Assembly: GCA_002787405.1 (NCBI GenBank)
Contig: PCWQ01000007.1
Span: 102,250-166,249, forward strand
Reading direction: 5' to 3'
Length of the DNA stretch: 64,000 nt
Origin: Candidatus Komeilibacteria bacterium CG11_big_fil_rev_8_21_14_0_20_36_20
Lineage (GTDB): Bacteria; Patescibacteriota; Patescibacteriia; UBA1558; GWA2-36-10
Shown here: piece by piece, positions 1 through 64,000 of the stretch
Layout of the letters: each line of letters begins with the position of its first letter
Numbering within the stretch: the stretch's first letter is position 1
Program-made: the position numbers and the translations under genes
The notes under the pieces: model-generated
Told to the model about the DNA's origin: nothing
Databases searched by the model: none
The model's input: only the letters and a program-made list of their open reading frames with translations

Positions 1-402
1 TTTCAGACATAAACAATTACCGATTTTAATACTGATTTTCTTTTGAGATGACATAATCTTATCGCCAACCTTTAAACGCTCCGGCGCCAAAATATATTGA
101 CGTTCGCCATCTGCATATAAAACCAAAGCAATGTTAGTATTACGATTGGGATCGTATTCTAAAGATTCCACTTTGGCGGCAATATCGAATTTATCTCTTT
201 TAAAATCAATCAACCGGATAAATCTTTTAGCTCCACCACCTTGATGACGAACCGTAATACGTCCTTTGTTGTTGCGACCAGCTTTTTTCTTTTTAATTAC
301 AACTAAAGATTTAACTGGACGCTTTTTGCTCAGATTTTTGTTGACTACCACACTGGTCTGGCGACGAGCTGGTGTAGTTGGTTTGTATACTTTAACCGGC
401 AT
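1..402 (-). CDS. rplB: 50S ribosomal protein L2, N-terminal part (gene continues past window start)
   Basis: Minus-strand ATG at 402. The translation [19 protein letters not shown]...[16 protein letters not shown] is the canonical L2 N-terminus. It sits downstream of rplW in the S10 operon order. Confidence 0.85.
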
Positions 403-410
403 AATCTTTA

Positions 411-845
411 TTAAATACCTTCATATAATTTAATTGTTTCCCCTTTTTTCAAGGTGACAATAGCTTTCTTCCTATTTTTTGTAGAACCGAGATAACGACC
501 AAAACGAACTCTCTCCCCTTCTTTGTTAATAATATTTACTGCCTGGGGGACAACACCATATAACTCTTCTATGGCCTTTTTGACTTCAACTTTATTGGCT
601 CGGGGAGAAACCTCAAAAACATACTTGTTTAGAGAAACCCCAATAGTGGCTTTTTCTGAAATAATCGGCTTTAATAAAACTCGGTATGCCTTAACGGTTT
701 TAACTGGTTTACTTGGCTGAACTACTGGAGGGAGGGATTGTTTTGTGTCCTTCCTTTTTTCTTCTTTTTTCGCCTTCAAAACAACGGGTACGGCTGACTG
801 ATCCTTCTTTTTTTCTTCTTTAATTTTTCGGCTAAAAATACCCAT
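411..845 (-). CDS. rplW: 50S ribosomal protein L23 with ~50-aa lysine-rich N-terminal extension
   Basis: The core [14 protein letters not shown]...VNIINKEGE matches L23 and sits between rplD and rplB. The N-terminus, [15 protein letters not shown]...KPVKTVK, is an extra basic tail. Confidence 0.85.
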
Positions 846-849
846 ATAT

Positions 850-1485
850 TTATAAATAAAATTCTTGAAGTTTTTTAACTAATTCTTTATTAATCACTAA
901 GTATCTGCTCTTTAATAAATCAACTACATTAAGACTGTTATAACCAATCGTCTTGATTTTAGATAAATTACGAGCGGCTAAAACTATACTATCTTTGGCG
1001 CCCTTAGTAACAATCAAAACTTTCTGGTCGCCTATTTTTAATTTATCTAATGTTTGCTTTAAAATTTTAGTCTTAGCAGCCGGTAAATTATATGTATCAA
1101 ATAAAATCAAATTTTTATTAGTTACCTTGTCACTTAAGACCATCTTTAAAGCTTGGGATTTAATTTTTTTATTAATTTTAATTGAAAAATTACGTTCCGC
1201 AGTTGGTCCAAAAGTCACTCCACCACCAACCCACAAAGGAGAACGAATGGATCCATGACGGGCTCGTCCAGTGCCCTTCTGTCGCCACGGCTTACGGCCA
1301 CCACCTCGCACATCTGCTCGGCCTTTAGTATGAGCAATGGGCTTTCTAGCATTAGCTTGTTGGGCCACCACGACATTATGTACCACTTCTGGCTTAACCG
1401 AAATTCCAAATAACTTAGGATCTAAAACTTCTTCTCCTAATTCCTGACCCTGAAAATTATATAATTTTATCTTAATCTCTGCCAT
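850..1485 (-). CDS. rplD: 50S ribosomal protein L4
   Basis: The L4 motif KPWRQKGTGRARHGS is present and the gene follows rplC in operon order. Confidence 0.9.
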   Translation of the reverse strand: MAEIKIKLYNFQGQELGEEVLDPKLFGISVKPEVVHNVVVAQQANARKPIAHTKGRADVRGGGRKPWRQKGTGRARHGSIRSPLWVGGGVTFGPTAERNFSIKINKKIKSQALKMVLSDKVTNKNLILFDTYNLPAAKTKILKQTLDKLKIGDQKVLIVTKGAKDSIVLAARNLSKIKTIGYNSLNVVDLLKSRYLVINKELVKKLQEFYL

Positions 1486-1486
1486 A

Positions 1487-2263
1487 TTATTTAGTCTGCT
1501 CTTCTTTTTTATCTTTCTCTTCTTTATTTTCTTCTGATACTTTTTCTGTTTTCTCTACTGACTGCTTAGCATCCTTCTCATCCTCATCGGTATTTTTTAT
1601 TTCTTTTTTATCCTCCAACTTAGCTTCAGTATTAGCAGGATCAATAAACTGTAAATCACCATCAGTTATAATACTAACTAAAGTATTTCTAGCACCAGCC
1701 ACTGCCCCCTTGATATATAATAAATGATTTTTTTCATCTGCTTCAATCAATTCTAAATTACTCAAAGTGACTTTTTGTCCTCCCATACGACCAGCCATTC
1801 TAGTGCCTTTAAAAACTCTAGCTGCATCAGTAGCGCCGATTGAACCAGGCATCCTTAATTGATCTTTATGACCATGAGTAGCTGGCGATCCGTGAAAACC
1901 ATGTCTTCTAACCACACCTTGAAAACCTTTGCCTTTAGCTATAGCTGCTACTTTCAATTTATCACCTGGTTTAAAACTGGTAACATCAAAAATCTGACCA
2001 CGTTTTATATTATCAGTAGAAGTAACTCTAAATTCACGCACATATCTAAAATTACTTAATCCTTTCAAATGTCCCTGCAAAGATTTACTTAATTTACTTT
2101 TCTGACCAAAACCAATCTGCACGGCTTGATAGCCATCTTTTTTTCCTTTTACTTGAGTTACTGTACAAGGACCAGCTTTAACAACGGTCACTGGAACAAC
2201 TAATCCGTTTTCTAGAAACTTCTGGGTCATATTCAGTTTTACGCCTAAAATAAACTTGGCCAT
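1487..2263 (-). CDS. rplC: 50S ribosomal protein L3 with acidic/lysine-rich C-terminal extension
   Basis: L3 motifs: GKGFQGVVRRHGFHG and TRMAGRMGG. The C-terminal ~45 aa, KLEDKKEIKNTDEDEKDAKQ..., are low complexity. Confidence 0.9.
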   Translation of the reverse strand: MAKFILGVKLNMTQKFLENGLVVPVTVVKAGPCTVTQVKGKKDGYQAVQIGFGQKSKLSKSLQGHLKGLSNFRYVREFRVTSTDNIKRGQIFDVTSFKPGDKLKVAAIAKGKGFQGVVRRHGFHGSPATHGHKDQLRMPGSIGATDAARVFKGTRMAGRMGGQKVTLSNLELIEADEKNHLLYIKGAVAGARNTLVSIITDGDLQFIDPANTEAKLEDKKEIKNTDEDEKDAKQSVEKTEKVSEENKEEKDKKEEQTK

Positions 2264-2290
2264 ATATTAACTATCTACTATCAACTATTT

Positions 2291-2335
2291 AAAAATCGCA
2301 ATTTTGCTCTCAAAAATTTTAAGGACAAAATCGCG
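2291..2335 (-). promoter_or_regulatory. Terminator-like attenuator hairpin ~30 nt upstream of the rplC start codon
   Basis: On the minus strand a 10-bp stem (cgcgauuuug/caaaauugcg, one GU pair) with a 19-nt loop is followed by AUUUUUAAAU. It lies inside a 248-nt ORF-free spacer between rpsJ and rplC. Confidence 0.4.
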
Positions 2336-2511
2336 ACTACTAGCATACTAGTTCATTAATAGTTTAATTATGAATTATAATTTAGCAATCTTTTCCTTAA
2401 AATAGATTATCTACTTACACACTTCCTCGCTAAAGGGTTATATAAATAAATAAAATATTCTTATAATTTATTCCGCCAAAAGCAGCTTATCTGCTAGCTT
2501 CTAGCTGAAAT

Positions 2512-2835
2512 CTACATTTTAATTTCTACATCCACTCCAGCTGGTAAATTTAAATTCATCAAAGCGTCAACTGTCTGAGAAGTAGGATTAATAATATCAA
2601 GCATCCTTTTGTGGACCCTCATCTCATATTGATCACGGGCATTTTTATGAACAAATGTTGATCGTAAAACAGTAAACTTCTTCTTATCAGTTGGTAAAGG
2701 AATAGGACCAATGACTTTAGCATCAGTACGTTGGACTGTTTCAATGATTGTCTTGGTGGATTGATCAATTATCTTATGATCATAAGCCCTGATCTTAATC
2801 CTGATTCTGGACTGAGTTTCTTCTTTTGCTTGCAT
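2512..2835 (-). CDS. rpsJ: 30S ribosomal protein S10
   Basis: S10 signature [17 protein letters not shown]...PIPLPT, located downstream of tuf. Confidence 0.9.
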
Positions 2836-2880
2836 GGAGCTTGAAATCTAATTATTAATTTACTTAATTAATTTATATTT

Positions 2881-2907
2881 AACCCCGCCGCCCAAACGGG
2901 CAAGCGG
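2881..2907 (-). terminator. GC-rich hairpin downstream of tuf (weak U-tract)
   Basis: ccccgccgcccaaacgggcaagcgggg forms a nested stem CCCCGC/GCGGGG with an inner GCCC/GGGC stem, immediately after the tuf stop. Confidence 0.35.
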
Positions 2908-2916
2908 GGAAAATAT

Positions 2917-4104
2917 TTATTTAATAATCTTAGTGACTACACCAGCGCCGACTGTACGACCGCCTTCGCGAATAGCAAATCTTGATTTTTCTTCTAAAGC
3001 TACCGGCACAATCAATTTAATCTTTAGATTAACCGTATCGCCAGGCATGATCATCTCTGTTCCTTCTGGTAATTCAATTTCGCCAGTTACATCAGTGGTT
3101 CTAATATAAAACTGTGGTTTATAACCTTTAAAGAATGGAGTATGTCGTCCGCCTTCCTCTTTACTTAAAATATATACTTCTGCTTCAAATTCGGTGTGAG
3201 GAGTAATAGTACCCGGTTTGGCTAAAACCTGACCGCGTTCCACATCGTCTTTTTTGGTACCTCTTAATAAAAGACCAGCATTATCACCAGCACGACCTTC
3301 GTCTAATTGTTTATTAAACATTTCAATGCCAGTGACGACGGTCTTAGTGGTATCCTTCAAACCAACCATTTCCACTTCTTCATTTAATTTAACAATACCT
3401 CTTTCAATACGACCGGTAACTACTGTGCCTCGGCCTTCAATGGAAAAGATATCCTCGATTGGCATTAAGAATGGCTGTTCAGTATCACGTTTTGGTTCTG
3501 GAATATATTCATCTAATGCCTTAATTAATTCATCAATTGGTTTGGCGTCATCGCCGGTTGGATTTTCCAAAGCTTTTAAAGCCGATCCTCTGATAATTGG
3601 CACTTCATCTCCCGGAAATTCATATTTCTTTAATAAGTCTCTGATTTCCTCTTCCACTAAATCAACTAATTCAGGATCGTCTACCTGATCCATTTTATTT
3701 AAGAAAACAATAAGATAAGGAACGCCAACTTGACGAGCCAATAAAATATGTTCTCTGGTCTGTGGCATTGGACCATCAGCGGCTGAAACGACTAAAATAG
3801 CGCCATCCATCTGGGCAGCACCAGTAATCATATTTTTAACATAGTCAGCGTGACCCGGACAGTCTACATGAGCGTAATGTCTTTTGTCGCTCTCATATTC
3901 CACATGAGCGGTAGCAATAGTAATGCCGCGCTCTCTTTCTTCTGGAGCATTATCAATCTGATCAACACCTTTTTGTTGAGCAATTTTTCCTTCAGCTACT
4001 AATACCTTTAAGATAGCCGCCGTCAAAGTGGTTTTGCCATGATCAACATGACCAATGGTTCCAACATTGATGTGAGGTTTTTCTCTTTTAAAAACTTCTG
4101 CCAT
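2917..4104 (-). CDS. tuf: Elongation factor Tu
   Basis: EF-Tu motifs [18 protein letters not shown] and NKMD. An AAGGAG Shine-Dalgarno sits 9 nt upstream of the ATG at 4104 ([11 protein letters not shown]). The longer ORF starting at 4134 ([10 protein letters not shown]) is not supported. Confidence 0.95.
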
Positions 4105-4291
4105 TTTTATGTTTCTCCTTTGATAGCGTCCCAATAAACAGGACTTTGTAACCCAACTATCGTGGTTTAATTATTTTTTATTAATCTTATAAAACACAAA
4201 GGATTATAGCATGGATTTATAATTTTGACAAGTATTTGTTAAGCTACTTATCAAATTAATTATATTTTAACTAATATTAGCCAAAATATTA

Positions 4292-4684
4292 TTAATCAAG
4301 CGGTTCAATATAATACTTATCATCTTCATCAACTGTGGCTGTATTAACATCAGCTTTCTTATCAGCTCCTAAATTATTTTCAGGAGCTTTATCTTTTACT
4401 TCTACTTTTTCTTTCTTCTTTAAACTTTCCACTTTAAAATCCTCTAAATCATATCCCTCCAGATCATTCTGGGAAGATTTCCAGATGGCAATGTCACGAT
4501 TAATCTTCTCCAATAATTGCTCTTCCGTTAAGTCATTAATTGGTGCAAAACCCTTTAGTAAGGCCTCATATTCCTTAAGTCCCATTAAAACATAAGGGTC
4601 GTGATTCTCAGAAACCACAATAACTTTATCATTGGTTTTAGAGACTAAGTCAAAGACTTGATCTAGCTTTTTGTAGTTAACCAT
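4292..4684 (-). CDS. Hypothetical acidic protein, weak Phd/YefM-antitoxin-like N-terminus
   Basis: 130-aa ORF. The N-terminus DKVIVVSENHDPYVLMGLKEYEALL resembles the Phd/YefM beta-strand/helix motif. The C-terminus is an acidic low-complexity tail. No toxin partner is adjacent. Confidence 0.45.
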   Translation of the reverse strand: MVNYKKLDQVFDLVSKTNDKVIVVSENHDPYVLMGLKEYEALLKGFAPINDLTEEQLLEKINRDIAIWKSSQNDLEGYDLEDFKVESLKKKEKVEVKDKAPENNLGADKKADVNTATVDEDDKYYIEPLD

Positions 4685-4749
4685 ATTTTTGTCTTAAAGT
4701 GCTGGTATATTAGTAAAAAAATCAGCTTTTGTCAAATTTTTAATTTCTG

Positions 4750-4778
4750 TTGACATATCATTCAAAATATGTTATTTT
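4750..4778 (+). promoter_or_regulatory. Candidate sigma70 promoter for the 4827 ORF
   Basis: TTGACA, a 17-nt spacer, then an extended -10 TGtTATTTT. An AAGGAG RBS sits 8 nt before the ATG at 4827. Confidence 0.4.
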
Positions 4779-4826
4779 ACTCTAATTAATCGTAAATTGA
4801 AAAAACCTTTTCAAAGGAGCTAAACA

Positions 4827-5351
4827 ATGAAAAAAATTATCATTGTTTTATCAGTTATGCTATTAATCAACAGTATAGCCATGGCGACAGATATACTTGT
4901 CACCCCAGAAAAATATGCTGAAATTCAAATTCCAACATCGATCACTACTTCAACCGTAATTCATTTTCAATACCAAAATTATAATTACGATGCTATCATT
5001 ATTCTATTTAATGATTGTCCGGATAACGATCTTTTCATCTTATACCAATTATATCCGAACAAAGAGGGCGAGAAGGGAGATTTTACTCGACTAAAAGCCA
5101 CAACTGAAAAAATAATACATTTGTGGCAAGGTAACACTAAAAAAACAGAAGCTGCAAAAGATCAAGATGATAGATTAGGGCAAAGAATTTCGCTATTATC
5201 TCCTAAATGGCCGGAGGAAAATCGCGACAAGTTAGATCAATTAATAGTTGATATGGCTAATTCGCAAGAATTTGAAAACATTTCCGTAAGTATTTTTTTC
5301 AAAAATCTGCCATTTTGGCTAGAAAAAGCCATACTGGCTAAATGCGAATAA
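4827..5351 (+). CDS. Secreted hypothetical protein
   Basis: 174-aa ORF with a strong RBS. The N-terminus MKKIIIVLSVMLLINSIAMA is a signal peptide. A weak hairpin plus T-run terminator follows at ~5358-5400. Confidence 0.6.
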   Translation: MKKIIIVLSVMLLINSIAMATDILVTPEKYAEIQIPTSITTSTVIHFQYQNYNYDAIIILFNDCPDNDLFILYQLYPNKEGEKGDFTRLKATTEKIIHLWQGNTKKTEAAKDQDDRLGQRISLLSPKWPEENRDKLDQLIVDMANSQEFENISVSIFFKNLPFWLEKAILAKCE

Positions 5352-5439
5352 AAAAAATTTAAGGGCCCTGGATAGACAATTTATCCGGGACCTTTTTCGT
5401 TTTTTAAAATGCCCTTTTAAATAAGGTTATTTATTCCCC

Positions 5440-5468
5440 TTGACAAGATTTTAAAAATATGCTATACT
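5440..5468 (+). promoter_or_regulatory. Promoter P1 of the orphan unit
   Basis: TTGACA (5440-5445), a 17-nt spacer, an extended TGc and TATACT (5463-5468). This is near-perfect sigma70 consensus. Confidence 0.65.
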
Positions 5469-5524
5469 TATTTATTAAATAAAAAACCAGCTAAACATTT
5501 ATATTCCAGATATCCCAAAAGCTC

Positions 5525-5553
5525 TTGACAAAACATTTAATATATGATATACT
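5525..5553 (+). promoter_or_regulatory. Promoter P2 of the orphan unit
   Basis: TTGACA (5525-5530), a 17-nt spacer, an extended TGa and TATACT (5548-5553). It is a second tandem consensus promoter 85 nt downstream of P1. Confidence 0.65.
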
Positions 5554-5632
5554 ACGATATTAAATGAAAAGCACCTAAAAACCCAGTTTAAACCCAGTTA
5601 ATTTATAAAGCGCTGATATGGAGGGGTAGAGA

Positions 5633-5698
5633 ATGAATTATAGAACTGATTGTATAGGGTCTTGGCTCTATGTTTTCAGGGAAATTAATTCAGTTTAA
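5633..5698 (+). CDS. 21-codon sORF (MNYRTDCIGSWLYVFREINSV) in the orphan transcript
   Basis: The ATG is preceded by GGAGGGG at 7-8 nt spacing and the stop is TAA. Translation is unproven. Confidence 0.25.
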   Translation: MNYRTDCIGSWLYVFREINSV

Positions 5699-5757
5699 TA
5701 ATTCGCTTAGCGAATAAAGTTAAACAACTCGCCTCCAGATCAGTCCTTTGTAAAGGA

Positions 5758-5872
5758 AAAATTTGGCAATGGCAGCCCTGAGAGGGGACAAGGCTGTGTC
5801 AAAGGCCTGCGAAGGAACCTTTGTCATGGATCTCTAGCGATCCATAGCGGGGCAGATCCGCTCATTGCCAAC
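5758..5872 (+). ncRNA. Candidate structured ncRNA domain of unknown class
   Basis: A 9-bp closing helix (TTGGCAATG...CATTGCCAA) encloses four consecutive hairpins: CAGCC/GGCTG; CAAAGG/CCTTTG with a 12-nt loop containing GAAGGAA; ATGGATC/GATCCAT; and AGCGG/CCGCT. A further perfect 10-bp hairpin lies at 5948-5969. Two consensus promoters lie upstream and a terminator downstream. No ORF of 60 aa or more exists on either strand across 5352-6100. Confidence 0.45.
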
Positions 5873-6020
5873 GAATTTTCGGGGGGTTTTATATAAATTA
5901 TATTTTCATATAAAGTTACTTTATAAAAGATTTTATATAAATCCTACAGCATGAGTACATACTCATGCTCCTATCCGAGTTTATTAACTGATGTTAATAA
6001 ATTCAGCTGGGATAAACCAA

Positions 6021-6048
6021 AAAGCTGCTTCCTCTGAAGCAGTTTTTT
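6021..6048. terminator. Bidirectional intrinsic terminator for the orphan + strand unit and minus-strand fusA
   Basis: Stem GCTGCTTC, loop ctct, stem GAAGCAG. It is flanked by AAA on the 5' side and TTTTTT on the 3' side. Confidence 0.7.
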
Positions 6049-6101
6049 GGTTATCTAAATCCCTTCTCACTCCCCCTTGACAGGGGGAGAAAAAATGGAA
6101 A

Positions 6102-8198
6102 TTAATTTTTCTTAATAATTTCTTCAGCAATATTTTTCGGTACCTCCTGATAGCGACTGAACTCCATGCTATAACTGGCCCTGCCTTGCGTCATTGAACG
6201 TAAAGCAGTGGCATAACCAAACATCTCTGACAATGGCACATCAGCATGAATAACTTTAACCCCAGCCCGATCAGTCATTTCAGAAACCTGTCCCCTCTTG
6301 GAATTCAAATCACCAATGACGTCACCCATATATTGTTCCGGGGTCACTGCCTCTATAGACATAATCGGTTCTAAAATAACTGGCTGAGCTCTTCTAAAGG
6401 CCTCTTTAAAAGCCATGGAGCCAGCTACTTTAAAGGCGGCTTCCGAAGAATCAACATCATGATAAGAACCGTCATAGACTATTGCCTTAACATCCTCTAT
6501 TTTATAGCCGGCTAAAACACCATTATCTAGCGTTTCTTTAACGCCTTTTTCAATAGCTGGAATATATTCTTTGGGAATAATACCACCTTTAATTTCATCA
6601 CTAAACTCAAAACCTGTGCCTCTGACTAAGGGTTCAACACGCAGCCAACAATGACCGTATTGTCCCCGACCACCTGATTGCTTGATATATTTTCCTTCAG
6701 CTTCCGCAATAGCAGTAATAGTTTCTTTATAAGCCACCTGAGGAGCGCCGACATTAGCTTCCACTGAGAACTCACGTTTCATGCGATCAACAATAATATC
6801 CAAATGCAACTCGCCCATACCGCCAATAATTATCTGGTTAGTTTCTTCATCGCTACGCACCGTAAAGGTAGGATCTTCTTCTGTTAATTTAGACAAAGCC
6901 ATGCCCATTTTTTCCTGATCAGCTTTAGTCTTTGGCTCTACGGCTACAAAAATAACTGGTTCTGGAAACTGCATGCTTTCCAAAACTACCTGATCTTCAC
7001 TAGCCGCTAAAGTGTGCCCCGTGCTGGTATCTTTAAGACCAACTACAGCCACAATGTCTCCAGTATTGATTTCCTCAACTTCTTCCCGAGCGTTAGCGTG
7101 CATCCGCAAAATACGACCGATTCTTTCTCTTTTATCCTTATTAACATTATAAACATAAGAACCAGATTTCAAAATGCCGGAATAAACTCTAATAAAAGTC
7201 AACTTACCAACATAAGGATCGCTAGCCACTTTAAAAGCCAAAGCTGTGAATGGTTCATTATCATCCGGCTTAACAATAACTTTAGTTTCCTCATCATCCG
7301 GCTTGGTTCCTTCCATAGCCGGCACATCTAAAGGCGATGGCAAATAAGCAGTAATAGCGTCTAACAAAAACTGCACCCCTTTATTTTTTAAAGCGGAACC
7401 ACAAAATACTGGCACAATTTTATTATGAATAACGGCCTGACGCAAAACTTTTTTCAAATCAATAATATCTGGTTCTTCACCATTTAGATATTTCTCCATC
7501 AAAATTTCATCATGCTCAACAATAGCTTCGATCAACTTACCGCGATATTCCTCTACTTTATCTTTTAGATCATCTGGAATATCTCTTTTCTCAAATTGCT
7601 TACCTTCTTCATCCAAATAATACCAAGCTTCTCTCTCTAATAAATTAATAATACCCGCAAAGGTTTCGGCTGCACCAATCGGCAATTGCATCGGATGAGC
7701 GTTTTTGGTCAATCTTTCATCAATAGTTTTTAAATCAAAATAAAAATCAGCACCCATGCGATCCATCTTGTTAACAAAAGCCAAACGCGGCACTTTGTAT
7801 TTATCAGCTTGCCGCCAAACTGTTTCTGATTGCGGCTCAACACCAGCCACACCATCAAAAACAATGACTCCGCCGTCCAAAACACGCAATGAACGCTCTA
7901 CTTCTACAGTAAAGTCAACATGACCGGGAGTATCAATAATATTAATGTTAGCATTTTCACCGGCCAACCAATCTGGTAAAGGCCAAAAACAAGTAGTGGC
8001 CGCTGAAGTAATAGTAATACCTCTTTCTTTCTCTTGAACCATCCAATCCATTTCGGCCTGTCCTTCGTGAACTTCACCAATTTTATGTTTTTTACCAGTA
8101 TAAAAAAGAATTCGCTCGGTTACGGTAGTTTTCCCTGCATCAATATGAGCGATGATTCCAATATTTCTAATTCTTTCTAAAGGATACTGTCTCCCCAT
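6102..8198 (-). CDS. fusA: Elongation factor G
   Basis: 698 aa with an [10 protein letters not shown]-domain and the full EF-G domain set. Confidence 0.95.
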
Positions 8199-8227
8199 AA
8201 GGTTAGTTTAAAGTTAAAATTAAAAAT

Positions 8228-8692
8228 TTAAGCAAAATGAGCAAAAGCTTTATTAGATTCTGCCATTCTTTGAATATCTTCTCTCTTCTTCATAGCTTCA
8301 CCTTCACCTTTGGCGGCAGCAATTAATTCCTCACCTAAACGCGCACTCATAGCTGCACCTTTTCGGGATTGAGCGGCCTTAATAAGCCAACGATGAGCTA
8401 AAGTTAATTTTCTGTCTCCAATCACTACAATCGGCACCTGATAATTAGAGCCGCCGATTCTCTTACCTTTAACTTCCAAATTTGGAGAAACATTACGCAT
8501 AGCGGCGTCGTAAATACTAATGGGGTCCTGTTTGGTTTTATTAGAAATATATTCAAAAGCATTATAGACAATACTTTGAGCCACCGTTTTTTTGCCTCGA
8601 CGCATAATCTTATTGATAAATTTAGCAATATCAACCCGATTAAATTTAGGGTCTGGGGTCACTTGTCTTTTTGTAACTGGTTTACCTCTCAT
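8228..8692 (-). CDS. rpsG: 30S ribosomal protein S7
   Basis: 154 aa; contains the S7 motif NAMRNVSPNLEVKGKRIGG. Confidence 0.95.
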   Translation of the reverse strand: MRGKPVTKRQVTPDPKFNRVDIAKFINKIMRRGKKTVAQSIVYNAFEYISNKTKQDPISIYDAAMRNVSPNLEVKGKRIGGSNYQVPIVVIGDRKLTLAHRWLIKAAQSRKGAAMSARLGEELIAAAKGEGEAMKKREDIQRMAESNKAFAHFA

Positions 8693-8700
8693 ATTTAAAA

Positions 8701-9129
8701 TTATTTACTAGCTTTCTTTTCTCTTTTAGTGCCATATAAAGAGCGCCCTTGTTTGCGACTAGATACACCTTGAGTGTCATAAACACCGCGCACAATATGA
8801 TAACGGACACCCGGGAGATCCTTTACTCTGCCTCCGCGAATCAAAACAATGCTATGTTCCTGCAAATTATGCCCCTCCCCTGGAATATAAGCCGTTACTT
8901 CCATACCATTAGAAAGACGCACTCTGGCAATTTTACGCAAAGCAGAGTTCGGTTTTTTAGGAGTAGCAGTAGTCACTTTTAAACAAACACCTCTTTTAAA
9001 AGGAGCTCCTTTCGGCAGGTCTCTCTTCCTTCTCCTCAAATTATTCAAAACCGTCTTTAAGGCAGGCGTACTGCTTTTAGCTTTTGGTTTTTTTCTTGCT
9101 TTTCTTAATAATTGGTTAACTGTTGGCAT
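8701..9129 (-). CDS. rpsL: 30S ribosomal protein S12
   Basis: S12 motifs: [13 protein letters not shown] and [10 protein letters not shown]. Confidence 0.95.
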
Positions 9130-9475
9130 ATGTTTACATATAGCCTATGGCTGATGGCTTATGGCAACTTATTTAATAAACTGCAAAGATATATCTAAAT
9201 TAATTATTGGCTATTAGCTATATGCTATTAGCCAACTAAGTCCTCAATAAAATAACATAAAAAAATACAACCGTCAACCTTAAACCAGTCGCTAACGCTC
9301 CAGTTCAGGGTTGAGCTATTCTTTTCATTTTAAAGAAATACCCTAGAACTTGCGTTCCAGGGTATTATTTACGTGATATAACATGGTTATAACCTTAAGC
9401 CGTTAAGGCTTTAGCGCTTTATGATTCCTCATGAGGATTATTCAGGTAAAATCAAAGGACTTTACAGTATTGTCT

Positions 9476-9503
9476 ACTATATACTATCTAAAAAATTTGT
9501 CAA
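9476..9503 (-). promoter_or_regulatory. Candidate str-operon promoter (long leader)
   Basis: On the minus strand: TTGACA, a 16-nt spacer, then TATAGT. The 9130-9475 leader contains several hairpins, e.g. 9334-9360. Confidence 0.3.
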
Positions 9504-9524
9504 GTCCGGCAGATAAACTTGGGT

Positions 9525-10514
9525 CTAGTAGGTTAAAAAGTGCGGGCTCAACGGCTCGTCATTGTGCAATGAACTAATGCAAGTAGCAATAAATGAAGAC
9601 GGATCAATGACTTCAATTTTATCCGACCAGCCATTATTCCTATCATGCGGGATAGTGTCTACGACAATAACTCGATCAATTGCCGAATTATTAATACGAT
9701 CAAAAGCAGACGACTTATCACCTACAACCGGGGTAAAATCTGGATGCACCGCAAAACAGATTACTTGCTCGGCGCCTTTGTCTTTGACAATCTCAGCGGC
9801 AATAGTAAGAGTCGTAGATGATTGCAATAAATCATCAAAGAAACAAACAATCTTACCTTTGACATCGCCCAAGACCTGGCTCTTAGATATATCTACTGTT
9901 TTAGTTTGATGGTTAGTAATTTTCCGAACCAAACAAATATCAGAAATGCCGGTCAAGCTTGATACAGCATCCGCCCTCTTAGAAGACCCCACATCAGGGC
10001 TGCCAATCACTACCTGGCCGTCAATGTTCATTGCTTTAAAACGCTCGATTAGCAATCGCATTAAATAAACGTGATCGGTTGGTATGTCAAAAAAACCGGC
10101 CGTGGCTGAATTGTGTAGGTCAAATAACAAAACTCTGTTTAAACCGCATTGCGAAAGTCGCTTAGCAATAACTTTCAGACTACGACTTTCTCTTGGTATA
10201 GTTCTTCTGTCTTGTTTGGAGTATCCCAACCAAGGAATAACTCCTGTAATCCGGCCGGCCGAATCTCTCAAGCAATCAACTAAAAATTCTACCTCTTCAA
10301 TCATGCTGTGTGGACCACGAGAGTGCAGACTTTGTAAGACAAAAACATCATCTCCTCTCACATTCTCCTTAACTACGGTATGAATTTCCCCGTCCGGAAA
10401 TTTTCCAAGAGCCAAATCAATCAAAGGTATGCCTAAACTGCTGGCAATGCGATTAGATAAATCAGGATGGCTGGTTCCGCTAATCAGCTTTAAATTACCA
10501 TAAGTGCCTTTCAT
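9525..10514 (-). CDS. prs: Ribose-phosphate pyrophosphokinase
   Basis: The N-terminal Prs domain LISGTSHPDLSNRIASSLGIPL...FPDGEIHTVVKENVRGDDVF and the PRPP-binding region are present. Confidence 0.9.
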   Translation of the reverse strand: MKGTYGNLKLISGTSHPDLSNRIASSLGIPLIDLALGKFPDGEIHTVVKENVRGDDVFVLQSLHSRGPHSMIEEVEFLVDCLRDSAGRITGVIPWLGYSKQDRRTIPRESRSLKVIAKRLSQCGLNRVLLFDLHNSATAGFFDIPTDHVYLMRLLIERFKAMNIDGQVVIGSPDVGSSKRADAVSSLTGISDICLVRKITNHQTKTVDISKSQVLGDVKGKIVCFFDDLLQSSTTLTIAAEIVKDKGAEQVICFAVHPDFTPVVGDKSSAFDRINNSAIDRVIVVDTIPHDRNNGWSDKIEVIDPSSFIATCISSLHNDEPLSPHFLTY

Positions 10515-10585
10515 AATTCTCTCCCTTACTCTGAAGTTTTAATGTGCTTTTCTTATATCTTAATATTCTCAAAAAAATTGTCAAA

Positions 10586-10618
10586 TAAAAAACTCCCCCT
10601 GCATTTTTATGCGCAGGG
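10586..10618 (-). terminator. Intrinsic terminator of the M50 protease gene
   Basis: On the minus strand the stem CCCTGCGC...GCAGGG is followed by a U-tract. Confidence 0.5.
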
Positions 10619-10638
10619 AAGTGAGAATAAGAAATAAT

Positions 10639-11268
10639 CTACAAAAATAAATTTATAAATCGAATAAAAAAGTCAAAAATATGCCCAAAAATATTAAAAC
10701 CAAGCAAATTATCCATAATCAATAAAATCAATAATATCCAAGGCCCATTAATAGACAATCTCCTTTTAAAATCACTAAGGTGGTCTGGCAGCAGAGCAAA
10801 CAATACTTTGGAGCCATCCAGCGGCGGAATTGGTATTAAATTAAAAATACCTAAAATTAAATTAATCAAAATAAGCTGAGCTAAAAAAACAAAGAGTAAA
10901 TTGTCATAAGGTAGGATAGGATCTAAAAATCTAAAAATAATTATAAAAAAGAAAACACTAATAAAATTGGACAAGGGGCCAGCTAAGGAAACTGCCAACT
11001 CTCCAAAACGACGCCATTTGAGATTATAAACATTAACCGGCACTGGCCTACCCCAACCAAAACCAGCTAACAAAAGCATCAAGGTACCGAAAAATTCTAA
11101 ATGTGCCAAAGGGTTAAAAGTCAACCGGCCGCTATACTTAGCCGTATTATCTCCTAAATAAGTGGCTGCGGCGGCATGAGCAAACTCATGGATCGTCAGT
11201 GCATAAACAATGGCCAGAATGATGACCAAAAACATCTGAGGAGTTTGAAATAAAAGATTTAAAAGCAT
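10639..11268 (-). CDS. Site-2 protease family zinc metalloprotease (peptidase M50)
   Basis: Polytopic membrane protein with an HEFAH (HExxH) motif in a TM helix and NLIPIPPLDG (the LDG motif). Confidence 0.7.
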   Translation of the reverse strand: MLLNLLFQTPQMFLVIILAIVYALTIHEFAHAAAATYLGDNTAKYSGRLTFNPLAHLEFFGTLMLLLAGFGWGRPVPVNVYNLKWRRFGELAVSLAGPLSNFISVFFFIIIFRFLDPILPYDNLLFVFLAQLILINLILGIFNLIPIPPLDGSKVLFALLPDHLSDFKRRLSINGPWILLILLIMDNLLGFNIFGHIFDFFIRFINLFL

Positions 11269-11381
11269 ACTTTACAAAATTATTTTTTTATGCTAATATT
11301 ATGCAATGTTATATAAAATCATTATAACTTAATTAAACAAAAAAGCAACTACCCCCTACAAAATAATTAATCAAGAAAGAT

Positions 11382-11570
11382 ATGGCTAGAATATGCGATC
11401 TATGCAGACGAGGAGCAATAACTGGCAACCAGCGCAGTCATTCCAAGGTGGCTAGTAAAAGAATGATGAGCATCAACTTGCAAACTAAAAAACTGAACGG
11501 CAAGAAAATACTTGTCTGTACTTCTTGTATCAAAACTATCAATAAACTAAAAAAGAACCGAACAATATAA
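11382..11570 (+). CDS. rpmB: 50S ribosomal protein L28
   Basis: MARICDLCRRGAITGNQRSHSKVASKRMMSINLQ matches the L28 family. Confidence 0.85.
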   Translation: MARICDLCRRGAITGNQRSHSKVASKRMMSINLQTKKLNGKKILVCTSCIKTINKLKKNRTI

Positions 11571-11578
11571 AAATCAAA

Positions 11579-11610
11579 AAATCATCTCAGAATTCAAAAG
11601 ATGATTTTTT
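11579..11610 (+). terminator. rpmB intrinsic terminator
   Basis: Stem AAATCATCT/AGATGATTT followed by TTTTTT. Confidence 0.7.
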
Positions 11611-11975
11611 ATTTGCTTAAAAAACAAAAAGACGTTTTTACCGTATGAAACTAATAAAACGCCTTTTTGCTAGCCATCTCTGTGTACCATTCATTTTTAA
11701 TTAATAATTAAGACGACCGATAGCCCTTCTATTCAGACCGAAGCTAACCCCTGTGAAACAGGTGGGATTCCGCAAATTAAAACCACGGTTTTAATTAATA
11801 TAGAATTCCCTATACTACAATTTTATAGAATTGCTTATTGGCCCGAAAATAAAGAACTACATTTGTATTATAGCATACTGCCAAAGACGCGCAAATTAAT
11901 AATAGCCCTTCTTAGACATCTCCCCCTAAATTAGGGAGCGAAAAACTCGGCATATGCCGGGTTAGAAGGGGTGTT

Positions 11976-12554
11976 TTAATCAACAAAACGTTTATAATTA
12001 AAAATGACTTTTCTAGTGCCAAACCAGTGCTTAATCTCATGCTGGGCTTCTTCGGGTGTTTCTGAAGCATGGACTAGATTCATCACTGCTCTTTTTTCTG
12101 TATTGGCTACGGCCGGAGAATCAGCTGAATAATCACCGCGTAAAGTTCCCATATCAGCTAAAGAAGGTATAGTCACACCGCAGATTTTACGAACCATATC
12201 AACCGCATGAATGCCTTCGACCACCATGCGTACCAGAGGGGCAGAAGTCATATACTCAATCAGCCAACCACGCACCATGGTACCAATCTCCAAATCATTA
12301 TCAGTCCCCAACTCTTTTTTAGAATCAATATTATATTTTTTATAAGTGCCTAAAGTTTTCTGTCCTAGACGACTAATCCAAGCTTCATCTTTAGGATAAT
12401 GCTGATCAATATCTTCTTTAGATGGCTGAAACATTTCCAAGCCCACTACTTTCAAATCTCGCTGTTCAAAACGGCGAATAATTTCACCGATTAAGCCCTT
12501 CTTAACTCCATCCGGCTTAATCATAACAAAAGTTTTTTCGTTTTTAAAATTCAT
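11976..12554 (-). CDS. ndk: Nucleoside diphosphate kinase (extended form)
   Basis: FVMIKPDGVKKGLIGEIIRRFEQ and the active-site region NLVHASE...EIKHWF match Ndk. The protein is 192 aa. Confidence 0.8.
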   Translation of the reverse strand: MNFKNEKTFVMIKPDGVKKGLIGEIIRRFEQRDLKVVGLEMFQPSKEDIDQHYPKDEAWISRLGQKTLGTYKKYNIDSKKELGTDNDLEIGTMVRGWLIEYMTSAPLVRMVVEGIHAVDMVRKICGVTIPSLADMGTLRGDYSADSPAVANTEKRAVMNLVHASETPEEAQHEIKHWFGTRKVIFNYKRFVD

Positions 12555-12660
12555 ACAGTTTATCTATTATCTAAACCTATCCCCACCAAATAGCGGTGAG
12601 GAAAGACTGACGCTCAAACAAGCATCAATAATTAATCAAATAAATTATATTAAGAAAAAA

Positions 12661-13047
12661 TTATTTTAACTTAACAAGCTCTTCCTTTACCTTACTCACT
12701 ACCTCGGCTGGCGTAATATTGGCCTTGACTAAATAACCAACCGCCCCCAGTTCTTTACCTTTTTTGACGTCCTCTTCCTGGCCAAGATTTGTCAAAAGCA
12801 TTACCGGCACATCTTTAGTCTGAGGATCGTCTTTAAGAGCTTTTAAAACAGAAAAGCCGTCCATTTTAGGCATAATAATATCCAACAAAATAAAATCCGG
12901 CTTAATAGTCTTACTCAATTCCAATCCTTTGGCACCATCCAGGGCTTTGGTTAGTTCAAACCCTTCATTTTTGAACTTAATTTCATACATATTAGCCAAC
13001 ATTTCTTCGTCCTCAATAAGTAAAATCCTTAATTTATCTTTTGCCAT
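12661..13047 (-). CDS. Single-domain response regulator (CheY-like receiver)
   Basis: The receiver pattern ILLIEDEE...LLDIIMPKMDG...GAVGYLVK is present. There is no output domain and no adjacent kinase. Confidence 0.8.
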   Translation of the reverse strand: MAKDKLRILLIEDEEMLANMYEIKFKNEGFELTKALDGAKGLELSKTIKPDFILLDIIMPKMDGFSVLKALKDDPQTKDVPVMLLTNLGQEEDVKKGKELGAVGYLVKANITPAEVVSKVKEELVKLK

Positions 13048-13114
13048 ACGATACTTTATTTAATGATTTAATGTTTCTATTATATAATAAGAATTAGCAG
13101 AAATCAAGCTAAAA

Positions 13115-13942
13115 TTACCTGATCAGCCAATTCTGACCATCACTGATAATATTAATAGTCCCCCTAAACTGATTTTGCTCGATTTGACAGCCAATAGTAC
13201 GCAGACGATCTAAGGCCTCCTGATGAGGGTGACCAAATTTATTTCCCTGACCAGACTGAATTATACACAACTCAGGACTAACAGCCGCCAAAAAATCCTG
13301 ACCGGAAGAATATTGACTGCCATGATGGCCAACTTTAAAAATCTCTGATTCCAAAATAAATGGGCTCTGAAGTAGTTTTGATTCTTGAGTGCTGGGCAAA
13401 TCGCCCATGAACAAATAATCTATCCTCCCAAAACTTAATCTCATGACCAAAGAATTCTCATTATAATCTTCGTGATAACCATCAGCCAATAATACCTGCC
13501 AAGATAAATTATTATTTAAAATAAATTTTTCGCCTGGCTGAACAATAGTCTCTCTTAAATTGTGCGCCGTCAAAGCATCAATCCAAATTTGATAAAGAAA
13601 ATCATCTGTCGGCTGATGACCAGTAGTTAAAATATGCTCCACTTCATATTTATTTAATAATTCCATTAATCCCATAATATGATCGGCGTGATAATGAGAA
13701 ATAATCAGATAATCAATTTTTCTTTCCCACCAAGGAAGATTTTTAGCTATTTCTGATAATAATTTATTATCGGCACCGCCATCAATTAAAATATTTTGCC
13801 CAGTTGGTGCTTGAATTAAAATAGCATCGCCCTGACCAATATCTAAAAAACTAACCATTAAATTATTATTATTTTTATTTAAACTAAAAAATAAAATTAG
13901 TAACAATAAAATAACGCCAATAATTATTTTTAATTTATTCAT
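13115..13942 (-). CDS. comEC: ComEC/Rec2 metallo-beta-lactamase domain protein (C-terminal module encoded separately)
   Basis: MBL motifs FLDIGQGDAILI, ISHYHADHIMG and GHHGS, with its own N-terminal TM anchor. It overlaps the upstream ORF by 8 nt. Confidence 0.75.
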   Translation of the reverse strand: MNKLKIIIGVILLLLILFFSLNKNNNNLMVSFLDIGQGDAILIQAPTGQNILIDGGADNKLLSEIAKNLPWWERKIDYLIISHYHADHIMGLMELLNKYEVEHILTTGHQPTDDFLYQIWIDALTAHNLRETIVQPGEKFILNNNLSWQVLLADGYHEDYNENSLVMRLSFGRIDYLFMGDLPSTQESKLLQSPFILESEIFKVGHHGSQYSSGQDFLAAVSPELCIIQSGQGNKFGHPHQEALDRLRTIGCQIEQNQFRGTINIISDGQNWLIR

Positions 13943-15395
13943 ATTGATGTGGCTTTAAAATCATAGTAATAATTATCATTAAAAATAAACTCAAAAATAA
14001 ATAAGTTAAAGAAAAATTATTAATCTGCCAGTATGCTAAAGGCAGCTGCGATAATCTTTGGGCAATTTCAGTCATAATTTTTAATAGCATAAATAAAGAC
14101 CAAGCAATAATATTAGCTAACAAAGGCAGCCAGCCAAAAATAGCTAAAGCCAAACTTAACACTAAAATCAATGGCAAAAGCGGCAAAATCAAAAAATTAG
14201 CCACCGGAGCAATCAGAGAAAAAATATTAAAATGAAAAACAATCAAAGGCCAAGTAAATATTTGGGCTGATAAAGTAACTGCTAAAACCTCTCTGATTTT
14301 CCATTTGACTGGCGCTATTTTTAAAGTTTGGTTAAAAAATTTAACATAAAATAATAATCCTAAAACCGCTAAAAATGATAATTGAAAACCAATATCGTAA
14401 ATCAAAACATAAGGATTAAGCAAAATAAAAATATCTGCCGCCAAAAGCAAACTAAAAACCGAAGTGGTTTGTCGTCCTAAAAACGGTCCTAACAAAACCA
14501 TAATAACCATTAAACTGGCCCTGACTGCTGAACTGGGGAAACCAAGTAAATACAAATAAATTAACAAAATAATAATTAGAAAATAAAATATTATTTTCCG
14601 TGATAAGCCCAGAGCGCTTAAAACAGACTGCAACAGCCAGACAATTATAGCAATATGTAAACCCGAAATAGCAATCACATGACTTAAGCCAACTTTAGCA
14701 AAGATCTCCCGTAAATCAGCTGGTATTTCCCTACGGCTGGCCAAAATAATTGCCTTAGATAAAGAAGAAGCCGGCTCGACTAAATAATTATTTAAATTTT
14801 TTAAAAAATATTCTTTAGCTTTGAATAATCCCTGACCTTTATTTTCAATTAATTTTATTCTTGGTCGAAAACAAGTAGCCAAAATTCTATCTTTAGCTAA
14901 ATATTTATTATAAGCAAATTTGTTTCCCTGGTCATCAATAATCTCTTCTGGCTGATACACCTTACAGCTGATTTCTAAAAGATCACCGTGAGTATAGGTG
15001 GGATACAATGGCGCGTAAACAATAATCTGATTATTAAAATTTTCTAAATTTTCCGGCTGAACTACCAATTGCCAGCCATCTAACTTTTTATCAGTATCTT
15101 TAATCACGGCTTCAAAAGTATAAAATTCTCCATAAGCAAAATTATTAGCTGTCTTGACTTCTGGTTGAATAAAATAATAAAAACGAATAATAGCTAATAA
15201 AATAATTATTAACCATAAAAAATAACGACACTTTAATAATAAAAATGTCGCTAAAATTAAAACAGCTAAAATATAAACTATATTCTGGCTGATGATTAAA
15301 TCAAAATCTTCAATCTTAACAAAAACCAGTAAAACAAAATTTGCTAATATTAAAATAAGACTAACTGCTAAGAAGAATTTGCTCTTGGCCATCAA
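13935..15395 (-). CDS. comEC: ComEC/Rec2 competence membrane channel (DUF4131 + competence domain)
   Basis: 486-aa polytopic membrane protein with a ComEC-type N-terminal OB-like region and a competence domain, lying upstream of the MBL ORF. Confidence 0.7.
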   Translation of the reverse strand: MMAKSKFFLAVSLILILANFVLLVFVKIEDFDLIISQNIVYILAVLILATFLLLKCRYFLWLIIILLAIIRFYYFIQPEVKTANNFAYGEFYTFEAVIKDTDKKLDGWQLVVQPENLENFNNQIIVYAPLYPTYTHGDLLEISCKVYQPEEIIDDQGNKFAYNKYLAKDRILATCFRPRIKLIENKGQGLFKAKEYFLKNLNNYLVEPASSLSKAIILASRREIPADLREIFAKVGLSHVIAISGLHIAIIVWLLQSVLSALGLSRKIIFYFLIIILLIYLYLLGFPSSAVRASLMVIMVLLGPFLGRQTTSVFSLLLAADIFILLNPYVLIYDIGFQLSFLAVLGLLFYVKFFNQTLKIAPVKWKIREVLAVTLSAQIFTWPLIVFHFNIFSLIAPVANFLILPLLPLILVLSLALAIFGWLPLLANIIAWSLFMLLKIMTEIAQRLSQLPLAYWQINNFSLTYLFLSLFLMIIITMILKPHQYE

Positions 15396-15473
15396 AATCG
15401 CTTTATTATTTAATTGGAGTTATTTTAATATAAAAACCTTAGCTAAGTCAATCTACTATTAACAAAAATCAAA

Positions 15474-16931
15474 TTAATTACTCAAAATATTTGGATTTAA
15501 AGGCAAATAAGGAAGTAAATAACTATTGTGATATTGCTGGTTGTAAGACCAAATCAGATTATCGCTAGCTTCTGATTTATCATCCAATAAATAAATTTGC
15601 AAGCTGGCACTGGATTCCACCTGATCGGCCTTAATCAATAATTTAATATCAGTCCCCTCTGGACTAACCGATAAACCTAAGGGCCAGTTGGCAGTAATCT
15701 GACCTTCATTTATGATAAGATCAGTATGCTCAAACTGATTATTAGCCCAAATCTCTACTTCAGAAATTTCAACGCCGTAGCTATCCAGTCGCCAACTTAG
15801 TTTATTCAAACTTACGTTATCCTGACCACGAGCTTTGACCTTAAGATTGAAAAGTGTGTTCCAGCCAGACGATAGTGCTTTATTTGATTCGCCATTATCA
15901 AATTCAGGAAAATGGTCTCTAACCTCTATCCGACTCAAAAATAACTGTTCCGAAAATTCTATATCCTGACCGGAAGCAAAACCAAGCCCTTGGGCTTGAA
16001 TTAAATGAAAATCATAAACTCCAACCGGCAAATCAAAAGCGTAAACTTTTAAATTGATGCTCTTGTTGGCTGCCAGAACCACTGGTTTATCTAAAATAAA
16101 AACAATTTGCTGACTATCTGAATCTGGCTTGCTGATAGCCACCGTCTTACTATCATCGGATAAAGTAAAAATCTGGTCAGTTGATAAATTTTGATCCGAC
16201 TGATAACCAACCACTATTTGCCTAAGATCAATCATCTCGCCAGTGTTATTCAAAATAAACGAAGCTATCTGGTTGGCTTCCCGACTGGCTGCCAAGAAAT
16301 CTGTTTTTTTAAAATTATTATAGGCAGAAATACTGCCTTTTTCTATAAAAGAAATTAAACCTCCGGTCACTGGAAAATCTCCTTGAGCTGTAAACACATG
16401 ATCCTGATAAGACAAAAATACGGCCTGAGCATCTTCTAAACTAAACTGCAAAATATCACCAGCTGCTAAATATTGATTGGAAGCCAATAAAATACTAAAT
16501 TCATTTTGACCAACCGGTAATTTATAGCCCGCCGCATCAAAATAAATATAGCCCTGCTCATCAATATCAGCCATTTGTCCTAATTGCATCCCCTGATGAT
16601 ATAATTTTAAATCAGCTAAAATTGCCGGATCATACAAACCATTAACATATACTTTTATTTTATTAAGAACCAAGCCACTCTGGCTGGTTTGAATAACTAA
16701 ATTAAAAACCGCCAAGCGAGAGAAATCCACAACCACAATCTGATCGGTTGAATCAGCGATGACAATGGCCGCATTGTGCAAATCAACCGCTGCTTTACTG
16801 ACCGGCCCTTTACTCATACTCAAAGAGAAAACAAAAACCAAAATAGCAATAAATAAAAGAGTAAGATAAATTTTAAAATCCATCATATCTTTCTTTTGTT
16901 GATCTAATGGCGGACTTAAGTGCTCAAACAT
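15474..16931 (-). CDS. Membrane-anchored hypothetical protein (large extracytoplasmic beta-rich region)
   Basis: 485-aa ORF with a single N-terminal TM helix. I recognise no family. Confidence 0.5.
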   Translation of the reverse strand: MFEHLSPPLDQQKKDMMDFKIYLTLLFIAILVFVFSLSMSKGPVSKAAVDLHNAAIVIADSTDQIVVVDFSRLAVFNLVIQTSQSGLVLNKIKVYVNGLYDPAILADLKLYHQGMQLGQMADIDEQGYIYFDAAGYKLPVGQNEFSILLASNQYLAAGDILQFSLEDAQAVFLSYQDHVFTAQGDFPVTGGLISFIEKGSISAYNNFKKTDFLAASREANQIASFILNNTGEMIDLRQIVVGYQSDQNLSTDQIFTLSDDSKTVAISKPDSDSQQIVFILDKPVVLAANKSINLKVYAFDLPVGVYDFHLIQAQGLGFASGQDIEFSEQLFLSRIEVRDHFPEFDNGESNKALSSGWNTLFNLKVKARGQDNVSLNKLSWRLDSYGVEISEVEIWANNQFEHTDLIINEGQITANWPLGLSVSPEGTDIKLLIKADQVESSASLQIYLLDDKSEASDNLIWSYNQQYHNSYLLPYLPLNPNILSN

Positions 16932-16970
16932 ATTTCTATTATACTATAAAAAAAAATAAAAATAAATATC

Positions 16971-18059
16971 TTAATTCTTAGTTGCACCTTCTTTTAATTT
17001 TGCCTGAATAAAATCTATAATTCCTCCATCTAAAACCCGCTGAGGATTATCTGATTCATAATTTGTGCGATGGTCTTTAACCATCTTATAAGGATGTAAA
17101 ACATAAGAACGTATCTGATTACCCCAAGCCGCTTCCGTATATTCACCCTTGAGGGCTTTTTTTTCATCATCTTGTTCAACTTCGTGATATCTCTGCAATT
17201 TGCTCTTTAGATATGCTAAGGCCTGTTTTTTATTTTGCAATTGAGATCTCTCGTTTTGACAAACAGCCGTTAACCCCGTTGGCAAATGAGTAAGTCGCAC
17301 TGCAGAATCAGTAGTATTGACTGATTGACCGCCGTGACCCGATGCCCGAAAAGTGTCAACTTTCAACTCACCTTCTTTAATATCTATCCCCGTCTCCGTC
17401 AATTCCGGCAAGACTTCCACCATAGCAAAAGATGTATGCCGCGCCTGATCAGCGTCAAACGGGGAAAGCCGCACTAAACGATGGACACCTTTCTCATTTT
17501 TCAAATAACCATAAACTTGCGGACCACTAACCTTAAAAGTGGCACTTTTAATTCCTGCTTCTGCTCCAGGCGATCTGGACAAATATTTAACTGTCCAATT
17601 ATTTTGTTCAGCAAAACGAAGATACATCCGCTCCAGCATTTGAGCCCAATCCTGAGCATCATCACCGCCAGCCCCGGCTTTAATAGTTACAATTGCCGGC
17701 AGATGATCATATTTATCTTTAAAAAGCAATTGCTCCGATAATTTTTCAAAAATATTTTTAATATTCTCAAAATCCTGATTTAAATCTCCTAACAATTCCT
17801 CCGCTTGCGGATCCTGGGATAAATTATCTAAATTTTTAATCTGCTCTTCAAGATTTCTCCAATTATTAATATCCTGTTCTAGCTGACTGGCTACTGTGCT
17901 AACAGCCTTGGCTTGATCCTGATTATGCCAAAAATCAGCCACTGACATTTGCTGGCTTAAATCTTCTAATTTTTTTTCCTTACCAATTATTTTAAGGTCT
18001 AAAATGGATTGATTAATCTGAAAAACTAAATCTTTAATTTTAACGCGTAACTCTTCCAC
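16971..18059 (-). CDS. prfB: Peptide chain release factor 2
   Basis: The SPF tripeptide (RF2 specificity) and GGQ motif (SGHGGQSVNTTDSAVR) are present. The ORF is contiguous with no +1 frameshift site. Confidence 0.9.
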   Translation of the reverse strand: MEELRVKIKDLVFQINQSILDLKIIGKEKKLEDLSQQMSVADFWHNQDQAKAVSTVASQLEQDINNWRNLEEQIKNLDNLSQDPQAEELLGDLNQDFENIKNIFEKLSEQLLFKDKYDHLPAIVTIKAGAGGDDAQDWAQMLERMYLRFAEQNNWTVKYLSRSPGAEAGIKSATFKVSGPQVYGYLKNEKGVHRLVRLSPFDADQARHTSFAMVEVLPELTETGIDIKEGELKVDTFRASGHGGQSVNTTDSAVRLTHLPTGLTAVCQNERSQLQNKKQALAYLKSKLQRYHEVEQDDEKKALKGEYTEAAWGNQIRSYVLHPYKMVKDHRTNYESDNPQRVLDGGIIDFIQAKLKEGATKN

Positions 18060-18096
18060 TTAGATAAGCTTAATTATTATAATCTTTATATAAAAA

Positions 18097-18432
18097 TTAA
18101 TTATTACAATATTGTTGAATCAACGCTCGCAATTCATCGCTGTTTAAAGTGTCTACGGCCCGTGATGGTTCATTTAGCAAATCACTACCAAAGCTATCTG
18201 AGGAAAATTTAAATAAATTTAACAATGGGCCTAAATTATCAAAATATTCTCTCACAAACGGTAGTAAATAAATAATACCCACAATGATTGGTCCGGCGAT
18301 TAAAACTATCTTCAGAATGTTGCCAATTGTACTCCACAGCATCTTACGCTGTATTTTAGAGACTTTTTCTTCTAAACTTTCTAAAATCTTCTGATTTTTT
18401 AAAACTAATTGTTTTAACTCTTCATCCAGCAT
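18097..18432 (-). CDS. Small membrane hypothetical protein
   Basis: 111 aa: N-terminal coiled-coil-like segment plus one TM. Confidence 0.45.
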   Translation of the reverse strand: MLDEELKQLVLKNQKILESLEEKVSKIQRKMLWSTIGNILKIVLIAGPIIVGIIYLLPFVREYFDNLGPLLNLFKFSSDSFGSDLLNEPSRAVDTLNSDELRALIQQYCNN

Positions 18433-18500
18433 ATCTTTATAATAAATTAATTATAGAAAATCATTTCAATTATAGCAAAAAAAGAGTGATTAGGAAATCA

Positions 18501-19079
18501 CTACTTTTTTAACTTATGCCACAGTTTCAGCCAAAACGGACGATGATAAAAGATAAAATTAGTTCCTAGCCAGCCCTTTTTCTTCCTTCTTAATTTAAAT
18601 AAGGAAAATATGACCTGAATCATTAAAGCTATGATCAATAATCCACCAAAAACAATCAAAAATACCGCCGCGCCCGACCAACGCCAATATGATTTAGTAA
18701 TATTAACGGTCACTGGAATTTTAAAACCAGAAGCGGCATTAAAGCTTTTTTTATTCAAAGCTCTGGTTACCACCGAAAGATAAGTATTTTCCACTCCTGT
18801 CGGCCAACCATTAAAATCAATCCTCAATTTTATCTTTGTTGCTTCCTCCGGCAATAATTTAACTTCTGATGGCTCTGTTTTTATATTCTCTTGAAAATGA
18901 TCCAGCTCAATTTGAACCATGACTGGTTCGGCAGAAATATTAGTCACTGTCAAATACGATTCTCTAATATCTGGAAATAAAACATCTAAAGACGAAGGAG
19001 AAACCGATACGCCAACGGCTAAACTGCCCAGAGGCCAAAATAATCCTAAAAATATTAAAATTCTAAATAATATCCTCAT
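18501..19079 (-). CDS. Secreted/C-terminally anchored hypothetical protein (PapD/DUF916-like pattern)
   Basis: Signal peptide, then VSVSPSSLDVLFPD...LTVTNISAEPVMVQIEL, then a C-terminal TM followed by RRKKK. Confidence 0.5.
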   Translation of the reverse strand: MRILFRILIFLGLFWPLGSLAVGVSVSPSSLDVLFPDIRESYLTVTNISAEPVMVQIELDHFQENIKTEPSEVKLLPEEATKIKLRIDFNGWPTGVENTYLSVVTRALNKKSFNAASGFKIPVTVNITKSYWRWSGAAVFLIVFGGLLIIALMIQVIFSLFKLRRKKKGWLGTNFIFYHRPFWLKLWHKLKK

Positions 19080-19084
19080 AAAAA

Positions 19085-20836
19085 TTAATTAGCTGTTGCC
19101 CAAAAAATCAACTGGCCATTTTTCTGTCCTTGCCCCGCAAAATCATCCGGTATGCTCAAAGATACATTGACTGCATCAGATAAACTAACCGGCAAAGAAA
19201 GATTGTAATTCTCCCAAAGCTCCTGATTTAAAATAGTGTGACTAGAAAAAGGATCATCGCCTAAAACACTGGCTTCAATATAAATATTTACATTACCGGT
19301 GTTGCTTAAAACCAGAATTGTTTCGGCTGATTGCCCCGGATTTAAAATGCCAAAATTAATATTAGTTTGATCAACATTAAAAGCGATCACATCGCCGCCA
19401 TGATGACCGCCGTTTTCAATATTGACTGATAAATCAACTGTATTGGAAATTCCCTGGCCAATGGTGATATATACTTTGTTACTTCTAATATATAATTCTG
19501 TTTGTTCGGCCCAGACCGGATAAACTCCTTCTGTCTCTAAAGTGACGTTAACTTGACCATTATTATCTGCTGTATAAATTGCTGAACCAACATGCACTTC
19601 CGCCTGCGGCCAAGCCAGCCAGTTCTGTCCGTCAAAATAACTAGCTGAGACAGTTAAATTATTATCATTCAAATTGGCTTCTACTCTTCCTGGATAGACG
19701 GTCAAGCCGCCATAGCCCCATAAAACACTATCGCCTGCCTCCAACTGATAATTATCAACTGAAACCATGCCGGTCTGCCAATTAACCCAATAGTGCCAAC
19801 CATTTATTCCTTCTGCCTCCAGACCATCAATCATGGTAACATACATACCGTATTCAGTTTCAATGGCCTCATATTCAAAATTACAAACCTGCGAACCGAC
19901 TGCCAACAAATCCAGCACTGTTTGCGCTTCTAAGTCACTAGCCAAACAAATAGTCTGGTCAAGCCCTTCAATGCGTAAATCAACTCCGACGGGCGTACTG
20001 CCATTTTCTAAAATAATATAATTAACAGGATAGGTGCGACCAGACAAACTTAATAGAGCATAAGCGGTCACTAAAGGAGAACCATCCTCATCAGCCGGCA
20101 ACCAAGCAAAAGATCCGTCTACTCGCTTTAAGCTGTCCATAAAAATCAATGGGTTATTTTCTCCAATCTGCCAAGTATTGACCGCCATATTCAATTTATT
20201 CAAGGCAGCAATAATCCAAGCAGTGGAAGCACCATCTGAATCACTGAATTGATCATAACCAAAACCACCGTCTTCATTCTGCACACTATGCAAATAATTT
20301 AAAGCGTTAACTATTTCTGGAGAAGAATTATCTAATCCCCCATCAACTAAAGCCATAATCGCTGCGGCCGTATCATTACTATCCGATGCTCCGCTGACTG
20401 ACCAACTCCAGCCCCCATCACTGTTTTGATGAGCTAGAATAAAATCTTTTAATAAAACCACATCATCTGTCTGATTAATCGAAGCCAAAGCCATTAATCC
20501 CCAAAAATCATCATTTAAGAGATCAGTTGATCCTAATTGTCCACTATTAAAATTACTGTTAATGGTGATGAGCAGACTTTCTAGAGACTGATAATCTTCA
20601 CTCTCCACAGCCGCTAAAGCTAAGGTATTTTTGACAGCGGTCATTAAATCGCTGGTATTAGGATTTAAATAGTCAAGATTAATATTCTCAACTTCCGCAG
20701 CCGCTAGGGCTTGGGTAATCCAAGCATTTTGGGCCTGATTTTGCAGATACTGAATAGTATCATCATATTCAGCTAAGATAATTAAAGGAGCTATTATGAA
20801 ACTCCCAATCAGCATAGAAAAAATTATCTTTTTCAT
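19085..20836 (-). CDS. Secreted protein with prenyltransferase/squalene-cyclase-like (alpha-alpha toroid) QxxDGGW repeats
   Basis: Signal peptide, then the repeats HQNSDGGWSW and VQNEDGGFGY, plus a C-terminal beta-rich region. Confidence 0.55.
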   Translation of the reverse strand: MKKIIFSMLIGSFIIAPLIILAEYDDTIQYLQNQAQNAWITQALAAAEVENINLDYLNPNTSDLMTAVKNTLALAAVESEDYQSLESLLITINSNFNSGQLGSTDLLNDDFWGLMALASINQTDDVVLLKDFILAHQNSDGGWSWSVSGASDSNDTAAAIMALVDGGLDNSSPEIVNALNYLHSVQNEDGGFGYDQFSDSDGASTAWIIAALNKLNMAVNTWQIGENNPLIFMDSLKRVDGSFAWLPADEDGSPLVTAYALLSLSGRTYPVNYIILENGSTPVGVDLRIEGLDQTICLASDLEAQTVLDLLAVGSQVCNFEYEAIETEYGMYVTMIDGLEAEGINGWHYWVNWQTGMVSVDNYQLEAGDSVLWGYGGLTVYPGRVEANLNDNNLTVSASYFDGQNWLAWPQAEVHVGSAIYTADNNGQVNVTLETEGVYPVWAEQTELYIRSNKVYITIGQGISNTVDLSVNIENGGHHGGDVIAFNVDQTNINFGILNPGQSAETILVLSNTGNVNIYIEASVLGDDPFSSHTILNQELWENYNLSLPVSLSDAVNVSLSIPDDFAGQGQKNGQLIFWATAN

Positions 20837-20874
20837 AATTTTATATCTTATTATTTTAATAAAGATAAGTTAAG

Positions 20875-20910
20875 TGCAGCAGGAAAAGGTCGCGACCTTT
20901 TCCTGCTGCA
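20875..20910. repeat. Perfect 36-nt palindrome (18+18, no loop)
   Basis: tgcagcaggaaaaggtcg|cgaccttttcctgctgca lies in the spacer between the 583-aa and 132-aa genes. Confidence 0.8.
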
Positions 20911-20915
20911 CAAAA

Positions 20916-21314
20916 TCACGAATGGAGATGAGTTTTTGGCGGTCGATAATCAAATACGATTTGATTATTTTTTGTGATAATTAATGACTGTTTACGAGGA
21001 TCAAATAAAGCTGTGTTTATAGAATCTAAGACTAAAGCCCCATTAACATAAAACTTATAATCCCCAATTCCATTGCTATTAAAATCCATCATTAACCAAT
21101 CGCCAGGATACTCTGACCAGTTCCTTACATAAACCGGATTATACTCGGCTATAAAAAAAGCCACTGTATTTGGAGTTAATGAAAGACTGTTGCGAGTCAA
21201 TTTCAAATTATCCTCTTCAGCTCCGACAATATTATCTTGGCCGGTGCATTTCGTCAAAATTAAAGCAGCAAATGCCGACAAAGAGATAAAAAATCTCCTT
21301 CTATATTTATCCAA
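20916..21314 (-). CDS. Hypothetical secreted/lipoprotein-like protein
   Basis: 132 aa with a signal peptide and a possible lipobox LTKC. Confidence 0.5.
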   Translation of the reverse strand: MDKYRRRFFISLSAFAALILTKCTGQDNIVGAEEDNLKLTRNSLSLTPNTVAFFIAEYNPVYVRNWSEYPGDWLMMDFNSNGIGDYKFYVNGALVLDSINTALFDPRKQSLIITKNNQIVFDYRPPKTHLHS

Positions 21315-21591
21315 AAGAACCTCCTACTCTAAAGAACAAAATTATATTTCATTGATTATTAAACAAAAAACTCTTCGTTAAGAAGAGTGAGGATAAATTT
21401 ATTATTGTTAATAAACTTATCCTTCCTCTCCTTAGGAAAAAGAATAAAATCATCAGAGCTCTGGCTTACCTCAACCAATGTGGAGAGGTATACAGTAGCT
21501 AGGACTGCGGAGGATTCTCACCTCACTTCCCTGATAAAATTGTCAAAGTGATTATATTTTAGCAAAGGCAAAATTGGTTGTCAAACCCAAA

Positions 21592-22086
21592 TTATTTACG
21601 CTTCTTTTTGCCTATCTTTCTGACAGAGGCGGTTTTCTTTTTAAGTAATCTATTTAATTCCTTTTGAAAAGTCTGAACATCTTTAAAAGACCGATACACA
21701 GAAGCATAGCGGATATAGGCAACTTGATCAAAAAATTTTAATCGCTTAATGACGATATCTCCTAGCTGTTTAGTAGTAATTTCTGAAGTGGCCTTTTTCT
21801 GAATATCTCTTTCAATTTCCCGAATCAATTTATGAAAATTCTCTTCCAGATAAGGACGCTTTTCCAAAGATGTTCTTAGACCCTTGATTAACTTATCGCG
21901 ATTATAAGTCTCCCGACGGCCATCTCTTTTAATGACTACCAAATCTAAAATCTCTACCTCCTCCAATGTAGAAAAACGAAAATTACACTTTCGACAAGCT
22001 CGACGCCGCCTAATGCTAAAACCCTCGCCGCTAAGACGAGAGTCTATTACTTTCGTATCCTGTGAATTGCAGATAGGGCAATTCAT
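21592..22086 (-). CDS. nrdR: Transcriptional repressor NrdR
   Basis: N-terminal zinc ribbon MNCPICNS...CRKC plus an ATP-cone domain. Confidence 0.9.
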   Translation of the reverse strand: MNCPICNSQDTKVIDSRLSGEGFSIRRRRACRKCNFRFSTLEEVEILDLVVIKRDGRRETYNRDKLIKGLRTSLEKRPYLEENFHKLIREIERDIQKKATSEITTKQLGDIVIKRLKFFDQVAYIRYASVYRSFKDVQTFQKELNRLLKKKTASVRKIGKKKRK

Positions 22087-23264
22087 TATTTTCTATTTTT
22101 TAATTTTTTTCTTAAAAAAGCGGGGATATCTAATTCTGCCTCTTCTGCTGTTTTTGGCACTTCTTCTATTTCTATTTCTTCCTCTTTCTCTGGCCGAAAA
22201 GCTTTCCTAACCTGCCTTTCTTCAGTTTTTTTAGCAAATGCCTCGGGATAAGATATGGCTGGCTGAGCGGCATTGGCTGCACTTTTGACTTCTTCTGATC
22301 CTTTAAAACCAGTAGCAATAACTGTCACCTTAACTGCTTCGCCTAGAGATTCATCGATTACTGCGCCAAAAATAATCTTAGCGTCTGGATCGCAATTAGC
22401 AGTAATAATTTCAGCTGCTTCGCTAACTTCAAACATAGATAAACTGCTGCTACCAGCAATAGTGAATAAAACTCCTGTGGCACCGTCAATGGATAATTCC
22501 AATAAAGGACTATCGATGGCTGCTTTAGCTGCCTCTTGAGCCCGATTCTCTCCGGTGCTAGTACCAATTCCCATCAAAGCAGAGCCAGCTTGCTGCATAA
22601 TGGCTTTAACATCCGCAAAATCAACATTTACTAGACCGGGAACAGTAATTAGTTCTGAAATTCCCTGCACGCCCTGTTGTAATACTTCATCGACAATAGA
22701 AAAAGCTTCAAGTAAGGAAGTTTTTTTATCAATAATCTGTAGTAAACGATCATTAGGAATAGTAATAGTGGTATCAACTTTGTCTAAGAGACGCTCTAAC
22801 CCCCGATCAGCAATGTCTTTCCTTTGCATACCTTCAAAAGTAAAAGGTTTAGTCACTACTGCCACAGTCAAAGCACCTACTTCCCGAGCAATATCAGCAA
22901 TAATTGGCGCTGCTCCCGTGCCTGTACCACCACCTAAACCACAAGTAATAAAAACCATATCTGAGCCCTGCAAGGCGTCCATGATCTGTTGTTCATTCTC
23001 TTCTGCACTCTTTAAACCTAAATCAGGATCCATACCAGCGCCTAAACCCTTGGTTGTATTGCGTCCAATATGAATCTTACTAGGAGCAATTGAGTGATGA
23101 AGAGCTTGCGCATCGGTGTTGACAGCAATAAATTGCACTCCTCTAATTTTAGAAGAAACCATCCGATTAACAGCGGATCCACCTGAACCGCCTACTCCAA
23201 CCACTTTTATATTGGCAAAAGTTTCTATAGGAGGGACTACTTCTTTTAAGCTTTTTCTAGGCAT
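22086..23264 (-). CDS. ftsZ: Cell division protein FtsZ
   Basis: Tubulin signature [10 protein letters not shown], 392 aa. Confidence 0.95.
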
Positions 23265-23294
23265 TTATTTTATCTCTCTTACTTATTTTAATAA

Positions 23295-24545
23295 TTAAGT
23301 GGAGGGCCATAATGACCTGAACCACTTTTTAGTTTTATCGCCAAGACGGTTAACAACTGAAAAATTACTCATCCAGCCATTGCCCGCGTCTAAATTTTTA
23401 TCAGCCCAAATTACTAGGCCCAGAGCAGTAGTGTATTCTAAATCATTCAGCTTATCAATGGGGAAATTACTTTCTACTGGCAATCCTAAGAATACTGGCA
23501 ACTGAAAAATTTCTTTAGCTAAATCAACAGCCAGCGGCAATTTTGCCCCACCGCCGGTTAAAATTACTCCTGCTGGTAATTTACCATCTCTTTCTATTTT
23601 TTTCAACTCATCATTAACTAATTGAAAAATTTCATCCATCCGCGCTCCGGCAATATCAGCAATATCTTTCTTATAAACATAGCTGCCTTTCTTTTCTTCT
23701 TCAGAATACTTATTTAAATCAATTTCATCTCGTTTAGAAATATCCTCGCCAAGGGCTTGGGCCTGATCCAACTTAACCGCTTCCGCTGTTTCAATAGATG
23801 TTTTTAAACCAATCGCCAAATCATTGGTGATATGACCCGAACCAATTGGCAAAACAGCTGTATACAAAATACTGCCTTCCTCAAAAACGGCAATAGAGGT
23901 AGTAGCCGCGCCGATATTAACTACAGCTACTCCTAAATCTTTTTGTTTTTGAGTTAACACAGCTTCCGCTGTTGCCAAAATAGAAAAGACTATATCCTCA
24001 ATATCCACTCCTGTCCTATAAATACATTTAGTTAAACTTTTTAACTGGGAAGATAAAGCCATAACAACCTGCGTTTCTACTTCTAAACGAACCCCTGACA
24101 TACCAAGTGGATCTTTGATATTTTTTTGATCGTCCAAATTATAAGTAATCGGTAAAATATCTAATAATTCATAATTAGGCAACATAATCATCCTTTCTGC
24201 TACCTCTCTAGCCCGCTCTAAATCAGACTCATCCACCTGTTCATTAGCCCGAGCCACTGCTACTACTCCTTTACTATTGACTGTTTTAATATGGGTTCCT
24301 GACATGCCAACTACCATCCGATCAATATGAAGACCGGTCATTCGTTCACATTTTTCTATAGTTTCTGAAATAGAAGAAACAGCATCTTCAATTGATGTTA
24401 TGCTGCCCCGACTAATACCCTCTGCTGGGGTTTCTGCCGCCCCTATTACCTTCAAACGACCATCTGGGAGTCTTTGTGCCATTACGATTCTAACCGCGCT
24501 ACTGCCGATATCAAGGCCCGTAATCATGTCTTTACTGCTCGCCAT
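23295..24545 (-). CDS. ftsA: Cell division protein FtsA
   Basis: Actin-like ATPase of 416 aa, immediately upstream of ftsZ. Confidence 0.9.
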   Translation of the reverse strand: MASSKDMITGLDIGSSAVRIVMAQRLPDGRLKVIGAAETPAEGISRGSITSIEDAVSSISETIEKCERMTGLHIDRMVVGMSGTHIKTVNSKGVVAVARANEQVDESDLERAREVAERMIMLPNYELLDILPITYNLDDQKNIKDPLGMSGVRLEVETQVVMALSSQLKSLTKCIYRTGVDIEDIVFSILATAEAVLTQKQKDLGVAVVNIGAATTSIAVFEEGSILYTAVLPIGSGHITNDLAIGLKTSIETAEAVKLDQAQALGEDISKRDEIDLNKYSEEEKKGSYVYKKDIADIAGARMDEIFQLVNDELKKIERDGKLPAGVILTGGGAKLPLAVDLAKEIFQLPVFLGLPVESNFPIDKLNDLEYTTALGLVIWADKNLDAGNGWMSNFSVVNRLGDKTKKWFRSLWPST

Positions 24546-24631
24546 GTTCTGTTTATTTTTTTAAAATTAAAACTAACTAATTTGTACCGTAATTATAACT
24601 AAATTGTAACGATTTGCCAAATAAATAAATT

Positions 24632-24967
24632 TTATAAAAACACTATAAAACCAATAACAATAGCAAAAATAGAAGCTAATAAAACCGCTGCGGCCAATAA
24701 ATCTTTGACTTCTTTAGCAAAATGATGAGTCTTGGGAGCCAACATATCTACTAAACGCTCAACGGCTGAATTAAAAATCTCCAAAGACAATATTAAAATT
24801 ATAATTAATAATAACCCTACTAATAAATCATCCTCTATACCTATAATTAAGGCAAAAATTATGACTAAAACAGCCACAATGGAAAGAATTCTAAAACTTC
24901 TCTCAGTTGATAAGACTGTTCTGAGACCTCTCAACGCGTATTTTAAATTATGAAAAACGGATGGCAT
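24632..24967 (-). CDS. dgkA: Diacylglycerol/undecaprenol kinase family protein
   Basis: 111-aa 3-TM protein with the NSAVERLVD motif. Confidence 0.75.
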   Translation of the reverse strand: MPSVFHNLKYALRGLRTVLSTERSFRILSIVAVLVIIFALIIGIEDDLLVGLLLIIILILSLEIFNSAVERLVDMLAPKTHHFAKEVKDLLAAAVLLASIFAIVIGFIVFL

Positions 24968-25404
24968 TAATTAATTTTCTGCTTTAATAAATTTAAAACC
25001 TCTTCTTCTAGCCGACTCTGTTGTTTAGCGTGTTTTAAACCAAGTTGGTGATCATAACCTAGGAGATGTAGAATGCCATGGATAGTTAAAAGCTTTAATT
25101 CGGATGAGATAGTTTCTCTCTTGTCTTGAGCTTGTTTTTTAGCTATCTCCAAACAAATTACAACCTCACCCAAAATCTCCTGACTGTCTATATTAAAGGA
25201 TAAAACATCGGTTATTTTATTTTGATGACGATAAACTCTATTTAATCTTCTGATCTCTGACTTACTCACTAAAGCCAACGAAATAATTTGCTGACCCCTG
25301 GCTAATATTTTAAATTTACGCGCTAAAATTGTTTCCAAAGCTGACAGCCAATCAAAATCAGCGCGTTGCCCCCTCTTGTTAATTTGCAATAATTTACTTT
25401 GCAT
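24967..25404 (-). CDS. ybeY: Endoribonuclease YbeY (rRNA maturation)
   Basis: The HGILHLLGYDH metal-binding motif is present. Confidence 0.85.
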   Translation of the reverse strand: MQSKLLQINKRGQRADFDWLSALETILARKFKILARGQQIISLALVSKSEIRRLNRVYRHQNKITDVLSFNIDSQEILGEVVICLEIAKKQAQDKRETISSELKLLTIHGILHLLGYDHQLGLKHAKQQSRLEEEVLNLLKQKIN

Positions 25405-25410
25405 TCAAAT

Positions 25411-26514
25411 TTACTGCTCAAGTAAATTAAAACTATTAAGCATCATCTCAAAGGTGGTGGCAAAATGTACGCCTGATAGTTCATTAATTGTATAAACAAT
25501 CCGATAAATACGCTGATTAACCGCCATCAAAACCTCAAAACCATCTACTGATCTCAAAGCGGCTTGACCACCTAAGCTGTAATTCTCAAACTCTCCTGGG
25601 GCAAAAGCTTGCTGCCATTCAGATAAAGGTAATTCCTGTTTATTATTTTCTACTACTTCTACGCTGATAAATTCACCACTTTCTGAATCGGGTAAAAATA
25701 AAATTTGGCTTGTTTTTTCGTCAGCGGCTTGTGATATCCAAATAGTTGGCCTAAAAATACTATACCCAAAAACATTATTGCTATATTGAGTAACTAATCC
25801 TGAATCAGCCAAGAGGTCGTTAGGTGCTATGGGACTATATAAATTCTGCACCTCCATCCCGTCTTTATAGCCATCTCTATCTGTATCATCGCGACGAGGA
25901 TTGCTAGAATAGATAATCTCTTCTTCTGTAGTTAAGCCGTCTTGATCACTATCTATAACTGATTCATTCTGATTTTCATTATCATTAGCATTCTCATTGC
26001 CGTTTATATTCTGGTTGCTATTATTATTTTGGTTAGAATTCTCGTTATTATTTTGGTTACTGTTGTTATTCTGATTTTCATTATCATTAGCATTAGCATT
26101 CTCATTGCCGTTTATATTCTGGTTGCTATTATTATTTTGGTTAGAATTCTCGTTATTATTTTGGTTACTGTTCTGGTTAATATTTGTATTATTAATATTA
26201 AGCTGGTTATCCTCCACATTTTTGTTAATATACCAAACACCAAAACCAATCACACCACCGATAAACACAATAAAAATAACCCCGCCGATAATCATTTTTT
26301 TAATGTTTCTTTTTGAGTTAGTTGGCTGACCGATTAAAAATTTCTTCGGCATGATATGAATTTCGCCATCCTTAACAGGCACGCTGTTGGTATCATTTGT
26401 CTTCTTGCTTTGAAAATCATTCCCTACTAAATTATCAACCTCCAGTTGTTGGTCATTATTTTGAGATGAGTCTTGATTGAGCAAATCTCTACCATGATTT
26501 GGATTAGTAAACAT
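25411..26514 (-). CDS. Membrane-anchored N-rich repeat protein with thrombospondin-type-3-like Ca-binding repeats
   Basis: TM anchor, an Asn/Gln-rich tandem repeat region, then DSDQDG/DTDRDGYKDG DxDxDG motifs and a C-terminal globular domain. It is a paralog of 26552-27436. Confidence 0.6.
   Translation of the reverse strand: MFTNPNHGRDLLNQDSSQNNDQQLEVDNLVGNDFQSKKTNDTNSVPVKDGEIHIMPKKFLIGQPTNSKRNIKKMIIGGVIFIVFIGGVIGFGVWYINKNVEDNQLNINNTNINQNSNQNNNENSNQNNNSNQNINGNENANANDNENQNNNSNQNNNENSNQNNNSNQNINGNENANDNENQNESVIDSDQDGLTTEEEIIYSSNPRRDDTDRDGYKDGMEVQNLYSPIAPNDLLADSGLVTQYSNNVFGYSIFRPTIWISQAADEKTSQILFLPDSESGEFISVEVVENNKQELPLSEWQQAFAPGEFENYSLGGQAALRSVDGFEVLMAVNQRIYRIVYTINELSGVHFATTFEMMLNSFNLLEQ
25970..26172. 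repeat. Two tandem copies of a ~99-105-nt coding repeat
   Basis: ttctcattgccgtttatattctggttgctattattattttggttagaattctcgttattattttggttactgtt occurs twice in tandem. The second copy has a 6-nt attagc insertion. Confidence 0.8.
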
Positions 26515-26551
26515 AATTATAACTTTTTATTATTTAATTTTTTATTAATTA

Positions 26552-27436
26552 TTACTCAACTAATACTCCTTCTCCTAAAGGATTATAGCCGTTGCTTACT
26601 TCTAGGCCATCGCTATAACCATCGTCATCTGTGTCAGGATTATTAGGGTCGGTCTGCCAAATATTGATCTCGTCATAATCTGATAAACCATCATCGTCTG
26701 AATCACTTGAGGTCGGATCTGTTTTATAGGTTACTGCTTCCTCGCGATCAAACAAACCATCATTATCTGAATCAGGATTTAAAGGATCACTGCCTAATTC
26801 CTTTTCTTCAGCATTGGTTAAACCATCTGAATCATCATCCATCTCTTCCTCATTAAGAGGTGGGACATTAACATTCTCATTAAGATTAATATTCTGATTA
26901 ATCTCTTCATTAGCATTATCATTGAGATTAAAATTGGTGTTAGTATTCAAATTAACGTTTTGATTTAATTCTATGTTGGCATTATCCCCTGAGTTGAATT
27001 TACCAGTCGCAAATAAATAAATTACCACTACTACTGCTAAAGCAACCAAAACACCAAAAATTATAATAATCTTCTTTCTCATTATTCCTTCTCTTTCGTC
27101 TTTAACTACCATCTTATCAAGTGATGATGTGCTTGGTGGCGGCTGACTGGACGGCAGAGAGGTTTGAGAAATCGGCTTTAATTTGCCCGATTGCAACCCG
27201 CTTAAAGACCCTGATGCTGAAGAGACCGCCACAGGAGCTTTATCAGCCACCGGATCAACATCAGCAAACATATCGTCAATTTTACCTGAAGCCGAAACCG
27301 ATTCCATTTTTGACACTTGACCTTCTGCTTGAACTGGTTCTTTAGCTGGTTCTGAAGTTGATGATGAAGTAGTTGGTTGAGGTATTTGAAAATCAGTATT
27401 TAAATTTTGTTTACTTTGTTTTAAATCATCAAACAT
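26552..27436 (-). CDS. Membrane-anchored N-rich protein with thrombospondin-type-3 repeats
   Basis: The C-terminus has DPLNPDSDNDGLFD, DPTSSDSDDDGLSDYDE and DPNNPDTDDDGYSDGLE repeats. Confidence 0.6.
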   Translation of the reverse strand: MFDDLKQSKQNLNTDFQIPQPTTSSSTSEPAKEPVQAEGQVSKMESVSASGKIDDMFADVDPVADKAPVAVSSASGSLSGLQSGKLKPISQTSLPSSQPPPSTSSLDKMVVKDEREGIMRKKIIIIFGVLVALAVVVVIYLFATGKFNSGDNANIELNQNVNLNTNTNFNLNDNANEEINQNINLNENVNVPPLNEEEMDDDSDGLTNAEEKELGSDPLNPDSDNDGLFDREEAVTYKTDPTSSDSDDDGLSDYDEINIWQTDPNNPDTDDDGYSDGLEVSNGYNPLGEGVLVE

Positions 27437-27456
27437 AAATATAGTTTAATTTATAA

Positions 27457-28215
27457 TTACATTTCGCTTAAACAATTTTGTTTATACTCCTGGAGCGGAA
27501 TACGCGAACAAATACTAGGATCATTATCAGCTATGGCACGATTCATTAAAATAACGCTCTGGCATATCTCTTGAAAGTCATTACTGACAATAAAACTATT
27601 ATTGCAAAAATTTAAATCCTTTTGCTGGGCAATGACGCTGTGTATACAGCTCTCTTTAATCTGGTTATCAATAATATCGCCGCATAGAGAAACATTGTTT
27701 TGCTCCCTGGCTTGACTGCTGGAAACATAATCAAGACAAACATCTTTAGTCTCTGAATTACTGATTGAATGACAAAATTTCTTGTCATTTTTTTTTAAGG
27801 CAAAAGCTAAATAACAATCGTCTTCTAAATCCACCAAGCTGCACAATTCTGGATCATTAAGAATAACTACCTGCCTTAACTTAACGCCGGCCAAACATTC
27901 CTCTTTTTCTGTTTGGTTTGACAGCCTCTCGCAAGATCTCTGATATTTCAACAAAGAAAAATAATTTTCCGGCTGATCTAATATTGCCAGATCAGCTGAT
28001 GATAATCCTTCTAAAAAATCTACTTCCACAGCTTGACTTGGCTCAAATGGTTGATTATTAGTATTATTATTTGGCTGATTGACATTAGAATAAATATTGC
28101 TGTTTTCTATTGATGTATTGTTGTTACTCAGAAAAAAATAATAACTAATCCAAAAAACGCCGGATATTATTATCATGGTCAGAACGATTAAGCTAACTGT
28201 CTTACTGTGTGTCAT
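27457..28215 (-). CDS. Cysteine-rich secreted/anchored hypothetical protein
   Basis: 252 aa with an N-terminal TM/signal and about 14 Cys in a repeated pattern. It is the last-but-two gene of the surface-protein operon. Confidence 0.55.
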   Translation of the reverse strand: MTHSKTVSLIVLTMIIISGVFWISYYFFLSNNNTSIENSNIYSNVNQPNNNTNNQPFEPSQAVEVDFLEGLSSADLAILDQPENYFSLLKYQRSCERLSNQTEKEECLAGVKLRQVVILNDPELCSLVDLEDDCYLAFALKKNDKKFCHSISNSETKDVCLDYVSSSQAREQNNVSLCGDIIDNQIKESCIHSVIAQQKDLNFCNNSFIVSNDFQEICQSVILMNRAIADNDPSICSRIPLQEYKQNCLSEM

Positions 28216-28218
28216 ATA

Positions 28219-31200
28219 TTAATAATAATCATTATTAACCCAAGGGCAAAAATTATATTCAGCATCAAAGAAGAGGACGCTGGATCCTGCGCCGCCGTCA
28301 AAACTGACTTTAAAATCAATAACATTATCGCCGCTGTATTCTTCGCAATGATTAGCATTTAGAAAACCGGTGCCAATAGGAAAATCCCAAACATAACCGT
28401 CGCCATTATCATCTGAGATTGTATAAGGGACGTCATTAAGGGTAATTTTTATAGTGTCTATTGGTATGGAACCGGCAATAGACTGATACATACCTTCTAA
28501 TTCTTGTTCCGTAGTGCCGTGATAAGCTCTTTTCTTATGATTATCATTCCATTGACAAGCAGGCCCACAGCCAGCTTGACCATCACATTCTTCAAAATTA
28601 GCATAATTATTAGAAGCGCAATAAGTATGGCCATCACTGCAAGCGCCAAAAGAAGCCTCGCAATTATCTCCAGAACAATCACAAGCACTGGAAGAAATGC
28701 CATTCATAAAAGTAATTAAACTATTAGTTGTTGTTAAAGCTACAGTAAATAAATCAATGCCTGCTGTTGTTTTTAATTCATTTGCTTTAACAATAACTGT
28801 ATTGCTGGCTGTACCACCATCACTCATAAAAATAACCAATTTATTATCATAATTAGGACCGGCATTAAAAGTGTCTAAAGCCATCTGCAAAGCATTAAGA
28901 TGATTGGTACCGCCCATATTGGCAGAATAATTATTAACAATAGTCTTTAAAATATCAACCTCACCAATGTCGCGAAAATCACTATCAAGATTAGCATTAG
29001 TGCCATAGGAAACCAAAGCAATTTCAGCTATAGGATTAAGATTAAAAATAGTATCTATGGCATTGCCATCGCCGGCAATGGCTTCTCTTAAAGCACCAAT
29101 CATGCCACCCATACTGCCTGAACGATCAGAAACAAAGACAATACCCGTAGTGGCGGCTACTCCGGTGTCAATAAAGACATCAGTTAAAATATTACCGCTG
29201 ACCCGACAAGCTGGTAAATTAATAGTCGTGCTACCTCCTGGTGGTTCAAAATATCCTGCCGGAATATTACCAAAGACTACAGGTTCAATAATAACATCGC
29301 CAGCTGGCTGGCCACCTCCATTATCCCAACAAGTCCATTGACAATCATCAGTACAAACATTATCATTGTTGTCATCAACATCATCACACTCTTCTGGCTC
29401 TCCTGCCCCAAAATGTTCCTGCCTGATACCATCACCACACCAGCCACCAGTACTGGTTAAACAAGTGTCAGCACATAGATATTGTAAATCTGGACCAGAA
29501 TTTTCTGGTGTTGGCTGATCATTATAATCACTACCATCACAATATTCTTCAAATGTATTTTGACGAATATTATCGCCACACCAGCCAGCGGCTGTTGGTG
29601 TACAGCGGGTATAAACTCCCTGATCTATCCGACGGCAACAATACTGATAATATTCACTGGAATCAGGAGGATCTGGACGATTATAACCTATATTACAATT
29701 ATTAGTATCCACGTCATAATCACAAAGTTCTTCAAATTCATATTCTAAAATGACATTGCCACAGAACTCATACGTAAAAGTACAAGCTTCTGTGCAGGCA
29801 TAGGCATTGTTACTATTAGACTCGGAAGGAGTCGGCGCTTGATAACCAAAGAAATCGCATTCTTCAGCGTCATCTACATTGCCGTCTCCACAAAAACCTT
29901 CGTATGGGTCTCCGACATCACAACTTCTTTGACAACTATTGTTACAATAAATATTGCCATCCTCAGTGCAATCCCAACCATCTAAACCGTCTGGACTGCC
30001 AGTTGGGTCGCATTCTTCAGCGAGAGGAGTCCAAGTTCCATCTAAACAAGCAGTGGCTGGTGTACCATTATTACAAATTGGTTGACAAGTAATAGCACTA
30101 CAAGTTACCGGACCATTATCAGGAGCACAGCTATATTCTACGCCATTGAAATCATCTATGTTTTCAATTCTTTCACAAAGTTCATACATGGTTTCCAAAA
30201 ATCCATCGCGACAATAGCCGCCGCATTGCTCGGGAGTCAATTGTAAATCATACCAAGTACACTCTACTAGATCACAATCCCAAAATCCGGCATTGGCTTC
30301 ACAATCTGCCTGATTATCATATTGACCATCACTACAATAACAATTTAGCGCTCCAGCCGGATAACAACCCGCTCTTTGTTCATTCCACCAATCTTCAGGC
30401 CATAAAACTTCATCGCACATGTGGTCTCTAAAGTTACCGTCGCATTCTTCTCCGCCATCCACTACTCCATTGCCGCAATCTGGATCGCCCGGAAAGCCGG
30501 GATCATTATAAGTGCTACTGTCACAATAAGCGATCAAATTAGAAGAAACGCGAGGTATAGCATTAACTCCTACTGGGAACAAATTATTGGCAAAAGTAGC
30601 ACTAATATTAGGGTCAGGATCCTGATCATATTCAAAATTACTACCAATGTCATAACTCATGCCAGCTAGTAGATTATTATAAAAATAAATTAAAGAATTA
30701 AGCGGACAAGTAAACTCTAAATTATTCTCATCCCAACAAGTATCTGGATCAGCTCCTTCAGGACAACCATTAAATAAATTGATGGGGTCTATTCCTAAGC
30801 TCATATTTAAAGACTGGCCTAAAGTTTCTTGCCAAGAAGGCCAAACGCTGGTAGATATTCCAGCTACAAAGGTACCTGCATTTAATCTTGGATAATAAGG
30901 CATACAATTTCCGTTGCCCGGACATTGACCGTCATTATCACAACTAATATTACCATTATTGTCACAAGCTTTATGTAGTTGACCATATACTTCTAATAAA
31001 TCCCTTAAATCAATTAAACCCCCCAGACGCTTGGTGTCTCTTCTTAAAGCCAAACCGCGATCATGGCACCAATCCGCATTAGGACAATCAAAATCATTGG
31101 AACAATTAAGAGTTGGATCCCAATGACAAATATTATCCTCTAAATCAAGATTGATATTTAATTTAAAATTATTTACCAATTGACTGAAAATCTCCTGCGT

Positions 31201-34200
31201 CTGTAACGAAGCGCCGATATTATAAGCTAAAATGTAGACATTGGTATAAATATGATTATCAACAACATTAGTGGCAGAAACATAAATTGTATTACCGACC
31301 TGCAAGGCCTGATAACCGTTAACTTCTAAGTACTGCCCCGATTGATTTGGATTAGGGGCATAATGCTGATACCAGCCGTTGATTGATAAATGTTCAGTAT
31401 TAGGCATAATCCTAATAGCAATAACGTCTATGGACGGCTCCTCATCAGTGGCTCTAACCGTCACAATATTGGAAAAAGCTGAATTACCTGAACCATTAAA
31501 AGCAAAAATACGATAACTATAAACCTCCCCTTCTACTACAGTATCATCCGTAAATGTATCTTGGTTGGCGCCAACTGTGCCTATTTCACCCCACAAGCCG
31601 TTGAGATTGCGTCGTTGGATACCAAAACCATCTTCATCATGAGAGATATCATTCCAGCGCAACACGACCTCTTGGCTGCTGAAACTTTCATAACGCAAAT
31701 TAGTCGGAGCAGCTGGACGACCATAATCCTGTGCGCCCTGGGCTGTATCTGACTTAAATAATCGAGCTAATTTATTCCACCAAGATTGATCTACTTCTTG
31801 CTTGGCGAAAGCTAAGCTGCCTAATCTCTGATTAGCTAAATTACTTCCCTTAAAGGTTAATTCACCATTAATTAAGAAAATATATTCTTTCAAAACGCCT
31901 TCCGGAATTGGATTAGTCTCTACTGGCGGATAAGTAATATAAGGTAAACTTTCTTCATCTCCCCTTCCAGAAGACTGACAATAATAATCGGAAAAATTAT
32001 AGTCATTCTCTGCCCAAGGAAATCCTTGCAAACTAGGCCAAGGATTTTCGCATAAGAAAAGATTAACTTGAGCGCTATCATCAGCCCAGCCCTCATCAAC
32101 TGCTGAAACTATAACATTGATCACTTCAACACCATTGTCATTAAAAGGAGTGGCTTCGATCTCCTGTAAATTATCATTCTCTAAAATTATTAAATTGTTA
32201 TTAACTGACCAAAGATGATCTAATAAATTTCCATTAAGTAAAGTACCGGCAATATCATAAGTTTGAGCTAAATAAGAATGCTGATTGCCCGCCAAACCAC
32301 CATTAACGTCATTCGGGCAGTCATCTCTAGAGCAAGTGAACCAGTCTGGATCAGGATTAATGATTGTATAATTAATCTGGCAGATATGATCACCAGTAGT
32401 AAATCGCCAAGAATAACCATCTTGACCATTAATATTGTCATTATAGGTTGTTGGATCTAAAGGCAAACCATTAGCGCTCTCTACCCGTCCGTCAACAAAG
32501 ACTAAATGCTCTGTACTAGTGGCTAGATAATCAACCGGATTAAAAATAACTTCTGTCTGATCATTAATATTATCGTTATTAGAATCAAAATCGCGGAACA
32601 TAAAGCTACCATCCACTTCAATAGTTGGCGGATCATTCTGGGCATCTCCATAAATTTTTACATAATCGCGAACACTATCTCTGTCCATTACTTCGCTAAA
32701 AGTGATGCTGATGGCCGCATTAGGGCAAAAATTCATTTGCCCATCAACTGGCAGATGATCAACCACAAAAGGATTATCATATATTGGCGGTTGTTCCTCA
32801 TTAATATCTACCGTTAAAATATCACTGCCCGGCACTGTATCACCGTCTTGAGTAACATTAACCCAAATATTAGTATTACCATTATCTACCGGCGTGGCTG
32901 GTACACTCTGGAAACCAGTATCAATGGTAGCGACATTATTATCTGTAGATGACCAATCCCAGGTACAAAACTCATTACACTCTAAGGGTTGACCTCCACA
33001 AATGCCTCTATTTGAATAAGGATAAGCTGAGTAAGCTATATTATTATAATTATGAGTAATATAATTGTCCGGCTTAACTTCCACACTCTCAAACTGACAA
33101 TTTTCATTGCCTACTGTAAATTGCCAAATATGAATATTATCTAATGAATCACCATAAAGACTCTGGACATTAGTAGTGACTGTTACTTCATAACTATGCC
33201 CCAAGACCAAAGGAGTATGTTGAATAGTAACAATTCTGTCACCGCCCTCCAAGAGAGCGCCGGTAGTAATATTATTGTTAGTATTAAGATCAACAATGTA
33301 AAAATTAGTGGTATCAACCGTAACTGGATCTAATTCAGTATTAAATTCAACTCCCACAGCCGCATTATCACAAGAATCATCGCAAAATGGCCAATAATCC
33401 ATAATTAACAAATTCGGAGCCATAATAATCGGCCTAGATATATCAGTTAAATTAAAATTAGCAATAGTTGCTCTCAACTCTACATAATTAGGAATTAAAT
33501 TTTCAGTTACTCCGTCGGCAGTCAATTCTGTGCGGCCATGATGAACATTAACATTATTAATCGGACTGATGGTGGCTTGACCAGCATTGGTCGTTAAATC
33601 CCAGTTCCAATTATATTCGTCACTGCACATATTACAATTATCTGCCTGTGGTGAAGCTGTAAAATTCCGACTCTGCCCTAAATATAAATCAGCCGCCGGA
33701 CTTTGAGGAGTGACCGCAATATTAATGACTTCGCAAACATCTGTATTATCTCGAGTTCTAAAATTCCAAAAATGATCATCCGCCGGCTGCCAAGTATCCC
33801 CACCTACCTGCGAATGAAATAAACCTAAATTCACTTGATACCAAGTATTGGGCTGCAAACTATTATCTGGGGTAAAGACTACTCCTTCATGAGAGCTATT
33901 GTGGTTTACTATTTCCAAAGAACCGTTAATGGCTGTATTACAGCCAGTATTACGATTGGTGCATTGCCAGACTCTAAAATTATTTCCACCCCCCAAATCA
34001 GCGTCAACTACATCCCGAGTAAATAGCGCCACCAAACTAATGCCAACATAAGCATCCTCTGAATTATATCCGTCTAAATCATCCGGCCAAGGTGAAGGAC
34101 TTTGCAAATCATTATTACAATTATAGTTGTAATACAAACCAAATGGTTCAGCTTCAGTTTCAATCGTCCAGGAATAAATGCACTGGTTTTGTACTGGCCC

Positions 34201-36420
34201 GCAATCCACCGCGCAATAACTGCCAGTATTACCAGGACAACAAGTCTCGCCGGGATCACAATCGCTATTATTAGAACAACTACCAACTTCAAAAACCATA
34301 CTGTTGCTATCAACGCCATTGCTGTCTACAACCTTAACCGGTCCGGTGCCAGCATTATCAGGCACGGAAGTATATAAAACTTGTTGATTATTCCAAGTTG
34401 TAAAATTAGCATTTTGATTATTATAAAAGATAACTTGGCCTTGGTTGTTGCCAAAATTATCACCAAAAAAATTAACTTCCAACCCTGCCGGTCCATTATC
34501 TGGCTCCACTAGACACAAACCAGGGCCCGGCGTACCGCCGATCACATTAAACCCATATTCATTGCTGACCGCCCCGTCACTATTTCTAATAACCGTCAAA
34601 TCATAAGTATTGAGCGGAATACTAGGCACCTTAACGACTATCCGATCCGACTGCCAAAAACTGTTGCTACATTGTGGTGGAAAATCAAAATCTCCGTCGC
34701 TGTTATCAAATTTCAACTGACCCTGTACTGAACCAAAATTAGCTCCCATCACCGTAATATATTGTCCGGTCGGACCAGCTCCCGGAGAAACTTCAGTAAT
34801 AATCGGCAAGCCTTCTTCCGGCACCAAGGCCGTAAAAGGATACGGATTACTTAATTCATTATTTAATAAATTCTCCAGTTGAACACTGGCCTCACCAATC
34901 ACATTAGGAACTTCCGCTGTGGCTTCAGTCGGCGGATTAATCACATTAGTATCATAACTAGGAATCGTACCGAAAGAAATTTCAGCGTTAGGATTATTAG
35001 GAAAATTGATACCCTCAATATTAATCACATCTTCATAATATCCGGAATCGCTACTCAAACTACAAATGCCCGGACGAGTAATGCCGTTTTCATCAAAGTC
35101 AACCGCATTACTGTAATTACCATCACTAGTTAAAACATCAACTTGCCCATCAGCTACCCCGGCGGGCAGACCGATAATAATATAATCATCATGCCAATAA
35201 TCAGCCGCGCATTGGGGATTAAAGTTAGTTGGCGGCACACCCAAGATACGGTTGTTCATCGCATCACTAAAATAAACACTGCCCACCATATCACCAAAAT
35301 TATAACCAAAAATAGTCACTAAATTACCGCCAGTACCGTTGTCTGGAGAAATATAACTGATATGCGGCATCCCACCACCACTGCCTTCACAAATATTCAA
35401 AGGCCGGCAAGAATTAGAACTACAACATAAAGAAGCGCAATCATTATTGTCATTACAAGTGACGGTAAAATAATCTGAATCCGTACCGTTAGCATTAGTG
35501 ACTATAATATTACTAGATAAAGCATTAAGATCTATATCAATATCTAATTCTGTGTCTGACCAACTATTAAAATTCAAAACCACTTGCTGCTCTCCGTTAT
35601 TCCAGCTAGTCATGGTTACTGAACCATTGTCGCTAAAACCAACGCCCTCTACGCTGACGTGTTGTAAGCCAGCTGGACCAAAATCAGGATCAAGACAAGC
35701 AACATTAAGACCGGGCAAACCATCAATAATGGTAAAATTATCCGCAATCTCACCACTAGCACGATTATCACTACTCGTTAAATTAATAACATAGCCCCCC
35801 AAAGGCAAATCAAGTACTTTGGCTTTGGCCTTATGATTATTCCAAATAGGATTGCCGCCGCAAGTAACTAGCTCCGCTACATTGCCATTAAAATCAACTT
35901 GGCCGGGTAAATCGCCAAAATGCCAACCAATGATCGTAACATAACTACCCACTGTTCCTTGTTCTGGCCTAATGTCACAAATAATAATTTCATCTGGATC
36001 AGCTGGCTCTGGACAGGTGGGAATATTAGGATCATTCTGGCCATTGCCACCCTGACCGCCGCTAGTTTCTTCCACTAAAGAACTTACAATAAACCGAGCA
36101 ATGGCATAAGCGGACAAAACAATAACTAAACCAATAACTGCGCTGATCATAATAGTCTTGGCTCTTTGAACCTTATCAACTTCACCACGAGAAGTCATCC
36201 AGATAAAACCACCGTAAAGGATTAAAATAACTGCCAGAATTCCTAAAAGGCCAAGAAAGATATTAATAATACCGGCCACAGTCTCGGCAATGGGTTTAGT
36301 ACCTAACTCTGTACTAGTTAAATCATTCACCCCAAAAGGATCAGCTTGGGCAAAAACCTTATTAACCCCAATCCAGGTCAACAAGCCAGAAACTATTAAG
36401 ATGGAAAACACTCTCCTCAT
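28219..36420 (-). CDS. Giant (2733 aa) multidomain surface protein
   Basis: A single uninterrupted ORF. Domains with approximate residue positions:
- aa 1-115: signal peptide plus two TM helices;
- aa ~140-700: repeated IPT/TIG-like modules (PIITEVSPGAGPTGQYITVMGANFG etc.);
- aa ~1568-1656: FN3;
- aa ~1975-2360: CGDG...EECD cysteine repeats;
- aa ~2420-2565: VWA with a DRSGSM MIDAS motif. Confidence 0.85.
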   Translation of the reverse strand: MRRVFSILIVSGLLTWIGVNKVFAQADPFGVNDLTSTELGTKPIAETVAGIINIFLGLLGILAVILILYGGFIWMTSRGEVDKVQRAKTIMISAVIGLVIVLSAYAIARFIVSSLVEETSGGQGGNGQNDPNIPTCPEPADPDEIIICDIRPEQGTVGSYVTIIGWHFGDLPGQVDFNGNVAELVTCGGNPIWNNHKAKAKVLDLPLGGYVINLTSSDNRASGEIADNFTIIDGLPGLNVACLDPDFGPAGLQHVSVEGVGFSDNGSVTMTSWNNGEQQVVLNFNSWSDTELDIDIDLNALSSNIIVTNANGTDSDYFTVTCNDNNDCASLCCSSNSCRPLNICEGSGGGMPHISYISPDNGTGGNLVTIFGYNFGDMVGSVYFSDAMNNRILGVPPTNFNPQCAADYWHDDYIIIGLPAGVADGQVDVLTSDGNYSNAVDFDENGITRPGICSLSSDSGYYEDVINIEGINFPNNPNAEISFGTIPSYDTNVINPPTEATAEVPNVIGEASVQLENLLNNELSNPYPFTALVPEEGLPIITEVSPGAGPTGQYITVMGANFGSVQGQLKFDNSDGDFDFPPQCSNSFWQSDRIVVKVPSIPLNTYDLTVIRNSDGAVSNEYGFNVIGGTPGPGLCLVEPDNGPAGLEVNFFGDNFGNNQGQVIFYNNQNANFTTWNNQQVLYTSVPDNAGTGPVKVVDSNGVDSNSMVFEVGSCSNNSDCDPGETCCPGNTGSYCAVDCGPVQNQCIYSWTIETEAEPFGLYYNYNCNNDLQSPSPWPDDLDGYNSEDAYVGISLVALFTRDVVDADLGGGNNFRVWQCTNRNTGCNTAINGSLEIVNHNSSHEGVVFTPDNSLQPNTWYQVNLGLFHSQVGGDTWQPADDHFWNFRTRDNTDVCEVINIAVTPQSPAADLYLGQSRNFTASPQADNCNMCSDEYNWNWDLTTNAGQATISPINNVNVHHGRTELTADGVTENLIPNYVELRATIANFNLTDISRPIIMAPNLLIMDYWPFCDDSCDNAAVGVEFNTELDPVTVDTTNFYIVDLNTNNNITTGALLEGGDRIVTIQHTPLVLGHSYEVTVTTNVQSLYGDSLDNIHIWQFTVGNENCQFESVEVKPDNYITHNYNNIAYSAYPYSNRGICGGQPLECNEFCTWDWSSTDNNVATIDTGFQSVPATPVDNGNTNIWVNVTQDGDTVPGSDILTVDINEEQPPIYDNPFVVDHLPVDGQMNFCPNAAISITFSEVMDRDSVRDYVKIYGDAQNDPPTIEVDGSFMFRDFDSNNDNINDQTEVIFNPVDYLATSTEHLVFVDGRVESANGLPLDPTTYNDNINGQDGYSWRFTTGDHICQINYTIINPDPDWFTCSRDDCPNDVNGGLAGNQHSYLAQTYDIAGTLLNGNLLDHLWSVNNNLIILENDNLQEIEATPFNDNGVEVINVIVSAVDEGWADDSAQVNLFLCENPWPSLQGFPWAENDYNFSDYYCQSSGRGDEESLPYITYPPVETNPIPEGVLKEYIFLINGELTFKGSNLANQRLGSLAFAKQEVDQSWWNKLARLFKSDTAQGAQDYGRPAAPTNLRYESFSSQEVVLRWNDISHDEDGFGIQRRNLNGLWGEIGTVGANQDTFTDDTVVEGEVYSYRIFAFNGSGNSAFSNIVTVRATDEEPSIDVIAIRIMPNTEHLSINGWYQHYAPNPNQSGQYLEVNGYQALQVGNTIYVSATNVVDNHIYTNVYILAYNIGASLQTQEIFSQLVNNFKLNINLDLEDNICHWDPTLNCSNDFDCPNADWCHDRGLALRRDTKRLGGLIDLRDLLEVYGQLHKACDNNGNISCDNDGQCPGNGNCMPYYPRLNAGTFVAGISTSVWPSWQETLGQSLNMSLGIDPINLFNGCPEGADPDTCWDENNLEFTCPLNSLIYFYNNLLAGMSYDIGSNFEYDQDPDPNISATFANNLFPVGVNAIPRVSSNLIAYCDSSTYNDPGFPGDPDCGNGVVDGGEECDGNFRDHMCDEVLWPEDWWNEQRAGCYPAGALNCYCSDGQYDNQADCEANAGFWDCDLVECTWYDLQLTPEQCGGYCRDGFLETMYELCERIENIDDFNGVEYSCAPDNGPVTCSAITCQPICNNGTPATACLDGTWTPLAEECDPTGSPDGLDGWDCTEDGNIYCNNSCQRSCDVGDPYEGFCGDGNVDDAEECDFFGYQAPTPSESNSNNAYACTEACTFTYEFCGNVILEYEFEELCDYDVDTNNCNIGYNRPDPPDSSEYYQYCCRRIDQGVYTRCTPTAAGWCGDNIRQNTFEEYCDGSDYNDQPTPENSGPDLQYLCADTCLTSTGGWCGDGIRQEHFGAGEPEECDDVDDNNDNVCTDDCQWTCWDNGGGQPAGDVIIEPVVFGNIPAGYFEPPGGSTTINLPACRVSGNILTDVFIDTGVAATTGIVFVSDRSGSMGGMIGALREAIAGDGNAIDTIFNLNPIAEIALVSYGTNANLDSDFRDIGEVDILKTIVNNYSANMGGTNHLNALQMALDTFNAGPNYDNKLVIFMSDGGTASNTVIVKANELKTTAGIDLFTVALTTTNSLITFMNGISSSACDCSGDNCEASFGACSDGHTYCASNNYANFEECDGQAGCGPACQWNDNHKKRAYHGTTEQELEGMYQSIAGSIPIDTIKITLNDVPYTISDDNGDGYVWDFPIGTGFLNANHCEEYSGDNVIDFKVSFDGGAGSSVLFFDAEYNFCPWVNNDYY
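28726..29163 (-). other. von Willebrand factor A domain within the giant protein
   Basis: The MIDAS residues are present: DRSGSM...GGTN...MSDGG. Confidence 0.6.
31453..31719 (-). other. Fibronectin type III domain within the giant protein
   Basis: APTNLRYESFSSQEVVLRWND...GEVYSYRIFAFNGSGNSAFSNIVTV has the classic FN3 W/Y/AFN pattern. Confidence 0.6.
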
Positions 36421-36455
36421 TGTGTTTTGTATATTTTATTTATTCTTATTTAAAA

Positions 36456-38021
36456 TTAAACATCTGGACCTTCACATCTGGTGCCGGCTGCGCAAGGCTG
36501 AGTTGGATCCTGATCACAAGCACAGGAACCGCCCGGATCATCACAAACGCAAGGATACCAGCAATTTTGCAAAATATCCTGAATGCCGGAGGAAAAAGTA
36601 GGTGTATATTGGGTTAAAGGATCAAAACGATCATGTCTGACGCTGACGGTATTATTGTCAACCACTCTCAACCAATAATTAACCGGCAGATTAGGAACCT
36701 TAACTAAATTTATATGCTCACTGTTTACTGAGCTAGATAATAAATTTTTACTAAAAACTGCTTCTATCGGATCATCTAAAGACAAATCCGCTCCTGAATC
36801 CATAGATATAATATAAGGAGGAGTCAAATCAATGGTGTCGTTGGTGCCAAATGACCAAATATAATTATTAGCTAAACTATTACCAGCCATATCCTCAATG
36901 GCAGTAGTCACTGTTCCTGTTAAATTTTCATTACCTGGCAAACAATAAACATCACCACCACAAGAATTAACGCCACATAATTCATCAGTAATAAACTCTA
37001 CGGTGCGATATTGATTAGAAATTAGATAAGAACCATTTAAAATATTAGCCCCCGCCAACGTAATATTCTGAAAAGGAGGATAAACACCAGCCGCGAATAT
37101 TGGATTAACGGCTTCAGAAAAATTCATCTGCACTGCACTATTGCGCGGATTATTAGTAGAACCATCAACTGGTAAAACTGAAGTTACTTCTGGTGGTATT
37201 AAATCAAGTTCATTATTAACTGTAAAATACCAATCATAAAATCCAGTAAATGGAAAGGCTGGCTGACCATTGCCGGTTTCTAAATTAATCAAAACTGCTT
37301 GATATCTCATACTGCCGCCAGCATTGCCTAAATGATTATTAGGATCGTTGCCATAAGGATTTATTTCAAAAACCTGATGGTTAGCATCATATTGGACCAT
37401 TAAATCAGCACCGAGGATCACATTATCGTCTTCATCAATTAATTGAATATAGCTATCATCAATACATTCAGTGTAATTTGGATTACAACCATTGGTAGTA
37501 ACAAAATTCAGATTCATTGGCTCGTTAAAAGTAATATAAATATTAGTATTGCGCGGTATATCAGTGGCATTTCTAGCTGGATAATGATTTTCTAACACGC
37601 CGCCACCCATCCCTTGGCCACCATGGTATTGACCGCCTCCTCCTCCTCCACCAAAGAAAGCATTACCGCTTTCCCGTAAAAGAAAACGGGCAATGGCATA
37701 GGCCGATAGAATAATTACTAAACCAATCACTCCGTTGATAATAATTCTTTTAGCTCGATCAATTTTATCAGCGCTGCCCTGAGAAGTCATCCAGATAAAA
37801 CCACCATAAAGAATAATTAAGGTAGCTAAAATACCTAAAAAGCCAAGAAAGATATTAATAATACCAGCAATTGTATCCGTTAAATCCTTGGTTCCTAGGA
37901 CAGTATTATTTAACTCATTGACGCCAAAAGGATCGCTTTGCGCCATAACAATATCAGGAAACAAAAAAATAACTGCCAAAAAAATAATAAACAGGACAGT
38001 TATTTTCTTATTAATTAGCAT
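36456..38021 (-). CDS. Surface protein sharing the giant protein's N-terminal anchor module
   Basis: 521 aa. Residues 1-125 are paralogous to the giant N-terminus (SDPFGVNEL...IAGIINIFLGFLGILA...YGGFIWMTS...AKR...LSAYAIARF). A poly-Gly linker follows, and the tail is Cys-rich. Confidence 0.75.
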   Translation of the reverse strand: MLINKKITVLFIIFLAVIFLFPDIVMAQSDPFGVNELNNTVLGTKDLTDTIAGIINIFLGFLGILATLIILYGGFIWMTSQGSADKIDRAKRIIINGVIGLVIILSAYAIARFLLRESGNAFFGGGGGGGQYHGGQGMGGGVLENHYPARNATDIPRNTNIYITFNEPMNLNFVTTNGCNPNYTECIDDSYIQLIDEDDNVILGADLMVQYDANHQVFEINPYGNDPNNHLGNAGGSMRYQAVLINLETGNGQPAFPFTGFYDWYFTVNNELDLIPPEVTSVLPVDGSTNNPRNSAVQMNFSEAVNPIFAAGVYPPFQNITLAGANILNGSYLISNQYRTVEFITDELCGVNSCGGDVYCLPGNENLTGTVTTAIEDMAGNSLANNYIWSFGTNDTIDLTPPYIISMDSGADLSLDDPIEAVFSKNLLSSSVNSEHINLVKVPNLPVNYWLRVVDNNTVSVRHDRFDPLTQYTPTFSSGIQDILQNCWYPCVCDDPGGSCACDQDPTQPCAAGTRCEGPDV

Positions 38022-38053
38022 GGGAAATTAATTAATATTTAACTTATCTAAAA

Positions 38054-38494
38054 TTAAGTACTCAGCTTTGCCTTGACTAATTGCTGAACCGTCTTACCAT
38101 CGGCTTTACCTTCAGTTCTAGACATCACCTCTTTCATTACTTGCCCAAAATTATCATAGCCAGCGGCAATAACTTGATCAATAATATTTTCCAAAGCATC
38201 TTCAGATATCATAGCCGGTAAGTAAATAGATAGAATATCCATCTCTCTTTGCTCCTTTTCAGCCAACTCTGGACGATTACCTTGTTGGAAAGCCTCAATG
38301 GAATCTCGCCTTCTTTTAACCTCCTGACGAATAATAGCTATGACTTGATCATCACTTAATTCTTCCTTACTCTTAAGCTCAATATTTTTATTATGCAAAG
38401 CACTTTTTAATAAACGCAAAGTATTCAATTTTCCCTGATGTTTATCTTTTAAAGCAGTTTGTAAATCCTTCTCAATATTTTTTTGTAAAGACAT
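38054..38494 (-). CDS. yqeY: GatB/YqeY domain protein
   Basis: 146 aa with the YqeY-like helical pattern. Confidence 0.75.
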   Translation of the reverse strand: MSLQKNIEKDLQTALKDKHQGKLNTLRLLKSALHNKNIELKSKEELSDDQVIAIIRQEVKRRRDSIEAFQQGNRPELAEKEQREMDILSIYLPAMISEDALENIIDQVIAAGYDNFGQVMKEVMSRTEGKADGKTVQQLVKAKLST

Positions 38495-38557
38495 AGAATA
38501 AAATACTCATTAGATCCTTGCTCATCACCACTGTGATTAGCAAGAGCTAAAGATTAT

Positions 38558-38812
38558 TTAGCGTTTTTTGTTACGTTTCAAAGCTAATTCGTCAAATTTA
38601 CCTATTTTCTTCAAATAATCAATACGAGTGTTGATTTTCTTTGAACGCAGAGCGCTGTCTTTTAATTCTCTCGTACTTTTTCCTTTACTGAAAAATCTTA
38701 TTTTTTTAGCTTGTAAAATTTTTCCACTCTGGATTGTTTTTTTAGTGAATCTGCGGATCATGCTTTCAAAAGACTCATTGTCTTTTCTCCTGACTTCCAA
38801 CAAACAAACCAC
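38558..38812 (-). CDS. rpsU: 30S ribosomal protein S21 (with C-terminal basic extension)
   Basis: VRRKDNESFESMIRRFTKK matches the S21 N-terminus. Confidence 0.65.
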   Translation of the reverse strand: MVCLLEVRRKDNESFESMIRRFTKKTIQSGKILQAKKIRFFSKGKSTRELKDSALRSKKINTRIDYLKKIGKFDELALKRNKKR

Positions 38813-38919
38813 CTCCCTTTCTTTAAAATTATTTTAATTAAAAATGATTAACAGAATAATGCTAAACTGCAACTATTCTTACTAATATAATGACAAATTT
38901 TCTACTAAAAGTCAAGGGA

Positions 38920-40239
38920 TTATTTTTTTAATTTAATACTCTTAGCCTCATAACTATCTAATCTCTTTCTGATCTCATTCTTTACTTTCTTAATGTCTAT
39001 AATCTCCTGCACACCACTTTCCATGTCTCTAATTAAAATAGTGCTGTCTGATATTTCTTTCTGACCAATAATCAAAGTGTACTTCACACCCTTCTTGTTA
39101 GCTAATTCCAATTGATCTTTTAATCCTTTTTTTGACATATTACTTGCCACTTGAAAACCAGTTGCTCTCAACTCCTCCACTAGATTTAAAGCTTTCTTAC
39201 GAGCTTCAATACCTAATTGGGCAATATAAATATCTCTGCTGTTCGGTTTATCAACTTTTATTTTTAGTTCTTGCATTTTAGCTATAACGCGATCTATACC
39301 CATCGCAAAACCAACCGCCGGCGTAGGACGTCCACCGATTAAAGATATTAAATCGTCATAACGACCTCCGCCACCCAAAGCCTGTAGTTTTCCTTCTTGG
39401 CCGATTTCCATAATCTCCCAAGTAGTTTTAGTATAATAATCTAACCCTCTCACTATTTTAGGATTAAGTGTGTATTTTATATCCAACTCGTCAAGATACT
39501 CCAAAACCAACATAAAGTGGTTCTTACATTCGTCACATAGATGATCAATAATCTGCGGCGCTTCAGCGGCTAAATTTTCACATTTCTTATTCTTACAATC
39601 TAAAAGCCGCAGGGTATTTTTATTTAAACGATCTTTGCAATCAGCACACAAATCTTTCCGATGACCCTGATAATATTGCTTCAATACTTTTAAGTAGTGA
39701 CTGCGACATTCGCTATCGCCGATACTATTAACATGTATCTCTATATCCAGTCCAATCTCTTTTAAAAGATGATAAGATATGGAAATTAGTTCAGCATCAA
39801 TCACCGGATCGCTATCACCGATAGCTTCAAAGCCAAATTGCCAAAACTGTCGATAACGACCAGCTTGCGGCTTGTCATGACGAAATTGTGGTCCTAGATA
39901 ATATAACTTGACCGGCTGTGGCAAGTTTAACATACCGTGTTCAATATAACTCCTAGCCACACTGGCGGTAGTCTCGGGACGCAAAGAAAGCTTATCTCCC
40001 CCTAAAGTGACGAAAGAATACATTTCCTTACTAACAATATCTGTATTTTCTCCTACTGTTCTCTTAAATAAATTAGTAAACTCCAAAATCGGTGTATCAA
40101 TTCTCTCGAAACCGTAATTTTGACCAAAATTCTTCACTTTATCTCTAACTAAATCCCAACTAGGTTGTTCGCCTGGTAAAATATCTCGCATACCTTTAAC
40201 TGATTGCACTTTTATTTGCTTACTTTGTTTTTTGGCCAT
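38920..40239 (-). CDS. hisS: Histidyl-tRNA synthetase
   Basis: Class II motifs including GGGGRYDDL, plus a C-terminal anticodon-binding domain. Confidence 0.9.
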   Translation of the reverse strand: MAKKQSKQIKVQSVKGMRDILPGEQPSWDLVRDKVKNFGQNYGFERIDTPILEFTNLFKRTVGENTDIVSKEMYSFVTLGGDKLSLRPETTASVARSYIEHGMLNLPQPVKLYYLGPQFRHDKPQAGRYRQFWQFGFEAIGDSDPVIDAELISISYHLLKEIGLDIEIHVNSIGDSECRSHYLKVLKQYYQGHRKDLCADCKDRLNKNTLRLLDCKNKKCENLAAEAPQIIDHLCDECKNHFMLVLEYLDELDIKYTLNPKIVRGLDYYTKTTWEIMEIGQEGKLQALGGGGRYDDLISLIGGRPTPAVGFAMGIDRVIAKMQELKIKVDKPNSRDIYIAQLGIEARKKALNLVEELRATGFQVASNMSKKGLKDQLELANKKGVKYTLIIGQKEISDSTILIRDMESGVQEIIDIKKVKNEIRKRLDSYEAKSIKLKK

Positions 40240-40244
40240 AATTT

Positions 40245-40961
40245 TTAATTATTTGTATAAACGGGCATATTAAAACTATTGATCCGATCAAGAGGCCAAC
40301 CACGCAGCCAGACTTTACCAATAATATACCCTCGGCCAACCGGACCAATCTCCCTTGAATCTTTGCTGTTAGCCCGATTATCCCCCATCAAAAAATACTC
40401 TGTCGAACCTAAAGTGACCAGAGAATAATCATCTGCTAAAAAATTTTCCACATAGGCCTCGGACAATTCTTGACCATTAACAAAAACTAAACCATCCTGT
40501 ATCTCCACTGTTTCTCCTGGTAAACCAATCACTCTCTTGATAAAATACACCTTGGGATTTTTAGGATATTTAAAAATAACTACCTCTCCCCTTTGCGGCT
40601 CGTTAAAATGATAAGATATTTCATTGATAATCAAATAATCCTTCTCATAAAAATTTGGCTCCATGGAAGCGCCTTCTACATAAAATGGTTGCACTAAAAA
40701 TAATCTGACCGGCATGATAATTGCCAGAGAAATCAAAACTACTTTGACTACCTCAAAAACCAAGAGGCCGAACTTTTTAGCCCAAATACTAACTAATCCT
40801 TCGTCCTTTTCTGAAAAATTACTTAAGTCAAAATCTTCATCTTTTAAAAAATTCTCTTCGGACTGACTGACCTCTTCCTTATTTTTGAAATTTTCTCTCA
40901 TATTGTTAGTTAAAATTAAAATATTATTGTTCATTATACACAATCTTTCTATAAAAATCAA
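40245..40961 (-). CDS. lepB: Signal peptidase I
   Basis: The S26 motifs GASMEPNF (Ser box) and GDNRANSKDSR are present. Confidence 0.85.
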   Translation of the reverse strand: MIFIERLCIMNNNILILTNNMRENFKNKEEVSQSEENFLKDEDFDLSNFSEKDEGLVSIWAKKFGLLVFEVVKVVLISLAIIMPVRLFLVQPFYVEGASMEPNFYEKDYLIINEISYHFNEPQRGEVVIFKYPKNPKVYFIKRVIGLPGETVEIQDGLVFVNGQELSEAYVENFLADDYSLVTLGSTEYFLMGDNRANSKDSREIGPVGRGYIIGKVWLRGWPLDRINSFNMPVYTNN

Positions 40962-41064
40962 ATGAAAAATGGGCTAAAAGGATCTTGTTTTTATGTTGAC
41001 TTATACAAGTTTTATTAGTATAATTCATTTACTTTATTTAAACAAATAGACCGCTCTGACTTTA

Positions 41065-42636
41065 ATGAGTTTGGATTTTAAAAAACGGAAAATTAACCTT
41101 TTGGAAGATAAATTAGAGGAATCTTCTTCCTATCAACTGCCTAGGTCATACCATTTCCTTAAGCAAAAACCATCAGGAAAAAATCCTGCCAAACCAACTG
41201 GTTTAAGCAGAAGAAAAAAATTTTCCTGCTTTTTTATATTACTAATCGTCATTCTATCAATTGTCGGATCCATTGTCTCGGCAAACAATGAAAACTTTTT
41301 GGCTGGCGTAAAAAACAGTTACCTCATCAGACAAATCACCCATATTGTTTCCAGTTCAGAAAAATATCTAAAAGGAGAAAAAGAAGACCGCATCAACTTT
41401 GTCTTATTGGGTATGGGCGGACCAGGACATAATGGACCCTACTTAACCGACACAATTATTATTGTTAGCTTTAAACCATCCACTAAAGAAGCCGGTTTAA
41501 TCTCCCTCCCCCGAGACATGATTGTCCCTCTTCATAATAATGACTATCGTAAAATTAATTCAATCTATACCATTGGCCAGCAAAGTCCCGACACTACCGG
41601 CGGAGAACTACTCAAAGAAGTAGTTAGCAAAACTCTGAATATGCCCATTCATTATTTTGCCGCCGTGGATTTTAACGGCTTTGTAGAAATCATCGACGCT
41701 ATTGGCGGCGTGGAAGTAACTGTTGACAGAAGTTTTACTGATAACCTGTTTCCGACCGCCGACTATAAATATCAAGAAGTTTCCTTCCAGGCCGGTGAAC
41801 AAGAAATGGATGGTCTGACAGCGCTGCGTTTTGCTCGCTCTCGACACGGCAATAACGGAGAAGGATCTGATTTTGCTCGCATTAAAAGACAACAAAAAAT
41901 TATTCTAGCGGCCAAAGACAAAATAACTTCCTTTAACACTTTAATTAACCCCCGAAAGATTATCAGTCTTTTTTCCTTAATTAATAAATATACCGCTACT
42001 GATTTGGAACCATGGGAAGCTGTTAAGTTGATTCATCTGGCCAAAAGTTTGGATACCCAGAATATTGCCGCTTACTCTATTGATGACCGCCCAGGTGGTT
42101 ATTTGAAAGCTGGTATCGCTCTGGATGGAGCTTATATCCTCCAACCGGTTACTGGAAATTTTGAACAAATTCAACTATTAACCCACAATATTCTGGACTT
42201 CAATGAAGTGGAATCTGAAAACGCCAAAATTGTTATGCAAAACGGTACCGATATTCCAGGTTTAGCTTTGCAAGCAGTCAATCATCTCACCCAAATGAAT
42301 TACAATGTCCTACGCTACGGCAATGCCCCTTCGCAAGAAAAATTAACCACAGTTATTTATAACTATAACGATGATAAACCCAGAACTAAAGAATCACTAG
42401 AAGGTATTTTCCAAGTTAAGGCCGAAAAAAACATACCTTGGGAATATTCAAATACCACTATTACTCAAAATTGGAATATCACCGATGAAAATGGCCAGTT
42501 AGAACAACTTGATTTCCTTATTATCTTAGGGGCTGACCAAAAAATAGATGAAGGAATTGAAATTGTTACCACTATTGATCCTGAATTATTAAATACCACC
42601 ACTCCTTCAAGCACCGACGAAATCATTGAAGAATAA
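41065..42636 (+). CDS. LytR-CpsA-Psr (LCP) family cell-envelope phosphotransferase
   Basis: N-terminal TM, then the LCP core INFVLLGMGG...ISLPRDM, plus a LytR_C-like C-terminus. Confidence 0.85.
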   Translation: MSLDFKKRKINLLEDKLEESSSYQLPRSYHFLKQKPSGKNPAKPTGLSRRKKFSCFFILLIVILSIVGSIVSANNENFLAGVKNSYLIRQITHIVSSSEKYLKGEKEDRINFVLLGMGGPGHNGPYLTDTIIIVSFKPSTKEAGLISLPRDMIVPLHNNDYRKINSIYTIGQQSPDTTGGELLKEVVSKTLNMPIHYFAAVDFNGFVEIIDAIGGVEVTVDRSFTDNLFPTADYKYQEVSFQAGEQEMDGLTALRFARSRHGNNGEGSDFARIKRQQKIILAAKDKITSFNTLINPRKIISLFSLINKYTATDLEPWEAVKLIHLAKSLDTQNIAAYSIDDRPGGYLKAGIALDGAYILQPVTGNFEQIQLLTHNILDFNEVESENAKIVMQNGTDIPGLALQAVNHLTQMNYNVLRYGNAPSQEKLTTVIYNYNDDKPRTKESLEGIFQVKAEKNIPWEYSNTTITQNWNITDENGQLEQLDFLIILGADQKIDEGIEIVTTIDPELLNTTTPSSTDEIIEE

Positions 42637-42642
42637 TAATAT

Positions 42643-44001
42643 ATGGCTAATCTACACAAAGTAGCTATTATTGGACGAGTTAATGTTGGTAAATCAAGTT
42701 TATTCAATACTTTGATTGCCGACCGAAAAGCTATTATCTCTTCAATAGCCGGCACAACCAGAGATAGAAACTACGCCATCTGTTCATGGCAGGGTTTGGA
42801 TTTTCAACTAATAGATACTGGTGGGCTGGAAGATAACCCTCTAGAAGGAATTCCTTACGAAATTAATCAACAAATACAAGCGGCTATTAAAGAAGCTGAT
42901 TTGATTTTATTTGTTGTTGATGCCAAAAACGGCATTATGCCTACTGATAAAGAATTCAGTCAACGGTTTAAAAAACTAAAAAAACCGACTATTCTAGCCG
43001 TCAACAAAGTTGATAATAATAAATTAAGACAAGGACTGCCAGAATTTTATCGCCTTAATTTAGGAGAACCTTGGCCAATTTCCGCTCATAGTGGTATGGG
43101 CACTGGAGATATATTAGATGAGGTGGTTTCAGTTTTGAAAAAATTAAAAAAGCCAAAACAAAAAAAGGCTCCCGCTGAAGAAAAAGTAATTAAAGTAGCA
43201 ATTATCGGCAAACCGAATGTCGGTAAATCGTCTCTGGTCAACGCGCTGATAGGAGAAAAAAGATTGATCGTTTCTGATCAGCCCCACACTACCAGAGATG
43301 CCCAAGATGTCACCATCACTGTCGACAAACAAAAAATTGTTCTTGTTGATACAGCTGGCTGGCGCCGACAGGGAAAACAGACCATTGATGCTTTTGAAAA
43401 ACAAAGTATTACCCAAAGTTTAGCAAATATCAAAAGATCCGACATTGCCATTTTAGTGACTGATGCTTCCCAACGACTAAGTTGGCAAGACAAACATTTG
43501 ATTGATGAAGCTAACCAAGCCGGAGTAGGCATCATCATTCTAGCTAATAAATGGGACCTGATACCAAATAAGACAATTACTACTGCTGAAGAATTTACTA
43601 AATATTATCGCAAATTTTTCCCTTTTGTTGCTTGGGTACCTTTACTATTTACTTCAGCCACAGAAAAACTACGCCTCAAAAAAATCTTATCCCTAGTGCT
43701 TGAAATTTATCAGGAAAAGAATAAAATGATAAATAGCAATGCTTTGGATAAACTCCTTAAAGCTATTGTTAAAAAACATAAACCCTCCCGCGGCAAAGGC
43801 ACTAAACATCCTTATCTTTATAGTCTAAAACAAACTTCAACTAACCCCCCGACTTTTGCAATAAAAATGAATTTTAAAGCAGACCTCCATGATTCCTACT
43901 TAAGATTTATTGAAAATAATTTAAGATATAAATTCGGCTTTACAGGTGTTCCTCTGAAAATTATTGTTCAAAAAAGTCAGAATGTGCAAGATAAGAAATA
44001 A
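42643..44001 (+). CDS. der: Ribosome-biogenesis GTPase Der (EngA)
   Basis: Two tandem GTPase domains (GRVNVGKSS; GKPNVGKSS) and a KH-like C-terminus. Confidence 0.9.
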   Translation: MANLHKVAIIGRVNVGKSSLFNTLIADRKAIISSIAGTTRDRNYAICSWQGLDFQLIDTGGLEDNPLEGIPYEINQQIQAAIKEADLILFVVDAKNGIMPTDKEFSQRFKKLKKPTILAVNKVDNNKLRQGLPEFYRLNLGEPWPISAHSGMGTGDILDEVVSVLKKLKKPKQKKAPAEEKVIKVAIIGKPNVGKSSLVNALIGEKRLIVSDQPHTTRDAQDVTITVDKQKIVLVDTAGWRRQGKQTIDAFEKQSITQSLANIKRSDIAILVTDASQRLSWQDKHLIDEANQAGVGIIILANKWDLIPNKTITTAEEFTKYYRKFFPFVAWVPLLFTSATEKLRLKKILSLVLEIYQEKNKMINSNALDKLLKAIVKKHKPSRGKGTKHPYLYSLKQTSTNPPTFAIKMNFKADLHDSYLRFIENNLRYKFGFTGVPLKIIVQKSQNVQDKK

Positions 44002-44089
44002 AATATGCATCCCGTTAGAAATTTACACTTTCTAGCGAGGATATAAAATAACATTTTATCTAATTAATTTTACTGTAATTTCTAAAGGG

Positions 44090-44644
44090 ATGAAACTAAT
44101 AATTGGATTAGGCAACCCAGACAAAGAATATATTCACACTCGCCACAACTTCGGCTGGCTGGTTCTTGATTCTCTAGCTGAAAAAAAAGAGTTGGTCTGG
44201 AAAAAACAAAAAAACAGCCAAAGTCTAATGGCTGAATTTAAACTCGAAAAAGAAAAAGCACTGTTAGTCAAACCACTAACCTTTATGAATAAATCCGGCC
44301 TAACTGTCAAATATCTTAAACAATTTTATAAAGTGACTCGTCACAAATTAGTTATTATTCACGATGATCTTGATCTGCCTTTTGGCCTGCTGCGACTTTC
44401 CCGCAACAAATCAGCCGGCGGACATAAAGGTATAGAATCAATCATTCAGGAAATAAAAACAAAAGATTTTGTCAGAATTCGTCTAGGTATTGGCCCGCAA
44501 AAAGGTAGCGCCGAAGACTTTGTCTTAAAAAAATTCACCGCCGAGGAAAAAGAAAAACTGCCAGAAATAATTGACAGTAGTCATCTAATTTTAGAAACTC
44601 TACTAGATCAAGGTTTTACTTTTACGGCTAATAAATATAACTAG
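44090..44644 (+). CDS. pth: Peptidyl-tRNA hydrolase
   Basis: MKLIIGLGNPDKEYIHTRHNFGW matches Pth. Confidence 0.9.
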   Translation: MKLIIGLGNPDKEYIHTRHNFGWLVLDSLAEKKELVWKKQKNSQSLMAEFKLEKEKALLVKPLTFMNKSGLTVKYLKQFYKVTRHKLVIIHDDLDLPFGLLRLSRNKSAGGHKGIESIIQEIKTKDFVRIRLGIGPQKGSAEDFVLKKFTAEEKEKLPEIIDSSHLILETLLDQGFTFTANKYN

Positions 44645-44716
44645 ATTGACAAAACTACGTCGCCCTGTTAATATTGAAAATTAAATTAAAGCGTTCTTAA
44701 ATATAAGGAGTTAATA

Positions 44717-44965
44717 ATGACCAAAATAACCAAGTTTGATAAATTTTATATCAAATTAGCCATCACTGTCGGCACTGCCTTTGGCCTCCTATCTTTCCCT
44801 CCTTTCTTTTTAGGCTGGGCATTTGGGTTAGCTATCTGCTCTCAAATAATGGTCCTCTCGCTAGGTTTAAATTTCCTGGCAGCCCTTGGTCTTTATCTAT
44901 TTTTGAGCATGGTCATAATACCGATGACTTTTTTCAAAATGGCAGAAAAGCTGTGCCTTCGCTGA
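44717..44965 (+). CDS. Small membrane hypothetical protein
   Basis: 82 aa with 2 TM helices; an AAGGAG RBS lies upstream. Confidence 0.45.
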   Translation: MTKITKFDKFYIKLAITVGTAFGLLSFPPFFLGWAFGLAICSQIMVLSLGLNFLAALGLYLFLSMVIIPMTFFKMAEKLCLR

Positions 44966-44981
44966 TAAAAACCAAACTTAA

Positions 44982-45012
44982 AACACCCCGAAATTCCACT
45001 CGGGGTGTTTTT
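44982..45012. terminator. Bidirectional intrinsic terminator between convergent genes
   Basis: Stem AACACCCCG/CGGGGTGTT with an A-run on the 5' side and a T-run on the 3' side. Confidence 0.75.
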
Positions 45013-45029
45013 CTGTAATTTTCAAAAAT

Positions 45030-45452
45030 TTATTTAGCTTTATAAATGGCAGCTGTCAAAGCTCCGCTGATTAAACTTAAGACTAATGATTGACCCAACC
45101 AGTAAAAAACAACAGTGGTGGCAATAGTCATATAAAAAGGCATGGTAGCTAAACCAGGTAAAGCGCCAACCAACCAAATGAAAAAACCATAGGACAAGCC
45201 CTGGTTAATGCCCTTGCCCGGAATACCACGTTGAATAATGACAAAAACAATCACAAACAAAAACGAAGTAATAAGCGTGATCACATTGGAAGCAAACAAA
45301 TTAGCGGCACTAGACATAACATCCGGACTCAACCAAATCATCGGCGGCAAGGTATAAACCCAATTAAAAAGCCAACCGCAGGTCAGCCAAGTAAACAAAG
45401 CACCGACAATCCAAACCACAATACTGGTGCTAATAACTCTTGAAGTGTTCAT
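45030..45452 (-). CDS. Polytopic membrane hypothetical protein
   Basis: 140 aa with 4 predicted TM helices. Confidence 0.5.
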   Translation of the reverse strand: MNTSRVISTSIVVWIVGALFTWLTCGWLFNWVYTLPPMIWLSPDVMSSAANLFASNVITLITSFLFVIVFVIIQRGIPGKGINQGLSYGFFIWLVGALPGLATMPFYMTIATTVVFYWLGQSLVLSLISGALTAAIYKAK

Positions 45453-45609
45453 AAATTATTAATTTTAATTAATTAATATATATTAAATTTTTATCAACCC
45501 TTCTAATTTTTATTTCCCAGCCAACCAGCTAAATTAAATTCTGCTTTAATTATATTAAATTTTTGCTAAATAGACAATAACACCCCGCAAAAATATAAAA
45601 TTAACCACC

Positions 45610-45641
45610 TAAAAGACCGCTGCTAAATTTAACAGCGGTCT
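45610..45641 (-). terminator. Intrinsic terminator of the HD-domain gene
   Basis: Stem AGACCGCTG/CAGCGGTCT followed by a U-tract on the minus strand. Confidence 0.55.
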
Positions 45642-45659
45642 TCTTAAAAACAACAATAC

Positions 45660-46520
45660 TTAACTCTTGATGACTTTGAAATCAGACAGCAAAATCTTTC
45701 TGATCTGATCCGGATTTATCTCACGCCCATCGATATCTTTTTCTTTTTTTGCCAGACCCAAGATATAATCCAAGGCCGCTGTCTTGCCTTGAGCCCAGCG
45801 TCCATATTCATCTGCAGTTTCTCGGTAGAAAAAATTTTCCGACTTAAGTAAAAAAATCAACATCATCCAACCAATGGCATCGCGGCTGACATGATTATCT
45901 TTAAATTCAAAGCGATCGACCAAATCCAAAGATGGATTAAAAAATGGCGTCTTGAATCTTAAACCAGTCTGATAATACCGCTCGACTTCGTCTTTGGGTG
46001 GTAAAGATGTTTTATCAGCTAACCGGAAAATTTCCGCCAAAGGATTTCTAAGAACTCGAGGCAGTAATTGATCGCCGACCACCGGGAAAAAATAATCATG
46101 CTCTATGATAATATTATACAGCCACCTAACGAAAATAGGATCAGCTATATTACTCAACATTCCGGTCAAATTAGCGCTGGCTTCCTCATGTTCTTTGGCT
46201 CCCTTGCCAAAAAATCGGGAAAGATCATGAAGAATACAAGCCCACTCAATCAAAGCAGCGGCCACTTTTTTAGCTTTACTGTCAGAGCTCTCATCAATTC
46301 TATGTAAGGCAAAATCCACCACTGTCGGACAATGAAAAACTACTTCCTTACATCTCTCATAGACAGCTAGGGAATGCTTAAACCCGTGGTCGCTATTATT
46401 GAAAAAATCATCCAGGCCTTTTTCGATTAAATCTGTTCCGTAAGGCAAGGAAGCTGACTGCAATAAAGATAACAAATATGCCTTGTTAACCTCATTGATA
46501 GTGATTTCTGGTATCTGCAA
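45660..46520 (-). CDS. HD-domain phosphohydrolase-like protein
   Basis: The H...HD pattern (GFKHSLAV...ACILHDLSRF) is present. Confidence 0.6.
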   Translation of the reverse strand: MQIPEITINEVNKAYLLSLLQSASLPYGTDLIEKGLDDFFNNSDHGFKHSLAVYERCKEVVFHCPTVVDFALHRIDESSDSKAKKVAAALIEWACILHDLSRFFGKGAKEHEEASANLTGMLSNIADPIFVRWLYNIIIEHDYFFPVVGDQLLPRVLRNPLAEIFRLADKTSLPPKDEVERYYQTGLRFKTPFFNPSLDLVDRFEFKDNHVSRDAIGWMMLIFLLKSENFFYRETADEYGRWAQGKTAALDYILGLAKKEKDIDGREINPDQIRKILLSDFKVIKS

Positions 46521-46630
46521 TGTACTTCTCCTTTTGCTAAAATGTACTTTATTTCTGGCTAGCTTAATAAAAAATCATCATTCTGTCAATGATGATTTTA
46601 AGTAAAATCAAAACTACTTAAATTTTCTCC

Positions 46631-46858
46631 TAACTCTTACTTAACTTCACTTTCACAAAATCATAAATAGCGGACAGAGTAAAAATAATCTGCAAAACAA
46701 TAAAAATCCAATCACCAATATAAAGACTATAAATCTCCAGACAAATACCGCCAAAAATGTAATAAAGATCTTGACTTTCTCTCTTTTTAGTGAGAATGCC
46801 AAAGGAAATTAAAATAATTCCTAAAGCGCCAATCGGTTTACCACCAGTCCTTAAGGTT
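46631..46858 (-). pseudogene. Start-less ~75-codon ORF resembling a lipid-A-disaccharide-synthase N-terminal (LAB_N)-like small membrane protein
   Basis: The open frame LITLRTGGKPIGALGIILISFG...YYIFGGICLEIYSLYIGDWIFIVLQIIFTLSAIYDF matches the LAB_N pattern (G..L.IY....D..FI..Q). There is no in-frame ATG/GTG/TTG. An intrinsic terminator (46575-46603) follows on the minus strand. Confidence 0.25.
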
Positions 46859-46927
46859 ATTAACGTCTACCCTGCACAATAACCGCGAAAATTCGCGGTT
46901 ATTTATTTTTCATAATTTACCAAAAAT

Positions 46928-47464
46928 CTATAAATCATAATATTCTTTTATCATTCGGGCAACTTCTTGAGCGGAGATATTGGTATTGTCAATTGACAAA
47001 TGACTAGGGTGGTCAATGCCGCGGTATAATTCTTTATCTTTTAAAAACTGCTGCAATTTGCCAGAATCTTGCAGTTTACCAAACTTTTTTCTGGATTTTT
47101 CAACTACTCTTTTTTCTAATTCAAACTGATCGCAAACTATCTGGGCAAAATTAATTTCACCGCCATAATTGTCCACCAAATCAATCAATTTTTTTATAAA
47201 CTCCTGATCATCAGGATAAATATAACAGCTGGTAACAATCACTCCGGCGATGCCTTCAGCTGCTGCTTTAGATAACATTAACAAATTAACTTCACCGATT
47301 TGGGAATAAAAAATATGACTGTGTTTTTCACGGTCAAAAATGGACTCCACTAAGTCACCGGCCAGATGGTTGTGATATAATCTAAAATTGGTTAAATTGG
47401 CCAGCTCTCTAGCAATGGTCAGCTTTCCGGCTGCCGGCGGACCATAAATAAAAATGAGTTGCAT
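46928..47464 (-). CDS. P-loop kinase-like protein (AAA_33 / small-molecule kinase fold)
   Basis: A Walker A motif, IFIYGPPAAGKLT, sits at the N-terminus. Confidence 0.55.
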   Translation of the reverse strand: MQLIFIYGPPAAGKLTIARELANLTNFRLYHNHLAGDLVESIFDREKHSHIFYSQIGEVNLLMLSKAAAEGIAGVIVTSCYIYPDDQEFIKKLIDLVDNYGGEINFAQIVCDQFELEKRVVEKSRKKFGKLQDSGKLQQFLKDKELYRGIDHPSHLSIDNTNISAQEVARMIKEYYDL

Positions 47465-47622
47465 CCTACTAGACTTATTAAAAATTAACTAAATAAAATT
47501 TTATATGATCTTACCATTATTGTGGCAAGTAAGCAATAGCTAAATTGAAATGATAAACAAAAGATATTTAATGAAAAAACCTACCTGATTGTGATAAAAT
47601 AAATTTTAAAAAATTATTATTA

Positions 47623-48052
47623 CTACCCTAATGTAATTATCATTACCCCGATTATGGTGATAAATATACCTAGACCTTGGATGAAACTAATTTTCTCTCT
47701 TAGAAATATAAGCGCCAATAAGATTGCAAAAACAATGCTTAATCTATCAACTGTAGTAACTTGGTAAACAGTCCCTTTTTTTAAAGCTAAAAAATAAAAA
47801 AGCCAAGAAATTGCTCCGGCCACACCACTTAACACAATAAATAATAGCGCCTTGTGATTGGTAAAAATAGTATGGATTTGACTTAATTTTCCCTGAAAGG
47901 CAATAACTGCTACAAGAAAAATGGTCATGATGATCGCCCTGATCGTTGTAGCTGTATTTGTGTCAATATTTTTAACCCTATTTTTCCAAAAATAGCCACC
48001 ATTGCCACAAAGATAGCAGATAATAAGTCATAGATTAACCAAGTGTAAGGCA
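47623..48052 (-). pseudogene. EamA/DMT-family small transporter gene disrupted by a -1 frameshift in a homopolymer
   Basis: ORF A (48052-47927, MPYTWLIYDLLSAIFVAMVAIFGKIGLK...) ends with ATGA overlapping ORF B (47928-47623). Shifting one base at the TTAAAAAT run (+ strand T5 at 47969-47973) gives a continuous EamA sequence: GKIGLKNIDTNTATTIRAIIMTIFLVAVIAF... Confidence 0.6.
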
Positions 48053-48142
48053 TAATTTTTATCTGATGAATAATTAATTTATCTATTTATCTTTTGATAA
48101 AAGACGTGTTTATCTGAACTAATAATTAAATAAAATTATTAT

Positions 48143-48700
48143 TTACAAAATAATAATACTTGTTACAATTCCATAAATCACCACACTAAGCATGTCCTGG
48201 ATCACTGTGGCCACCGGACCTGTCCCAGCAGCGGGATCTTTGTGCGCTGATTGGAATGTGTACGCCACTAACAGAACAACTAATGGCGCAATGGTTATAG
48301 TCAAAAAAGAAGCAACTGAGACACTGAGAGCCAACAGCTTGTCACCCAACCATAAAAAAGAAATGCCTCCTGAAAAAACACAGAAGATAAACCCAAAGAT
48401 TAATCCTAACATCAATTCTTTGCGGAAATAATTACTAAATTTCGCTTTGCCAGTTCTTAAATCACGTGAATAGATTGCTTCCGTCTGTGTCCCAATAGCA
48501 TCAGCAATATAGACAATAAAGGGCAGAAAAAAAGCAACCTGCACATTATGGGCGAGGACTTCTTCAAAGTTGGAGGTGATAAAAGAAATTCCAATGCCTA
48601 AAATTAAACCAATAATTAAAGCCGGAGCGCGTAGTTTAAACAATGTTTTGATAGACTCATAATCATCATCGGCATACAGAATTACTCTTTTATTGTTCAT
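48143..48700 (-). CDS. MgtE-type divalent cation transporter, transmembrane domain only
   Basis: PFIVYIADAIGTQTEAIYSR and DPAAGTGPVATVIQDMLSVVIY match the MgtE TM-domain motifs. There is no N-terminal CBS/MgtE_N region. Confidence 0.7.
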   Translation of the reverse strand: MNNKRVILYADDDYESIKTLFKLRAPALIIGLILGIGISFITSNFEEVLAHNVQVAFFLPFIVYIADAIGTQTEAIYSRDLRTGKAKFSNYFRKELMLGLIFGFIFCVFSGGISFLWLGDKLLALSVSVASFLTITIAPLVVLLVAYTFQSAHKDPAAGTGPVATVIQDMLSVVIYGIVTSIIIL

Positions 48701-48726
48701 ATTTATTATAAAAAATTTTCACTATG

Positions 48727-49719
48727 TTAATCATCAGGCACCATAACTTCCTTCATTAAAGGAACTATCTCTTTTCTCATCATGATGCGGTCGCTGTTGG
48801 CAATAGAATTATCAAATTTTACTTTTAAAACTTTTTCAAGTAGCTTTGTGTCAATTTCGCTTTGTGATACAAAAGTATTGCCATTGCCTTCCAAATCAAT
48901 ACAGTTTAAAAAGATGTAATCTAATGATTTTTGCTGTTTAATTTCTGATAATATATTTTTTATTTCAGATAGATTATTATTTGCATAATCATTAGCATTG
49001 ATAATTTCTAACTGAGCAATGCCCACTTTTTTATTATGGATTTGGAAGGCCTTAAAATCCTCAATTAAAACCTGTTTTAAAGGTTGAGTAAAATTTGATT
49101 TGTAAACAAATATCTCATGAATAAAATCAGAGGGAAGCTCAATTTGTTTACTTAGCCAACTCGCCATATCTTTATCTCTTGCCGTTGTTACGTTACCCTG
49201 AAAATTTATAGTGTTAGAAACAATAGCTGAATAAAGTAAAACGGCAGAATGTTTTGAAATAGGTATATTATTTTGTAGAAATTTTTCAGCTATTAATGTG
49301 GCGCATGCTCCGACTAATTCAATCTGAACTTTGGCATTTGGAAAATTTTCAGAATCATTGAGTTTTCTATGATCAATAATTTCAGAAATTTGTTTAGGTT
49401 TGATTGAATTAGGTAGTGCCTCAAAGTCGCTGGCATCGACCAAAATAGTATCTTTATAAACCTCATTTAATGACTCAATTTTGTTAATATCTATACTATA
49501 TTTATCTAAAACAAATTGAGCTTCCCTATGAGGATTGCCTAAAATAACAGCGATCGCATCACGGTTTTGTTTATTTAACAGTTCTGCATAAGCAAAAGCA
49601 CACGCTGTTCCGTCCAAGTCGGGATTTTTATATGAAGTTATTAATATTTGGTTATTCATTGAGTTATATATAAAACATTCAATAAAGAGTTTTTGTCCGA
49701 GTAATATTTCGCCTAACAC
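48727..49719 (-). CDS. DHH-DHHA2 phosphoesterase (family II inorganic pyrophosphatase-like)
   Basis: YKNPDLDGTACAFAYAELL and IIDHRKL (DHH motif) are present. The size is 330 aa. Confidence 0.7.
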   Translation of the reverse strand: MLGEILLGQKLFIECFIYNSMNNQILITSYKNPDLDGTACAFAYAELLNKQNRDAIAVILGNPHREAQFVLDKYSIDINKIESLNEVYKDTILVDASDFEALPNSIKPKQISEIIDHRKLNDSENFPNAKVQIELVGACATLIAEKFLQNNIPISKHSAVLLYSAIVSNTINFQGNVTTARDKDMASWLSKQIELPSDFIHEIFVYKSNFTQPLKQVLIEDFKAFQIHNKKVGIAQLEIINANDYANNNLSEIKNILSEIKQQKSLDYIFLNCIDLEGNGNTFVSQSEIDTKLLEKVLKVKFDNSIANSDRIMMRKEIVPLMKEVMVPDD

Positions 49720-49795
49720 CTTGTTTACGCACCTATTGATATTTTAGCTGAAATGAGCTAAGTTGTAAATGAATAATTAGTAATCATACAAACCC

Positions 49796-50686
49796 ATGAA
49801 AAGCGATTTAAACAAGTCTAAATGGCCTTTAATTTTAGACAAAAACCAGCAAATTAACCTTAAAAACTCCCATCCCCTTCATGCCTTAGCTCAGGAATTG
49901 ATTATCAGGGGATTTTCTAGGAAAACTATCCAGAATTATCTTTCGCACAATCAAAAATTTTTAAATTTTATAAGCAAATCAGCTAAAGAAGCCCGTACTC
50001 AAGATATCAAAAGTTATCTTCTTTATTTAAAATCAAAAAATTACAGCAATACTTCGTTAAATAGCGTCATTTCCGCTTTAAAATTCTATTATCAGCAAAT
50101 TCTCAAAAGAAAGCTGTTTTTTAATATCCAAAGACCAAAAAGAGAAAAATTTTTGCCAGTTATATTATCCCGCGCTGAAATCATCAATATCATCAACTCA
50201 CCTCTCAACATCAAACACCGCTTAATCTTATCTATGCTCTATGGATCAGGACTGCGAGTATCTGAATTAGTTAAAATAAAAATTAGTCACTTAGATATTT
50301 TAGGCAAAAAATTATTTGTCAAAAACAGCAAAGGACACAAAGACCGACACACTCTTTTGAGTATTCATAGTATTCAACTTTTAAATTTATACTTAGCCGC
50401 TTTGCCCGCCTCACAATCATATCTTTTTGCCGGTACTAACTCAAAATATCATCTTAGCTCAAGAAGCGTCCAAAAAATATTGATTCAATCTCTGATTAAA
50501 AACAAAATTAATAAAAAAATAAGCTGCCACAGCTTACGTCATGCTTTCGCCACTCATTTATTAGACCAAGGAATTGATTTGAGATTAATTCAAAAACTAC
50601 TCGGTCATCAAAATATCAAAACCACTCAACACTATACTCAAGTATCCAATAAATTTTTAAACAATATCAAAAGCCCGCTTGATTAA
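49796..50686 (+). CDS. Tyrosine site-specific recombinase (XerC/XerD-like)
   Basis: Catalytic residues: R (GLRVSEL), K (KGHKDRH), HxxR (HSLRHAF), H (LLGHQN) and Y (HYTQV). Confidence 0.85.
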   Translation: MKSDLNKSKWPLILDKNQQINLKNSHPLHALAQELIIRGFSRKTIQNYLSHNQKFLNFISKSAKEARTQDIKSYLLYLKSKNYSNTSLNSVISALKFYYQQILKRKLFFNIQRPKREKFLPVILSRAEIINIINSPLNIKHRLILSMLYGSGLRVSELVKIKISHLDILGKKLFVKNSKGHKDRHTLLSIHSIQLLNLYLAALPASQSYLFAGTNSKYHLSSRSVQKILIQSLIKNKINKKISCHSLRHAFATHLLDQGIDLRLIQKLLGHQNIKTTQHYTQVSNKFLNNIKSPLD

Positions 50687-50689
50687 AAA

Positions 50690-52174
50690 CTATTTCAACC
50701 ACTCCAGCAAAGTCCTTACTCCAAAACCAACTCCGCCAGTAGGTATATAGCTGTTCATTGGTTTTTCTGCATAGGCTGGTCCGGCAATATCCCAATGAGA
50801 CCAAATCACATCCTTTTCAATAAACTCCTGCAAAAATAAAGCGGCTGTGCTTGGTTCTCCCAGTCTGGTGACTGGTATATTTCTAATATCAGCTACTTTA
50901 CTTTTATTTAATTGCCTATATTCTTCAGGCAAAGGCAAGCGCCATAATTTTTCTCCGGAAACTTCAGTGGCTTTTAATAATTCTTTAGTTAACTGATTAT
51001 TATTACTAAACAAACCAGCATAATCTGTGCCTAAAGCAACCATGCAGGCGCCGGTCAAAGTAGCCAGATCAATTATTTTCTTAATTCCTTGCTTTTGAAT
51101 ATAAGTTAAGGCATCAGCTAAAGTAACCCGGCCTTCGGCATCAGTATTGCCGATCTCAATAGTCTTGCCCTGCATGCTTTTAACAATGTCGCCCGGCTTT
51201 AAAGCCCGACCAGAAGGCATGTTTTCGCAGGCAGCAATAATTCCATGGACTTCTACCTTAAGGTTTAATTGACTGATAACGGAAAATAATCCTAAAACTG
51301 AAGCTGCGCCAGCCATATCATTTTTCATTTGCGCCATGCCTTCAAAAGATTTAATATTGAGCCCTCCGCTGTCAAAAGTAATACCTTTCCCTATTAAGGC
51401 AATTTTATCCTTGGTGGTAGCTTTTGGTTTATAAACTAAATGAATTAATTTTGGTGGCTGATGAGAACCCTGATCAACTCCCAAAAAAGCATCCATGCCT
51501 AGTTTTTTAATAGCTGGGCGGTCTAAAATTTTAACTGATATATTTTTATTTTGCTTAACGATTTGCTGGGCTTCTTTAGCTAAGAAAGTTGGTGTAACCT
51601 GACTGCCTGGCTCATTAATTAAATCTCGAGCTTTGATGGCTCCTTGGGCCAATAATAATCCTCGTTGCCATCCTTTTCCCAATTTAGTTCTTTGAGCAGC
51701 AGAGATTTCCACTACTATTTGCTTAATATCAACTTTAATTTTATTTTTGTCTAATTTTTTATATTTATCAAAATTATAATTAGCCAAGACTAATCCTTCA
51801 GCTAAAGCTTGACCTAGGTGCTCAATATCTGAATTGCCTTTCAGCCAATCTCTGACTACTAAACCAATATTATTAGCAAAATATTTTTTCAAACAAACAA
51901 TAATCCAACCGGCTGTATTGCGCCAGTCCTCTATTGATAATTTTTTGGCTTGACCAGTACCTAGTAAAATAATTACCTGTTCTGCTCGATCAAACACAAA
52001 AGTCTGGGCTTTTCTACCAATAAAATTCTGCTTCTTTATTTTTTGTAAAATCAGCTCTTTGTCAGCTGGATTTATTTTTTTAATTAAAGAATTAATCTGA
52101 TTTTCGTCCTGCAGAACTGGATGAAAAACTACTTCTATGTCTTGATTTATTTTGTTAGTAAATGTTAATTTCAT
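50690..52174 (-). CDS. pepA: Leucyl aminopeptidase (M17)
   Basis: The M17 signature NTDAEGR is present. Confidence 0.9.
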   Translation of the reverse strand: MKLTFTNKINQDIEVVFHPVLQDENQINSLIKKINPADKELILQKIKKQNFIGRKAQTFVFDRAEQVIILLGTGQAKKLSIEDWRNTAGWIIVCLKKYFANNIGLVVRDWLKGNSDIEHLGQALAEGLVLANYNFDKYKKLDKNKIKVDIKQIVVEISAAQRTKLGKGWQRGLLLAQGAIKARDLINEPGSQVTPTFLAKEAQQIVKQNKNISVKILDRPAIKKLGMDAFLGVDQGSHQPPKLIHLVYKPKATTKDKIALIGKGITFDSGGLNIKSFEGMAQMKNDMAGAASVLGLFSVISQLNLKVEVHGIIAACENMPSGRALKPGDIVKSMQGKTIEIGNTDAEGRVTLADALTYIQKQGIKKIIDLATLTGACMVALGTDYAGLFSNNNQLTKELLKATEVSGEKLWRLPLPEEYRQLNKSKVADIRNIPVTRLGEPSTAALFLQEFIEKDVIWSHWDIAGPAYAEKPMNSYIPTGGVGFGVRTLLEWLK

Positions 52175-52182
52175 GTATTTGA

Positions 52183-52626
52183 TTATATCAAATTAAAATG
52201 TTTTAAAAGTATAAAGATCAGAAAAAGCCAGCGTAAAGCCAAAGTAAAATGCTTTTTTGTTTTCCAACTAATAATAGATAAAATAATATTAACTAGAAAA
52301 AAATAAAACCAGGGAGTAAAAAAGAACCAAAACAAAATGCCTTCGCTTAACCGATCACAAACCATATCCACTAAATATCCTTTAGCGCTGGTGCGGTGAT
52401 ATCTTTTAGCAATCAAACCATCCAGCCAATCCAATAAACAAGCTAAGATAATAAAAGAAAATAACCACCAAAAATTCTGATAATTCCAAACAGCGACAAT
52501 AGTAACGATAACTGATAAAATAGAAATAATATCCGGATTAATATTAGGTAAGGGAATGCTAGTTGTCAATCCATCCAAATTCTTTCTAAATCTTAACATG
52601 ATACCTGTTTTGATTGGCTCTTCCAT
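52183..52626 (-). CDS. CDP-alcohol phosphatidyltransferase family protein (short)
   Basis: DWLDGLIAKR...GYLVDMVCDRLSE matches the D-x2-DG-x2-AR...G-x3-D-x3-D motif. Confidence 0.55.
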   Translation of the reverse strand: MEEPIKTGIMLRFRKNLDGLTTSIPLPNINPDIISILSVIVTIVAVWNYQNFWWLFSFIILACLLDWLDGLIAKRYHRTSAKGYLVDMVCDRLSEGILFWFFFTPWFYFFLVNIILSIISWKTKKHFTLALRWLFLIFILLKHFNLI

Positions 52627-52701
52627 AAACCAAATTTATCATAATTAAAGCTTTAAGGCAATCTAAAAACACCCTAACCTAGGGTGTTTATATTTATCTA
52701 A

Positions 52702-53385
52702 TTATACTGCTATTTTGACAGACGGACCCATGGATGAAGCCAGATGAATGGATTTAAAAAACACTCCTTTAGCTGACTGGGGTTTGGATTTTTTTAAGGC
52801 ATCAAAAAATGTTTGAAAATTTTCCAAAAGCTCTTTTTCCCCAAATGACACCTTACCTATCAAAAGATGCACGTTAGCGGTATCATCATTCTTATAAGAC
52901 ACTTTGCCTTTCTTGAGCTCACCAATCATTTTCTTTAAATCAGAATCAATCGTACCCATTTTTGGATTTGGCATTAAACCCTTTTGACCAAGTGTTCTGG
53001 CAATGACCGCTAGATTTTTCATTATTTCTGGTGTAGCTACCGCCAAATCAAAATCGCATTTGCCGGTCTTTTTTATTTCATTAATTAATTCATCTCCTCC
53101 GGCAAGATCAGCTCCTGCCTGCTTAGCTTCTTTGATTTTCCCTTCGGGCACAAAAGCGGCTATCTTTAAAACTTTGCCCGTTCCATGAGGTAAAACAATT
53201 GCTCCCCGAATAATCTGGTCGCCTTTTTTAGGATCAATGCCCAAGTGGGCATGTACTTCTATCGAGGCGTCAAATTTGACTTGGGAAGTTTCTTTAATTA
53301 ATTTGATCGCTTCCTCAATCGGGTATGTTTTGTTTGACTCAATTTTAGCCCTGGCCTCCTTTAACCTTTTACTTAACTTTGACAT
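52702..53385 (-). CDS. rplA: 50S ribosomal protein L1
   Basis: 227 aa, L1 family. Confidence 0.9.
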   Translation of the reverse strand: MSKLSKRLKEARAKIESNKTYPIEEAIKLIKETSQVKFDASIEVHAHLGIDPKKGDQIIRGAIVLPHGTGKVLKIAAFVPEGKIKEAKQAGADLAGGDELINEIKKTGKCDFDLAVATPEIMKNLAVIARTLGQKGLMPNPKMGTIDSDLKKMIGELKKGKVSYKNDDTANVHLLIGKVSFGEKELLENFQTFFDALKKSKPQSAKGVFFKSIHLASSMGPSVKIAV

Positions 53386-53496
53386 ATATTTTAAATTTGC
53401 GAAGTCCTAACGCTTTATTGACTAATAAAGCTCCTTCTTTATCCTTCATAGCTCCAAGCTCCTATTATTAATAAAACATCAAGGAACGCGGAAGAA

Positions 53497-53925
53497 TTAT
53501 TTTTCTTCTATTTTAACGCCCATTTGTCTGGCTGTGCCGGCCACAATCCTTTTAGCGGCCTCAATATCATTGGCATTCAAATCAGGCATCTTAGCTTCAG
53601 CAATATCTGTCAATTGAGCATCTGTCAGCTGACCGACTTTCTGTTGCAAAGCATTGCCAGATCCTTTTTTTAAATTAATCTTCTTTTTAATCATGTCGGC
53701 TACTGGAGCAGTTTTTAAAACAAAATCAAAAGTCCGATCAATATAGATTTTTAGTTCCACCGGCACTACTTCGCCCATTCTATCTTTGGTGGCGTCATTA
53801 AATTTAGTGCAGAATTCCTGAATATTCAAACCATGGGGCCCCAAAGCCGTACCTACTGGCGGGGCTGGAGTGGCTTTACCGGCTTGAATCTGCAATTTCA
53901 CTATTTGCTTAACTTCTTTTGCCAT
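53497..53925 (-). CDS. rplK: 50S ribosomal protein L11
   Basis: 142 aa with the L11 N-terminal PPVGPALG-like motif. Confidence 0.9.
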
Positions 53926-53929
53926 ATTT

Positions 53930-54475
53930 TTATAATTTCTTAATCTGTAAAAAATCCAACTCTACTGGGGTTTCTCGGCCGAACATGGAAACCAAAACTT
54001 TAGCTTTACCACGCGCTTCATCAATATCAGAAACCTTACCCTCGTAATCCTTAAAAGGACCGTCGGTAATTTTAACCATCTCGCCGATGGCAATATCAAT
54101 CTTAAACTCTGGCTCCTCCTGACCCATTCTAGACATCAGCGCTTTAATCTCTGTTTCAGAAACTGGAGTAGGTGTGGTTCCAGAACCGACAAAACCGGTA
54201 ACATTCGGTGTGTTTCGCACTACATACCACGAAGCATCGGTCACAATCATGTTAACTAAAACATAACCAGGAAAAATTTTCTCTTTGACGGTTTTTCTCT
54301 TACCATTTTTAATCTTAATTTTAGTTTCTGTAGGAATCAAAACATCAAAGATTTTATCTTCCATATCCATTGATTCAATCCTTTGTTTTAAATTGCGTGA
54401 CACATTTTCTTCATAGCCAGAATAAGTATGTAAAACATACCATCGTCTTCCTTGTTGTGCGCTTTGTCTTGACAT
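53930..54475 (-). CDS. nusG: Transcription antitermination factor NusG
   Basis: NGN domain ([11 protein letters not shown]) plus a KOW domain. Confidence 0.9.
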
Positions 54476-54492
54476 AATCTTACTTAGTTAAA

Positions 54493-54678
54493 TTATGTAA
54501 CCAAAAAAATCTCTAAAGCTTTAGTTAAAATAAAATCTACCGCACCTAAAAAAATAGCCACTGCTAAAGAAATAACAATTACTATTAAAGTATGCTGAAT
54601 GGCTGTTTCCCGGGAAGGCCAAACAACTTTGGCGAATTCCTCTCGGGCCCCTTTTAGATAAGCAGTTAATTTATTCAT
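54493..54678 (-). CDS. secE: Preprotein translocase subunit SecE
   Basis: 61 aa with a single TM, located upstream of nusG. Confidence 0.75.
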   Translation of the reverse strand: MNKLTAYLKGAREEFAKVVWPSRETAIQHTLIVIVISLAVAIFLGAVDFILTKALEIFLVT

Positions 54679-54732
54679 AATAAAAATTAAAGTCTTTTAA
54701 AACAGCCTCGCTGTGCTGTTTTAACTGTTGAA

Positions 54733-54761
54733 ACTATAGCACAAAAAACTATTTTTGGCAA
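54733..54761 (-). promoter_or_regulatory. Candidate secE-nusG promoter
   Basis: On the minus strand: TTGCCA, a 17-nt spacer, then TATAGT, about 55 nt upstream of the secE ATG. Confidence 0.4.
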
Positions 54762-54785
54762 GTTTGGCTAATATTAGCCGAAAAA

Positions 54786-56933
<2,148 letters not shown>

Positions 56934-57158
56934 TTACAACTCTATTTTAGCATAAAATCAAGGAAAAAACAAGCTACTAAAACCCCATCTAACCCCTCCC
57001 GGCCTCCCCTTGACAGGGGAGGAGTTTTAATAAAATAAAGTCCCCCTGTTAAGGGGATTTAGGGGATTAGAGAGGGTATAATTGACACCTCTTTTAATCT
57101 ATGATAATTTGCACTAATGAATTAACATGTACTTTCAAATTTACAAAAGAGGTAAATC

Positions 57159-57647
57159 ATGAACAAAAAAATATTTGCCATGATAATAATACCAACTTTG
57201 TTGGTGCCGGTTATTTTCTTTGTAATCGTGTCCTTGGAATTTGCGCCAACGGCCATTACAGCTGTACGACTTGTAATAGTCGCCATAGCTGTAATGGCTT
57301 GGTTTTCATTATCCAGTAAAAGATGGCTGATCCACTTGTTTCTTACCTGTGGGGCTTCTCTTCTTGGATCATCAGATGGAATATTTCCGGAGGCAAGCAT
57401 TTGGCTAAATTGCACCATCCTAACACTTCTTACATTTCCACTCTCTGGTGTATTATTGGCGGATAAAATCAATAGAGAAGCGTGGAAATTAAATTTCGCC
57501 TACACAATTGGACTTATCTCTATATTTACATCAATACACTTATTCACAAGTGTAGGCTGGTACTCAATGTTTATTACGGTGATTGGTGCGTTACTGTTAT
57601 CAATTTTATGGCTATTTTGGTGGAAACATCAGCCAATAACCGCCTAA
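57159..57647 (+). CDS. Polytopic membrane hypothetical protein
   Basis: 162 aa with 5 predicted TM helices; a terminator follows. Confidence 0.5.
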   Translation: MNKKIFAMIIIPTLLVPVIFFVIVSLEFAPTAITAVRLVIVAIAVMAWFSLSSKRWLIHLFLTCGASLLGSSDGIFPEASIWLNCTILTLLTFPLSGVLLADKINREAWKLNFAYTIGLISIFTSIHLFTSVGWYSMFITVIGALLLSILWLFWWKHQPITA

Positions 57648-57807
57648 ATCCAACCCCTCAGAGTAAAACCTGGGGGTTTGTTTTTTGTTAAAAACGTCAT
57701 TCTGGAAGGAGGAGTTTGCGACGACTGATAGAATCTCGTGAATTAAAGCAAGATTCTATCGCTCATCCCGACGTTCGTCAGGATTCGCTCCAGAATGACG
57801 ATAGCTA

Positions 57808-60231
57808 TTATCTCAAAACTGCTTGAAATTTCTTTTCTAGAATCTTTAAAACATCTTTCATCAACTGATCAACATCTTCAGCCATCAGAGTCTTATCATC
57901 ACTGCGAAATTCTAAATGAAAAGCCAAAGATTTTTTATTAGCGCCAATTTCTTGACCAGTAAAAACATCAAACGGTTCAACCTGACGGATTAAAGAAGAA
58001 ATATTGATAATTTCTTTTTCCAAATCACTCCAGCCGACTGTTTCGTCCACCACCACCGCCATATCTCTTCTAATACTCGGAAACTTTGGCAAGGACTGAT
58101 ATCTTTTTGAAAAATTAATATATTTAACCAATAAAGCAAAATCAAACTGCCAAAAACCAATCTTGGCTTTAGCATCATCAAGTAATCTATCTTTTATTAA
58201 CCCAAAATTACCAAGTATTATATCCTGATGTTTTAACTGAAAAGCATGGTTGGCATAAGGCAATTTTATCTTTTCGCTCTGCCATTTAATATTCCAATAA
58301 TCCATTAGGGATTCTATCAAACCCTTGACTGATAAAAAGACTTGTTCTGAATTATAGCTACTGACTTCCAGTCCAGCCAGAGACTTTTCCTGAACCGGCA
58401 AAAACTTCTTCTTGCTCTGATCAGTATGATAAGCGCCGCGACTTCTTTTATCAAAAACTCTTTCCAATTCAAAAATCCTAAATTCATCAAACCAGCGCAG
58501 ATTATCCTCGGCTTTACTCAATAAATTTGGCAAGAGAGAAAGATTAAGGTAGCTTTGTTCTGGGCTAACTGCATTTTTCACTTTAAGATGCTGTTTGAGA
58601 TCAAAACCTAGTTTCTCTACCCAGACTATATCTGTAAAAGCATAAGTATAAACTTCCGTATAAGCTTGCGCCCAAGCTAGCCATTTTTTAATATCTTTAG
58701 CCCCTTGATAAGCTACATCAAAAATTGGCTCCTGCAAAACTACTTGTGGCAACTGATAAGGAATATTATTATAACCATAAATTCTAGCCACTTCCTCTAC
58801 AATATCTTCGGGAATGGAGATATCTTTAGTAGCCCGAAAAGACGGCACTTTAATCTGAAAAGTCTTGGATCTATGCTCTACTCCAAATTGTAGTCTCTGC
58901 AGAATACCTTTAATGTCAGTTGTATGAATCACTGCTCCAAACCGTTGATTAATTAAACTTTCCGGCACTTCTAAGGTTATTTCTTTAAAAGGATTATTAT
59001 TAACATCAACTAATTTGCTGGCTATGTAACTTTCGGAACATAAAGATAAAATTAACTGTGCTGCTTTTTTAATTGCTGTTTCAGCCAATAATGGATCAAT
59101 TGATTTTTCAAAACGAGCTGAACTTTCGCTGCGCAAACCCAAAGCAGTTGAAGTGCGCCGCACGCTGGCTGCTCTAAAATTGGCTGACTCTAAAATAATT
59201 TCAGTAGTGTCAGTGCCGATTTCACTATTTTGTCCTCCCATAATACCGGCTAGAGCCACATATTTCTGACTGTCGGAAATCATCAGAGCTCCTTCCGGCA
59301 ATTTCCGCCTCTTACCGTCTAAAGTAATAAAGGACTCCCCTTTCTTAGCTTGTTTAATCTGAATATGAGCATCCTTAATCTGGCGAGCATCAAAAGCATG
59401 CAAGGGCTGACCTAATTCATACATCACATAATTAGTGACATCCACAATATTATTAATTGGTCTCAAACCAACTGCCTGTAGCTGTTTTTTCAACCACCAT
59501 GGAGAATCTTCAATCTTAATATTTTTAATGGCCCAGCCCAAATAACGAAAACAATTTGCTTTATCTTGCACGGAAACTTTTAATTTAATCTGATTCTTAG
59601 TAGTTAAATCAACAACCGGATATTCTTTTAACTTCAAATGATAAATAGCCGCTAATTCTCTGGCCAGCCCATACTGTCCCCATAAATCAGGACGATGATT
59701 GATTGACTTGTTATCAATATCGATGATGGTATCATCCAGCTCCAGGGCCTGACTTAAGGGCTGCCCTGGTTTTACTTTGAATCCTGATAAATCTAAAATT
59801 TCGGTTTCTGACCGGCTAGGAAATAAGTCACCCAACCCAATTTCTTCGACTGCCGCAATCATCCCCTGACTTTCCACACCGCGAATCTTGGCTTTACTCA
59901 AAGTGACCCAATTGCCCTGACCATGCCATCTGACTTTAGCACCAACTTGAGCGACAGCCACTAACATGCCTTTACTCAAATTGCTGCCGCCGCAGACAAT
60001 TTTCTCCACGCTTTCTCCAGTATCAACCTGACAGACCTGCAAACGATCCGCTTGAGGATGTTTGACTATTTCCTTAACTTTACCAACTACAATATCTTTT
60101 AAAGCTTCTGCTTGATCAATAACTTCTTCTACTTCTACAGTAGCCATGGTTAAATCTAGAGCAATTTGCTTATTGTCTACATCTTTTGGTAATTTTAACC
60201 AATTTTTTACCCAATTTAACGACAGATACAT
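57808..60231 (-). CDS. pheT: Phenylalanyl-tRNA synthetase beta subunit
   Basis: 807 aa with tRNA-binding, B3/4, B5 and anticodon-binding domains. Confidence 0.9.
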   Translation of the reverse strand: MYLSLNWVKNWLKLPKDVDNKQIALDLTMATVEVEEVIDQAEALKDIVVGKVKEIVKHPQADRLQVCQVDTGESVEKIVCGGSNLSKGMLVAVAQVGAKVRWHGQGNWVTLSKAKIRGVESQGMIAAVEEIGLGDLFPSRSETEILDLSGFKVKPGQPLSQALELDDTIIDIDNKSINHRPDLWGQYGLARELAAIYHLKLKEYPVVDLTTKNQIKLKVSVQDKANCFRYLGWAIKNIKIEDSPWWLKKQLQAVGLRPINNIVDVTNYVMYELGQPLHAFDARQIKDAHIQIKQAKKGESFITLDGKRRKLPEGALMISDSQKYVALAGIMGGQNSEIGTDTTEIILESANFRAASVRRTSTALGLRSESSARFEKSIDPLLAETAIKKAAQLILSLCSESYIASKLVDVNNNPFKEITLEVPESLINQRFGAVIHTTDIKGILQRLQFGVEHRSKTFQIKVPSFRATKDISIPEDIVEEVARIYGYNNIPYQLPQVVLQEPIFDVAYQGAKDIKKWLAWAQAYTEVYTYAFTDIVWVEKLGFDLKQHLKVKNAVSPEQSYLNLSLLPNLLSKAEDNLRWFDEFRIFELERVFDKRSRGAYHTDQSKKKFLPVQEKSLAGLEVSSYNSEQVFLSVKGLIESLMDYWNIKWQSEKIKLPYANHAFQLKHQDIILGNFGLIKDRLLDDAKAKIGFWQFDFALLVKYINFSKRYQSLPKFPSIRRDMAVVVDETVGWSDLEKEIINISSLIRQVEPFDVFTGQEIGANKKSLAFHLEFRSDDKTLMAEDVDQLMKDVLKILEKKFQAVLR

Positions 60232-60232
60232 A

Positions 60233-61240
60233 TTAGAATTGTTTTAAAAATCTTAAATCGCCCGATTGCAATAGTCTGATATCATTAATCCTGTATTTCA
60301 TCATTACCAAACGAGTCAGGCCTAAGCCAAAGGCAAATCCTGAATACTCTTCTGGATCTAACCCTCCCGCTTTTAAGACGCCTGGGTGGACTAAACCGCA
60401 AGGCATCAACTCCACCCAGCCAGACTGCTTACAAACCGAACAGCCATCTCCTTCGCAAATAAAACACTCAATATCCATCTCAAAGCCCGGCTCCACAAAA
60501 GGAAAAAATCCCGGACGTAACCTGACATTAACCTTTTTATGAAAAACAGCTGACAAGAGAGATTGCATCACCGCAATAAGATTACCAATATTAATGTTTC
60601 GATCAACCATCAACCCTTCCGTCTGATAAAAAGTATGCTCATGGGAAGCGTCTGTGGATTCATAACGAAATACTCTGCCTGGAAAAATACCCCGAAAAGG
60701 CGCGCCATATTTTTCCAGCATTCGCACCTGTAAATTGGAAGTGTGGGTTCTTAATAGATTTTTTCCTTCTACCCAAAAAGTGTCCTGGGTATCTCTAGCT
60801 GGATGATCCTCGGGAATATTTAAAGCTGTAAAATTATAATAGTCTGATTCCAACTGCGGCCCGTCAAAAATTGAAAAACCAAGTTTAGCAAATGCCTCTT
60901 CAATTTCCTCTTGAACAATGGTGGAAGGGTGTAAATGCCCAATCTCTCTTCTCTGACCGGGCAAGCTGGAATCAAAATTCCGGGGACGAATAGCGGATTT
61001 TTTAATAATTGCTTCAGTTCTGCCAAAAACTTCCAGAAGTTCTTTTTTAATCTCGTTGGCTAATTGACCGACCCTTGGTTTTTCTTCTACTGCCAGATCT
61101 TTTACTCCTCTTAGAATACTGGCTAGTTCCCCCTTACGCCCCAAATATTTAATTTTTAATTCAGCTAAAAAATCATCATCTCTAACTGTCTTTAGCTCAG
61201 AGAAAAATCTGTTTTTTAATTCTCGTAATTTCTTTTCCAT
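60233..61240 (-). CDS. pheS: Phenylalanyl-tRNA synthetase alpha subunit
   Basis: Class II motif 3, GFAFGLGLTRLVM, is present. Confidence 0.9.
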   Translation of the reverse strand: MEKKLRELKNRFFSELKTVRDDDFLAELKIKYLGRKGELASILRGVKDLAVEEKPRVGQLANEIKKELLEVFGRTEAIIKKSAIRPRNFDSSLPGQRREIGHLHPSTIVQEEIEEAFAKLGFSIFDGPQLESDYYNFTALNIPEDHPARDTQDTFWVEGKNLLRTHTSNLQVRMLEKYGAPFRGIFPGRVFRYESTDASHEHTFYQTEGLMVDRNINIGNLIAVMQSLLSAVFHKKVNVRLRPGFFPFVEPGFEMDIECFICEGDGCSVCKQSGWVELMPCGLVHPGVLKAGGLDPEEYSGFAFGLGLTRLVMMKYRINDIRLLQSGDLRFLKQF

Positions 61241-61243
61241 AAA

Positions 61244-61645
61244 TTAAGGATTTGATTTATTATTTTCATTTTGACGAAATAATAAAATTAAAAATTCAAC
61301 TATACTAGCAAAGATAATCAACAAAAGTATATTCCACCAAGTCAGCACTCGACCGGCCTGCAACCAGGAAGCAATAATAAACACCCCGGCAAAAATAACT
61401 GCTTGCCGGAAAGATTCAGTCACAATCGTACCCGGCACTTCTTTATGATGATAAGCCAGCTTGCGTATCCAAAAACCGATCATAGATAAGGTCCCCAAAA
61501 TCCCCAAAAACAATACTAAATAAAAAAGAATAAAAACCGTTAAGCTGGATTGATGCGGATCAAAGTTATTAATAATAATGAAAAAACCGAACCAAGCTAT
61601 TACTGTGGCTATAATCATAATGGCATTGTATGTCTTGAGGTTCAT
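61244..61645 (-). CDS. Membrane hypothetical protein
   Basis: 133 aa, 4 TM helices. Confidence 0.5.
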   Translation of the reverse strand: MNLKTYNAIMIIATVIAWFGFFIIINNFDPHQSSLTVFILFYLVLFLGILGTLSMIGFWIRKLAYHHKEVPGTIVTESFRQAVIFAGVFIIASWLQAGRVLTWWNILLLIIFASIVEFLILLFRQNENNKSNP

Positions 61646-61777
61646 TAACTGTAATTTTACTAAAAAATGAGGTAAAAATCAAATTGCATCAACGTTGACA
61701 TCAATCTACAAAAGTGATAGTATTTTGAAATTCCTAGTACTTAACAAAAACCCTACAATTACCGGAGGAAACTTCTT

Positions 61778-62227
61778 ATGAAAAAAACATTAGGTTGTCT
61801 AGCTATTATTATTTTAGGTGGATTATGTATCTACCTAACAGCTGGCCCGGTGTTTGACATGAGCTTTGTAAAGCTCAAAGCTGATAGTAGCGCTTCTAAT
61901 GACCAATCGGCCGGCTTTCTGGAAAAAAACGCAGATCGATTAGTGGGTAATAACCCCATCGACGGAAAAGTAGTTCTATTCTCCCTGCAATATATTGTGC
62001 TGGGCGCAATAATAGGCGCAGGTATTATTATATCAGGAAACCTGCGCTATATGACCCTACTGCTACTAGTAGCTGCCTTAGTCTGGGCGATTACTAACTA
62101 TGGAACCAACCCCTATATCACGGGAGTAACTTTCTTCAAGGAAGGTCTGCTTAATTCTAAGCCAACGAGCTTTGCTGTGCTCTGCGGTTTTATAGGATCC
62201 TTATTTGGAGGCACTGTAGTCAAGTAA
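61778..62227 (+). CDS. Membrane hypothetical protein
   Basis: 149 aa with an RBS GGAGG upstream and an intrinsic terminator at ~62235-62265. Confidence 0.5.
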   Translation: MKKTLGCLAIIILGGLCIYLTAGPVFDMSFVKLKADSSASNDQSAGFLEKNADRLVGNNPIDGKVVLFSLQYIVLGAIIGAGIIISGNLRYMTLLLLVAALVWAITNYGTNPYITGVTFFKEGLLNSKPTSFAVLCGFIGSLFGGTVVK

Positions 62228-62280
62228 ATCAGTAGGACCCGAGCATGTCTTGAAAACTGCTCTTTTTTATTTAGTAAAAA

Positions 62281-62565
62281 TTATAATTTTGGCGGCTTAG
62301 TATAACGATGCTTGTTTGATTTGTATTTATTATAAAGCCGATCCAGCTGCAAAGTAGTGGACGGCTTAATGTTCTGCATATCCTCAAAAATTTGCACTAA
62401 ATTTCTCATACTAGCTGCCCATTGACGAGGATCCCGATCATAAATATGTTTAGCATGACGGACAACATGTCTTTTAATAGACAAATCTGTTTCATCATAA
62501 GTTATTTTTTTGATCCATTTGCACAAAAATTTATGCTGATCTTTTTTAGAAAGATGATGCCACAT
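62281..62565 (-). CDS. Basic hypothetical protein
   Basis: 94 aa, His/Lys-rich. Confidence 0.4.
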   Translation of the reverse strand: MWHHLSKKDQHKFLCKWIKKITYDETDLSIKRHVVRHAKHIYDRDPRQWAASMRNLVQIFEDMQNIKPSTTLQLDRLYNKYKSNKHRYTKPPKL

Positions 62566-62570
62566 AATGT

Positions 62571-62867
62571 TTAGATTAAAAATCTCAAGCTCTCAACGAC
62601 TTTAACTTCTAAACTACCATTTAACCGGTTAATAAAATCTGTTTGATTATTTTTTAACTTCTCCAGCCAGTCATCCTCCAAAACAGCGAAGGTCAACATC
62701 TGGTTTCTAAAATACAAGGCCTGTACTTTATTTCTAACTTCTTCACCCCAAAACTCAATAATCAGCTGATTAGCTTTCTCTACCACCAAAAAATCATGCG
62801 CCTGCTGATAGACGCCCTTTTTATTCAATCTCTGATTAGCTAAATCTTTAATGCTCTGCCAGCTCAT
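62571..62867 (-). CDS. DUF721/DciA-like protein
   Basis: The pattern W..EV....ALYF.N..LTFAV.EDDW..KL......I.RLN resembles DciA (DUF721). Confidence 0.45.
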   Translation of the reverse strand: MSWQSIKDLANQRLNKKGVYQQAHDFLVVEKANQLIIEFWGEEVRNKVQALYFRNQMLTFAVLEDDWLEKLKNNQTDFINRLNGSLEVKVVESLRFLI

Positions 62868-62868
62868 T

Positions 62869-64000
62869 TTATCTATGGTTTATTTTAACAAAAGGACAAA
62901 TCTGATTATAATCACAAGTATTACAAATATAACCGGGCGTAGCTGTAAAATCAGTGGCTAAAATTTGTTCAATAGTCGCCGTTATCCATTCTTTAGTTTT
63001 AACAATCTCTTTTTCAGTACCTAAAAAAGATTCAGGATTATTATTAGTTAAATAATAATAAGTAAGTTCTTTAACTTTAGTTTGAAATACTTCTTTGGCG
63101 GCAATCTGATAAATAAATAATTGCTTTTTATCTTCAAAAGTTAATTTAATTTTTGATTTTCCTGTTTTATAATCAATAATCTGCCATTGCCCCTGATTGT
63201 CAGTATCTACTCTATCTAAAACTCCTCTTAAACTATAATTGCCTACTTTAATATTAAAACCTTTTTCTAAAAATAATGGCACAGTCCACTTATCTTTAAA
63301 TTTCTGATAATAATTTTTTAAGATATCTATGCCTAATTCACGATACTTGTGCTTGTCTTCAGCTGAAGAATACCAATCATCAATCCATGATTCCTGATAA
63401 AATTTTAATAAATCATCTAAAGTAGCTTGTTTTACTTTTTTAGATTTACCAAATAAATCATCTTGCCCTGAATTATTGTTCTCTAAAATTAATTTATAAA
63501 ATTTATAAAGTGTGCTGTGCATTGTTTTCCCAAAACTAAAGACTGCTTTACCTCTGGTGGGCATTTTAACTATATAAGCATAATAATACTGTCGCGGGCA
63601 TGACTGATAGGCCTTAAGTTGAGAAAAAGAAAATACTTTAGGCAAAATATATTTTGATTTGGCTGTTTTTTTATTTATTTCTTTTGGCTCTTTTATTTTT
63701 TGACTACTAATTTCTTGCGATGAAATTTTAATTTCATCAATAAAACGGGAAGGTTTTTTCTTGCTAGCTCCACCATAATCTTTAGCCCAGGTTAAATAAA
63801 CCGCTTGTTTGGCTCGAGTCAAAGCTACATAAAACAACCGCCTTTCCTCCTGCAAATGAGCATCACCGGTTGGTAATTGCTCTTTAATAAATTCTTCGGG
63901 CATCGTAATGGGATCACGCCGCTCTGTTGAGGGGAATCTAAGGTGTACTAAATTCGTAATAAAAACATATTTGAACTCCAAACCTTTAGAACCATGCACT
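62869..64000 (-). CDS. C-terminal part of a UvrD-like helicase fused to a RecB/AddB-type PD-(D/E)XK nuclease with Fe-S cysteines (gene continues past window end)
   Basis: Helicase motif VI (HGSKGLEFKYVF), a nuclease IDYKTGKS motif, and the Cys cluster C...CNTCDYNQIC. Confidence 0.7.
   Translation of the reverse strand, partial: VHGSKGLEFKYVFITNLVHLRFPSTERRDPITMPEEFIKEQLPTGDAHLQEERRLFYVALTRAKQAVYLTWAKDYGGASKKKPSRFIDEIKISSQEISSQKIKEPKEINKKTAKSKYILPKVFSFSQLKAYQSCPRQYYYAYIVKMPTRGKAVFSFGKTMHSTLYKFYKLILENNNSGQDDLFGKSKKVKQATLDDLLKFYQESWIDDWYSSAEDKHKYRELGIDILKNYYQKFKDKWTVPLFLEKGFNIKVGNYSLRGVLDRVDTDNQGQWQIIDYKTGKSKIKLTFEDKKQLFIYQIAAKEVFQTKVKELTYYYLTNNNPESFLGTEKEIVKTKEWITATIEQILATDFTATPGYICNTCDYNQICPFVKINHR

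Follow-up and report, generated by a model that had tools for sequence, protein, structure and literature searches.

The rpsJ-rplC locus

The window, by which the whole analysed stretch of 64,000 nt is meant, carries on its minus strand the genes tuf (2917-4134), rpsJ encoding S10/NusE (2512-2835), rplC encoding L3 (1487-2263), rplD encoding L4 (850-1485) and rplW encoding L23 (411-845), with rplB next. All of the five genes given with coordinates were recognised as open reading frames, rpsJ also by its translation, and on an identical metagenome locus Pfam matches were found for EF-Tu, Ribosomal_S10, L3 and L4. The genes rplC, rplD and rplW are tightly packed with gaps of 1-4 nt, and the spacer between rpsJ and rplC covers exactly positions 2264-2511. 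The original prediction had described it as 248 nt without a reading frame between two genes that are normally almost contiguous, and both statements hold, the latter for E. coli: the coordinates and the list of reading frames agree, no ORF of 30 or more amino acids was found in 2264-2511, and the corresponding gap in E. coli K-12 is 32 nt. The spacer has a G+C content of 27% and folds as a whole with -67.9 kcal/mol (z = -4.8 versus dinucleotide shuffles, a stability reached by 0 of 200).

The host of this 248-nt spacer RNA is a bacterium of the candidate phyla radiation (CPR; Patescibacteria). The best relatives of the window's L3 are 50-76% identical and come from metagenome-assembled genomes that are labelled as Parcubacteria, Paceibacterota, Nomurabacteria, Komeilibacteria and other Patescibacteria. 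At least 24 JGI metagenome contigs encode an S10 protein with exactly the same residues, samples with this population being 3300004210, 3300005237, 3300008094 and 3300003830. As the spacers of four metagenome loci among the matches listed, which have the same S10, are also 100% identical to that of the window, strain micro-variation is uninformative here. L3 ends in a Lys/Glu-rich tail of about 50 residues (1487-1640, minus strand), which is absent from some relatives that bear the same leader, and L23 begins with a Lys/Glu-rich extension of about 50 residues (700-845, minus strand).

A strong sigma-70-like promoter that matches at 11 of 12 positions (TTGTCA-17-TATAAT with an upstream TG; 4203-4231, minus strand) lies before tuf and is likely the start of a transcript that comprises tuf, rpsJ and the leader described below. 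SD-like motifs were found upstream of 5 of the 55 genes in the window, rpsJ and rplC being without one, and the organism seems to start translation largely without Shine-Dalgarno pairing.

Parts and alternative folds of the spacer RNA

In the clade of the window (type A), the spacer RNA consists in 5' to 3' direction of a variable hairpin after rpsJ, the hairpin P1, an antiterminator strand, the hairpin P2 and a terminator, all on the minus strand. The hairpin that directly follows the rpsJ stop codon (2470-2511) is present in the MFE fold and has no proper U tract, and relatives have a hairpin of other sequence at its position. A hairpin with a U-tract had been predicted just after rpsJ, of which the hairpin is found, but the U run is weak and internal only; it is possibly a 3' stabiliser or a weak terminator, which is uncertain. 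P1 (2399-2461), an irregular and long hairpin with about 25 bp, was recognised in MFE folds, by covariation and by the covariance model R1 (see below), and it is presumed to be a sensor or protein-binding domain. Its stems vary in sequence between lineages, and its apical part contains a near-invariant core (2420-2440; UAACCC...GGAAGUG) that was defined from columns across 38 leaders (alignments A3 and A4) and forms an asymmetric internal loop AC/AAG with closing C-G pairs, the apical loop being variable.

The antiterminator 5' strand (UUAAGGAAAAGAUUGCU, 2384-2400) abuts the base of P1 and pairs with positions 2320-2335; its sequence UUAAGGAAAAGAUUGC, directly 3' of P1, is a complement of the terminator 5' arm, and the duplex of 2384-2400 with 2320-2335 has a calculated energy of -15.1 kcal/mol (z = -2.7). 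The antiterminator helix encloses P2 (ACUAGUAUGCUAGU, 2339-2352), a small variable hairpin that was recognised in folds of truncated transcripts and at the position of which relatives have CUAG...CUAG hairpins. The terminator 5' arm (UCGCGAUUUUGUCCUUAAAA, 2317-2336) is common to terminator and antiterminator, and the 3' arm (UUUUGAGAGCAAAAUUGCGA, 2296-2315), which was assigned by pairing and by compensatory changes in relatives, is followed by a tract of five U (2291-2295) that ends 27 nt upstream of the rplC ATG. The terminator hairpin is A-U rich and has about 20 pairs with a dG of -17.9 kcal/mol before the UUUUU, and relatives likewise have conserved U tracts, of 4-7 U. A 10-bp stem with UUUUU about 30 nt before rplC had been proposed for this place, and while the element is real, its stem is larger. 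A stable hairpin with a U tract thus lies on the sense strand upstream of rplC, as is characteristic of attenuators that use an intrinsic terminator. The terminator 3' arm and the antiterminator strand UUAAGGAAAAGAUUGC are nearly identical in sequence, and for this reason the two compete for the 5' arm.

For an estimate of the folding order, each leader was cut at the end of the terminator 5' arm. In 29 of 30 leaders truncated in this way, the MFE structure has P1 and the antiterminator (8-16 pairs) enclosing P2, whereas the terminator is formed instead in all 30 of the full-length leaders. This order, together with the energies of -15.1 and -17.9 kcal/mol, suggests that the antiterminator is favoured kinetically and the terminator thermodynamically, which in these calculations is the balance that a regulated attenuator needs. 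An alternative pairing that sequesters one arm of the terminator, the other characteristic of attenuators, is thus seen in the folding order, and its conservation is evident from covariation (see below). As far as can be judged from sequence comparison and calculated folds, the RNA has two mutually exclusive conserved conformations, one of which is an intrinsic terminator just before rplC.

P1 coexists with the antiterminator in the MFE folds, so that these two are not mutually exclusive, and the P1 core is about 20 bp, i.e. about two helical turns, away from the junction. A toehold or anti-antiterminator coupling of the P1 base to the antiterminator was considered and rejected, as P1 is intact beside the antiterminator in these folds. 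A signal could pass from P1 to the switch by contact with the neighbouring AAGGA strand, by a tertiary contact being lost, or, as in E. coli, by acting on the polymerase while it is paused.

The sole reading frame in the spacer, a 21-codon ORF (MLVVAILSLKFLRAKLRFLNS; 2281-2346, minus strand), runs across the terminator and has its ATG in the loop of P2. This ATG was not found in the relatives, and the ORF is therefore probably fortuitous. An attenuator based on a leader peptide was rejected for the same reason, as the only candidate peptide has 21 amino acids and a start codon that is not conserved.

Conservation and covariation in Patescibacteria

A spacer of 140-652 nt (median 243) separates rpsJ and rplC in all 78 of the 78 Patescibacteria relatives that hold both genes. 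A hairpin directly before a U tract, scored at dG <= -10 kcal/mol, is present in 68 of 79 spacers as compared to 12% of 395 dinucleotide shuffles. The U tract of most type A leaders ends 15-40 nt before the rplC start, and the distance from the terminator to the ATG is 11-40 nt in most loci. In one relative (L071), rpsJ is not adjacent, and rplC there still has a promoter (TTGACA-17-TATACT), a leader and a hairpin with six U. As promoter, leader and terminator are kept with rplC in this case, the element belongs to rplC and not to the end of rpsJ.

The original prediction had named the comparison of the spacer structure among relatives as a check, and this comparison revealed that three helices are conserved with compensatory changes. 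In alignment A2, which comprises the antiterminator strand and the terminator of 28 leaders, the 17 scored pairs of the terminator helix are 96.8% paired and 8 of them have compensatory changes (0/500 column shuffles), as compared to 37-51% pairing when the partner was slid by 1-3 columns. For the distal 8 bp of the antiterminator, pairing amounts to 93.7% and 12 cells are compensatory (0/500 shuffles; slid control 41-49%). Alignment A3 was made with MAFFT from the sequences of 26 leaders with no structural information, and in this alignment the 23 pairs of P1 are 78% paired versus 37-50% in the slid control, with 74 double-change cells versus 35 +/- 5 in shuffles (0/500), whereby the sequences are kin, so that the shuffle numbers for all three helices overstate independence and cannot be read as probabilities. 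The shuffle results are in agreement with the slid controls and with how varied the pair types are.

A homologous antiterminator strand is present in 30 relatives, and the best partner of the 5' arm is always this AAGGA...AUCGC strand just 3' of P1. Four positions of the 5' arm (2, 3, 4 and 10) covary with their partners in both pairings; at position 3, for example, antiterminator strand, 5' arm and 3' arm read G/C/G in 17 leaders, whereas 8 leaders have A/U/A. G-U pairs are frequent in the terminator, with UG found 7-13 times per column (e.g. UA 18 and UG 9), and another column has GU 15, AU 6 and GC 6. As such G-U pairs would be C-A mismatches on the opposite strand, they point to a structure of the sense-strand RNA and speak against a DNA palindrome or operator. 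All this is conserved across relatives whose L3 is just 58-76% identical to that of the window.

The covariance model R1, which was built from P1 and the antiterminator strand (86 positions, 23 pairs), has a single match in the 64-kb window at 2382-2463 on the minus strand (59 bits). With E < 0.1 it finds 37 loci, twelve of which had not been used for building the model, and all of them are in rpsJ-rplC spacers. Its placement and its covariation mark the element as a structured RNA that immediately precedes r-protein genes and is read from their strand, as is usual for r-leaders. A metagenome scan with the pattern GATTTTGTCCTTAAAN{5,30}AAAAT gave only chance matches among the matches listed, and the 80 loci of these had no R1 match and no L3 or S10 gene nearby.

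For the window and 20 relatives, no Rfam 15 family reached its gathering threshold, and a search at E <= 10 gave matches at chance level only and nothing relevant. The families covered include the L10, L13, L19, L20 and L21 leaders, the r-leaders of Eckert and Weinberg, and 6S. With filters off, R1 had no match in three parts of the E. coli genome: the rrn operon, the S10 leader (within 3452200-3453800) and the S10 operon. In the searched literature, no r-leader or cis-regulatory RNA was found for Patescibacteria or the CPR, and the r-leader list of Eckert and Weinberg 2020 (PMC7247131) has none for this phylum. The element hence matches no catalogued RNA family, the S10 r-leader of Firmicutes and Clostridia being set apart by its position.

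More distant Patescibacteria have other conserved leaders at the same site, which were grouped into the types B (L038, L039, L042, L056, L067, L078), C (L044, L047, L063-L066, L074, L076, L080), D (L033, L051, L060, L061) and E (L048, L052, L054, L035, L040). They are distinct from each other, and all are found in rpsJ-rplC spacers and end in a hairpin with a U tract. By eye, a common theme of type A and types B-E can be recognised, which consists of a helix, an A-rich bulge, a short helix, a CC-hairpin-GG element and an AA bulge. A canonical promoter lies within the spacer upstream of the leader in L035, L040, L044, L063, L064, L066, L074, L076, L080 and L071, and in type C as well as in L035 and L040 it has the form TTGACA-17-TAnAAT. 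The spacer of L076 is 652 nt long and contains a G+C-rich insert of about 390 nt between the leader terminator and rplC (about 2021-1630 in L076, upstream of rplC), for which no Rfam match was found.

A probable conditional attenuator before rplC and its possible effectors

It is probable that the spacer is a cis-acting leader that serves as a conditional transcription attenuator of rplC-rplD-rplW-rplB and the genes beyond, with feedback by an r-protein as the inferred signal. The two parts of this interpretation differ in strength: the attenuator architecture can be regarded as highly probable, and an r-protein as effector is, by analogy to known leaders, somewhat better than an even guess. 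By comparative criteria the element is functional, and it represents a new family of a known regulatory type, found at an unusual site and in a phylum that is unexplored in this respect. The original prediction of a displaced attenuator analogous to that of E. coli is supported, and it had been made before the conserved covarying structure and the alternative antiterminator pairing were seen. As the antiterminator pairing is conserved, the hairpin is to be regarded as a switch, and most likely this RNA switch controls the downstream r-protein genes separately from tuf and rpsJ.

The following sequence of events can be envisaged. The transcript would probably start at the tuf promoter and run through rpsJ into the leader, where the long P1 hairpin would form first in the nascent RNA. 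The strand UUAAGGAAAAGAUUGC at the P1 base would then capture the terminator 5' arm as this arm emerges, and with the antiterminator formed, the polymerase would read through into rplC. If the antiterminator were blocked or displaced, the 5' arm would pair with the 3' arm, which nearly equals UUAAGGAAAAGAUUGC in sequence; the terminator, being more stable, would then form before the five U, and transcription would end 27 nt short of rplC. The element may in this way set the fraction of polymerases that pass from tuf-rpsJ into rplC and onward. The P1 core (UAACCC...GGAAGUG) is a putative site for an r-protein that is made downstream, candidates being L4 by precedent or L3 as the product of the first gene, and binding of such a protein when present in excess over free rRNA would favour termination. 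An autogenous feedback of this kind would leave tuf and rpsJ (NusE) unregulated by the P1 switch.

A mimicry of rRNA by the P1 core was considered in this context. The only near match is in 23S rRNA at 482-500 (AACCCCGGCGAGGGGAGUG), which was found by a regular expression and the hairpin of which is conserved in the Rfam LSU consensus, but shuffles yield 0.30 matches of this type per rRNA set (P about 0.26, with rRNA that was not the Patescibacteria's own), and the likeness, which is not significant, may serve as a lead. Type E leaders were compared with 23S positions 1000-1030 (UAAGGUCC...GGGAAAC), and this candidate was rejected, as according to Rfam these rRNA nucleotides are in long-range helices and form no local hairpin.

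The same switch may instead respond to an effector that is no r-protein, such as a small molecule or ion, a Nus-type factor, free 30S subunits or another RNA-binding protein, and this is rather unlikely. It would agree with the non-significant rRNA mimicry of the P1 core, with the gene for S10/NusE being directly upstream, and with the SD-like AAGGA strand. In a Nus variant, S10-NusB would act on a BoxA-like GUCCUUAAAA of the 5' arm. The 5' arm matches what we take to be the BoxA consensus at 8 of 11 positions, but this match is weak, and SD sequences are hardly used in this organism; the AAGGA strand as a sensor of 30S subunits, which was considered specifically, is weakened by the same finding that just 5 of 55 genes have SD-like motifs. 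Also, a core like that of P1, one small internal loop in an otherwise plain hairpin, is typical of protein sites and not of metabolite aptamers; a riboswitch would be an unusual one, with one hairpin as its sensor and about 12 invariant nucleotides confined to a single internal loop. In addition, R1 finds the element before r-protein genes only. Much less probable, though more far-reaching, is that read-through is licensed by S10/NusE (with NusB), bound either to GAUUUUGUCCUUAAAA, the BoxA-like and single-stranded 5' arm, or to the P1 core, or, in a broader form, that the leaders of types A-E are one phylum-wide system with a single non-canonical effector. If the former were true, a large block of r-protein genes would be gated by the Nus/antitermination machinery that drives rRNA transcription.

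Other readings dispense with the switch. The spacer may contain an independent small RNA, or P1 may be a processing or stability site of the RNase III type that splits the rpsJ and rplC messages, for which the P1 duplex of about 25 bp and the resemblance of the promoter-leader-terminator units of type C to sRNA genes could be quoted. This is very unlikely, since in most loci a terminator 11-40 nt ahead of its start codon would cut rplC off from any promoter, since no 6S or other Rfam match exists, and since plain processing needs neither an invariant internal loop nor an antiterminator. Slightly less probable still is that the tuf-rpsJ transcript ends at a constitutive terminator, with rplC being transcribed from a separate internal promoter and no regulation at all. 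An internal promoter had been part of the original prediction as an alternative, and true promoters do exist in this spacer in distant relatives. In the window, the number of promoter-like sites in the spacer equals the expectation from shuffles, the best match reaches 9 of 12 (TTGAGA-18-AATAGT, 2313-2284) and overlaps the terminator arm, and between the five U and the rplC ATG there is no room for a promoter, as they are 27 nt apart; this alternative is not supported for the window. The candidate -35 box is the terminator arm itself and changes together with its pairing partner, reading UUUAAAG in relatives, and the relatives with a promoter have it upstream of the leader with the terminator downstream of it. 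Moreover, the terminator hairpin is 216 nt past the rpsJ stop codon and not at the stop, and a constitutive terminator would give the conserved antiterminator no role. A chance structure, finally, could be suspected in A+T-rich filler with 27% G+C, as A-U rich sequence makes many hairpins, but it is refuted by the comparative data, i.e. the covariation in three helices and the conservation at 58-76% L3 identity, as well as being disfavoured by the z-score of -4.8, and it is practically out of consideration.

The attenuator preferred here has analogues in several known systems. In the E. coli S10 leader, L4 mediates attenuation and translational control, and the two systems would have in common a premature intrinsic termination before the L3-L4-L23-L2 genes and an upstream hairpin together with a terminator hairpin (PMC10931766). 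They differ in that the E. coli leader is upstream of rpsJ and the element of the window is downstream of it, which is why S10 is co-regulated in E. coli and excluded here. They differ also in mechanism, as termination in E. coli involves a NusA-dependent pause that is stabilised by L4, with no known antiterminator. The E. coli type of S10 leader is described as restricted to Gammaproteobacteria (PMC3616713). A homology to its hairpins HD/HE was rejected because of the different position and the lack of an R1 match, and the two leaders can be called analogous only. The mechanism looks more like the Bacillus-type scheme of terminator and antiterminator than like a NusA/L4 pause. In B. subtilis, the L10(L12)4 leader of rplJL and the L20 leader of infC exert r-protein feedback by a choice between antiterminator and terminator (PMC10931766), and the switch is preceded by a hairpin or internal-loop motif to which the protein binds, which is known there and inferred here. 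These leaders belong to other operons with other ligands and folds, and their families gave no Rfam match with the window's element; furthermore, the bound structure in B. subtilis is an anti-antiterminator that overlaps the antiterminator, whereas P1 coexists with the antiterminator.

The S10 r-leader of Firmicutes and Clostridia is, as its name implies, located upstream of rpsJ. It was named in Yao et al. 2007 (PMC1913097) and Eckert and Weinberg 2020; it, too, is structured and serves the S10 cluster, and its ligand is likewise unproven. The same position as here, directly upstream of rplC-rplD-rplW-rplB, is reported for an L4 r-leader candidate of the Archaeoglobi in PMC7247131; this is an archaeal motif, the ligand of which is also assigned by precedent only, and neither the window nor 20 relatives gave an Rfam match to it.

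The distinctive point of the element is its position inside the S10 cluster. The cluster would be functionally split by it, with tuf and rpsJ/NusE outside the control and the genes from L3 onward under it. This would be an archaeal-like division, as in archaea the S10 gene is with tuf and separate from the L3-led cluster. The synthesis of r-proteins is kept in balance with that of rRNA mainly by feedback through r-protein leaders, of which the known ones are narrowly distributed. CPR bacteria have tiny genomes and few recognisable regulators and are not in culture, and the element would be a first handle on the control of ribosome production in these bacteria. For annotation it provides an RNA family with 38 members so far, and further leader types occupy the same site in other Patescibacteria.

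Some other untranslated regions of the window are mentioned here as side observations. Positions 11269-11975 comprise 707 nt without an ORF of 100 or more amino acids, a tRNA or an Rfam match. Upstream of rpsL (8701-9129), in the region 9130-9524 on the minus strand, there is a strong promoter (TTGACA-16-TATAGT) at 9503-9476, and about 340 nt of hairpin-rich untranslated sequence lie between this promoter and rpsL-rpsG-fusA; without a match in Rfam, the region may be a second r-protein leader. In the spacer between tuf and rpsJ, a G+C-rich hairpin without a U tract (CCCCGCUUGCCCGUUUGGGCGGCGGGG; 2880-2908, minus strand) is found right after the tuf stop codon. Its pattern CCCGC..GCGGG occurs twice in the window as compared to 0.18 expected occurrences, and similar CCCGC-loop-GCGGG hairpins are present between the terminator and rplC in L004, L005, L011, L015 and L017.

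Follow-up and report, generated by a model that had tools for sequence, protein, structure and literature searches.

The window, that is, the whole 64-kb stretch of DNA analysed here, with coordinates counted from its first letter, carries a predicted transcription unit of the + strand in the gap between tuf and fusA. Upstream of the promoters of this unit lies a gene for a 174-aa signal-peptide protein (4827-5351, + strand) with its own terminator (5367-5389). The promoters themselves, both on the + strand, are of the form TTGACA-17-TGnTATACT, with 11/12 matches each in the promoter scan: an upstream one with an extended -10 (TTGACA-17-TGcTATACT, 5440-5468, predicted start near 5476) and a downstream one (TTGACA-17-TGaTATACT, 5525-5553, predicted start near 5561). 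The pattern TTGACA-N14-TGN-TATAMT matches the 64 kb twice, at precisely these sites, and was not found in 100 shuffles. The pair is an 85-nt tandem duplication (47 nt, 77% identical), of which 5440-5468 is the upstream copy and 5525-5553 the counterpart of the single promoter of relatives; TTGACA-17-TGnTATA(A/C)T precedes the conserved 5' domain (Motif 1, described below) in 16 of 17 homologous units. The 5' leader (5561-5602, + strand) contains the direct repeat AAACCCAGTT twice at 5579-5599, a position at which relatives have the A-rich AUUACAAUAAAGAACYUUAAA. At its other end the unit shares a bidirectional intrinsic terminator with fusA (6015-6052), reported by the scan on the - strand; it is a single stem (core 6025-6031/6036-6042) with U runs on each strand, that of the + strand being UUUUUU at 6043-6048.

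Folded as + strand RNA, 5560-6050 reaches -175.4 kcal/mol (z = -9.66), and the - strand of the same interval -153 kcal/mol (z = -8.64). No ORF of at least 60 aa occurs on either strand of 5352-6101, the longest (48 aa, - strand) extending into the end of fusA. With no conserved ORF left, the unit would be made as a non-coding RNA of ~490-575 nt, a copy without cargo yet intact. A sequence-only reading of this DNA had drawn attention to the two near-perfect tandem promoters, the clean bidirectional terminator, the lack of ORFs of that length and a perfect 10-bp hairpin in the 3' part; all four were confirmed, the promoters being the sole matches of their kind in 64 kb. Its overall description of a strongly promoted, highly structured + strand unit without a convincing protein is likewise supported.

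The unit is a real structured RNA on the + strand. Motif 1, its conserved 5' domain (5598-5760, + strand), was defined by a covariance model and an alignment, and comprises ~160 nt and four helices. Its closing helix P1 (5603-5624/5732-5753) is ~20 bp long, ends in UGGAGG/CCUCCA and is 95% paired in the alignment; a short P1b follows (5629-5631/5728-5730), and then two arms. The first of these combines P2 (5634-5640/5686-5692) with the P3 hairpin (5653-5660/5665-5672), which has an invariant G.U pair, and includes a highly conserved internal loop with the strands GAUU (5648-5651) and UUUCAG (5674-5679); the second is the P4 hairpin (5693-5706/5710-5725). The possibility that the P3 internal loop forms a K-turn was weighed by eye and rejected, because the 3' strand carries AG, not GA. 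Identical Motif 1 cores are combined with different outer P1 helices in two of the homologous loci (L111 and L121).

Compensatory variation in this domain is extensive. In the alignment of 17 sequences (A2; the window and 16 homologues) 94% of the cells are paired, against 34-48% in slid controls, and 31 of the 50 pairs have changed on both sides, against 6-11 in the controls. Covariation is present in P1, P2 and P4, which lie outside the search pattern with which 13 of the 19 sequences were retrieved; the invariance of the P3 columns is partly a matter of construction, because that pattern covered P3 and its flanks. The window copy retains 42 of the 50 consensus pairs. A covariance model of the domain (R1; 159 positions, 50 pairs, trained on the 17 sequences including the window) matches 5598-5760 over model positions 1-159 with 106.8 bits (E = 7e-24), and the opposite strand with 28 bits. 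Across units, scores are 107-161 bits in sense and 21-36 bits in antisense orientation, and two copies outside the training set (L129 and L130) reach 121-122 bits. In this comparison with homologous fusA/tuf gaps, of the kind that had been proposed from the sequence, both Motif 1 and a 3' hairpin are conserved and covarying; the first of these domains had been noticed in that reading only as the region of a short ORF.

The 3' hairpin, H2 (5970-6011, + strand), has the consensus CCCUCCYRAGUYUA...UARAUUYRGGAGGG, and in the window its GGAGG/CCUCC ends are swapped for CCUAUCC/GCUGGGA. An alignment of 9 sequences (A4) has 93.5% of its cells paired, where slid controls have 35-52%, and shows changes on both sides in 7 of 17 pairs. 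It is also at H2 that nhmmer connects the window with L093 and L109. Immediately 5' of it lies the perfect 10-bp hairpin mentioned above (5948-5957/5960-5969, + strand), which appears in the minimum-energy fold; from its position in the alignment of the 3' module, 5948-5969 would correspond to Hx, a GC-rich hairpin situated 5' of H2 in relatives. Read in this way, the unit ends in Hx, H2 and the terminator in the window and in three other genomes.

Between Motif 1 and H2 lies a slot whose contents are replaced, not slowly mutated. Between L088 and L091, Motif 1 is 72-92% and H2 85-90% identical and the middle only 52-57%, and in comparisons against L109, where the slot is empty, the middle is 7-50% identical. 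Other relatives have small ORFs there (hydrophobic or of ~30 aa), larger uncharacterised proteins or tRNA-like structures. The window has a tRNA-shaped five-helix element and an imperfect, AT-rich hairpin of its own (5885-5944, + strand; 29-nt arms, 72% complementary), for which no homologue was found among the units. In the minimum-energy fold of the five-helix element (5763-5871, + strand), which overlaps a 24-codon TTG ORF (5763-5837, + strand), a closing helix (5763-5771/5863-5871) encloses four hairpins. It includes an acceptor-like helix of 7 bp (5765-5771/5863-5869, GGCAAUG/CAUUGCC), which is abutted by a T-arm-like hairpin with a non-canonical loop (5846-5862, AGCGG-GGCAGAU-CCGCU). The junction had been proposed from the sequence and does appear in the fold, but its stability on its own is modest (z = -2.46; 5 of 200 shuffles were equally stable) and neither a sequence homologue nor covariation support was found for it among the homologous units.

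The window junction has the geometry of a tRNA, with a 7-bp acceptor helix and a T hairpin of 5 bp and 7 nt; a UUCRANY T-loop is absent, the loop being GGCAGAU, and recognisable D and anticodon arms were not found in it. In 31.6 kb of units this geometry pattern was found 10 times, where shuffles give 2.3, and four of the 10 occurrences are at one slot, directly after Motif 1. The structures directly 3' of Motif 1 in L110, L122, L104 and L115 are tRNA-like, and a model built from relatives (R2) gives them 26-108 bits; its best match within 5400-6100 is the window junction, with only 8.4 bits (E = 0.08). Searches of the window middle (5741-5965) against all units by blastn, nhmmer, tblastx and local alignment returned only the H2 region and a weak match to L115. 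The segment 5855-5895 had also been considered by eye as a decayed form of the tRNA-like structure of L115 (16 of 19 nt identical), and was dropped when neither the alignments nor R2 gave support.

Far from being an orphan, as it had first been taken to be, the unit has 18 other distinct homologues, and all 19 copies are in Komeilibacteria-like genomes; the EF-G of the relatives that carry it is 82-86% identical. Wherever a homologue has enough context, it is situated in the gap between fusA and the phd-like gene and tuf, antisense to fusA, as had been described for the window, and divergent from the phd-like gene and tuf, with one Motif 1 copy per locus; a self-BLAST of 5400-6100 against the window revealed no second copy. 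In this clade, the RNA unit has a permanent place in the fusA/tuf gap. The notion that it interrupts a universal rpsL-rpsG-fusA-tuf order does not hold, as several other Patescibacteria already have a Phd/YefM-like gene between fusA and tuf. Where EF-G is at most 75% identical, the unit is absent and 10 nt separate fusA from the phd-like gene. Around fusA in 80 GTDB species representatives, whose EF-G is at best 74% identical, neither blastn nor nhmmer detected similarity, and R1 gave no significant match over 23 Patescibacteria-type loci from the GTDB set. Five contigs of the same species are uninformative, because their non-coding stretch is 100% identical in all five. Scans of IMG/VR with two patterns gave chance matches only, in coding DNA or at 11-25 bits, and blastn against the INPHARED phages gave none. 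The comparison shows that the window has its own copy of a transcription unit that is built of RNA modules, specific to this clade and inherited vertically.

Most relatives have an ORF, preceded by a Shine-Dalgarno sequence, that begins ~30-100 nt after P1 or that follows the tRNA-like structure or H2. No conserved or plausible ORF follows Motif 1 in the window or in L109, and promoter, Motif 1 and H2 are intact in both. The cargo of the fusA-tuf gap differs in nearly every genome. Hydrophobic ORFs of 42-55 aa come directly after Motif 1 in L088, L091 and L112, and after H2 in L094; the majority of the cargo consists of other kinds of protein (~30-aa amphipathic, 55-, 70-, 136- and 150-220-aa), and ten cargo proteins searched against Pfam and PHROGs had nothing above threshold. 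The 174-aa protein upstream of the window promoters matched only itself in a database search (an ORFan), and is distantly related to a cargo ORF of 184 aa that L115 has downstream of Motif 1 (20% identity over 180 aa by BLASTP, pairwise E = 1e-7); on this similarity, it appears to be part of the gene pool from which the island draws its cargo.

The absence of the unit from known RNA classes, which had been suspected from the lack of tmRNA, RNase P RNA and SRP RNA hallmarks, is supported by the covariance search that had been suggested for the region. Rfam (release 15, 4227 families) was run at gathering and at permissive thresholds on the window and eleven homologous loci. There was no match at the gathering threshold in the 64-kb window; at E ≤ 10, 5300-6150 gave weak sub-threshold matches only, none of them to a housekeeping RNA; and nothing matched the motif in L086, L088, L091-L094, L104, L109, L110, L115 and L122, seven homologous loci having been searched at E ≤ 0.1 to 1. 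ARAGORN found no tRNA or tmRNA in the window or in the 18 homologous loci, and word searches of the literature returned nothing on the element. A 6S-like RNA had also been suggested. The unit resembles 6S RNA in its strong promoter, its gene of the kind expected for an abundant RNA and its long terminal helix, but 6S RNA is a single rod with a central bubble, whereas Motif 1 is branched, with two arms inside P1-P1b; furthermore, the unit is absent from close relatives and no Rfam 6S match was obtained.

Parallels are also found among orphan structured motifs, such as the candidate structured RNAs that Weinberg et al. reportedly found in 2017 by comparative genomics. Like these, Motif 1 is intergenic, ~160 nt long and confined to one lineage, lies mostly just 5' of an ORF, and combines many compensatory changes with conserved internal-loop nucleotides. 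It differs from them in an unusually long closing helix (~20 bp), in having no expression platform that we could find, in matching none of the 4227 Rfam models, in persisting with a strong promoter where no ORF follows, and in being paired with a second conserved hairpin, the two bracketing a hypervariable slot. Processing or mimicry modules of tRNA-like shape are known downstream of MALAT1 (mascRNA), in the bacterial YrlA Y RNAs and in the tRNA-like domain of tmRNA. In this sense, four relatives have, directly 3' of Motif 1, an acceptor helix of 7 bp that stacks on a T arm of the canonical UUCRANY type, and the window junction has the helix geometry of these relatives at the same place. Neither ARAGORN nor Rfam assigns the elements of the unit to tRNA, tmRNA or YrlA; the window junction has a GGCAGAU loop, with three large hairpins replacing the D, anticodon and variable arms, and no Ro60 (Rsr) gene is evident in the loci read. 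Type I toxin mRNAs (hok, aapA1) are likewise strongly structured, with Shine-Dalgarno-like and anti-Shine-Dalgarno-like helix strands, and small hydrophobic ORFs follow the motif in some relatives; by contrast, the window has no such ORF, no antisense RNA was identified, and the cargo is mostly of other kinds.

The reading that we prefer, to which we assign somewhat less than an even chance, is that of a new, lineage-restricted structured leader or non-coding RNA scaffold, of which the window has a copy without protein cargo. Motif 1 would act in cis as a 5' leader or scaffold whose conserved internal loop may bind a protein or a small ligand. The long P1, plus the tRNA-like element where present, would be determinants of processing or stability and candidate substrates of RNase III and RNase P, although processing of the unit by these two enzymes is speculative; together, Motif 1, P1 and the tRNA-like element would govern expression of both the slot occupant and the downstream cargo. 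In most relatives the structured domain is located in a 5' UTR; in the window and L109 it is followed by no conserved ORF. No terminator/anti-terminator and no alternative pairing that would sequester a Shine-Dalgarno sequence is visible in the 3' flanks of 17 units, and in length and stability P1 far exceeds the usual switching helix.

The persistence of promoter, Motif 1 and H2 without an ORF in the window and L109 is at least as compatible with an RNA that functions in its own right as with a leader. It is conceivable, if on the unlikely side, that the locus is a stand-alone gene for a stable non-coding RNA that regulates in trans or belongs to a ribonucleoprotein; Motif 1 would then be excised from the primary transcript, and the ORFs of relatives would be passengers on the strong promoter. 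The near-consensus extended -10 promoter, duplicated and without another of its kind in 64 kb, speaks for such a gene, as do a closing helix of ~20 bp typical of stable RNAs, the single copy per locus and the discrete promoter-to-terminator layout of ~330-570 nt in the window, L109, L088 and L091, with no plausible ORF in the first two; the tRNA-like elements directly 3' of Motif 1 could be signals for processing by RNase P. Its distribution is nevertheless very narrow for a housekeeping RNA, being absent from Komeilibacteria at 74-75% EF-G identity and from the other Patescibacteria loci searched, an ORF closely follows in most homologues, and no partner protein or target was identified. A more ambitious proposal, to which we give a rather low probability, is that Motif 1 represents a new functional RNA class (a domain that senses a ligand or a protein, one that processes itself, or the RNA component of a small ribonucleoprotein) and that, with H2 and the tRNA-like modules, it bounds a cassette slot whose small genes and RNA elements are exchanged between Komeilibacteria, the window copy being an RNA-only cassette that mimics a tRNA.

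The turnover of cargo can also be read at the DNA level, as a hot spot of recombination or integration with a tRNA-like attachment site, whose inverted repeats merely resemble RNA structure. Different cargo in the fusA-tuf gap of almost every genome and tRNA-like sequences at the cargo boundary are in line with this, and identical Motif 1 cores with different outer P1 helices in L111 and L121 suggest gene conversion. We nonetheless regard it as improbable: conserved G.U pairs would be A.C mismatches on the opposite strand, model scores of the sense strand exceed those of the other by a factor of 4-5, neither the called genes nor the scanned cargo proteins include a recognised integrase or recombinase, and a second copy of the canonical T arm was not found in the units. 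Still less credible is a type I toxin-antitoxin-like locus or its decaying remnant, in which the hydrophobic toxin has been lost from the window and the present RNA has no function. The hydrophobic 42-55-aa ORFs of four relatives, the heavily structured RNA with its Shine-Dalgarno-like and anti-Shine-Dalgarno-like helices and the rapid turnover of the slot would suit it, but most cargo is other than hydrophobic peptides, no antisense promoter or antitoxin RNA was identified, and decay would not be expected to leave the window copy with 42 of 50 pairs, two perfect promoters and an intact H2.

A dual-function RNA encoding a micro-protein is highly unlikely. The 21-codon ORF on which this idea was based (MNYRTDCIGSWLYVFREINSV, 5633-5698, + strand, inside Motif 1) and the GGAGG 8 nt upstream of it are both present in the sequence, but an ORF of comparable length after GGAGG has no counterpart in any of the 16 aligned homologues (0/16), and it crosses P1b, P2 and P3 and enters P4, where the variation is compensatory, not codon-like. 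Its supposed strong Shine-Dalgarno sequence pairs with CCUCC and supplies the 5' strand at the invariant UGGAG(G)/(C)CUCCA end of P1; this GGAGG is part of a helix rather than an established ribosome-binding site, and the ORF is probably not a gene. Finally, a divergent housekeeping RNA (6S, RNase P RNA, SRP RNA or tmRNA) missed by the models deserves hardly any credence, since, for all its strong promoter and high degree of structure, and even granting that CPR RNAs can be divergent, Rfam and ARAGORN were negative as described, P1-P1b followed by two arms fits none of the four, and relatives at 74-75% EF-G identity lack the element, which an essential RNA would not allow.

The genomes of Patescibacteria (CPR) are tiny and their regulation is mostly uncharacterised, and to our knowledge very few RNAs of their own have been described. 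Motif 1 is a well-covarying, strongly promoted RNA domain without an Rfam counterpart, fixed beside elongation factor genes, and together with H2 it brackets a fast-changing slot that holds small proteins, tRNA look-alikes or nothing. Even the most conservative reading yields a clean model (R1) and 19 defined sequences for experiments and genome annotation. If the structured leader or scaffold that we favour proves to be a sensor or a processing scaffold, it would be among the first means of approaching gene regulation and the turnover of small genes in Patescibacteria.

Motif 1, a structured 5' domain of about 160 nt at window positions 5598-5760 (+), is a conserved, strand-specific, covarying RNA domain situated behind a conserved promoter of top strength. 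The transcription unit to which it belongs had been considered an orphan in the sequence-only reading; homologous copies nevertheless occupy the same gap of relatives. Nothing similar to the unit was found in the closest GTDB species representatives (EF-G at most 74% identical). Metagenomic relatives with EF-G 84-86% identical contain the same gap, each with a different insertion, and common to these insertions is an element antisense to fusA, with the same promoter type, an A-rich leader and a long helix that ends in UGGAG(G)/(C)CUCCA and encloses conserved hairpins. An alignment of three sequences already presented 18 compensatory pairs, and a search pattern based on the best-conserved stretch led to 30 metagenome loci, at least 12 of them true copies and the remainder chance matches. 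RNAalifold assigned 50 pairs to an alignment of 17 distinct sequences, 31 of them changed on both sides (6-11 when the partners were slid); 94.2% of the cells were paired, vs. 34-48% after sliding, and none of 500 shuffles reached the observed values. The covariance model of Motif 1 (R1) scored all copies at 107-161 bits in sense and 21-36 bits in antisense, with one copy per locus, and recovered an untrained copy in Komeilibacteria RIFOXYC1_FULL_37_11 (loci L129/L130; 121-122 bits). The window copy is the most divergent member (106.8 bits), keeping 42 of the 50 consensus pairs.

Broadly, the domain is organized in helices P1, P1b, P2, P3 and P4. P1 comprises about 20 bp, with 13 of 20 pairs covarying and an invariant UGGAG/CUCCA at its inner end, and is followed by P1b (GAG/CUC). 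P2 (6/7 pairs covarying) encloses an internal loop whose invariant GAUU and UUUCA strands surround P3, and the second arm, P4 (9/10 pairs covarying), carries UUCG-type loops and an A-rich bulge. The P3 hairpin (UAUWGGG...CUCAAUA, with a G.U pair in 17/17 sequences) is nearly invariant, partly by construction, as the pattern used to retrieve 13 of the sequences includes P3 with its flanks; L086 and L129/L130, found without the pattern, agree, and P1, P2 and P4, which hold most of the covariation, are outside it. L111 (11713-11871) and L121 (240-398) share an identical inner motif core, but P1 differs completely over its outer ~15 bp on both strands, with complementarity kept; the outer helix type of L121 is that of L086 and L129. 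Such a pattern points to gene conversion or to an exchange of modules between genomes.

The genomic position of the unit is fixed: in every locus with enough context, the element lies between the 3' end of fusA and a Phd/YefM-like gene, divergent from the latter. The window belongs to a Candidatus Komeilibacteria MAG (Patescibacteria), and its EF-G is 100% identical to an NCBI protein of Candidatus Komeilibacteria bacterium CG11_big_fil_rev_8_21_14_0_20_36... In it, rpsL (8701-9129), rpsG (8228-8692), fusA (6102-8198), the Phd/YefM-like gene (130 aa; 4292-4684) and tuf (2917-4134) are all on the - strand, as is rpsJ. The + side of the fusA/Phd-like gap holds a 174-aa signal-peptide ORF (4827-5351) without Pfam match and a gene-free stretch of 750 nt (5352-6101). 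Several Patescibacteria share the order rpsG-fusA-[Phd-like gene]-tuf, and in the closest of these only ~60-100 nt separate fusA from the Phd-like gene; therefore, the window has ~1.3 kb more DNA at this place. The unit is missing from Komeilibacteria whose EF-G is 74-75% identical, fusA and the Phd-like gene being 10 nt apart there, and an R1 search of 23 other Patescibacteria-type loci did not find the element. The unit arose recently within Komeilibacteria.

A gene of 120-150 aa between fusA and tuf also occurs in L001, L003, L005, L006, L009, L010 and L126, from several different Patescibacteria lineages, and its match to Phd/YefM antitoxins is weak and sub-threshold (E = 1.4e-4); their str operons thus run rpsL-rpsG-fusA-X-tuf. 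The 174-aa ORF found no relative but itself in the database search; a full-length pairwise alignment with a 184-aa cargo ORF of L115 gave 20% identity (E = 1e-7). Furthermore, a GC-rich hairpin, CTCCCCCT-TGAC-AGGGGGAG, is located at 6060-6099, between the fusA stop codon, which it directly follows, and the shared terminator; the decamer CCCCTTGACA is found again at 5436-5445, where the RNA unit has its upstream promoter.

The features initially described are borne out. Both promoters (5440-5468 and 5525-5553) read TTGACA-17-TGnTATACT and represent the two copies of one 85-nt tandem duplication. A scan of the 64 kb for TTGACA-N14-TGN-TATAMT matched these two sites and no other, and 100 shuffles produced no match. 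The terminator is bidirectional (hairpin 6025-6042, with a U run on either strand), all ORFs in the unit are shorter than 60 aa, and the minimum-energy fold includes both the five-helix junction and the perfect 10-bp hairpin. Folding of 5560-6050 gave z = -9.66 (+ strand) and -8.64 (- strand), and the junction folded alone gave z = -2.46. The 21-codon ORF (5633-5698) and the GGAGG upstream of it do exist in the sequence, but their translational interpretation is not supported: the supposed Shine-Dalgarno is a strand of helix P1, and the ORF begins in P2 and runs via P3 into P4, with no ORF of comparable length in any aligned homologue. JGI gene tables place "genes" 227 and 535 nt long, whose listed products have just 15 and 23 residues, exactly over the RNA unit and on inconsistent strands (L083 5803-6029, equivalent to window 5670-5896, +; L093 7800-8334).

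The unit also possesses a conserved 3' hairpin and a variable middle. The hairpin, H2 (consensus CCCUCCYRAGUYUA...UARAUUYRGGAGGG), recurs behind a GC-rich hairpin, Hx, in L086, L088, L091, L093, L094, L104, L109 and L111; in the window it spans 5970-6011, after the perfect 10-bp hairpin (5948-5969) and before the terminator. Across nine H2 sequences, 93.5% of cells are paired (35-52% slid) and both partners changed in 7 of 17 pairs; nhmmer independently connected H2 in the window with L093 and L109. Four loci (the window, L088, L091 and L109) have the unit as a self-contained promoter-Motif 1-slot-Hx-H2-terminator gene, the slot being the variable middle. L088 and L091 are 72-92% identical in the flanks and only 52-57% in the middle (7-50% against L109); therefore, slot content has been replaced rather than slowly diverging. 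Slots contain hydrophobic ORFs of 42-55 aa (L088, L091, L094, L112) or, in eight units, a recurrent ~30-aa family (e.g., MKGFINFVRMLICDFEFLSDQDKRDMCIRT), and that of L109 is empty; slot proteins of 55, 70, 136 and 150-220 aa matched neither Pfam nor PHROG. The ~30-aa family (MK.FI..LRMLI.DF.FLS..DKRDM.I, with variants ending QQEMGIKI) occurs in L093 (7875-7967, -), L094, L086, L104, L110, L111, L112 and L122, each ORF with a good Shine-Dalgarno and downstream of the RNA motif, and is absent from the window. The fusA-tuf gap is a hot spot in L086, L088, L091, L093, L094, L109-L112, L115 and L129, with cargo that ranges in size from 0.34 kb in the window to ~4 kb in L115 and includes recurrent protein families of about 30, 55, 70, 136 and 150-160 aa. 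Also among the cargo are a cytidine deaminase (L087/L088) and, in L115, an ORF of 450 aa resembling purine-synthesis enzymes by eye. No recombinase was seen in these loci.

Directly 3' of Motif 1, four relatives carry a tRNA-like structure with a canonical T arm (UUCRANY loop) and 7-bp acceptor stem (L110 1233-1323, +; L122 2041-2130, -; L104 989-1079, +; L115 8230-8297, -), terminating in ACCA in L110; ARAGORN and Rfam matched none to a tRNA. In three of the four, the anticodon-like loops read GAU, UAU and AAU, all isoleucine anticodons. A covariance model (R2) trained on three structures finds the fourth at E = 0.0014, and the acceptor/T-arm geometric pattern occurs 10 times in 31.6 kb (2.3 expected), four of them at the slot after Motif 1. 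The five-helix junction of the window has the same position and geometry, with GGCAAUG/CAUUGCC abutting AGCGG-GGCAGAU-CCGCU; its loop is non-canonical and its R2 score only 8.4 bits (E = 0.08), yet this is the best match in 5400-6100. The junction lacks covariation support, as it exists in one copy only; the five same-species contigs are identical. It is therefore best called tRNA-shaped and possibly related.

Regarding function, we tentatively favor, with doubt slightly outweighing belief, that Motif 1 acts in cis: it would be a leader or scaffold for whatever comes after, its conserved loop being a candidate binding site, and P1, like the tRNA-like elements, may serve in processing or stability. 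The main rival, a free-standing stable RNA, is rather unlikely; it accounts better than a leader for the ORF-less copies, and worse for how narrowly the unit is distributed and for the ORFs that usually follow it. A micro-protein, a toxin remnant, a DNA-only element and a known housekeeping RNA are each very improbable. Rfam and ARAGORN were negative for the unit. No tRNA gene lies in window 1-64000, and Rfam gave no gathering-threshold match in the 64 kb, ribosomal-protein leaders and riboswitches included. Neither Rfam 15 nor a word search of the open-access literature provided a description of the unit. The unit represents a new RNA family of a generally familiar type (structured leader or ncRNA), limited to a small clade, and its modular arrangement is unusual, as two conserved RNA modules flank a cassette-like slot, sometimes with tRNA mimics.

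Follow-up and report, generated by a model that had tools for sequence, protein, structure and literature searches.

What is a protein that physically joins a pilin family and adhesion domains in one polypeptide doing on the surface of an ultra-small bacterium? This question is raised by a locus in a 64,000-nucleotide stretch of DNA (the window) from Candidatus Komeilibacteria. Patescibacteria widely carry VirB2-like pilins and pilin arrays, and in S. epibionticum these are essential for epibiotic growth; the cited survey of these pilins treated VirB2 homologues as small and detected no PrgB-like adhesins (PMC12102498, PMC10633639, PMC12857230). Elsewhere, in S. sanguinis, type IV pilins of bimodular build are described onto which a vWA adhesion module has been grafted (PMC8179133). 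We set out below what the giant gene of this locus encodes, what surrounds it and which reading of its function these observations favour.

Results

The giant gene and its product

The giant gene is real, and its product belongs on the cell surface of this ultra-small bacterium of the Komeilibacteria (CPR). A preliminary description of this DNA had reported a single uninterrupted ORF of 8.2 kb and 2733 residues occupying >12% of the window; the frame is indeed intact at 28219..36420 on the minus strand, with zero internal stops, and its share of the window is 12.8%. No tandem DNA repeats were found in the gene, which makes misassembly through repeats unlikely. The 90% cluster of the identical protein, which takes in NCBI PIR07064.1/PJC55160.1 (Candidatus Komeilibacteria) together with JGI and Logan records, holds five other entries—three of 2733 aa, one of 2730 aa and one partial of 1923 aa—and these differ by just 4-9 residues. 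Since the protein recurs, identical or nearly so, in five other assemblies, the reading frame is reproducible from one independent assembly to another. Collinear orthologs of 2,200-3,500 aa are moreover present in many genomes. The notion that the giant is a pseudogene or an assembly artefact arising from repeats has its unusual length as the sole point in its favour and is refuted by the absent tandem repeats and by the constant length (2733 aa in four independent assemblies), which leaves it a negligible chance of being correct. The protein contains 103 Cys and is organised as follows, from the N to the C terminus.

28219..36420 (-): giant ORF, 2733 aa, 298 kDa, pI 4.05, ATG start
36349..36420 (-): predicted cleavable Sec signal peptide, aa 1-24 (…NKVFA↓QA), from the hydrophobic stretch aa 4-24
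36052..36300 (-): VirB2/TrbC-like pilin head, aa 41-111 by PF18895, with two hydrophobic helices and the basic loop SRGEVDKVQRAK
34276..35988 (-): six IPT/TIG modules, aa 145-715, from Pfam TIG, internal repeats and a self-built HMM
32395..33972 (-): Ig-like region with three Big_5 domains (aa ~817-889, 1019-1102 and 1217-1342), from Pfam Big_5
31456..31710 (-): FN3 domain, aa 1571-1655, from Pfam fn3 and a PDB match
30478..31443 (-): unannotated Cys-stabilised alpha/beta domain (mid-domain), aa ~1660-1981 (~330 aa), from alignment, AF2 and profile search
29326..30477 (-): Cys-rich region, aa 1982-2365, with three degenerate DUF4215-type units, from a custom HMM
28426..29142 (-): VWA domain with complete MIDAS, Pfam aa 2427-2576, from Pfam and motif positions
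28222..28425 (-): unassigned C-terminal tail, ~68 aa, without LPXTG, RTX repeat or hydrophobic tail

The N-terminal head

The preliminary description had recorded a membrane anchor at the start of the protein. Anchoring through the N terminus stands, but a generic anchor does not: the region comprises a predicted signal peptide followed by a VirB2/TrbC-like hairpin that PF18895 (T4SS_pilin) matches above its gathering score of 26.6 (34.2 bits in the whole protein, 38.1 bits in the N-terminal piece). Scores on the giant were below cut-off for TrbC (PF04956; 16.6-20.1 vs 27.9 bits) and NF045849 (33.6 vs 40). Hydropathy analysis gives hydrophobic segments at aa 4-24, 43-79 and 84-117 only, and AF2 models the head as a helical hairpin (pLDDT 81) with helices at aa ~44-75 and 81-123 and a loop, SRGEVDKVQRAK, of net positive charge. 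The leader, hairpin and basic loop are all conserved family-wide in our alignment of heads, with the leader end "xxAQ" kept in 25 of them. The head thus has the leader, two helices and short basic loop of VirB2/TrbC-like pilins, cleavage being predicted. Their usual size (~70-140 aa, without a large extra domain) is far exceeded, the giant having 2733 aa, ~2,600 of them beyond the hairpin.

The head is N-terminal in 115 of 120 homologs and in 94 of the 101 long proteins that contain the mid-domain, and identity between orthologs is 50-62% in the head vs 25-48% in the stalk and tip. Stand-alone relatives of 120-140 aa, labelled pilin or VirB2 by NCBI/JGI, number in the thousands and are 50-63% identical to it; the same head recurs throughout a set of paralogs, tandem pilin arrays among them. 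A profile search of PDB sequences, solved VirB2/TraA pilins included, gave no match to the head, and Foldseek returned only generic helical hairpins (e.g. ATP synthase c subunit; best E-value 0.66), which is uninformative. A type IV (class III) prepilin leader, G↓F/M-xxx-E, is absent from the first 60 residues, and a motif search of the giant for other anchors found no LPxT[GASN], no GGxGxD (RTX) and no C-terminal hydrophobic tail.

The ectodomain

Most of the domains that had been read from the sequence along the ectodomain survive HMM searches. The TIG array, announced as at least five IPT/TIG modules, has at least five stretches above the Pfam gathering score (PF01833), in three pieces and with 58 bits over the whole giant, and six modules by an internal HMM (aa 145-231, 238-322, 352-445, 450-531, 539-628 and 633-715); the Cys-rich knots said to lie among them can be read straight from the sequence at aa 322-344 and 715-747. 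The Big-like beta regions correspond to three Big_5 stretches (PF13205), above gathering score with 81 bits over the whole giant and 20-50 bits per piece; we count them as at least three, and beta-rich segments without a domain name separate them. The single FN3 domain is a marginal Pfam call (PF00041; 26.1-26.3 bits vs a gathering score of 25), supported by a match to a consensus FN3 in the PDB (FN3con, 4u3h) at E=3.8e-6.

Between the FN3 domain and the Cys-rich region lies a domain that was absent from the preliminary description, as was the conserved context of the locus. It is the best-conserved part of the ectodomain: 84 of 119 homologs align over it, with invariant Cys and Trp residues and the conserved motifs LKLRRDxKRL, WPSW, DPINxFNGC and TCW, and AF2 models it with a pLDDT of 84 and a pTM of 0.82. 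Pfam and NCBIfam gave no match on the mid-domain of the window protein, Pfam matched none of 28 members, and fold and sequence searches of the PDB and BFVD with this domain returned nothing significant. A profile search with it recovered 1,610 cluster representatives (at 50% identity), nearly all of them in pilin-headed giants, and the domain defines this family.

The block that follows had been described as myxococcal-type cysteine repeats, with four units quoted. Three of them, of the form CG[DN]G…E.CD…C..C and at aa 1982, 2177 and 2328, receive support from a custom HMM made from 106 canonical units taken from family members (13.9, 10.0 and 13.8 bits vs a maximum of 3.1 in 200 shuffles); the fourth, at aa 2281, is not significant by this HMM. 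Every unit of the giant bears insertions, and the public models PF13948 (Pfam, E<=1) and TIGR02232 (NCBIfam, E<=10) gave no match on pieces spanning aa 1961-2590. The assignment of the C-terminal VWA domain also survives: VWA_2 scores 37-41 bits vs 27, VWA 33-37 vs 23.8 and VWA_3 27-31, and the MIDAS, which had been called intact, has all five residues (D2432, S2434, S2436, T2505 and D2534) when read in the sequence. The domain probably extends to ~2665 over a Cys-rich insertion. Only some orthologs of the giant bear such a distal VWA.

One label of the preliminary description has to be dropped. The domain mix had been called eukaryote-like, which is unwarranted: every significant homolog with a taxon name belongs to Patescibacteria, and such domains are widespread among bacteria. 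On the first of these grounds a eukaryotic origin of the mix is rejected.

The locus

The giant is part of a set of genes encoding surface proteins, the other members of which are listed here.

36456..38021 (-): 521-aa paralog, upstream of the giant, with a pilin head 56% identical to that of the giant, a Gly-rich linker, three Big_5 domains and a Cys-rich tail
27457..28215 (-): 252-aa membrane protein with one TM pass and six 2-Cys repeats, from topology prediction
26552..27436 (-): 294-aa membrane protein with one TM pass, an Asn-rich linker and four TSP3 (Ca2+-binding) repeats of the bacterial type, PF18884 at 6.9e-21
25411..26514 (-): 367-aa membrane protein with one TM pass, an Asn-rich linker, a motif resembling TSP3 and a C-terminal domain that is conserved

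Among loci gathered using FtsA as anchor, the order yqeY, ~520-aa pilin-headed paralog, giant, TSP3 protein, further membrane protein and ybeY-dgkA-ftsA-ftsZ holds in all 22 Komeilibacteria-like loci examined, or 23 with one more distant locus. The genes of the module and of the ftsAZ side share one orientation, with short gaps from gene to gene. In each of the six full-length loci (L001-L006) a paralog of the 521-aa type immediately precedes the giant, and PF18895 scores above gathering in both tandem genes. The TSP3 protein lies downstream of the giant in every locus reaching that far, and the C-terminal domain of the 367-aa protein is kept in nearly all related loci. The 252-aa gene, whose start codon is 3 nt past the stop of the giant, has homologs only in loci whose giant has a VWA end. 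According to predicted topology, each of the four or five proteins of the module has a membrane anchor and a long linker.

Identities in the same loci are 32-40% for the giant, 37-43% for the TSP3 protein and 39-42% for the 367-aa protein, vs 78-84% for FtsZ and 72-76% for FtsA; judging from these values, the surface module evolves much faster than the neighbouring genes. It sits among core housekeeping genes and is inherited vertically. Moranbacteria retain ftsA without the surface module. Rfam and tRNA scans of the 64-kb window were empty, and a promoter/terminator scan gave counts near shuffled expectation and no operon boundaries.

No T4SS ATPase or channel genes (VirB4, VirD4, VirB6) were found in the window and 10 kb past each end (~84 kb), and over this distance the giant is not encoded with T4SS machinery (VirB4, VirB6, VirB3). 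The same search around stand-alone pilin arrays in three Patescibacteria genomes found no recognisable VirB4 within 10 kb.

Discussion

The reading that we favour, with a probability of roughly 0.7, is that the giant is a Sec-exported cell-surface adhesin of Candidatus Komeilibacteria (Patescibacteria/CPR) that has a VirB2/TrbC-type pilin module as its base. The protein is most naturally read as an adhesin, and attachment to a host or partner would be its probable use; the combination of a pilin-type anchor and a large family of giants at one fixed locus makes it a good candidate for partner-cell holding. In the mechanism that we propose, the signal peptide would be cut off, and the two hydrophobic helices with their basic, cytoplasm-facing loop would keep it anchored in the single membrane, its C terminus pointing outside. 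While the helices themselves are evident in the sequence, this topology is suggested by the positive-inside rule and by what is known of VirB2/TraA. The Gly-rich linker, six IPT/TIG modules, at least three Big_5 domains and one FN3 domain would form a rod, perhaps 50-80 nm long by a rough estimate, bearing the disulfide-rich family-defining domain and then the Cys-rich region. At the distal end, the MIDAS of the VWA tip would, in this lineage, bind an acidic ligand on the partner surface via a divalent cation. The giant would act within a conserved, fast-evolving surface module, alongside the ~520-aa pilin-headed paralog with its Ig domains and two membrane proteins of the TSP3-type, Ca2+-binding kind.

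The role of the head is, at the minimum, that of a membrane anchor. Because it is conserved beyond what a plain anchor needs and is close to stand-alone pilins, we propose that it may dock with these pilins or with their assembly machine, in which case it would be a "modular pilin" that presents the adhesin at, or close to, a filament of VirB2 type. This is the least certain step of the mechanism, with a chance of about one in three. Also rather less likely than not is a broader proposition: VirB2-type modular pilins may exist as a class, in which Komeilibacteria-like and related Patescibacteria would graft giant, fast-diversifying adhesins, defined by the newly recognised ~330-aa domain, on a conjugative-type hairpin and show them on, at the base or at the tip of a VirB2-like filament built from stand-alone pilin arrays. 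Several observations tell against the favoured reading. An extension of ~2,600 residues is sterically hard to place on each subunit of a helical pilus, T4SS genes are lacking in ~84 kb, and PF18895 is the only profile above threshold on the head. The stand-alone arrays of three Patescibacteria genomes likewise have no recognisable VirB4 within 10 kb, and neither the PDB profile search nor Foldseek singled out solved VirB2/TraA pilins.

There is a rival view, to which we give a little less than even odds: that the giant is just a fibrillar adhesin or surface-coat protein fixed in the membrane, in which the PF18895 hairpin is a pilin-descended anchor and internal export signal. The protein would then never polymerise or meet a T4SS and would form, with the 521-aa paralog and the TSP3 proteins, a fibrous Ca2+-stabilised outer coat. 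Besides the missing T4SS genes, the vertical inheritance of the module amid core housekeeping genes and the membrane anchors and long linkers of all its four or five proteins fit this view, as do the giant fibrous surface proteins of other CPR bacteria (PMC8080830) and a Microgenomates genome encoding large proteins that combine a signal peptide with two or more TM helices (PMC7143001). However, no part of the protein is better conserved than the head (50-62%), whose identity to stand-alone pilins reaches 63%; this exceeds the usual constraint on a TM anchor, and it is used across a paralogous family including tandem pilin arrays.

The setting and the variable tip of the giant invite two further explanations. 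Its strict adjacency to ftsA/ftsZ in all Komeilibacteria-like loci, in one orientation and with short gaps, could denote an envelope- or division-associated structural protein, co-regulated with septation through its position by ybeY-dgkA-ftsA-ftsZ, that tethers daughter cells or organises the envelope instead of binding a host. We find this improbable, as the module diverges 2-3x as fast as ftsA and ftsZ and exchanges distal domains, a pattern typical of proteins that face a variable partner outside; VWA with MIDAS, TIG and FN3 are ligand-binding or spacer domains and not known divisome parts, and ftsA occurs without the module in Moranbacteria. It is more improbable still that the giant is a polymorphic-toxin-like delivery protein, in which an exchangeable C-terminal effector rides on a conserved N-terminal trafficking part, with the 252-aa protein as cognate partner or immunity protein. 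The C-terminal module does differ among orthologs (VWA or other), and the 252-aa gene accompanies only giants with a VWA end, but the variable tip here is a binding module and not a toxin, HMM searches detected no toxin or peptidase domain in the giant, and the co-occurrence of VWA and the 252-aa protein may just mark one subclade, its bearers being closest relatives by FtsA identity.

With the adhesin reading preferred, the locus offers a concrete, conserved and fast-evolving candidate attachment module for host recognition in non-Saccharibacteria CPR bacteria. VirB2-like pilins are abundant in these bacteria and essential in the sole genetically tractable species, and the giant joins this pilin family to adhesion domains within one polypeptide. 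If the giant is a modular pilin, the yqeY…ftsA locus would be a host-recognition apparatus of episymbionts and would explain the purpose of Patescibacterial VirB2 pilins. If the head is only an anchor, our analysis still provides a useful annotation of widespread giant CPR surface proteins, which currently have no family name and are labelled "hypothetical", "Ig-like" or "FN3 domain-containing". The mid-domain family, with its ~1,600 unannotated clusters at 50% identity, deserves a structure and a name.

Relation to known systems

The closest known relatives of the head are the VirB2/TrbC pilins of Patescibacteria, with which the giant shares the leader, the two-helix hairpin, the basic loop, the PF18895 match and 50-63% identity. 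The tandem paralogy of Patescibacteria pilin arrays is matched here by two adjacent head-bearing genes. The giant differs from these pilins in being ~20x longer, with a 2,600-aa C-terminal ectodomain, and in lying at a conserved housekeeping locus with no adjoining T4SS gene; its polymerisation is only putative.

The design logic of the giant is also found in PilB of S. sanguinis (PMC8179133), another monoderm, where a pilin module is likewise followed by a C-terminal adhesion module, a VWA with MIDAS. However, PilB is a type IV pilin, whereas the giant has a VirB2-type hairpin without a class III leader or G/FxxxE and thus belongs to another superfamily; it is also far larger and has a long Ig-like stalk.

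In overall build, the giant resembles SiiE, LapA, Gram-positive LPXTG adhesins and the Vampirococcus giants (PMC8080830), all of which are acidic giants with Ig-like/FN3/TIG spacers and a distal binding domain, and with which it has a presumed attachment role in common. What sets it apart from SiiE, LapA and LPXTG adhesins is an N-terminal pilin-type hairpin in place of sortase/LPXTG anchoring, T1SS/RTX retention or an outer-membrane plug. Finally, the Cys-rich repeat proteins of Myxococcus (DUF4215/PF13948, TIGR02232) find a probable counterpart in the three CG[DN]G…E.CD…C..C units of the giant. These units are degenerate, carry insertions and are missed by public models, whereas more distant family members have canonical PF13948 repeats at the equivalent position.

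Results

The giant gene (28219-36420, minus strand) is the single uninterrupted ORF of the preliminary description and fills 12.8% of the window, where >12% had been claimed. Because the gene contains no tandem DNA repeats and its cluster entries are nearly identical, the ORF is real and reproducible. An identical protein copy is in ENA, encoded on a 111,702-bp contig. Of the five other entries in its 90% cluster, which include NCBI PIR07064.1/PJC55160.1 (UniRef100_A0A2H0NDW7, "Candidatus Komeilibacteria bacterium"), three have 2733 aa, one has 2730 aa and one is a partial sequence of 1923 aa; they differ from it by 4-9 residues. Repeat number does not vary among the strains sampled. From the translated sequence, the product has a mass of 298 kDa and a pI of 4.05 (D+E 380 vs K+R 91), is rich in Asn, Gly and Asp, and contains 103 Cys clustered at aa 300-350, 700-750 and 1700-2400.

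Domain map of the giant protein
28219-36420 (-): giant ORF, ATG start, TAA stop, 2733 aa
aa 1-24: predicted signal peptide, a hydrophobic leader ending …NKVFA/QA
aa 41-123: pilin head, two hydrophobic helices and a basic loop SRGEVDKVQRAK
C-terminal to the head: Gly-rich linker
aa 145-715: TIG array, six IPT/TIG modules; Cys knots within it (aa 322-344) and after it (aa 715-747)
aa 817-1342: Ig-like region, three Big_5 matches
aa 1571-1655: FN3, profile match
aa ~1660-1981: mid-domain, conserved, without annotation
aa 1982-2365: Cys-rich region with degenerate DUF4215-type units
aa 2427-2576 and beyond: VWA, complete MIDAS (D2432, S2434, S2436, T2505, D2534)
C-terminal end: short unassigned tail, in which LPXTG, RTX and a hydrophobic signal are all absent

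This map bears out the at least five IPT/TIG-like modules, Cys-rich knots, Big-like regions, single FN3 domain and C-terminal VWA with intact MIDAS proposed earlier. The four "myxococcal" Cys repeats were over-called: PF13948 and TIGR02232 give no match to them, and a custom HMM, trained on 106 canonical units from related proteins with 200 shuffles as control, gives 10-14 bits to the units at aa 1982, 2177 and 2328 (vs <=3.1 bits in shuffles), the unit at aa 2281 not being significant. Since public models are silent and the custom HMM exceeds the shuffles, the giant appears to hold three degenerate, insertion-bearing DUF4215-type units.

The "membrane anchor" of the preliminary description is indeed N-terminal, but was under-described, as it is a pilin head. 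It scores 34-38 bits against Pfam T4SS_pilin (PF18895; gathering score 26.6), with matches below cut-offs to TrbC/VirB2 (PF04956) and NCBIfam NF045849 ("pilin-like conjugal transfer protein"), and its AF2 model is a confident helical hairpin. By hydropathy, its helices and the leader are the only hydrophobic segments of the giant. A head profile search returned 4,911 proteins, the best 120 of which are stand-alone PF18895 proteins of 110-220 aa from Patescibacteria, 50-63% identical to the window hairpin; some are named "pilin" (NCBI) or "VirB2 component (pilin)" (JGI). One of these stand-alone proteins belongs to a seven-gene pilin array in GCA_004297205.1, a genome that also encodes a giant ortholog, and two further genomes have arrays of six to nine genes.

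Stand-alone PF18895 arrays (six to nine genes) in three compared loci
L087: 6715-12131
L091: 5997-12200
L092: 3120-4936 and 10001-12598

No VirB4-like Pfam match lies within 10 kb of the arrays in any of these three genomes. A solute-binding-protein gene (SBP_bac_1/SBP_bac_8) directly precedes the array in L087 and L091; in L092, such a gene lies immediately before a lone pilin gene, with a six-gene array ~5 kb further on.

The giant is a member of a large family of Patescibacterial proteins that has no name. A full-length search found 169 proteins at E<=1e-5, of which the best 120 are nearly all 2,000-4,500 aa long; PF18895, TIG and Big_5 occur in almost every one of them, the pilin head lies inside the first 135 residues in 115 of these 120, and extra domains vary (fn3, VWA, DUF4215, LamG, Big_7 and others). 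Identity to non-self homologs reaches merely 35-43%. Among the matches listed, homologs with source-given taxon names are all Patescibacteria (Komeilibacteria, Uhrbacteria, Kerfeldbacteria, "Parcubacteria"), which leaves the label "eukaryote-like" unwarranted.

Query coverage by 119 homologs peaks at the pilin head, the TIG region and aa ~1650-1950. This last peak marks the mid-domain, which matches neither Pfam nor NCBIfam, and over which none of the 28 sequences of its alignment has a Pfam match. The alignment shows at least 8 invariant Cys and the motifs LKLRRDxKRL, WPSW, DPINxFNGC and TCW; the AF2 model is alpha/beta and confident (pLDDT 84, pTM 0.82). Against 1.84 billion cluster representatives, its profile found 1,610 proteins at E<=1e-3 (1,251 at E<=1e-30), nearly all of 2,000-4,500 aa with the domain at residue ~1,700-2,700; among the matches listed, 94 of 101 such proteins of >=2,000 aa have an N-terminal pilin head. 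The preliminary description had overlooked this key domain and its conservation, as well as the context of the locus.

The giant lies among core genes, with EF-G, EF-Tu, PRPP synthetase, ComEC, RF, NrdR, FtsZ, FtsA, DAGK and YbeY on one flank, YqeY, HisRS, LepB, LytR, EngA, Pth, peptidase M17, GyrB and PheST on the other, and a ribosomal-protein operon and ATP synthase past the window ends. GC is ~36%, the minus strand bears nearly all genes and GC skew is negative throughout, and the window is a strongly co-oriented replichore segment; the 64 kb contain no tRNA (ARAGORN) and no gathering-level Rfam RNA. The window FtsA is 72-78% identical to that of MAGs labelled Candidatus Komeilibacteria or "Parcubacteria". 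Gene order is yqeY, a 521-aa paralog, the giant, a 252-aa Cys-repeat membrane protein, a 294-aa TSP3-repeat membrane protein, a 367-aa membrane protein, ybeY, dgkA, ftsA, ftsZ and nrdR, in a tight co-oriented run (gaps from overlap to 86 nt) in which the giant comes second, after the paralog, and the next start codon lies 3 nt past its stop. The paralog has a pilin head 56% identical to that of the giant, three Big_5 and a Cys-rich tail.

Other window features
15474-16931 (-): 485-aa ORF between RF and ComEC, no Pfam match
19085-20836 (-): 583-aa protein, weak prenyltransferase/squalene-hopene-cyclase-like alpha/alpha-toroid matches and DUF4430
25411-26514 (-) and 26552-27436 (-): common layout of low-complexity cytoplasmic N-terminus, one TM helix, long Asn-rich linker and DxDxDG Ca2+-binding repeats
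27457-28215 (-): 252-aa membrane protein, six 2-Cys repeats, directly 3' of the giant gene

Most related loci (L002, L003, the P0014 locus) keep the 583-aa protein in the same synteny. In L005, a 486-aa ORF (27228-28688) of comparable position, between RF and competence genes, likewise has no Pfam match. The TSP3-type neighbours show weak partial NCBIfam matches, in the repeat region only, to Myxococcus CglD and MtsD (cohesion/gliding).

Module order is repeated around six homologs 25-40% identical to the giant, including the distant P0028 and P0105, and in all six loci examined in full, the head is present in the small gene as well as in the giant one. When GTDB species genomes were scanned with FtsA as anchor, counting a giant only where the locus extends far enough upstream, 16 Komeilibacteria-like loci (FtsA 66-78%) had, upstream of ftsA, a giant with mid-domain and then the TSP3 and 367-aa proteins. 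The more distant L023 (FtsA 49%) has a 1902-aa version, and ~60 Moranbacteria-type loci (FtsA 40-48%) have no giant within 10 kb. In L004 (GCA_004297205.1), diversity-generating retroelement parts (bAvd, RVT_1 fragments; 3992-5325) are inserted between lytR and lepB, a short way upstream of the pilin module; the window has no equivalent.

The module diverges far more rapidly than the genes around it: across one set of loci, identities are 32-40% for the giant, 37-43% for the TSP3 protein, 39-42% for the 367-aa protein and 52-57% for the small paralog, vs 78-84% for FtsZ, 72-76% for FtsA and 66-75% for HisRS. Within the giant, conservation is best in the head (50-62%) and in the mid-domain (42-53%), and the VWA tip occurs in some orthologs only. 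Homologs of the 252-aa protein are restricted to loci with a VWA-ending giant (the window, L002, L007, L008 and L018); they are absent from L015, which has the VWA, and from ~15 loci without it. This protein may be the cognate partner of the tip or simply a marker of one subclade.

Discussion

The preliminary description is confirmed as to the ORF and partly supported as to its interpretation: its domain assignments hold, as does the idea of an adhesin, while its anchor, Cys repeats and "eukaryote-like" character had to be revised. Set against known systems, the giant is best read as a fibrillar adhesin, a known kind of protein, whose anchoring module is unusual and whose signature domain is undescribed. 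In Patescibacteria, VirB2-like pilins are widespread, in arrays of 2-11 genes, with a pilin gene near virB4 in 1,135 of 1,948 assemblies, in a survey that treated VirB2 as a small protein and did not detect adhesins such as PrgB (PMC12102498). Epibiotic growth of Southlakia epibionticum requires pilins and the T4SS (PMC10633639, PMC12857230), and in Paceibacteria enrichments, genes for T4SS-pilin-domain proteins are among those highly expressed (PMC10936435). A Microgenomates genome was noted to encode large proteins with a signal peptide and two or more TM helices, the head not being identified (PMC7143001). Within the literature collection searched, we found no account of pilin-headed giant adhesins, the mid-domain or the conserved locus.

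The mechanism we propose starts from observed features: the leader and hairpin, the Ig-like spacers in tandem, the intact MIDAS, TSP3 neighbours anchored in the membrane, rapid divergence and the exchange of distal tips. The head loop, being basic, would be cytoplasmic by the positive-inside rule, and the second helix would act as an N-in/C-out export signal, which would place the whole ectodomain (2,600 aa C-terminal to the hairpin, hydrophilic, Cys-rich and acidic) outside a single membrane. With some 13 or more beta-sandwich domains, it could extend for tens of nanometres. The VWA tip, and probably the mid-domain, would bind partner-cell ligands, and the Ca2+-binding TSP3 proteins might stabilise or organise the surface assembly.

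The head may do more than anchor the protein. Its strong conservation and its near-identity with stand-alone pilins favour specific contacts, either with pilins or with the machinery that assembles them, which would make the giant a "modular pilin", and we put the chance that it associates with a pilus via its head at about one in three. However, T4SS genes are not linked to the locus (no ATPase or channel gene was seen in ~84 kb around the giant), structural searches with the head were uninformative, and packing so large an extension on each filament subunit would be difficult. That the head is a pure anchor is a reading not far short of even odds.

In F-type pilins, the two termini point outward, and extensions at the C-terminus can be displayed. 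As a modular pilin, the giant with its VWA would parallel in design PilB from S. sanguinis, a type IV pilin onto which a vWA module is grafted (PMC8179133).

Follow-up and report, generated by a model that had tools for sequence, protein, structure and literature searches.

Two tandem genes and their surroundings

In database comparison the window (the whole stretch of 64,000 nucleotides that was analyzed) matches contigs of Candidatus Komeilibacteria, an ultra-small groundwater bacterium of the Patescibacteria, class ABY1. Two adjacent, co-oriented genes lie in tandem on the minus strand, as do all features given below, with a gap of 35 nt. The first (36456..38021; ORF list, translation, Pfam) encodes a putative modular pilin of 521 residues, here the medium protein, which is NCBI PIR07065.1 / PJC55161.1, is annotated as hypothetical or as Ig-like domain-containing, and recurs in identical form on 24 or more contigs, GCA_002788435.1 among them. 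The second (28219..36420; ORF call, Pfam) encodes a putative modular pilin/adhesin of 2733 residues, the giant protein (PIR07064.1 / PJC55160.1). The span 36076-38021, which takes in the entire 521-residue gene and codons 1-115 of the giant gene, is where an earlier note on this DNA saw a signal peptide and membrane hairpin common to both proteins.

Four genes upstream of the medium gene, on the same strand, is a gene for signal peptidase I (40245..40961; Peptidase_S26, E = 9e-46), a candidate processing enzyme whose functional link to the pair we infer. Directly downstream of the giant gene are three single-pass membrane proteins of 252, 294 and 367 residues (25411..28215; sequence, Pfam), two of which carry bacterial thrombospondin-type-3 calcium-binding repeats (TSP3_bac); their homologues come after the giant gene elsewhere too, and often travel with the pair. 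Scans from 27 to 41.5 kb found promoter-like sites (57, against 53 expected) and terminator-like sites (15, against 9.7 expected) at or near background, with no terminator between the medium and giant genes.

Most of each protein is an extended C-terminal body. In the medium protein a Gly-rich flexible linker, recognized from sequence (residues 114-141; 37599..37682) and disordered in the full-length AlphaFold2 model (pLDDT below 50 over residues 121-137), leads to three predicted Ig-like (Big_5) beta-sandwich domains and a Cys-rich tail (36459..37598; Pfam, AlphaFold2). The Big_5 match has E = 4e-24, and the domains, at residues 143-270, 279-393 and 404-490, are modeled with pLDDT above 90. 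A Foldseek search with the full 521-residue model returns the tandem Ig domains of LdtMt2, the S-layer protein SbsC and titin, and nothing more specific than generic tandem Ig domains. The giant body (28222..36090; Pfam, composition) begins with a Gly/Asn linker and continues through Cys-rich repeats and the Pfam domains TIG (residues 539-624), Big_5 (1217-1342), fn3 (1571-1655) and, near the C-terminus, VWA (2427-2576). The giant protein is strongly acidic, has all of its 103 cysteines in the body, and by sequence analysis contains no transmembrane segment besides the N-terminal hairpin. A sortase-anchored LPxTG adhesin was considered and rejected, there being neither an LPxTG-like motif nor a hydrophobic segment at the C-terminus; so was a type IV pilin, as neither protein has a class III/prepilin-peptidase motif (G/FTLxE) in its first 50 residues.

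The shared N-terminal module and its pilin relatives

BLASTP aligns residues 5-115 of the medium protein to residues 2-112 of the giant, a module of about 111 residues, without gaps at 59% identity and 80% similarity (E = 6e-38); outside it the two proteins share only weak Ig-domain similarity. The 64-kb window has no copies beyond these two, as judged by HMM searches of ORFs in all six frames. The close N-terminal alignment described by the earlier note is thus as it claimed, and hydropathy together with AlphaFold2 also upholds the layout it proposed, namely signal peptide, exposed segment, Gly-rich first transmembrane helix, basic loop, second transmembrane helix, then body. By hydropathy and the -3,-1 rule, signal peptides are predicted at residues 1-27 of the medium protein (37941..38021; cleavage VMA|QS), where the AlphaFold2 model has a helix at residues 5-25, and at residues 1-24 of the giant (36349..36420; cleavage VFA|QA). 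The mature modules are residues 28-113 of the medium protein (37683..37940; BLASTP, Pfam, AlphaFold2, hydropathy) and 25-110 of the giant (36091..36348; BLASTP, Pfam, hydropathy, HMM). After the predicted cleavage site comes an exposed acidic stretch of about 20 residues. The Gly-rich first helix (residues 53-71 in the medium protein, 50-68 in the giant) is joined by a loop with four K/R to the second (93-111 and 90-108). AlphaFold2 models the medium module as helix 47-78, loop 79-83 and helix 84-123, with pLDDT above 89 over residues 50-115. The near-invariant motif of the family is LYGGFxWMTSxG...AK. In DNA the two mature modules are 73% identical, and since identity falls at 80, 86 and 53% over the three codon positions, their similarity appears to be old and selected rather than the product of a recent duplication.

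The relationship to VirB2/TrbC pilins that the earlier note proposed holds at the profile level; a lack of any such similarity, with matches to a generic signal-anchor family instead, would have told against it. The Pfam model PF18895 (T4SS_pilin) matches the medium protein at residues 44-114 (35.5 bits), the giant at residues 41-111 (34.2 bits) and the isolated module (39.4 bits), all above its curated gathering cutoff of 26.6 bits. Against PF04956 (TrbC/VirB2; curated cutoff 27.9 bits) the isolated module scores 29.1 bits (E = 1.2e-6) and the full-length proteins, below cutoff, 24.6 and 16.6 bits. Every one of 107 aligned family members matches PF18895 and 51 of the 107 match PF04956 at E<=1e-3; any other family among the 24,736 in Pfam is matched by at most 5 of the 107. 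The NCBIfam model NF045849 (Mbov_0395 family pilin-like conjugal transfer protein, from a Mycoplasma ICE) is covered over positions 7-78 of 80 at 33.2 and 33.6 bits (E = 3e-8 and 2e-8), scores under its cutoff of 40 bits for both proteins, which are thus related to that family without being its equivalogs. Close stand-alone relatives of the module are named "pilin" by NCBI. A profile search of PDB sequences with the module gave no match, and fold searches gave no specific match to the solved pilins TraA, VirB2, TrwL and TrbC, the two-helix hairpin being a shape that such searches do not discriminate. A tblastn search of 72,556 plasmids with the mature module was also without a match, although the low-complexity filter probably masks the transmembrane helices there.

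In architecture the pair resembles VirB2/TrbC/TraA (PF04956) in its cleavable signal peptide, two hydrophobic helices and short basic loop, which hydropathy, -3,-1 sites and AlphaFold2 all support, and in the outside placement predicted for both termini. Canonical members, however, are small pilin-domain-only proteins of about 70-120 residues, often cyclized or acetylated and encoded inside T4SS operons, whereas the present proteins, at 521 and 2733 residues, continue C-terminally into bodies of about 400 and 2600 residues and are encoded among housekeeping genes. Also close are the VirB2-like pilins and pilin arrays of Patescibacteria (Wang et al. 2023, PMC10633639; Quinonero-Coronel et al. 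2025, PMC12102498), which share the phylum, the Pfam family PF18895 and the tandem arrangement of module genes. Two PF18895 genes in tandem make the pair an array as defined by PMC12102498 (at least two PF18895/PF04956 genes in tandem or one gene apart), but an atypical one. Arrays described so far are made up of small pilins whose mean identity is 25% (maximum 54%), often near virB4 (PMC12102498); in the pair, two modules with 59% identity are each fused to an adhesin-type body, and virB4 is not close by.

Conservation of the fusion and of the pair

The module occurs in 29,880 cluster representatives (50% identity), and in 64 of the best 150 of these it is N-terminal to a body of 200-4170 residues. 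The fusion is kept across at least 574 relatives (GTDB species genomes), which bears out the lineage-specific display system that the earlier note had suggested. When the body alone is the query, PF18895 is also present in about 113 of the 120 relatives retrieved, including some with as little as 31% identity in the body. Judged by these comparisons, the fusion of module and body is real and ancient. Nor is the module confined to two genes in a genome devoid of secretion genes, the other outcome that would have counted against the earlier note, given the number of cluster representatives and the fact that an assembly with exactly these proteins is listed as VirB4-positive in a published table.

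Among 80 species loci examined, a second module-bearing gene comes right after the medium gene in 74, and usually encodes from 1500 to more than 3400 residues. The cassette order signal peptidase I-HisRS-S21-YqeY-medium-giant is kept in about 64 of the 80, with wider surroundings that run LytR-CpsA-Psr, signal peptidase I, HisRS and YqeY, then YbeY, DAGK, FtsA and FtsZ. The flanks of all 80 loci hold housekeeping genes only and no T4SS genes. Likewise, Pfam searches (59 ORFs in the window) found no VirB4, VirB6 or other T4SS genes in the window or in the 10 kb beyond either end. Because an assembly with these proteins is listed as VirB4-positive, the T4SS would lie elsewhere in the genome.

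Free-standing pilins provide a further link. The genome GCA_018819405.1 encodes, within a four-pilin array, a stand-alone pilin of 116 residues that is 65% identical to the module of its own giant protein and shares the flanking motifs. In two Uhrbacteria loci, a small pilin sits between the medium and giant genes.

In every pair of orthologues the hairpin is more conserved than the body (51-82% against 27-61% identity). Comparing medium to giant, mature modules are 60% identical within a genome and 44% identical between genomes (p = 6e-13), and this contrast is strongest in the exposed N-terminal segment (47% against 25%) and absent in the signal peptide. This comparative evidence, in which the module outconserves the bodies and co-varies within genomes, speaks for something more than a generic anchor.

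Possible roles of the two hairpins

On the best reading, the two proteins are modular pilins of VirB2 type whose Ig-like and adhesin bodies are exposed outside the membrane. Each protein would be inserted by the Sec pathway and cleaved by signal peptidase I after VMA or VFA, as its sequence implies, and the mature hairpin would then sit in the cytoplasmic membrane with its N-terminus out, its basic loop in and its C-terminus out, so that the acidic, Cys-rich Ig/TIG/fn3/VWA body would lie outside the cell. Topology rules and the AlphaFold2 model give high confidence in a predicted membrane hairpin with an external body, and we regard insertion, cleavage and this arrangement as very likely. The two hairpins would, in a third step, act together, touching each other or one common partner. 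We think this probable, because the mature modules co-evolve within each genome, a statistical result whose meaning is inferred; mere pairing in the membrane would give rise to the same co-evolution. Taken as a whole, the sequence up to this third step seems to us reasonably likely.

The most speculative step would have VirB4-type machinery recruit the pair, along with free PF18895 pilins, into a short pilus or tip complex, where the bodies would serve as the adhesin that seems otherwise to be missing from Patescibacterial T4SSs. Every solved conjugative pilus has both ends of its pilin facing outward (bioRxiv 10.64898/2025.12.18.695078), an orientation in which a C-terminal body would be exposed on the pilus. 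Entry of the pair into a pilus is plausible, although a body of about 2600 residues could be accommodated sterically in a tightly packed five-start filament only at its tip or if very few subunits carried one. A VirB2-type pilus is yet to be seen in Patescibacteria; in Mycosynbacter the thin filaments proved to be a different, Ig-fold "Pam" pilus (bioRxiv 10.64898/2026.03.03.709456). We hold such recruitment to be doubtful as yet. Only tentatively, then, do we propose that these are the first VirB2-family pilins to bear their own adhesin, and that the pair nucleates or caps a T4SS-type pilus made of free PF18895 pilins.

An alternative with an appreciable chance of being right is that the pilin-derived hairpin is now a permanent membrane anchor only, with no role in a T4SS or pilus. 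The pair would then form a fixed surface coat, an Ig-like stalk with a giant adhesin or S-layer-like protein, whose hairpins pair in the membrane. Such a coat would fit a core syntenic chromosomal cassette set among housekeeping and envelope genes and outside any T4SS locus, and also a medium body that resembles the tandem Ig domains found in SbsC and in L,D-transpeptidases; the proteins have no hydrophobic anchor besides the hairpin, and the closest stand-alone pilins are likewise not beside VirB4. Less expected of a mere anchor are a module that outconserves the functional bodies and retains the near-invariant pilin motif, a free-standing pilin in GCA_018819405.1 that is a near-twin of that genome's giant module, and co-variation that peaks in the exposed N-terminal segment, which is dispensable for anchoring.

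It is unlikely, in our judgment, that the similarity of modules within a genome reflects repeated gene conversion between adjacent paralogues and is functionally meaningless. Tandem, co-oriented genes would lend themselves to conversion, and a few genomes show identical codons in excess (L029, L043 and L018; observed/expected 1.4-1.7) or near-identical modules (L028 and L043). In most genomes, however, synonymous sites of the medium and giant modules are nearly randomized (48.5% identity, 42% expected), the median ratio of observed to expected identical codons is 1.13 (35 against 30.6 expected in this window, where third positions are just 53% identical), and the adjoining signal-peptide codons are not homogenized. 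Given the near-random synonymous sites, we reject recent conversion as the sole, general cause, and for the same reason the match between modules is probably held mostly by selection or by old conversion. A convergent likeness to VirB2/TrbC, in which a generic signal peptide and two-helix anchor draws spurious hydrophobic profile matches, might be read into the missing PDB and plasmid matches and the sub-threshold PF04956 scores of the full-length proteins, but it is highly improbable given that three independent pilin profiles (PF18895, PF04956, NF045849) match over the whole length, that other transmembrane Pfam families match no more than 5 of 107 members, and that the non-hydrophobic motif GGFxWMTSxG..K..AK is common to NCBI-named pilins in other Patescibacterial T4SS clusters.

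For modular pilins with external bodies, an analogy may be found in Streptococcus sanguinis, whose type IV pilins PilB and PilC carry a vWA module and a lectin module, respectively. There, as proposed here, a polymerization module bears a bulky adhesive domain on a filament of mainly small pilins, and the terminal VWA of the giant protein parallels the vWA module of PilB. Type IV pilins, with a class III signal peptide and a single N-terminal helix, are nevertheless a separate pilus superfamily, and the pair is without the prepilin motif. The VirB5 tip adhesin and PrgB are comparable in proposed role only, as adhesive elements of a T4SS surface structure; VirB5 is soluble and helical, PrgB is LPxTG-anchored, and neither has a sequence relationship to the pair, in which the pilin domain itself would anchor or assemble. 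Homologues of VirB5 and PrgB are reported absent from Patescibacteria. Pam pili resemble the pair as a CPR-specific surface structure made of Ig-like domains, but their pilins, which assemble by donor-strand exchange with chaperones bearing C-terminal transmembrane helices and occur mainly in Saccharimonadia and Microgenomatia, are without a VirB2-type hairpin (bioRxiv 10.64898/2026.03.03.709456). A literature search that covered sources outside subscription journals found no report of pilin-adhesin fusions. The conserved pair suggests a previously undescribed means of attaching giant adhesins to the cell or to a T4SS-type pilus.

Patescibacteria rely on host-cell contact. VirB2-like pilins are widespread among them and, in Southlakia, essential (PMC12102498, PMC10633639), as is the T4SS in this sole species tested. 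The Patescibacterial T4SS has no known adhesin or tip protein, nor did a recent survey report one. An Ig-like/VWA giant that bears a pilin module, in a pair that co-evolves in hundreds of ABY1 species and whose giant module is matched by a free pilin in one genome, would be a concrete candidate for this missing adhesive element. If the proteins are adhesin-pilins, they would give monoderm ABY1 a counterpart of the VirB5 tip adhesin and explain contact between T4SS and host; if the hairpin is an anchor only, it would be a lineage-wide means by which bacteria without an outer membrane attach very large surface proteins. In either case the pair offers targets for testing how members of an uncultivated class attach to their hosts. 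The array survey, in which VirB2 counted as a small protein, reported finding no adhesins of the PrgB kind (PMC12102498); size filters for "small" VirB2 pilins may miss fused forms such as these.

A module common to two adjacent surface proteins

The genes for a 521-aa protein (36456-38021, minus strand; the medium protein) and a 2733-aa protein (28219-36420, minus strand; the giant protein), both taken from ORF listing and translation, lie in tandem, the second starting 35 nt downstream of the first. As the earlier note had claimed, the two share an N-terminal module: BLASTP aligns residues 5-115 of the medium protein with residues 2-112 of the giant protein without gaps, at 59% identity and 80% similarity (E = 6e-38), and outside it finds only weak Ig-domain similarity. 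HMM searches of all six-frame ORFs in the window find no third copy. Over the mature module the two genes are 73% identical at the DNA level and 53% identical at third codon positions; the similarity of the modules is old and selected. A 103-aa ORF runs antisense over the junction of the genes (36290-36601, plus strand), entirely inside opposite-strand coding sequence and the short spacer, and we take it to be spurious.

Hydropathy and AlphaFold2 modelling agree with the layout first proposed: signal peptide, exposed segment, Gly-rich TM helix, basic loop, second helix, body. Signal peptide cleavage is predicted at -3,-1 sites, between VMA and QS after residue 27 of the medium protein and between VFA and QA after residue 24 of the giant protein. 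Beyond these sites both proteins have a ~20-residue acidic segment, a hairpin (Gly-rich hydrophobic helix, loop with four K/R, second hydrophobic helix) and a Gly-rich linker leading to the body. The AlphaFold2 model of the medium module, built on a 107-sequence alignment, has helices at residues 47-78 and 84-123 joined by a turn at 79-83, with pLDDT >89 over residues 50-115. Further hydrophobic segments, LPxTG and a type IV prepilin motif are absent from both proteins.

The bodies are acidic and contain every cysteine (103 in the giant protein), which fits extracytoplasmic domains. That of the medium protein is modelled by AlphaFold2 as three Ig-like sandwiches (pLDDT >90) followed by a Cys-rich tail, and a fold search likens its domains to the tandem Ig domains of L,D-transpeptidases, S-layer SbsC and titin. 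Pfam finds TIG, Big_5, fn3 and Cys-rich repeats in the giant body, with VWA at the C-terminus. Three single-pass membrane proteins encoded after the giant gene (25411-28215, minus strand), two of them with bacterial thrombospondin-type-3 (Ca-binding) repeats, may be part of the same surface module as the pair. These proteins have Asn-rich low-complexity spacers, and they recur downstream of the giant gene in other genomes.

Pilin relatives and conservation of the pair

The suggestion that the module is homologous to VirB2/TrbC pilins gains support at the profile level. The medium and giant proteins score 35.5 and 34.2 bits against PF18895, "T4SS_pilin" (curated cutoff 26.6), while full-length matches to PF04956, "TrbC/VirB2 pilin," are sub-threshold; on its own the module attains 39.4 bits for PF18895 and 29.1 bits for PF04956 (cutoff 27.9). 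Among aligned relatives, PF18895 is matched by all 107 and PF04956 by 51, any other family by at most five. Both proteins also match the NCBIfam model for the Mycoplasma ICE "pilin-like conjugal transfer protein" at E ~3e-8, under that model's cutoff, and close stand-alone relatives carry the NCBI name "pilin." Fold searches, which lack discrimination for a two-helix hairpin, give no specific match to solved pilins and do not speak against the homology. Among the defining traits of classical VirB2 pilins are small size and a place in a T4SS operon; the medium and giant proteins, members of PF18895, have neither.

The module extends far beyond these two genes, with 29,880 cluster representatives matched at E <= 1e-3 in an exhaustive phmmer search. 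The best 150 of these comprise 35 stand-alone pilins, 64 proteins with one N-terminal module and a body of 200-4170 aa, and 51 with 2-17 tandem modules. At the upper extreme, a 1775-aa protein (P0135; L011:10001-15328, a locus from another genome) is a string of 17 VirB2/PF18895-like hairpin modules; its contig bears archaeal markers (ribosomal protein L39e, Csa1/Cas4). Poly-pilin proteins of this kind have, to our knowledge, no described role.

Used alone as a query, the medium body finds 165 clusters; of the 120 matches listed, about 113 have PF18895 as well, at body identities as low as 31%, so the fusion is obligate and ancient. At least 574 relatives turn up in GTDB species genomes. Eighty loci were compared, belonging to Komeili-, Falkow-, Uhr- and Magasanikbacteria and allies, and in 74 a second module-bearing gene, usually encoding 1500 to >3400 aa, directly follows the medium gene; in four of the other six a contig end truncates the locus. 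Complete ABY1 genomes that contain the pair include CP129476.1, OY970357.1, OZ246408.1 and JAHJQF010000001.1. Many public MAG records with this clearly patescibacterial cassette (within L016-L095) are titled "uncultured Gammaproteobacteria bacterium," which appears to be systematic mislabelling in one deposition series.

Free pilins occur both within and apart from the pair. In two Uhrbacteria-type genomes the medium gene is separated from the giant gene by one for a small stand-alone pilin (165 aa, L089:8753-9247; 123 aa, L094:11761-12129), which resembles the giant's module. Four stand-alone PF18895 pilins (~211, 106, 116 and 131 aa; L008:8919-10813 and L014:8930-10345) are encoded in a conserved array immediately downstream of a gene for an SBP_bac_1 solute-binding protein, and no VirB4 is found within 10 kb; one of these pilins is nearly a twin of the giant module encoded in its own genome. 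In GCA_018819405.1 such an array lies away from the pair on the chromosome, and its 116-aa pilin shares 65% identity with the giant module, more than that genome's medium-to-giant identity (55%), along with the flanking motifs.

Evolution and possible role of the module

Orthologues share 51-82% identity in the hairpin and 27-61% in the bodies, the hairpin being higher in every pair. The mature modules of the medium and giant proteins are more alike within a genome (60%) than between genomes (44%; 75 genomes, Wilcoxon p = 6e-13), a contrast greatest in the exposed N-terminal segment (47% versus 25%) and missing from the signal peptide. Recent gene conversion is rejected as the general cause: codon identity at identical residues is barely above expectation (48.5% observed, 42.0% expected; in the window, 35 versus 30.6), so it explains a few lineages and not the overall pattern.

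What is secure is that each of the two proteins joins a VirB2-type pilin module to an extracellular body that faces outward, and that the two are conserved as a pair that interacts or is co-constrained. That the hairpin is a permanent membrane anchor only can be held tentatively; hairpin conservation, within-genome co-variation and the free-pilin twin are evidence that the module does more. A membrane hetero-complex of the two proteins with some other role takes up the probability left by the other readings. Incorporation into a T4SS-dependent pilus is likewise tentative, slightly less likely than the anchor reading. The fused proteins would there join free pilins in a pilus or tip complex, which fits the outward orientation of both pilin termini in solved conjugative pili (bioRxiv 10.64898/2025.12.18.695078), the lack of VirB5 and PrgB-type adhesins reported for patescibacterial T4SSs (PMC12102498), and the free-pilin twin in one genome. 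Against it stand the housekeeping location, steric limits and the fact that no VirB2-type pilus has been observed in the phylum.

The search for VirB4 or VirB6 partners, a check that the earlier note had proposed, is negative near the pair: no T4SS components occur in the window or within 10 kb past either end. The exact proteins are present on many groundwater metagenome contigs and in GCA_002788435.1 (Candidatus Komeilibacteria bacterium CG_4_9_14_0_2_um_filter_36_13, class ABY1, 0.93 Mb), which Table S1 of Quinonero-Coronel et al. 2025 (PMC12102498) enters as VirB4-positive, pointing to a T4SS elsewhere in the genome.

Earlier papers describe small VirB2-like pilins, and arrays of them, in Patescibacteria (PMC10633639, PMC12102498, PMC12857230), and the combination of pilin and body domains is visible in precomputed Pfam annotation. 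The adhesin-fused forms, the conserved pair and its concerted evolution are apparently new, no description having been found in the literature searched, of which coverage was incomplete.

Chromosomal surroundings

The window is a stretch of ordinary chromosome, with genes for ribosomal proteins, EF-G/Tu, FtsA/FtsZ, HisRS, PheRS, GyrB and ComEC. About 64 of the 80 loci keep the gene order signal peptidase I, HisRS, S21, YqeY, medium, giant. The signal peptidase I gene (40245-40961, minus strand) has the same orientation as the pair and is found four genes upstream of it, a linkage kept in about 64 of 80 species. The TTG at 40961 listed as its start probably lies too far upstream, since versions of 218 or 229 aa are called in other assemblies and the TTG is overlapped by a promoter-like site.

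In a 583-aa protein (19085-20836, minus strand), a prenyltransferase/squalene-hopene-cyclase-like alpha/alpha toroid is joined to DUF4430, which is unusual in a reduced genome; a related genome (L007) has a 594-aa counterpart in the same place. Nearly all genes are on the minus strand, a tyrosine recombinase (49796-50686; Phage_integrase and SAM-like N-domain) being among the few on the plus strand. GC skew is negative in all 2-kb bins and the cumulative skew drops monotonically, which, with the near-uniform gene orientation, places the window inside one replichore, without origin or terminus.
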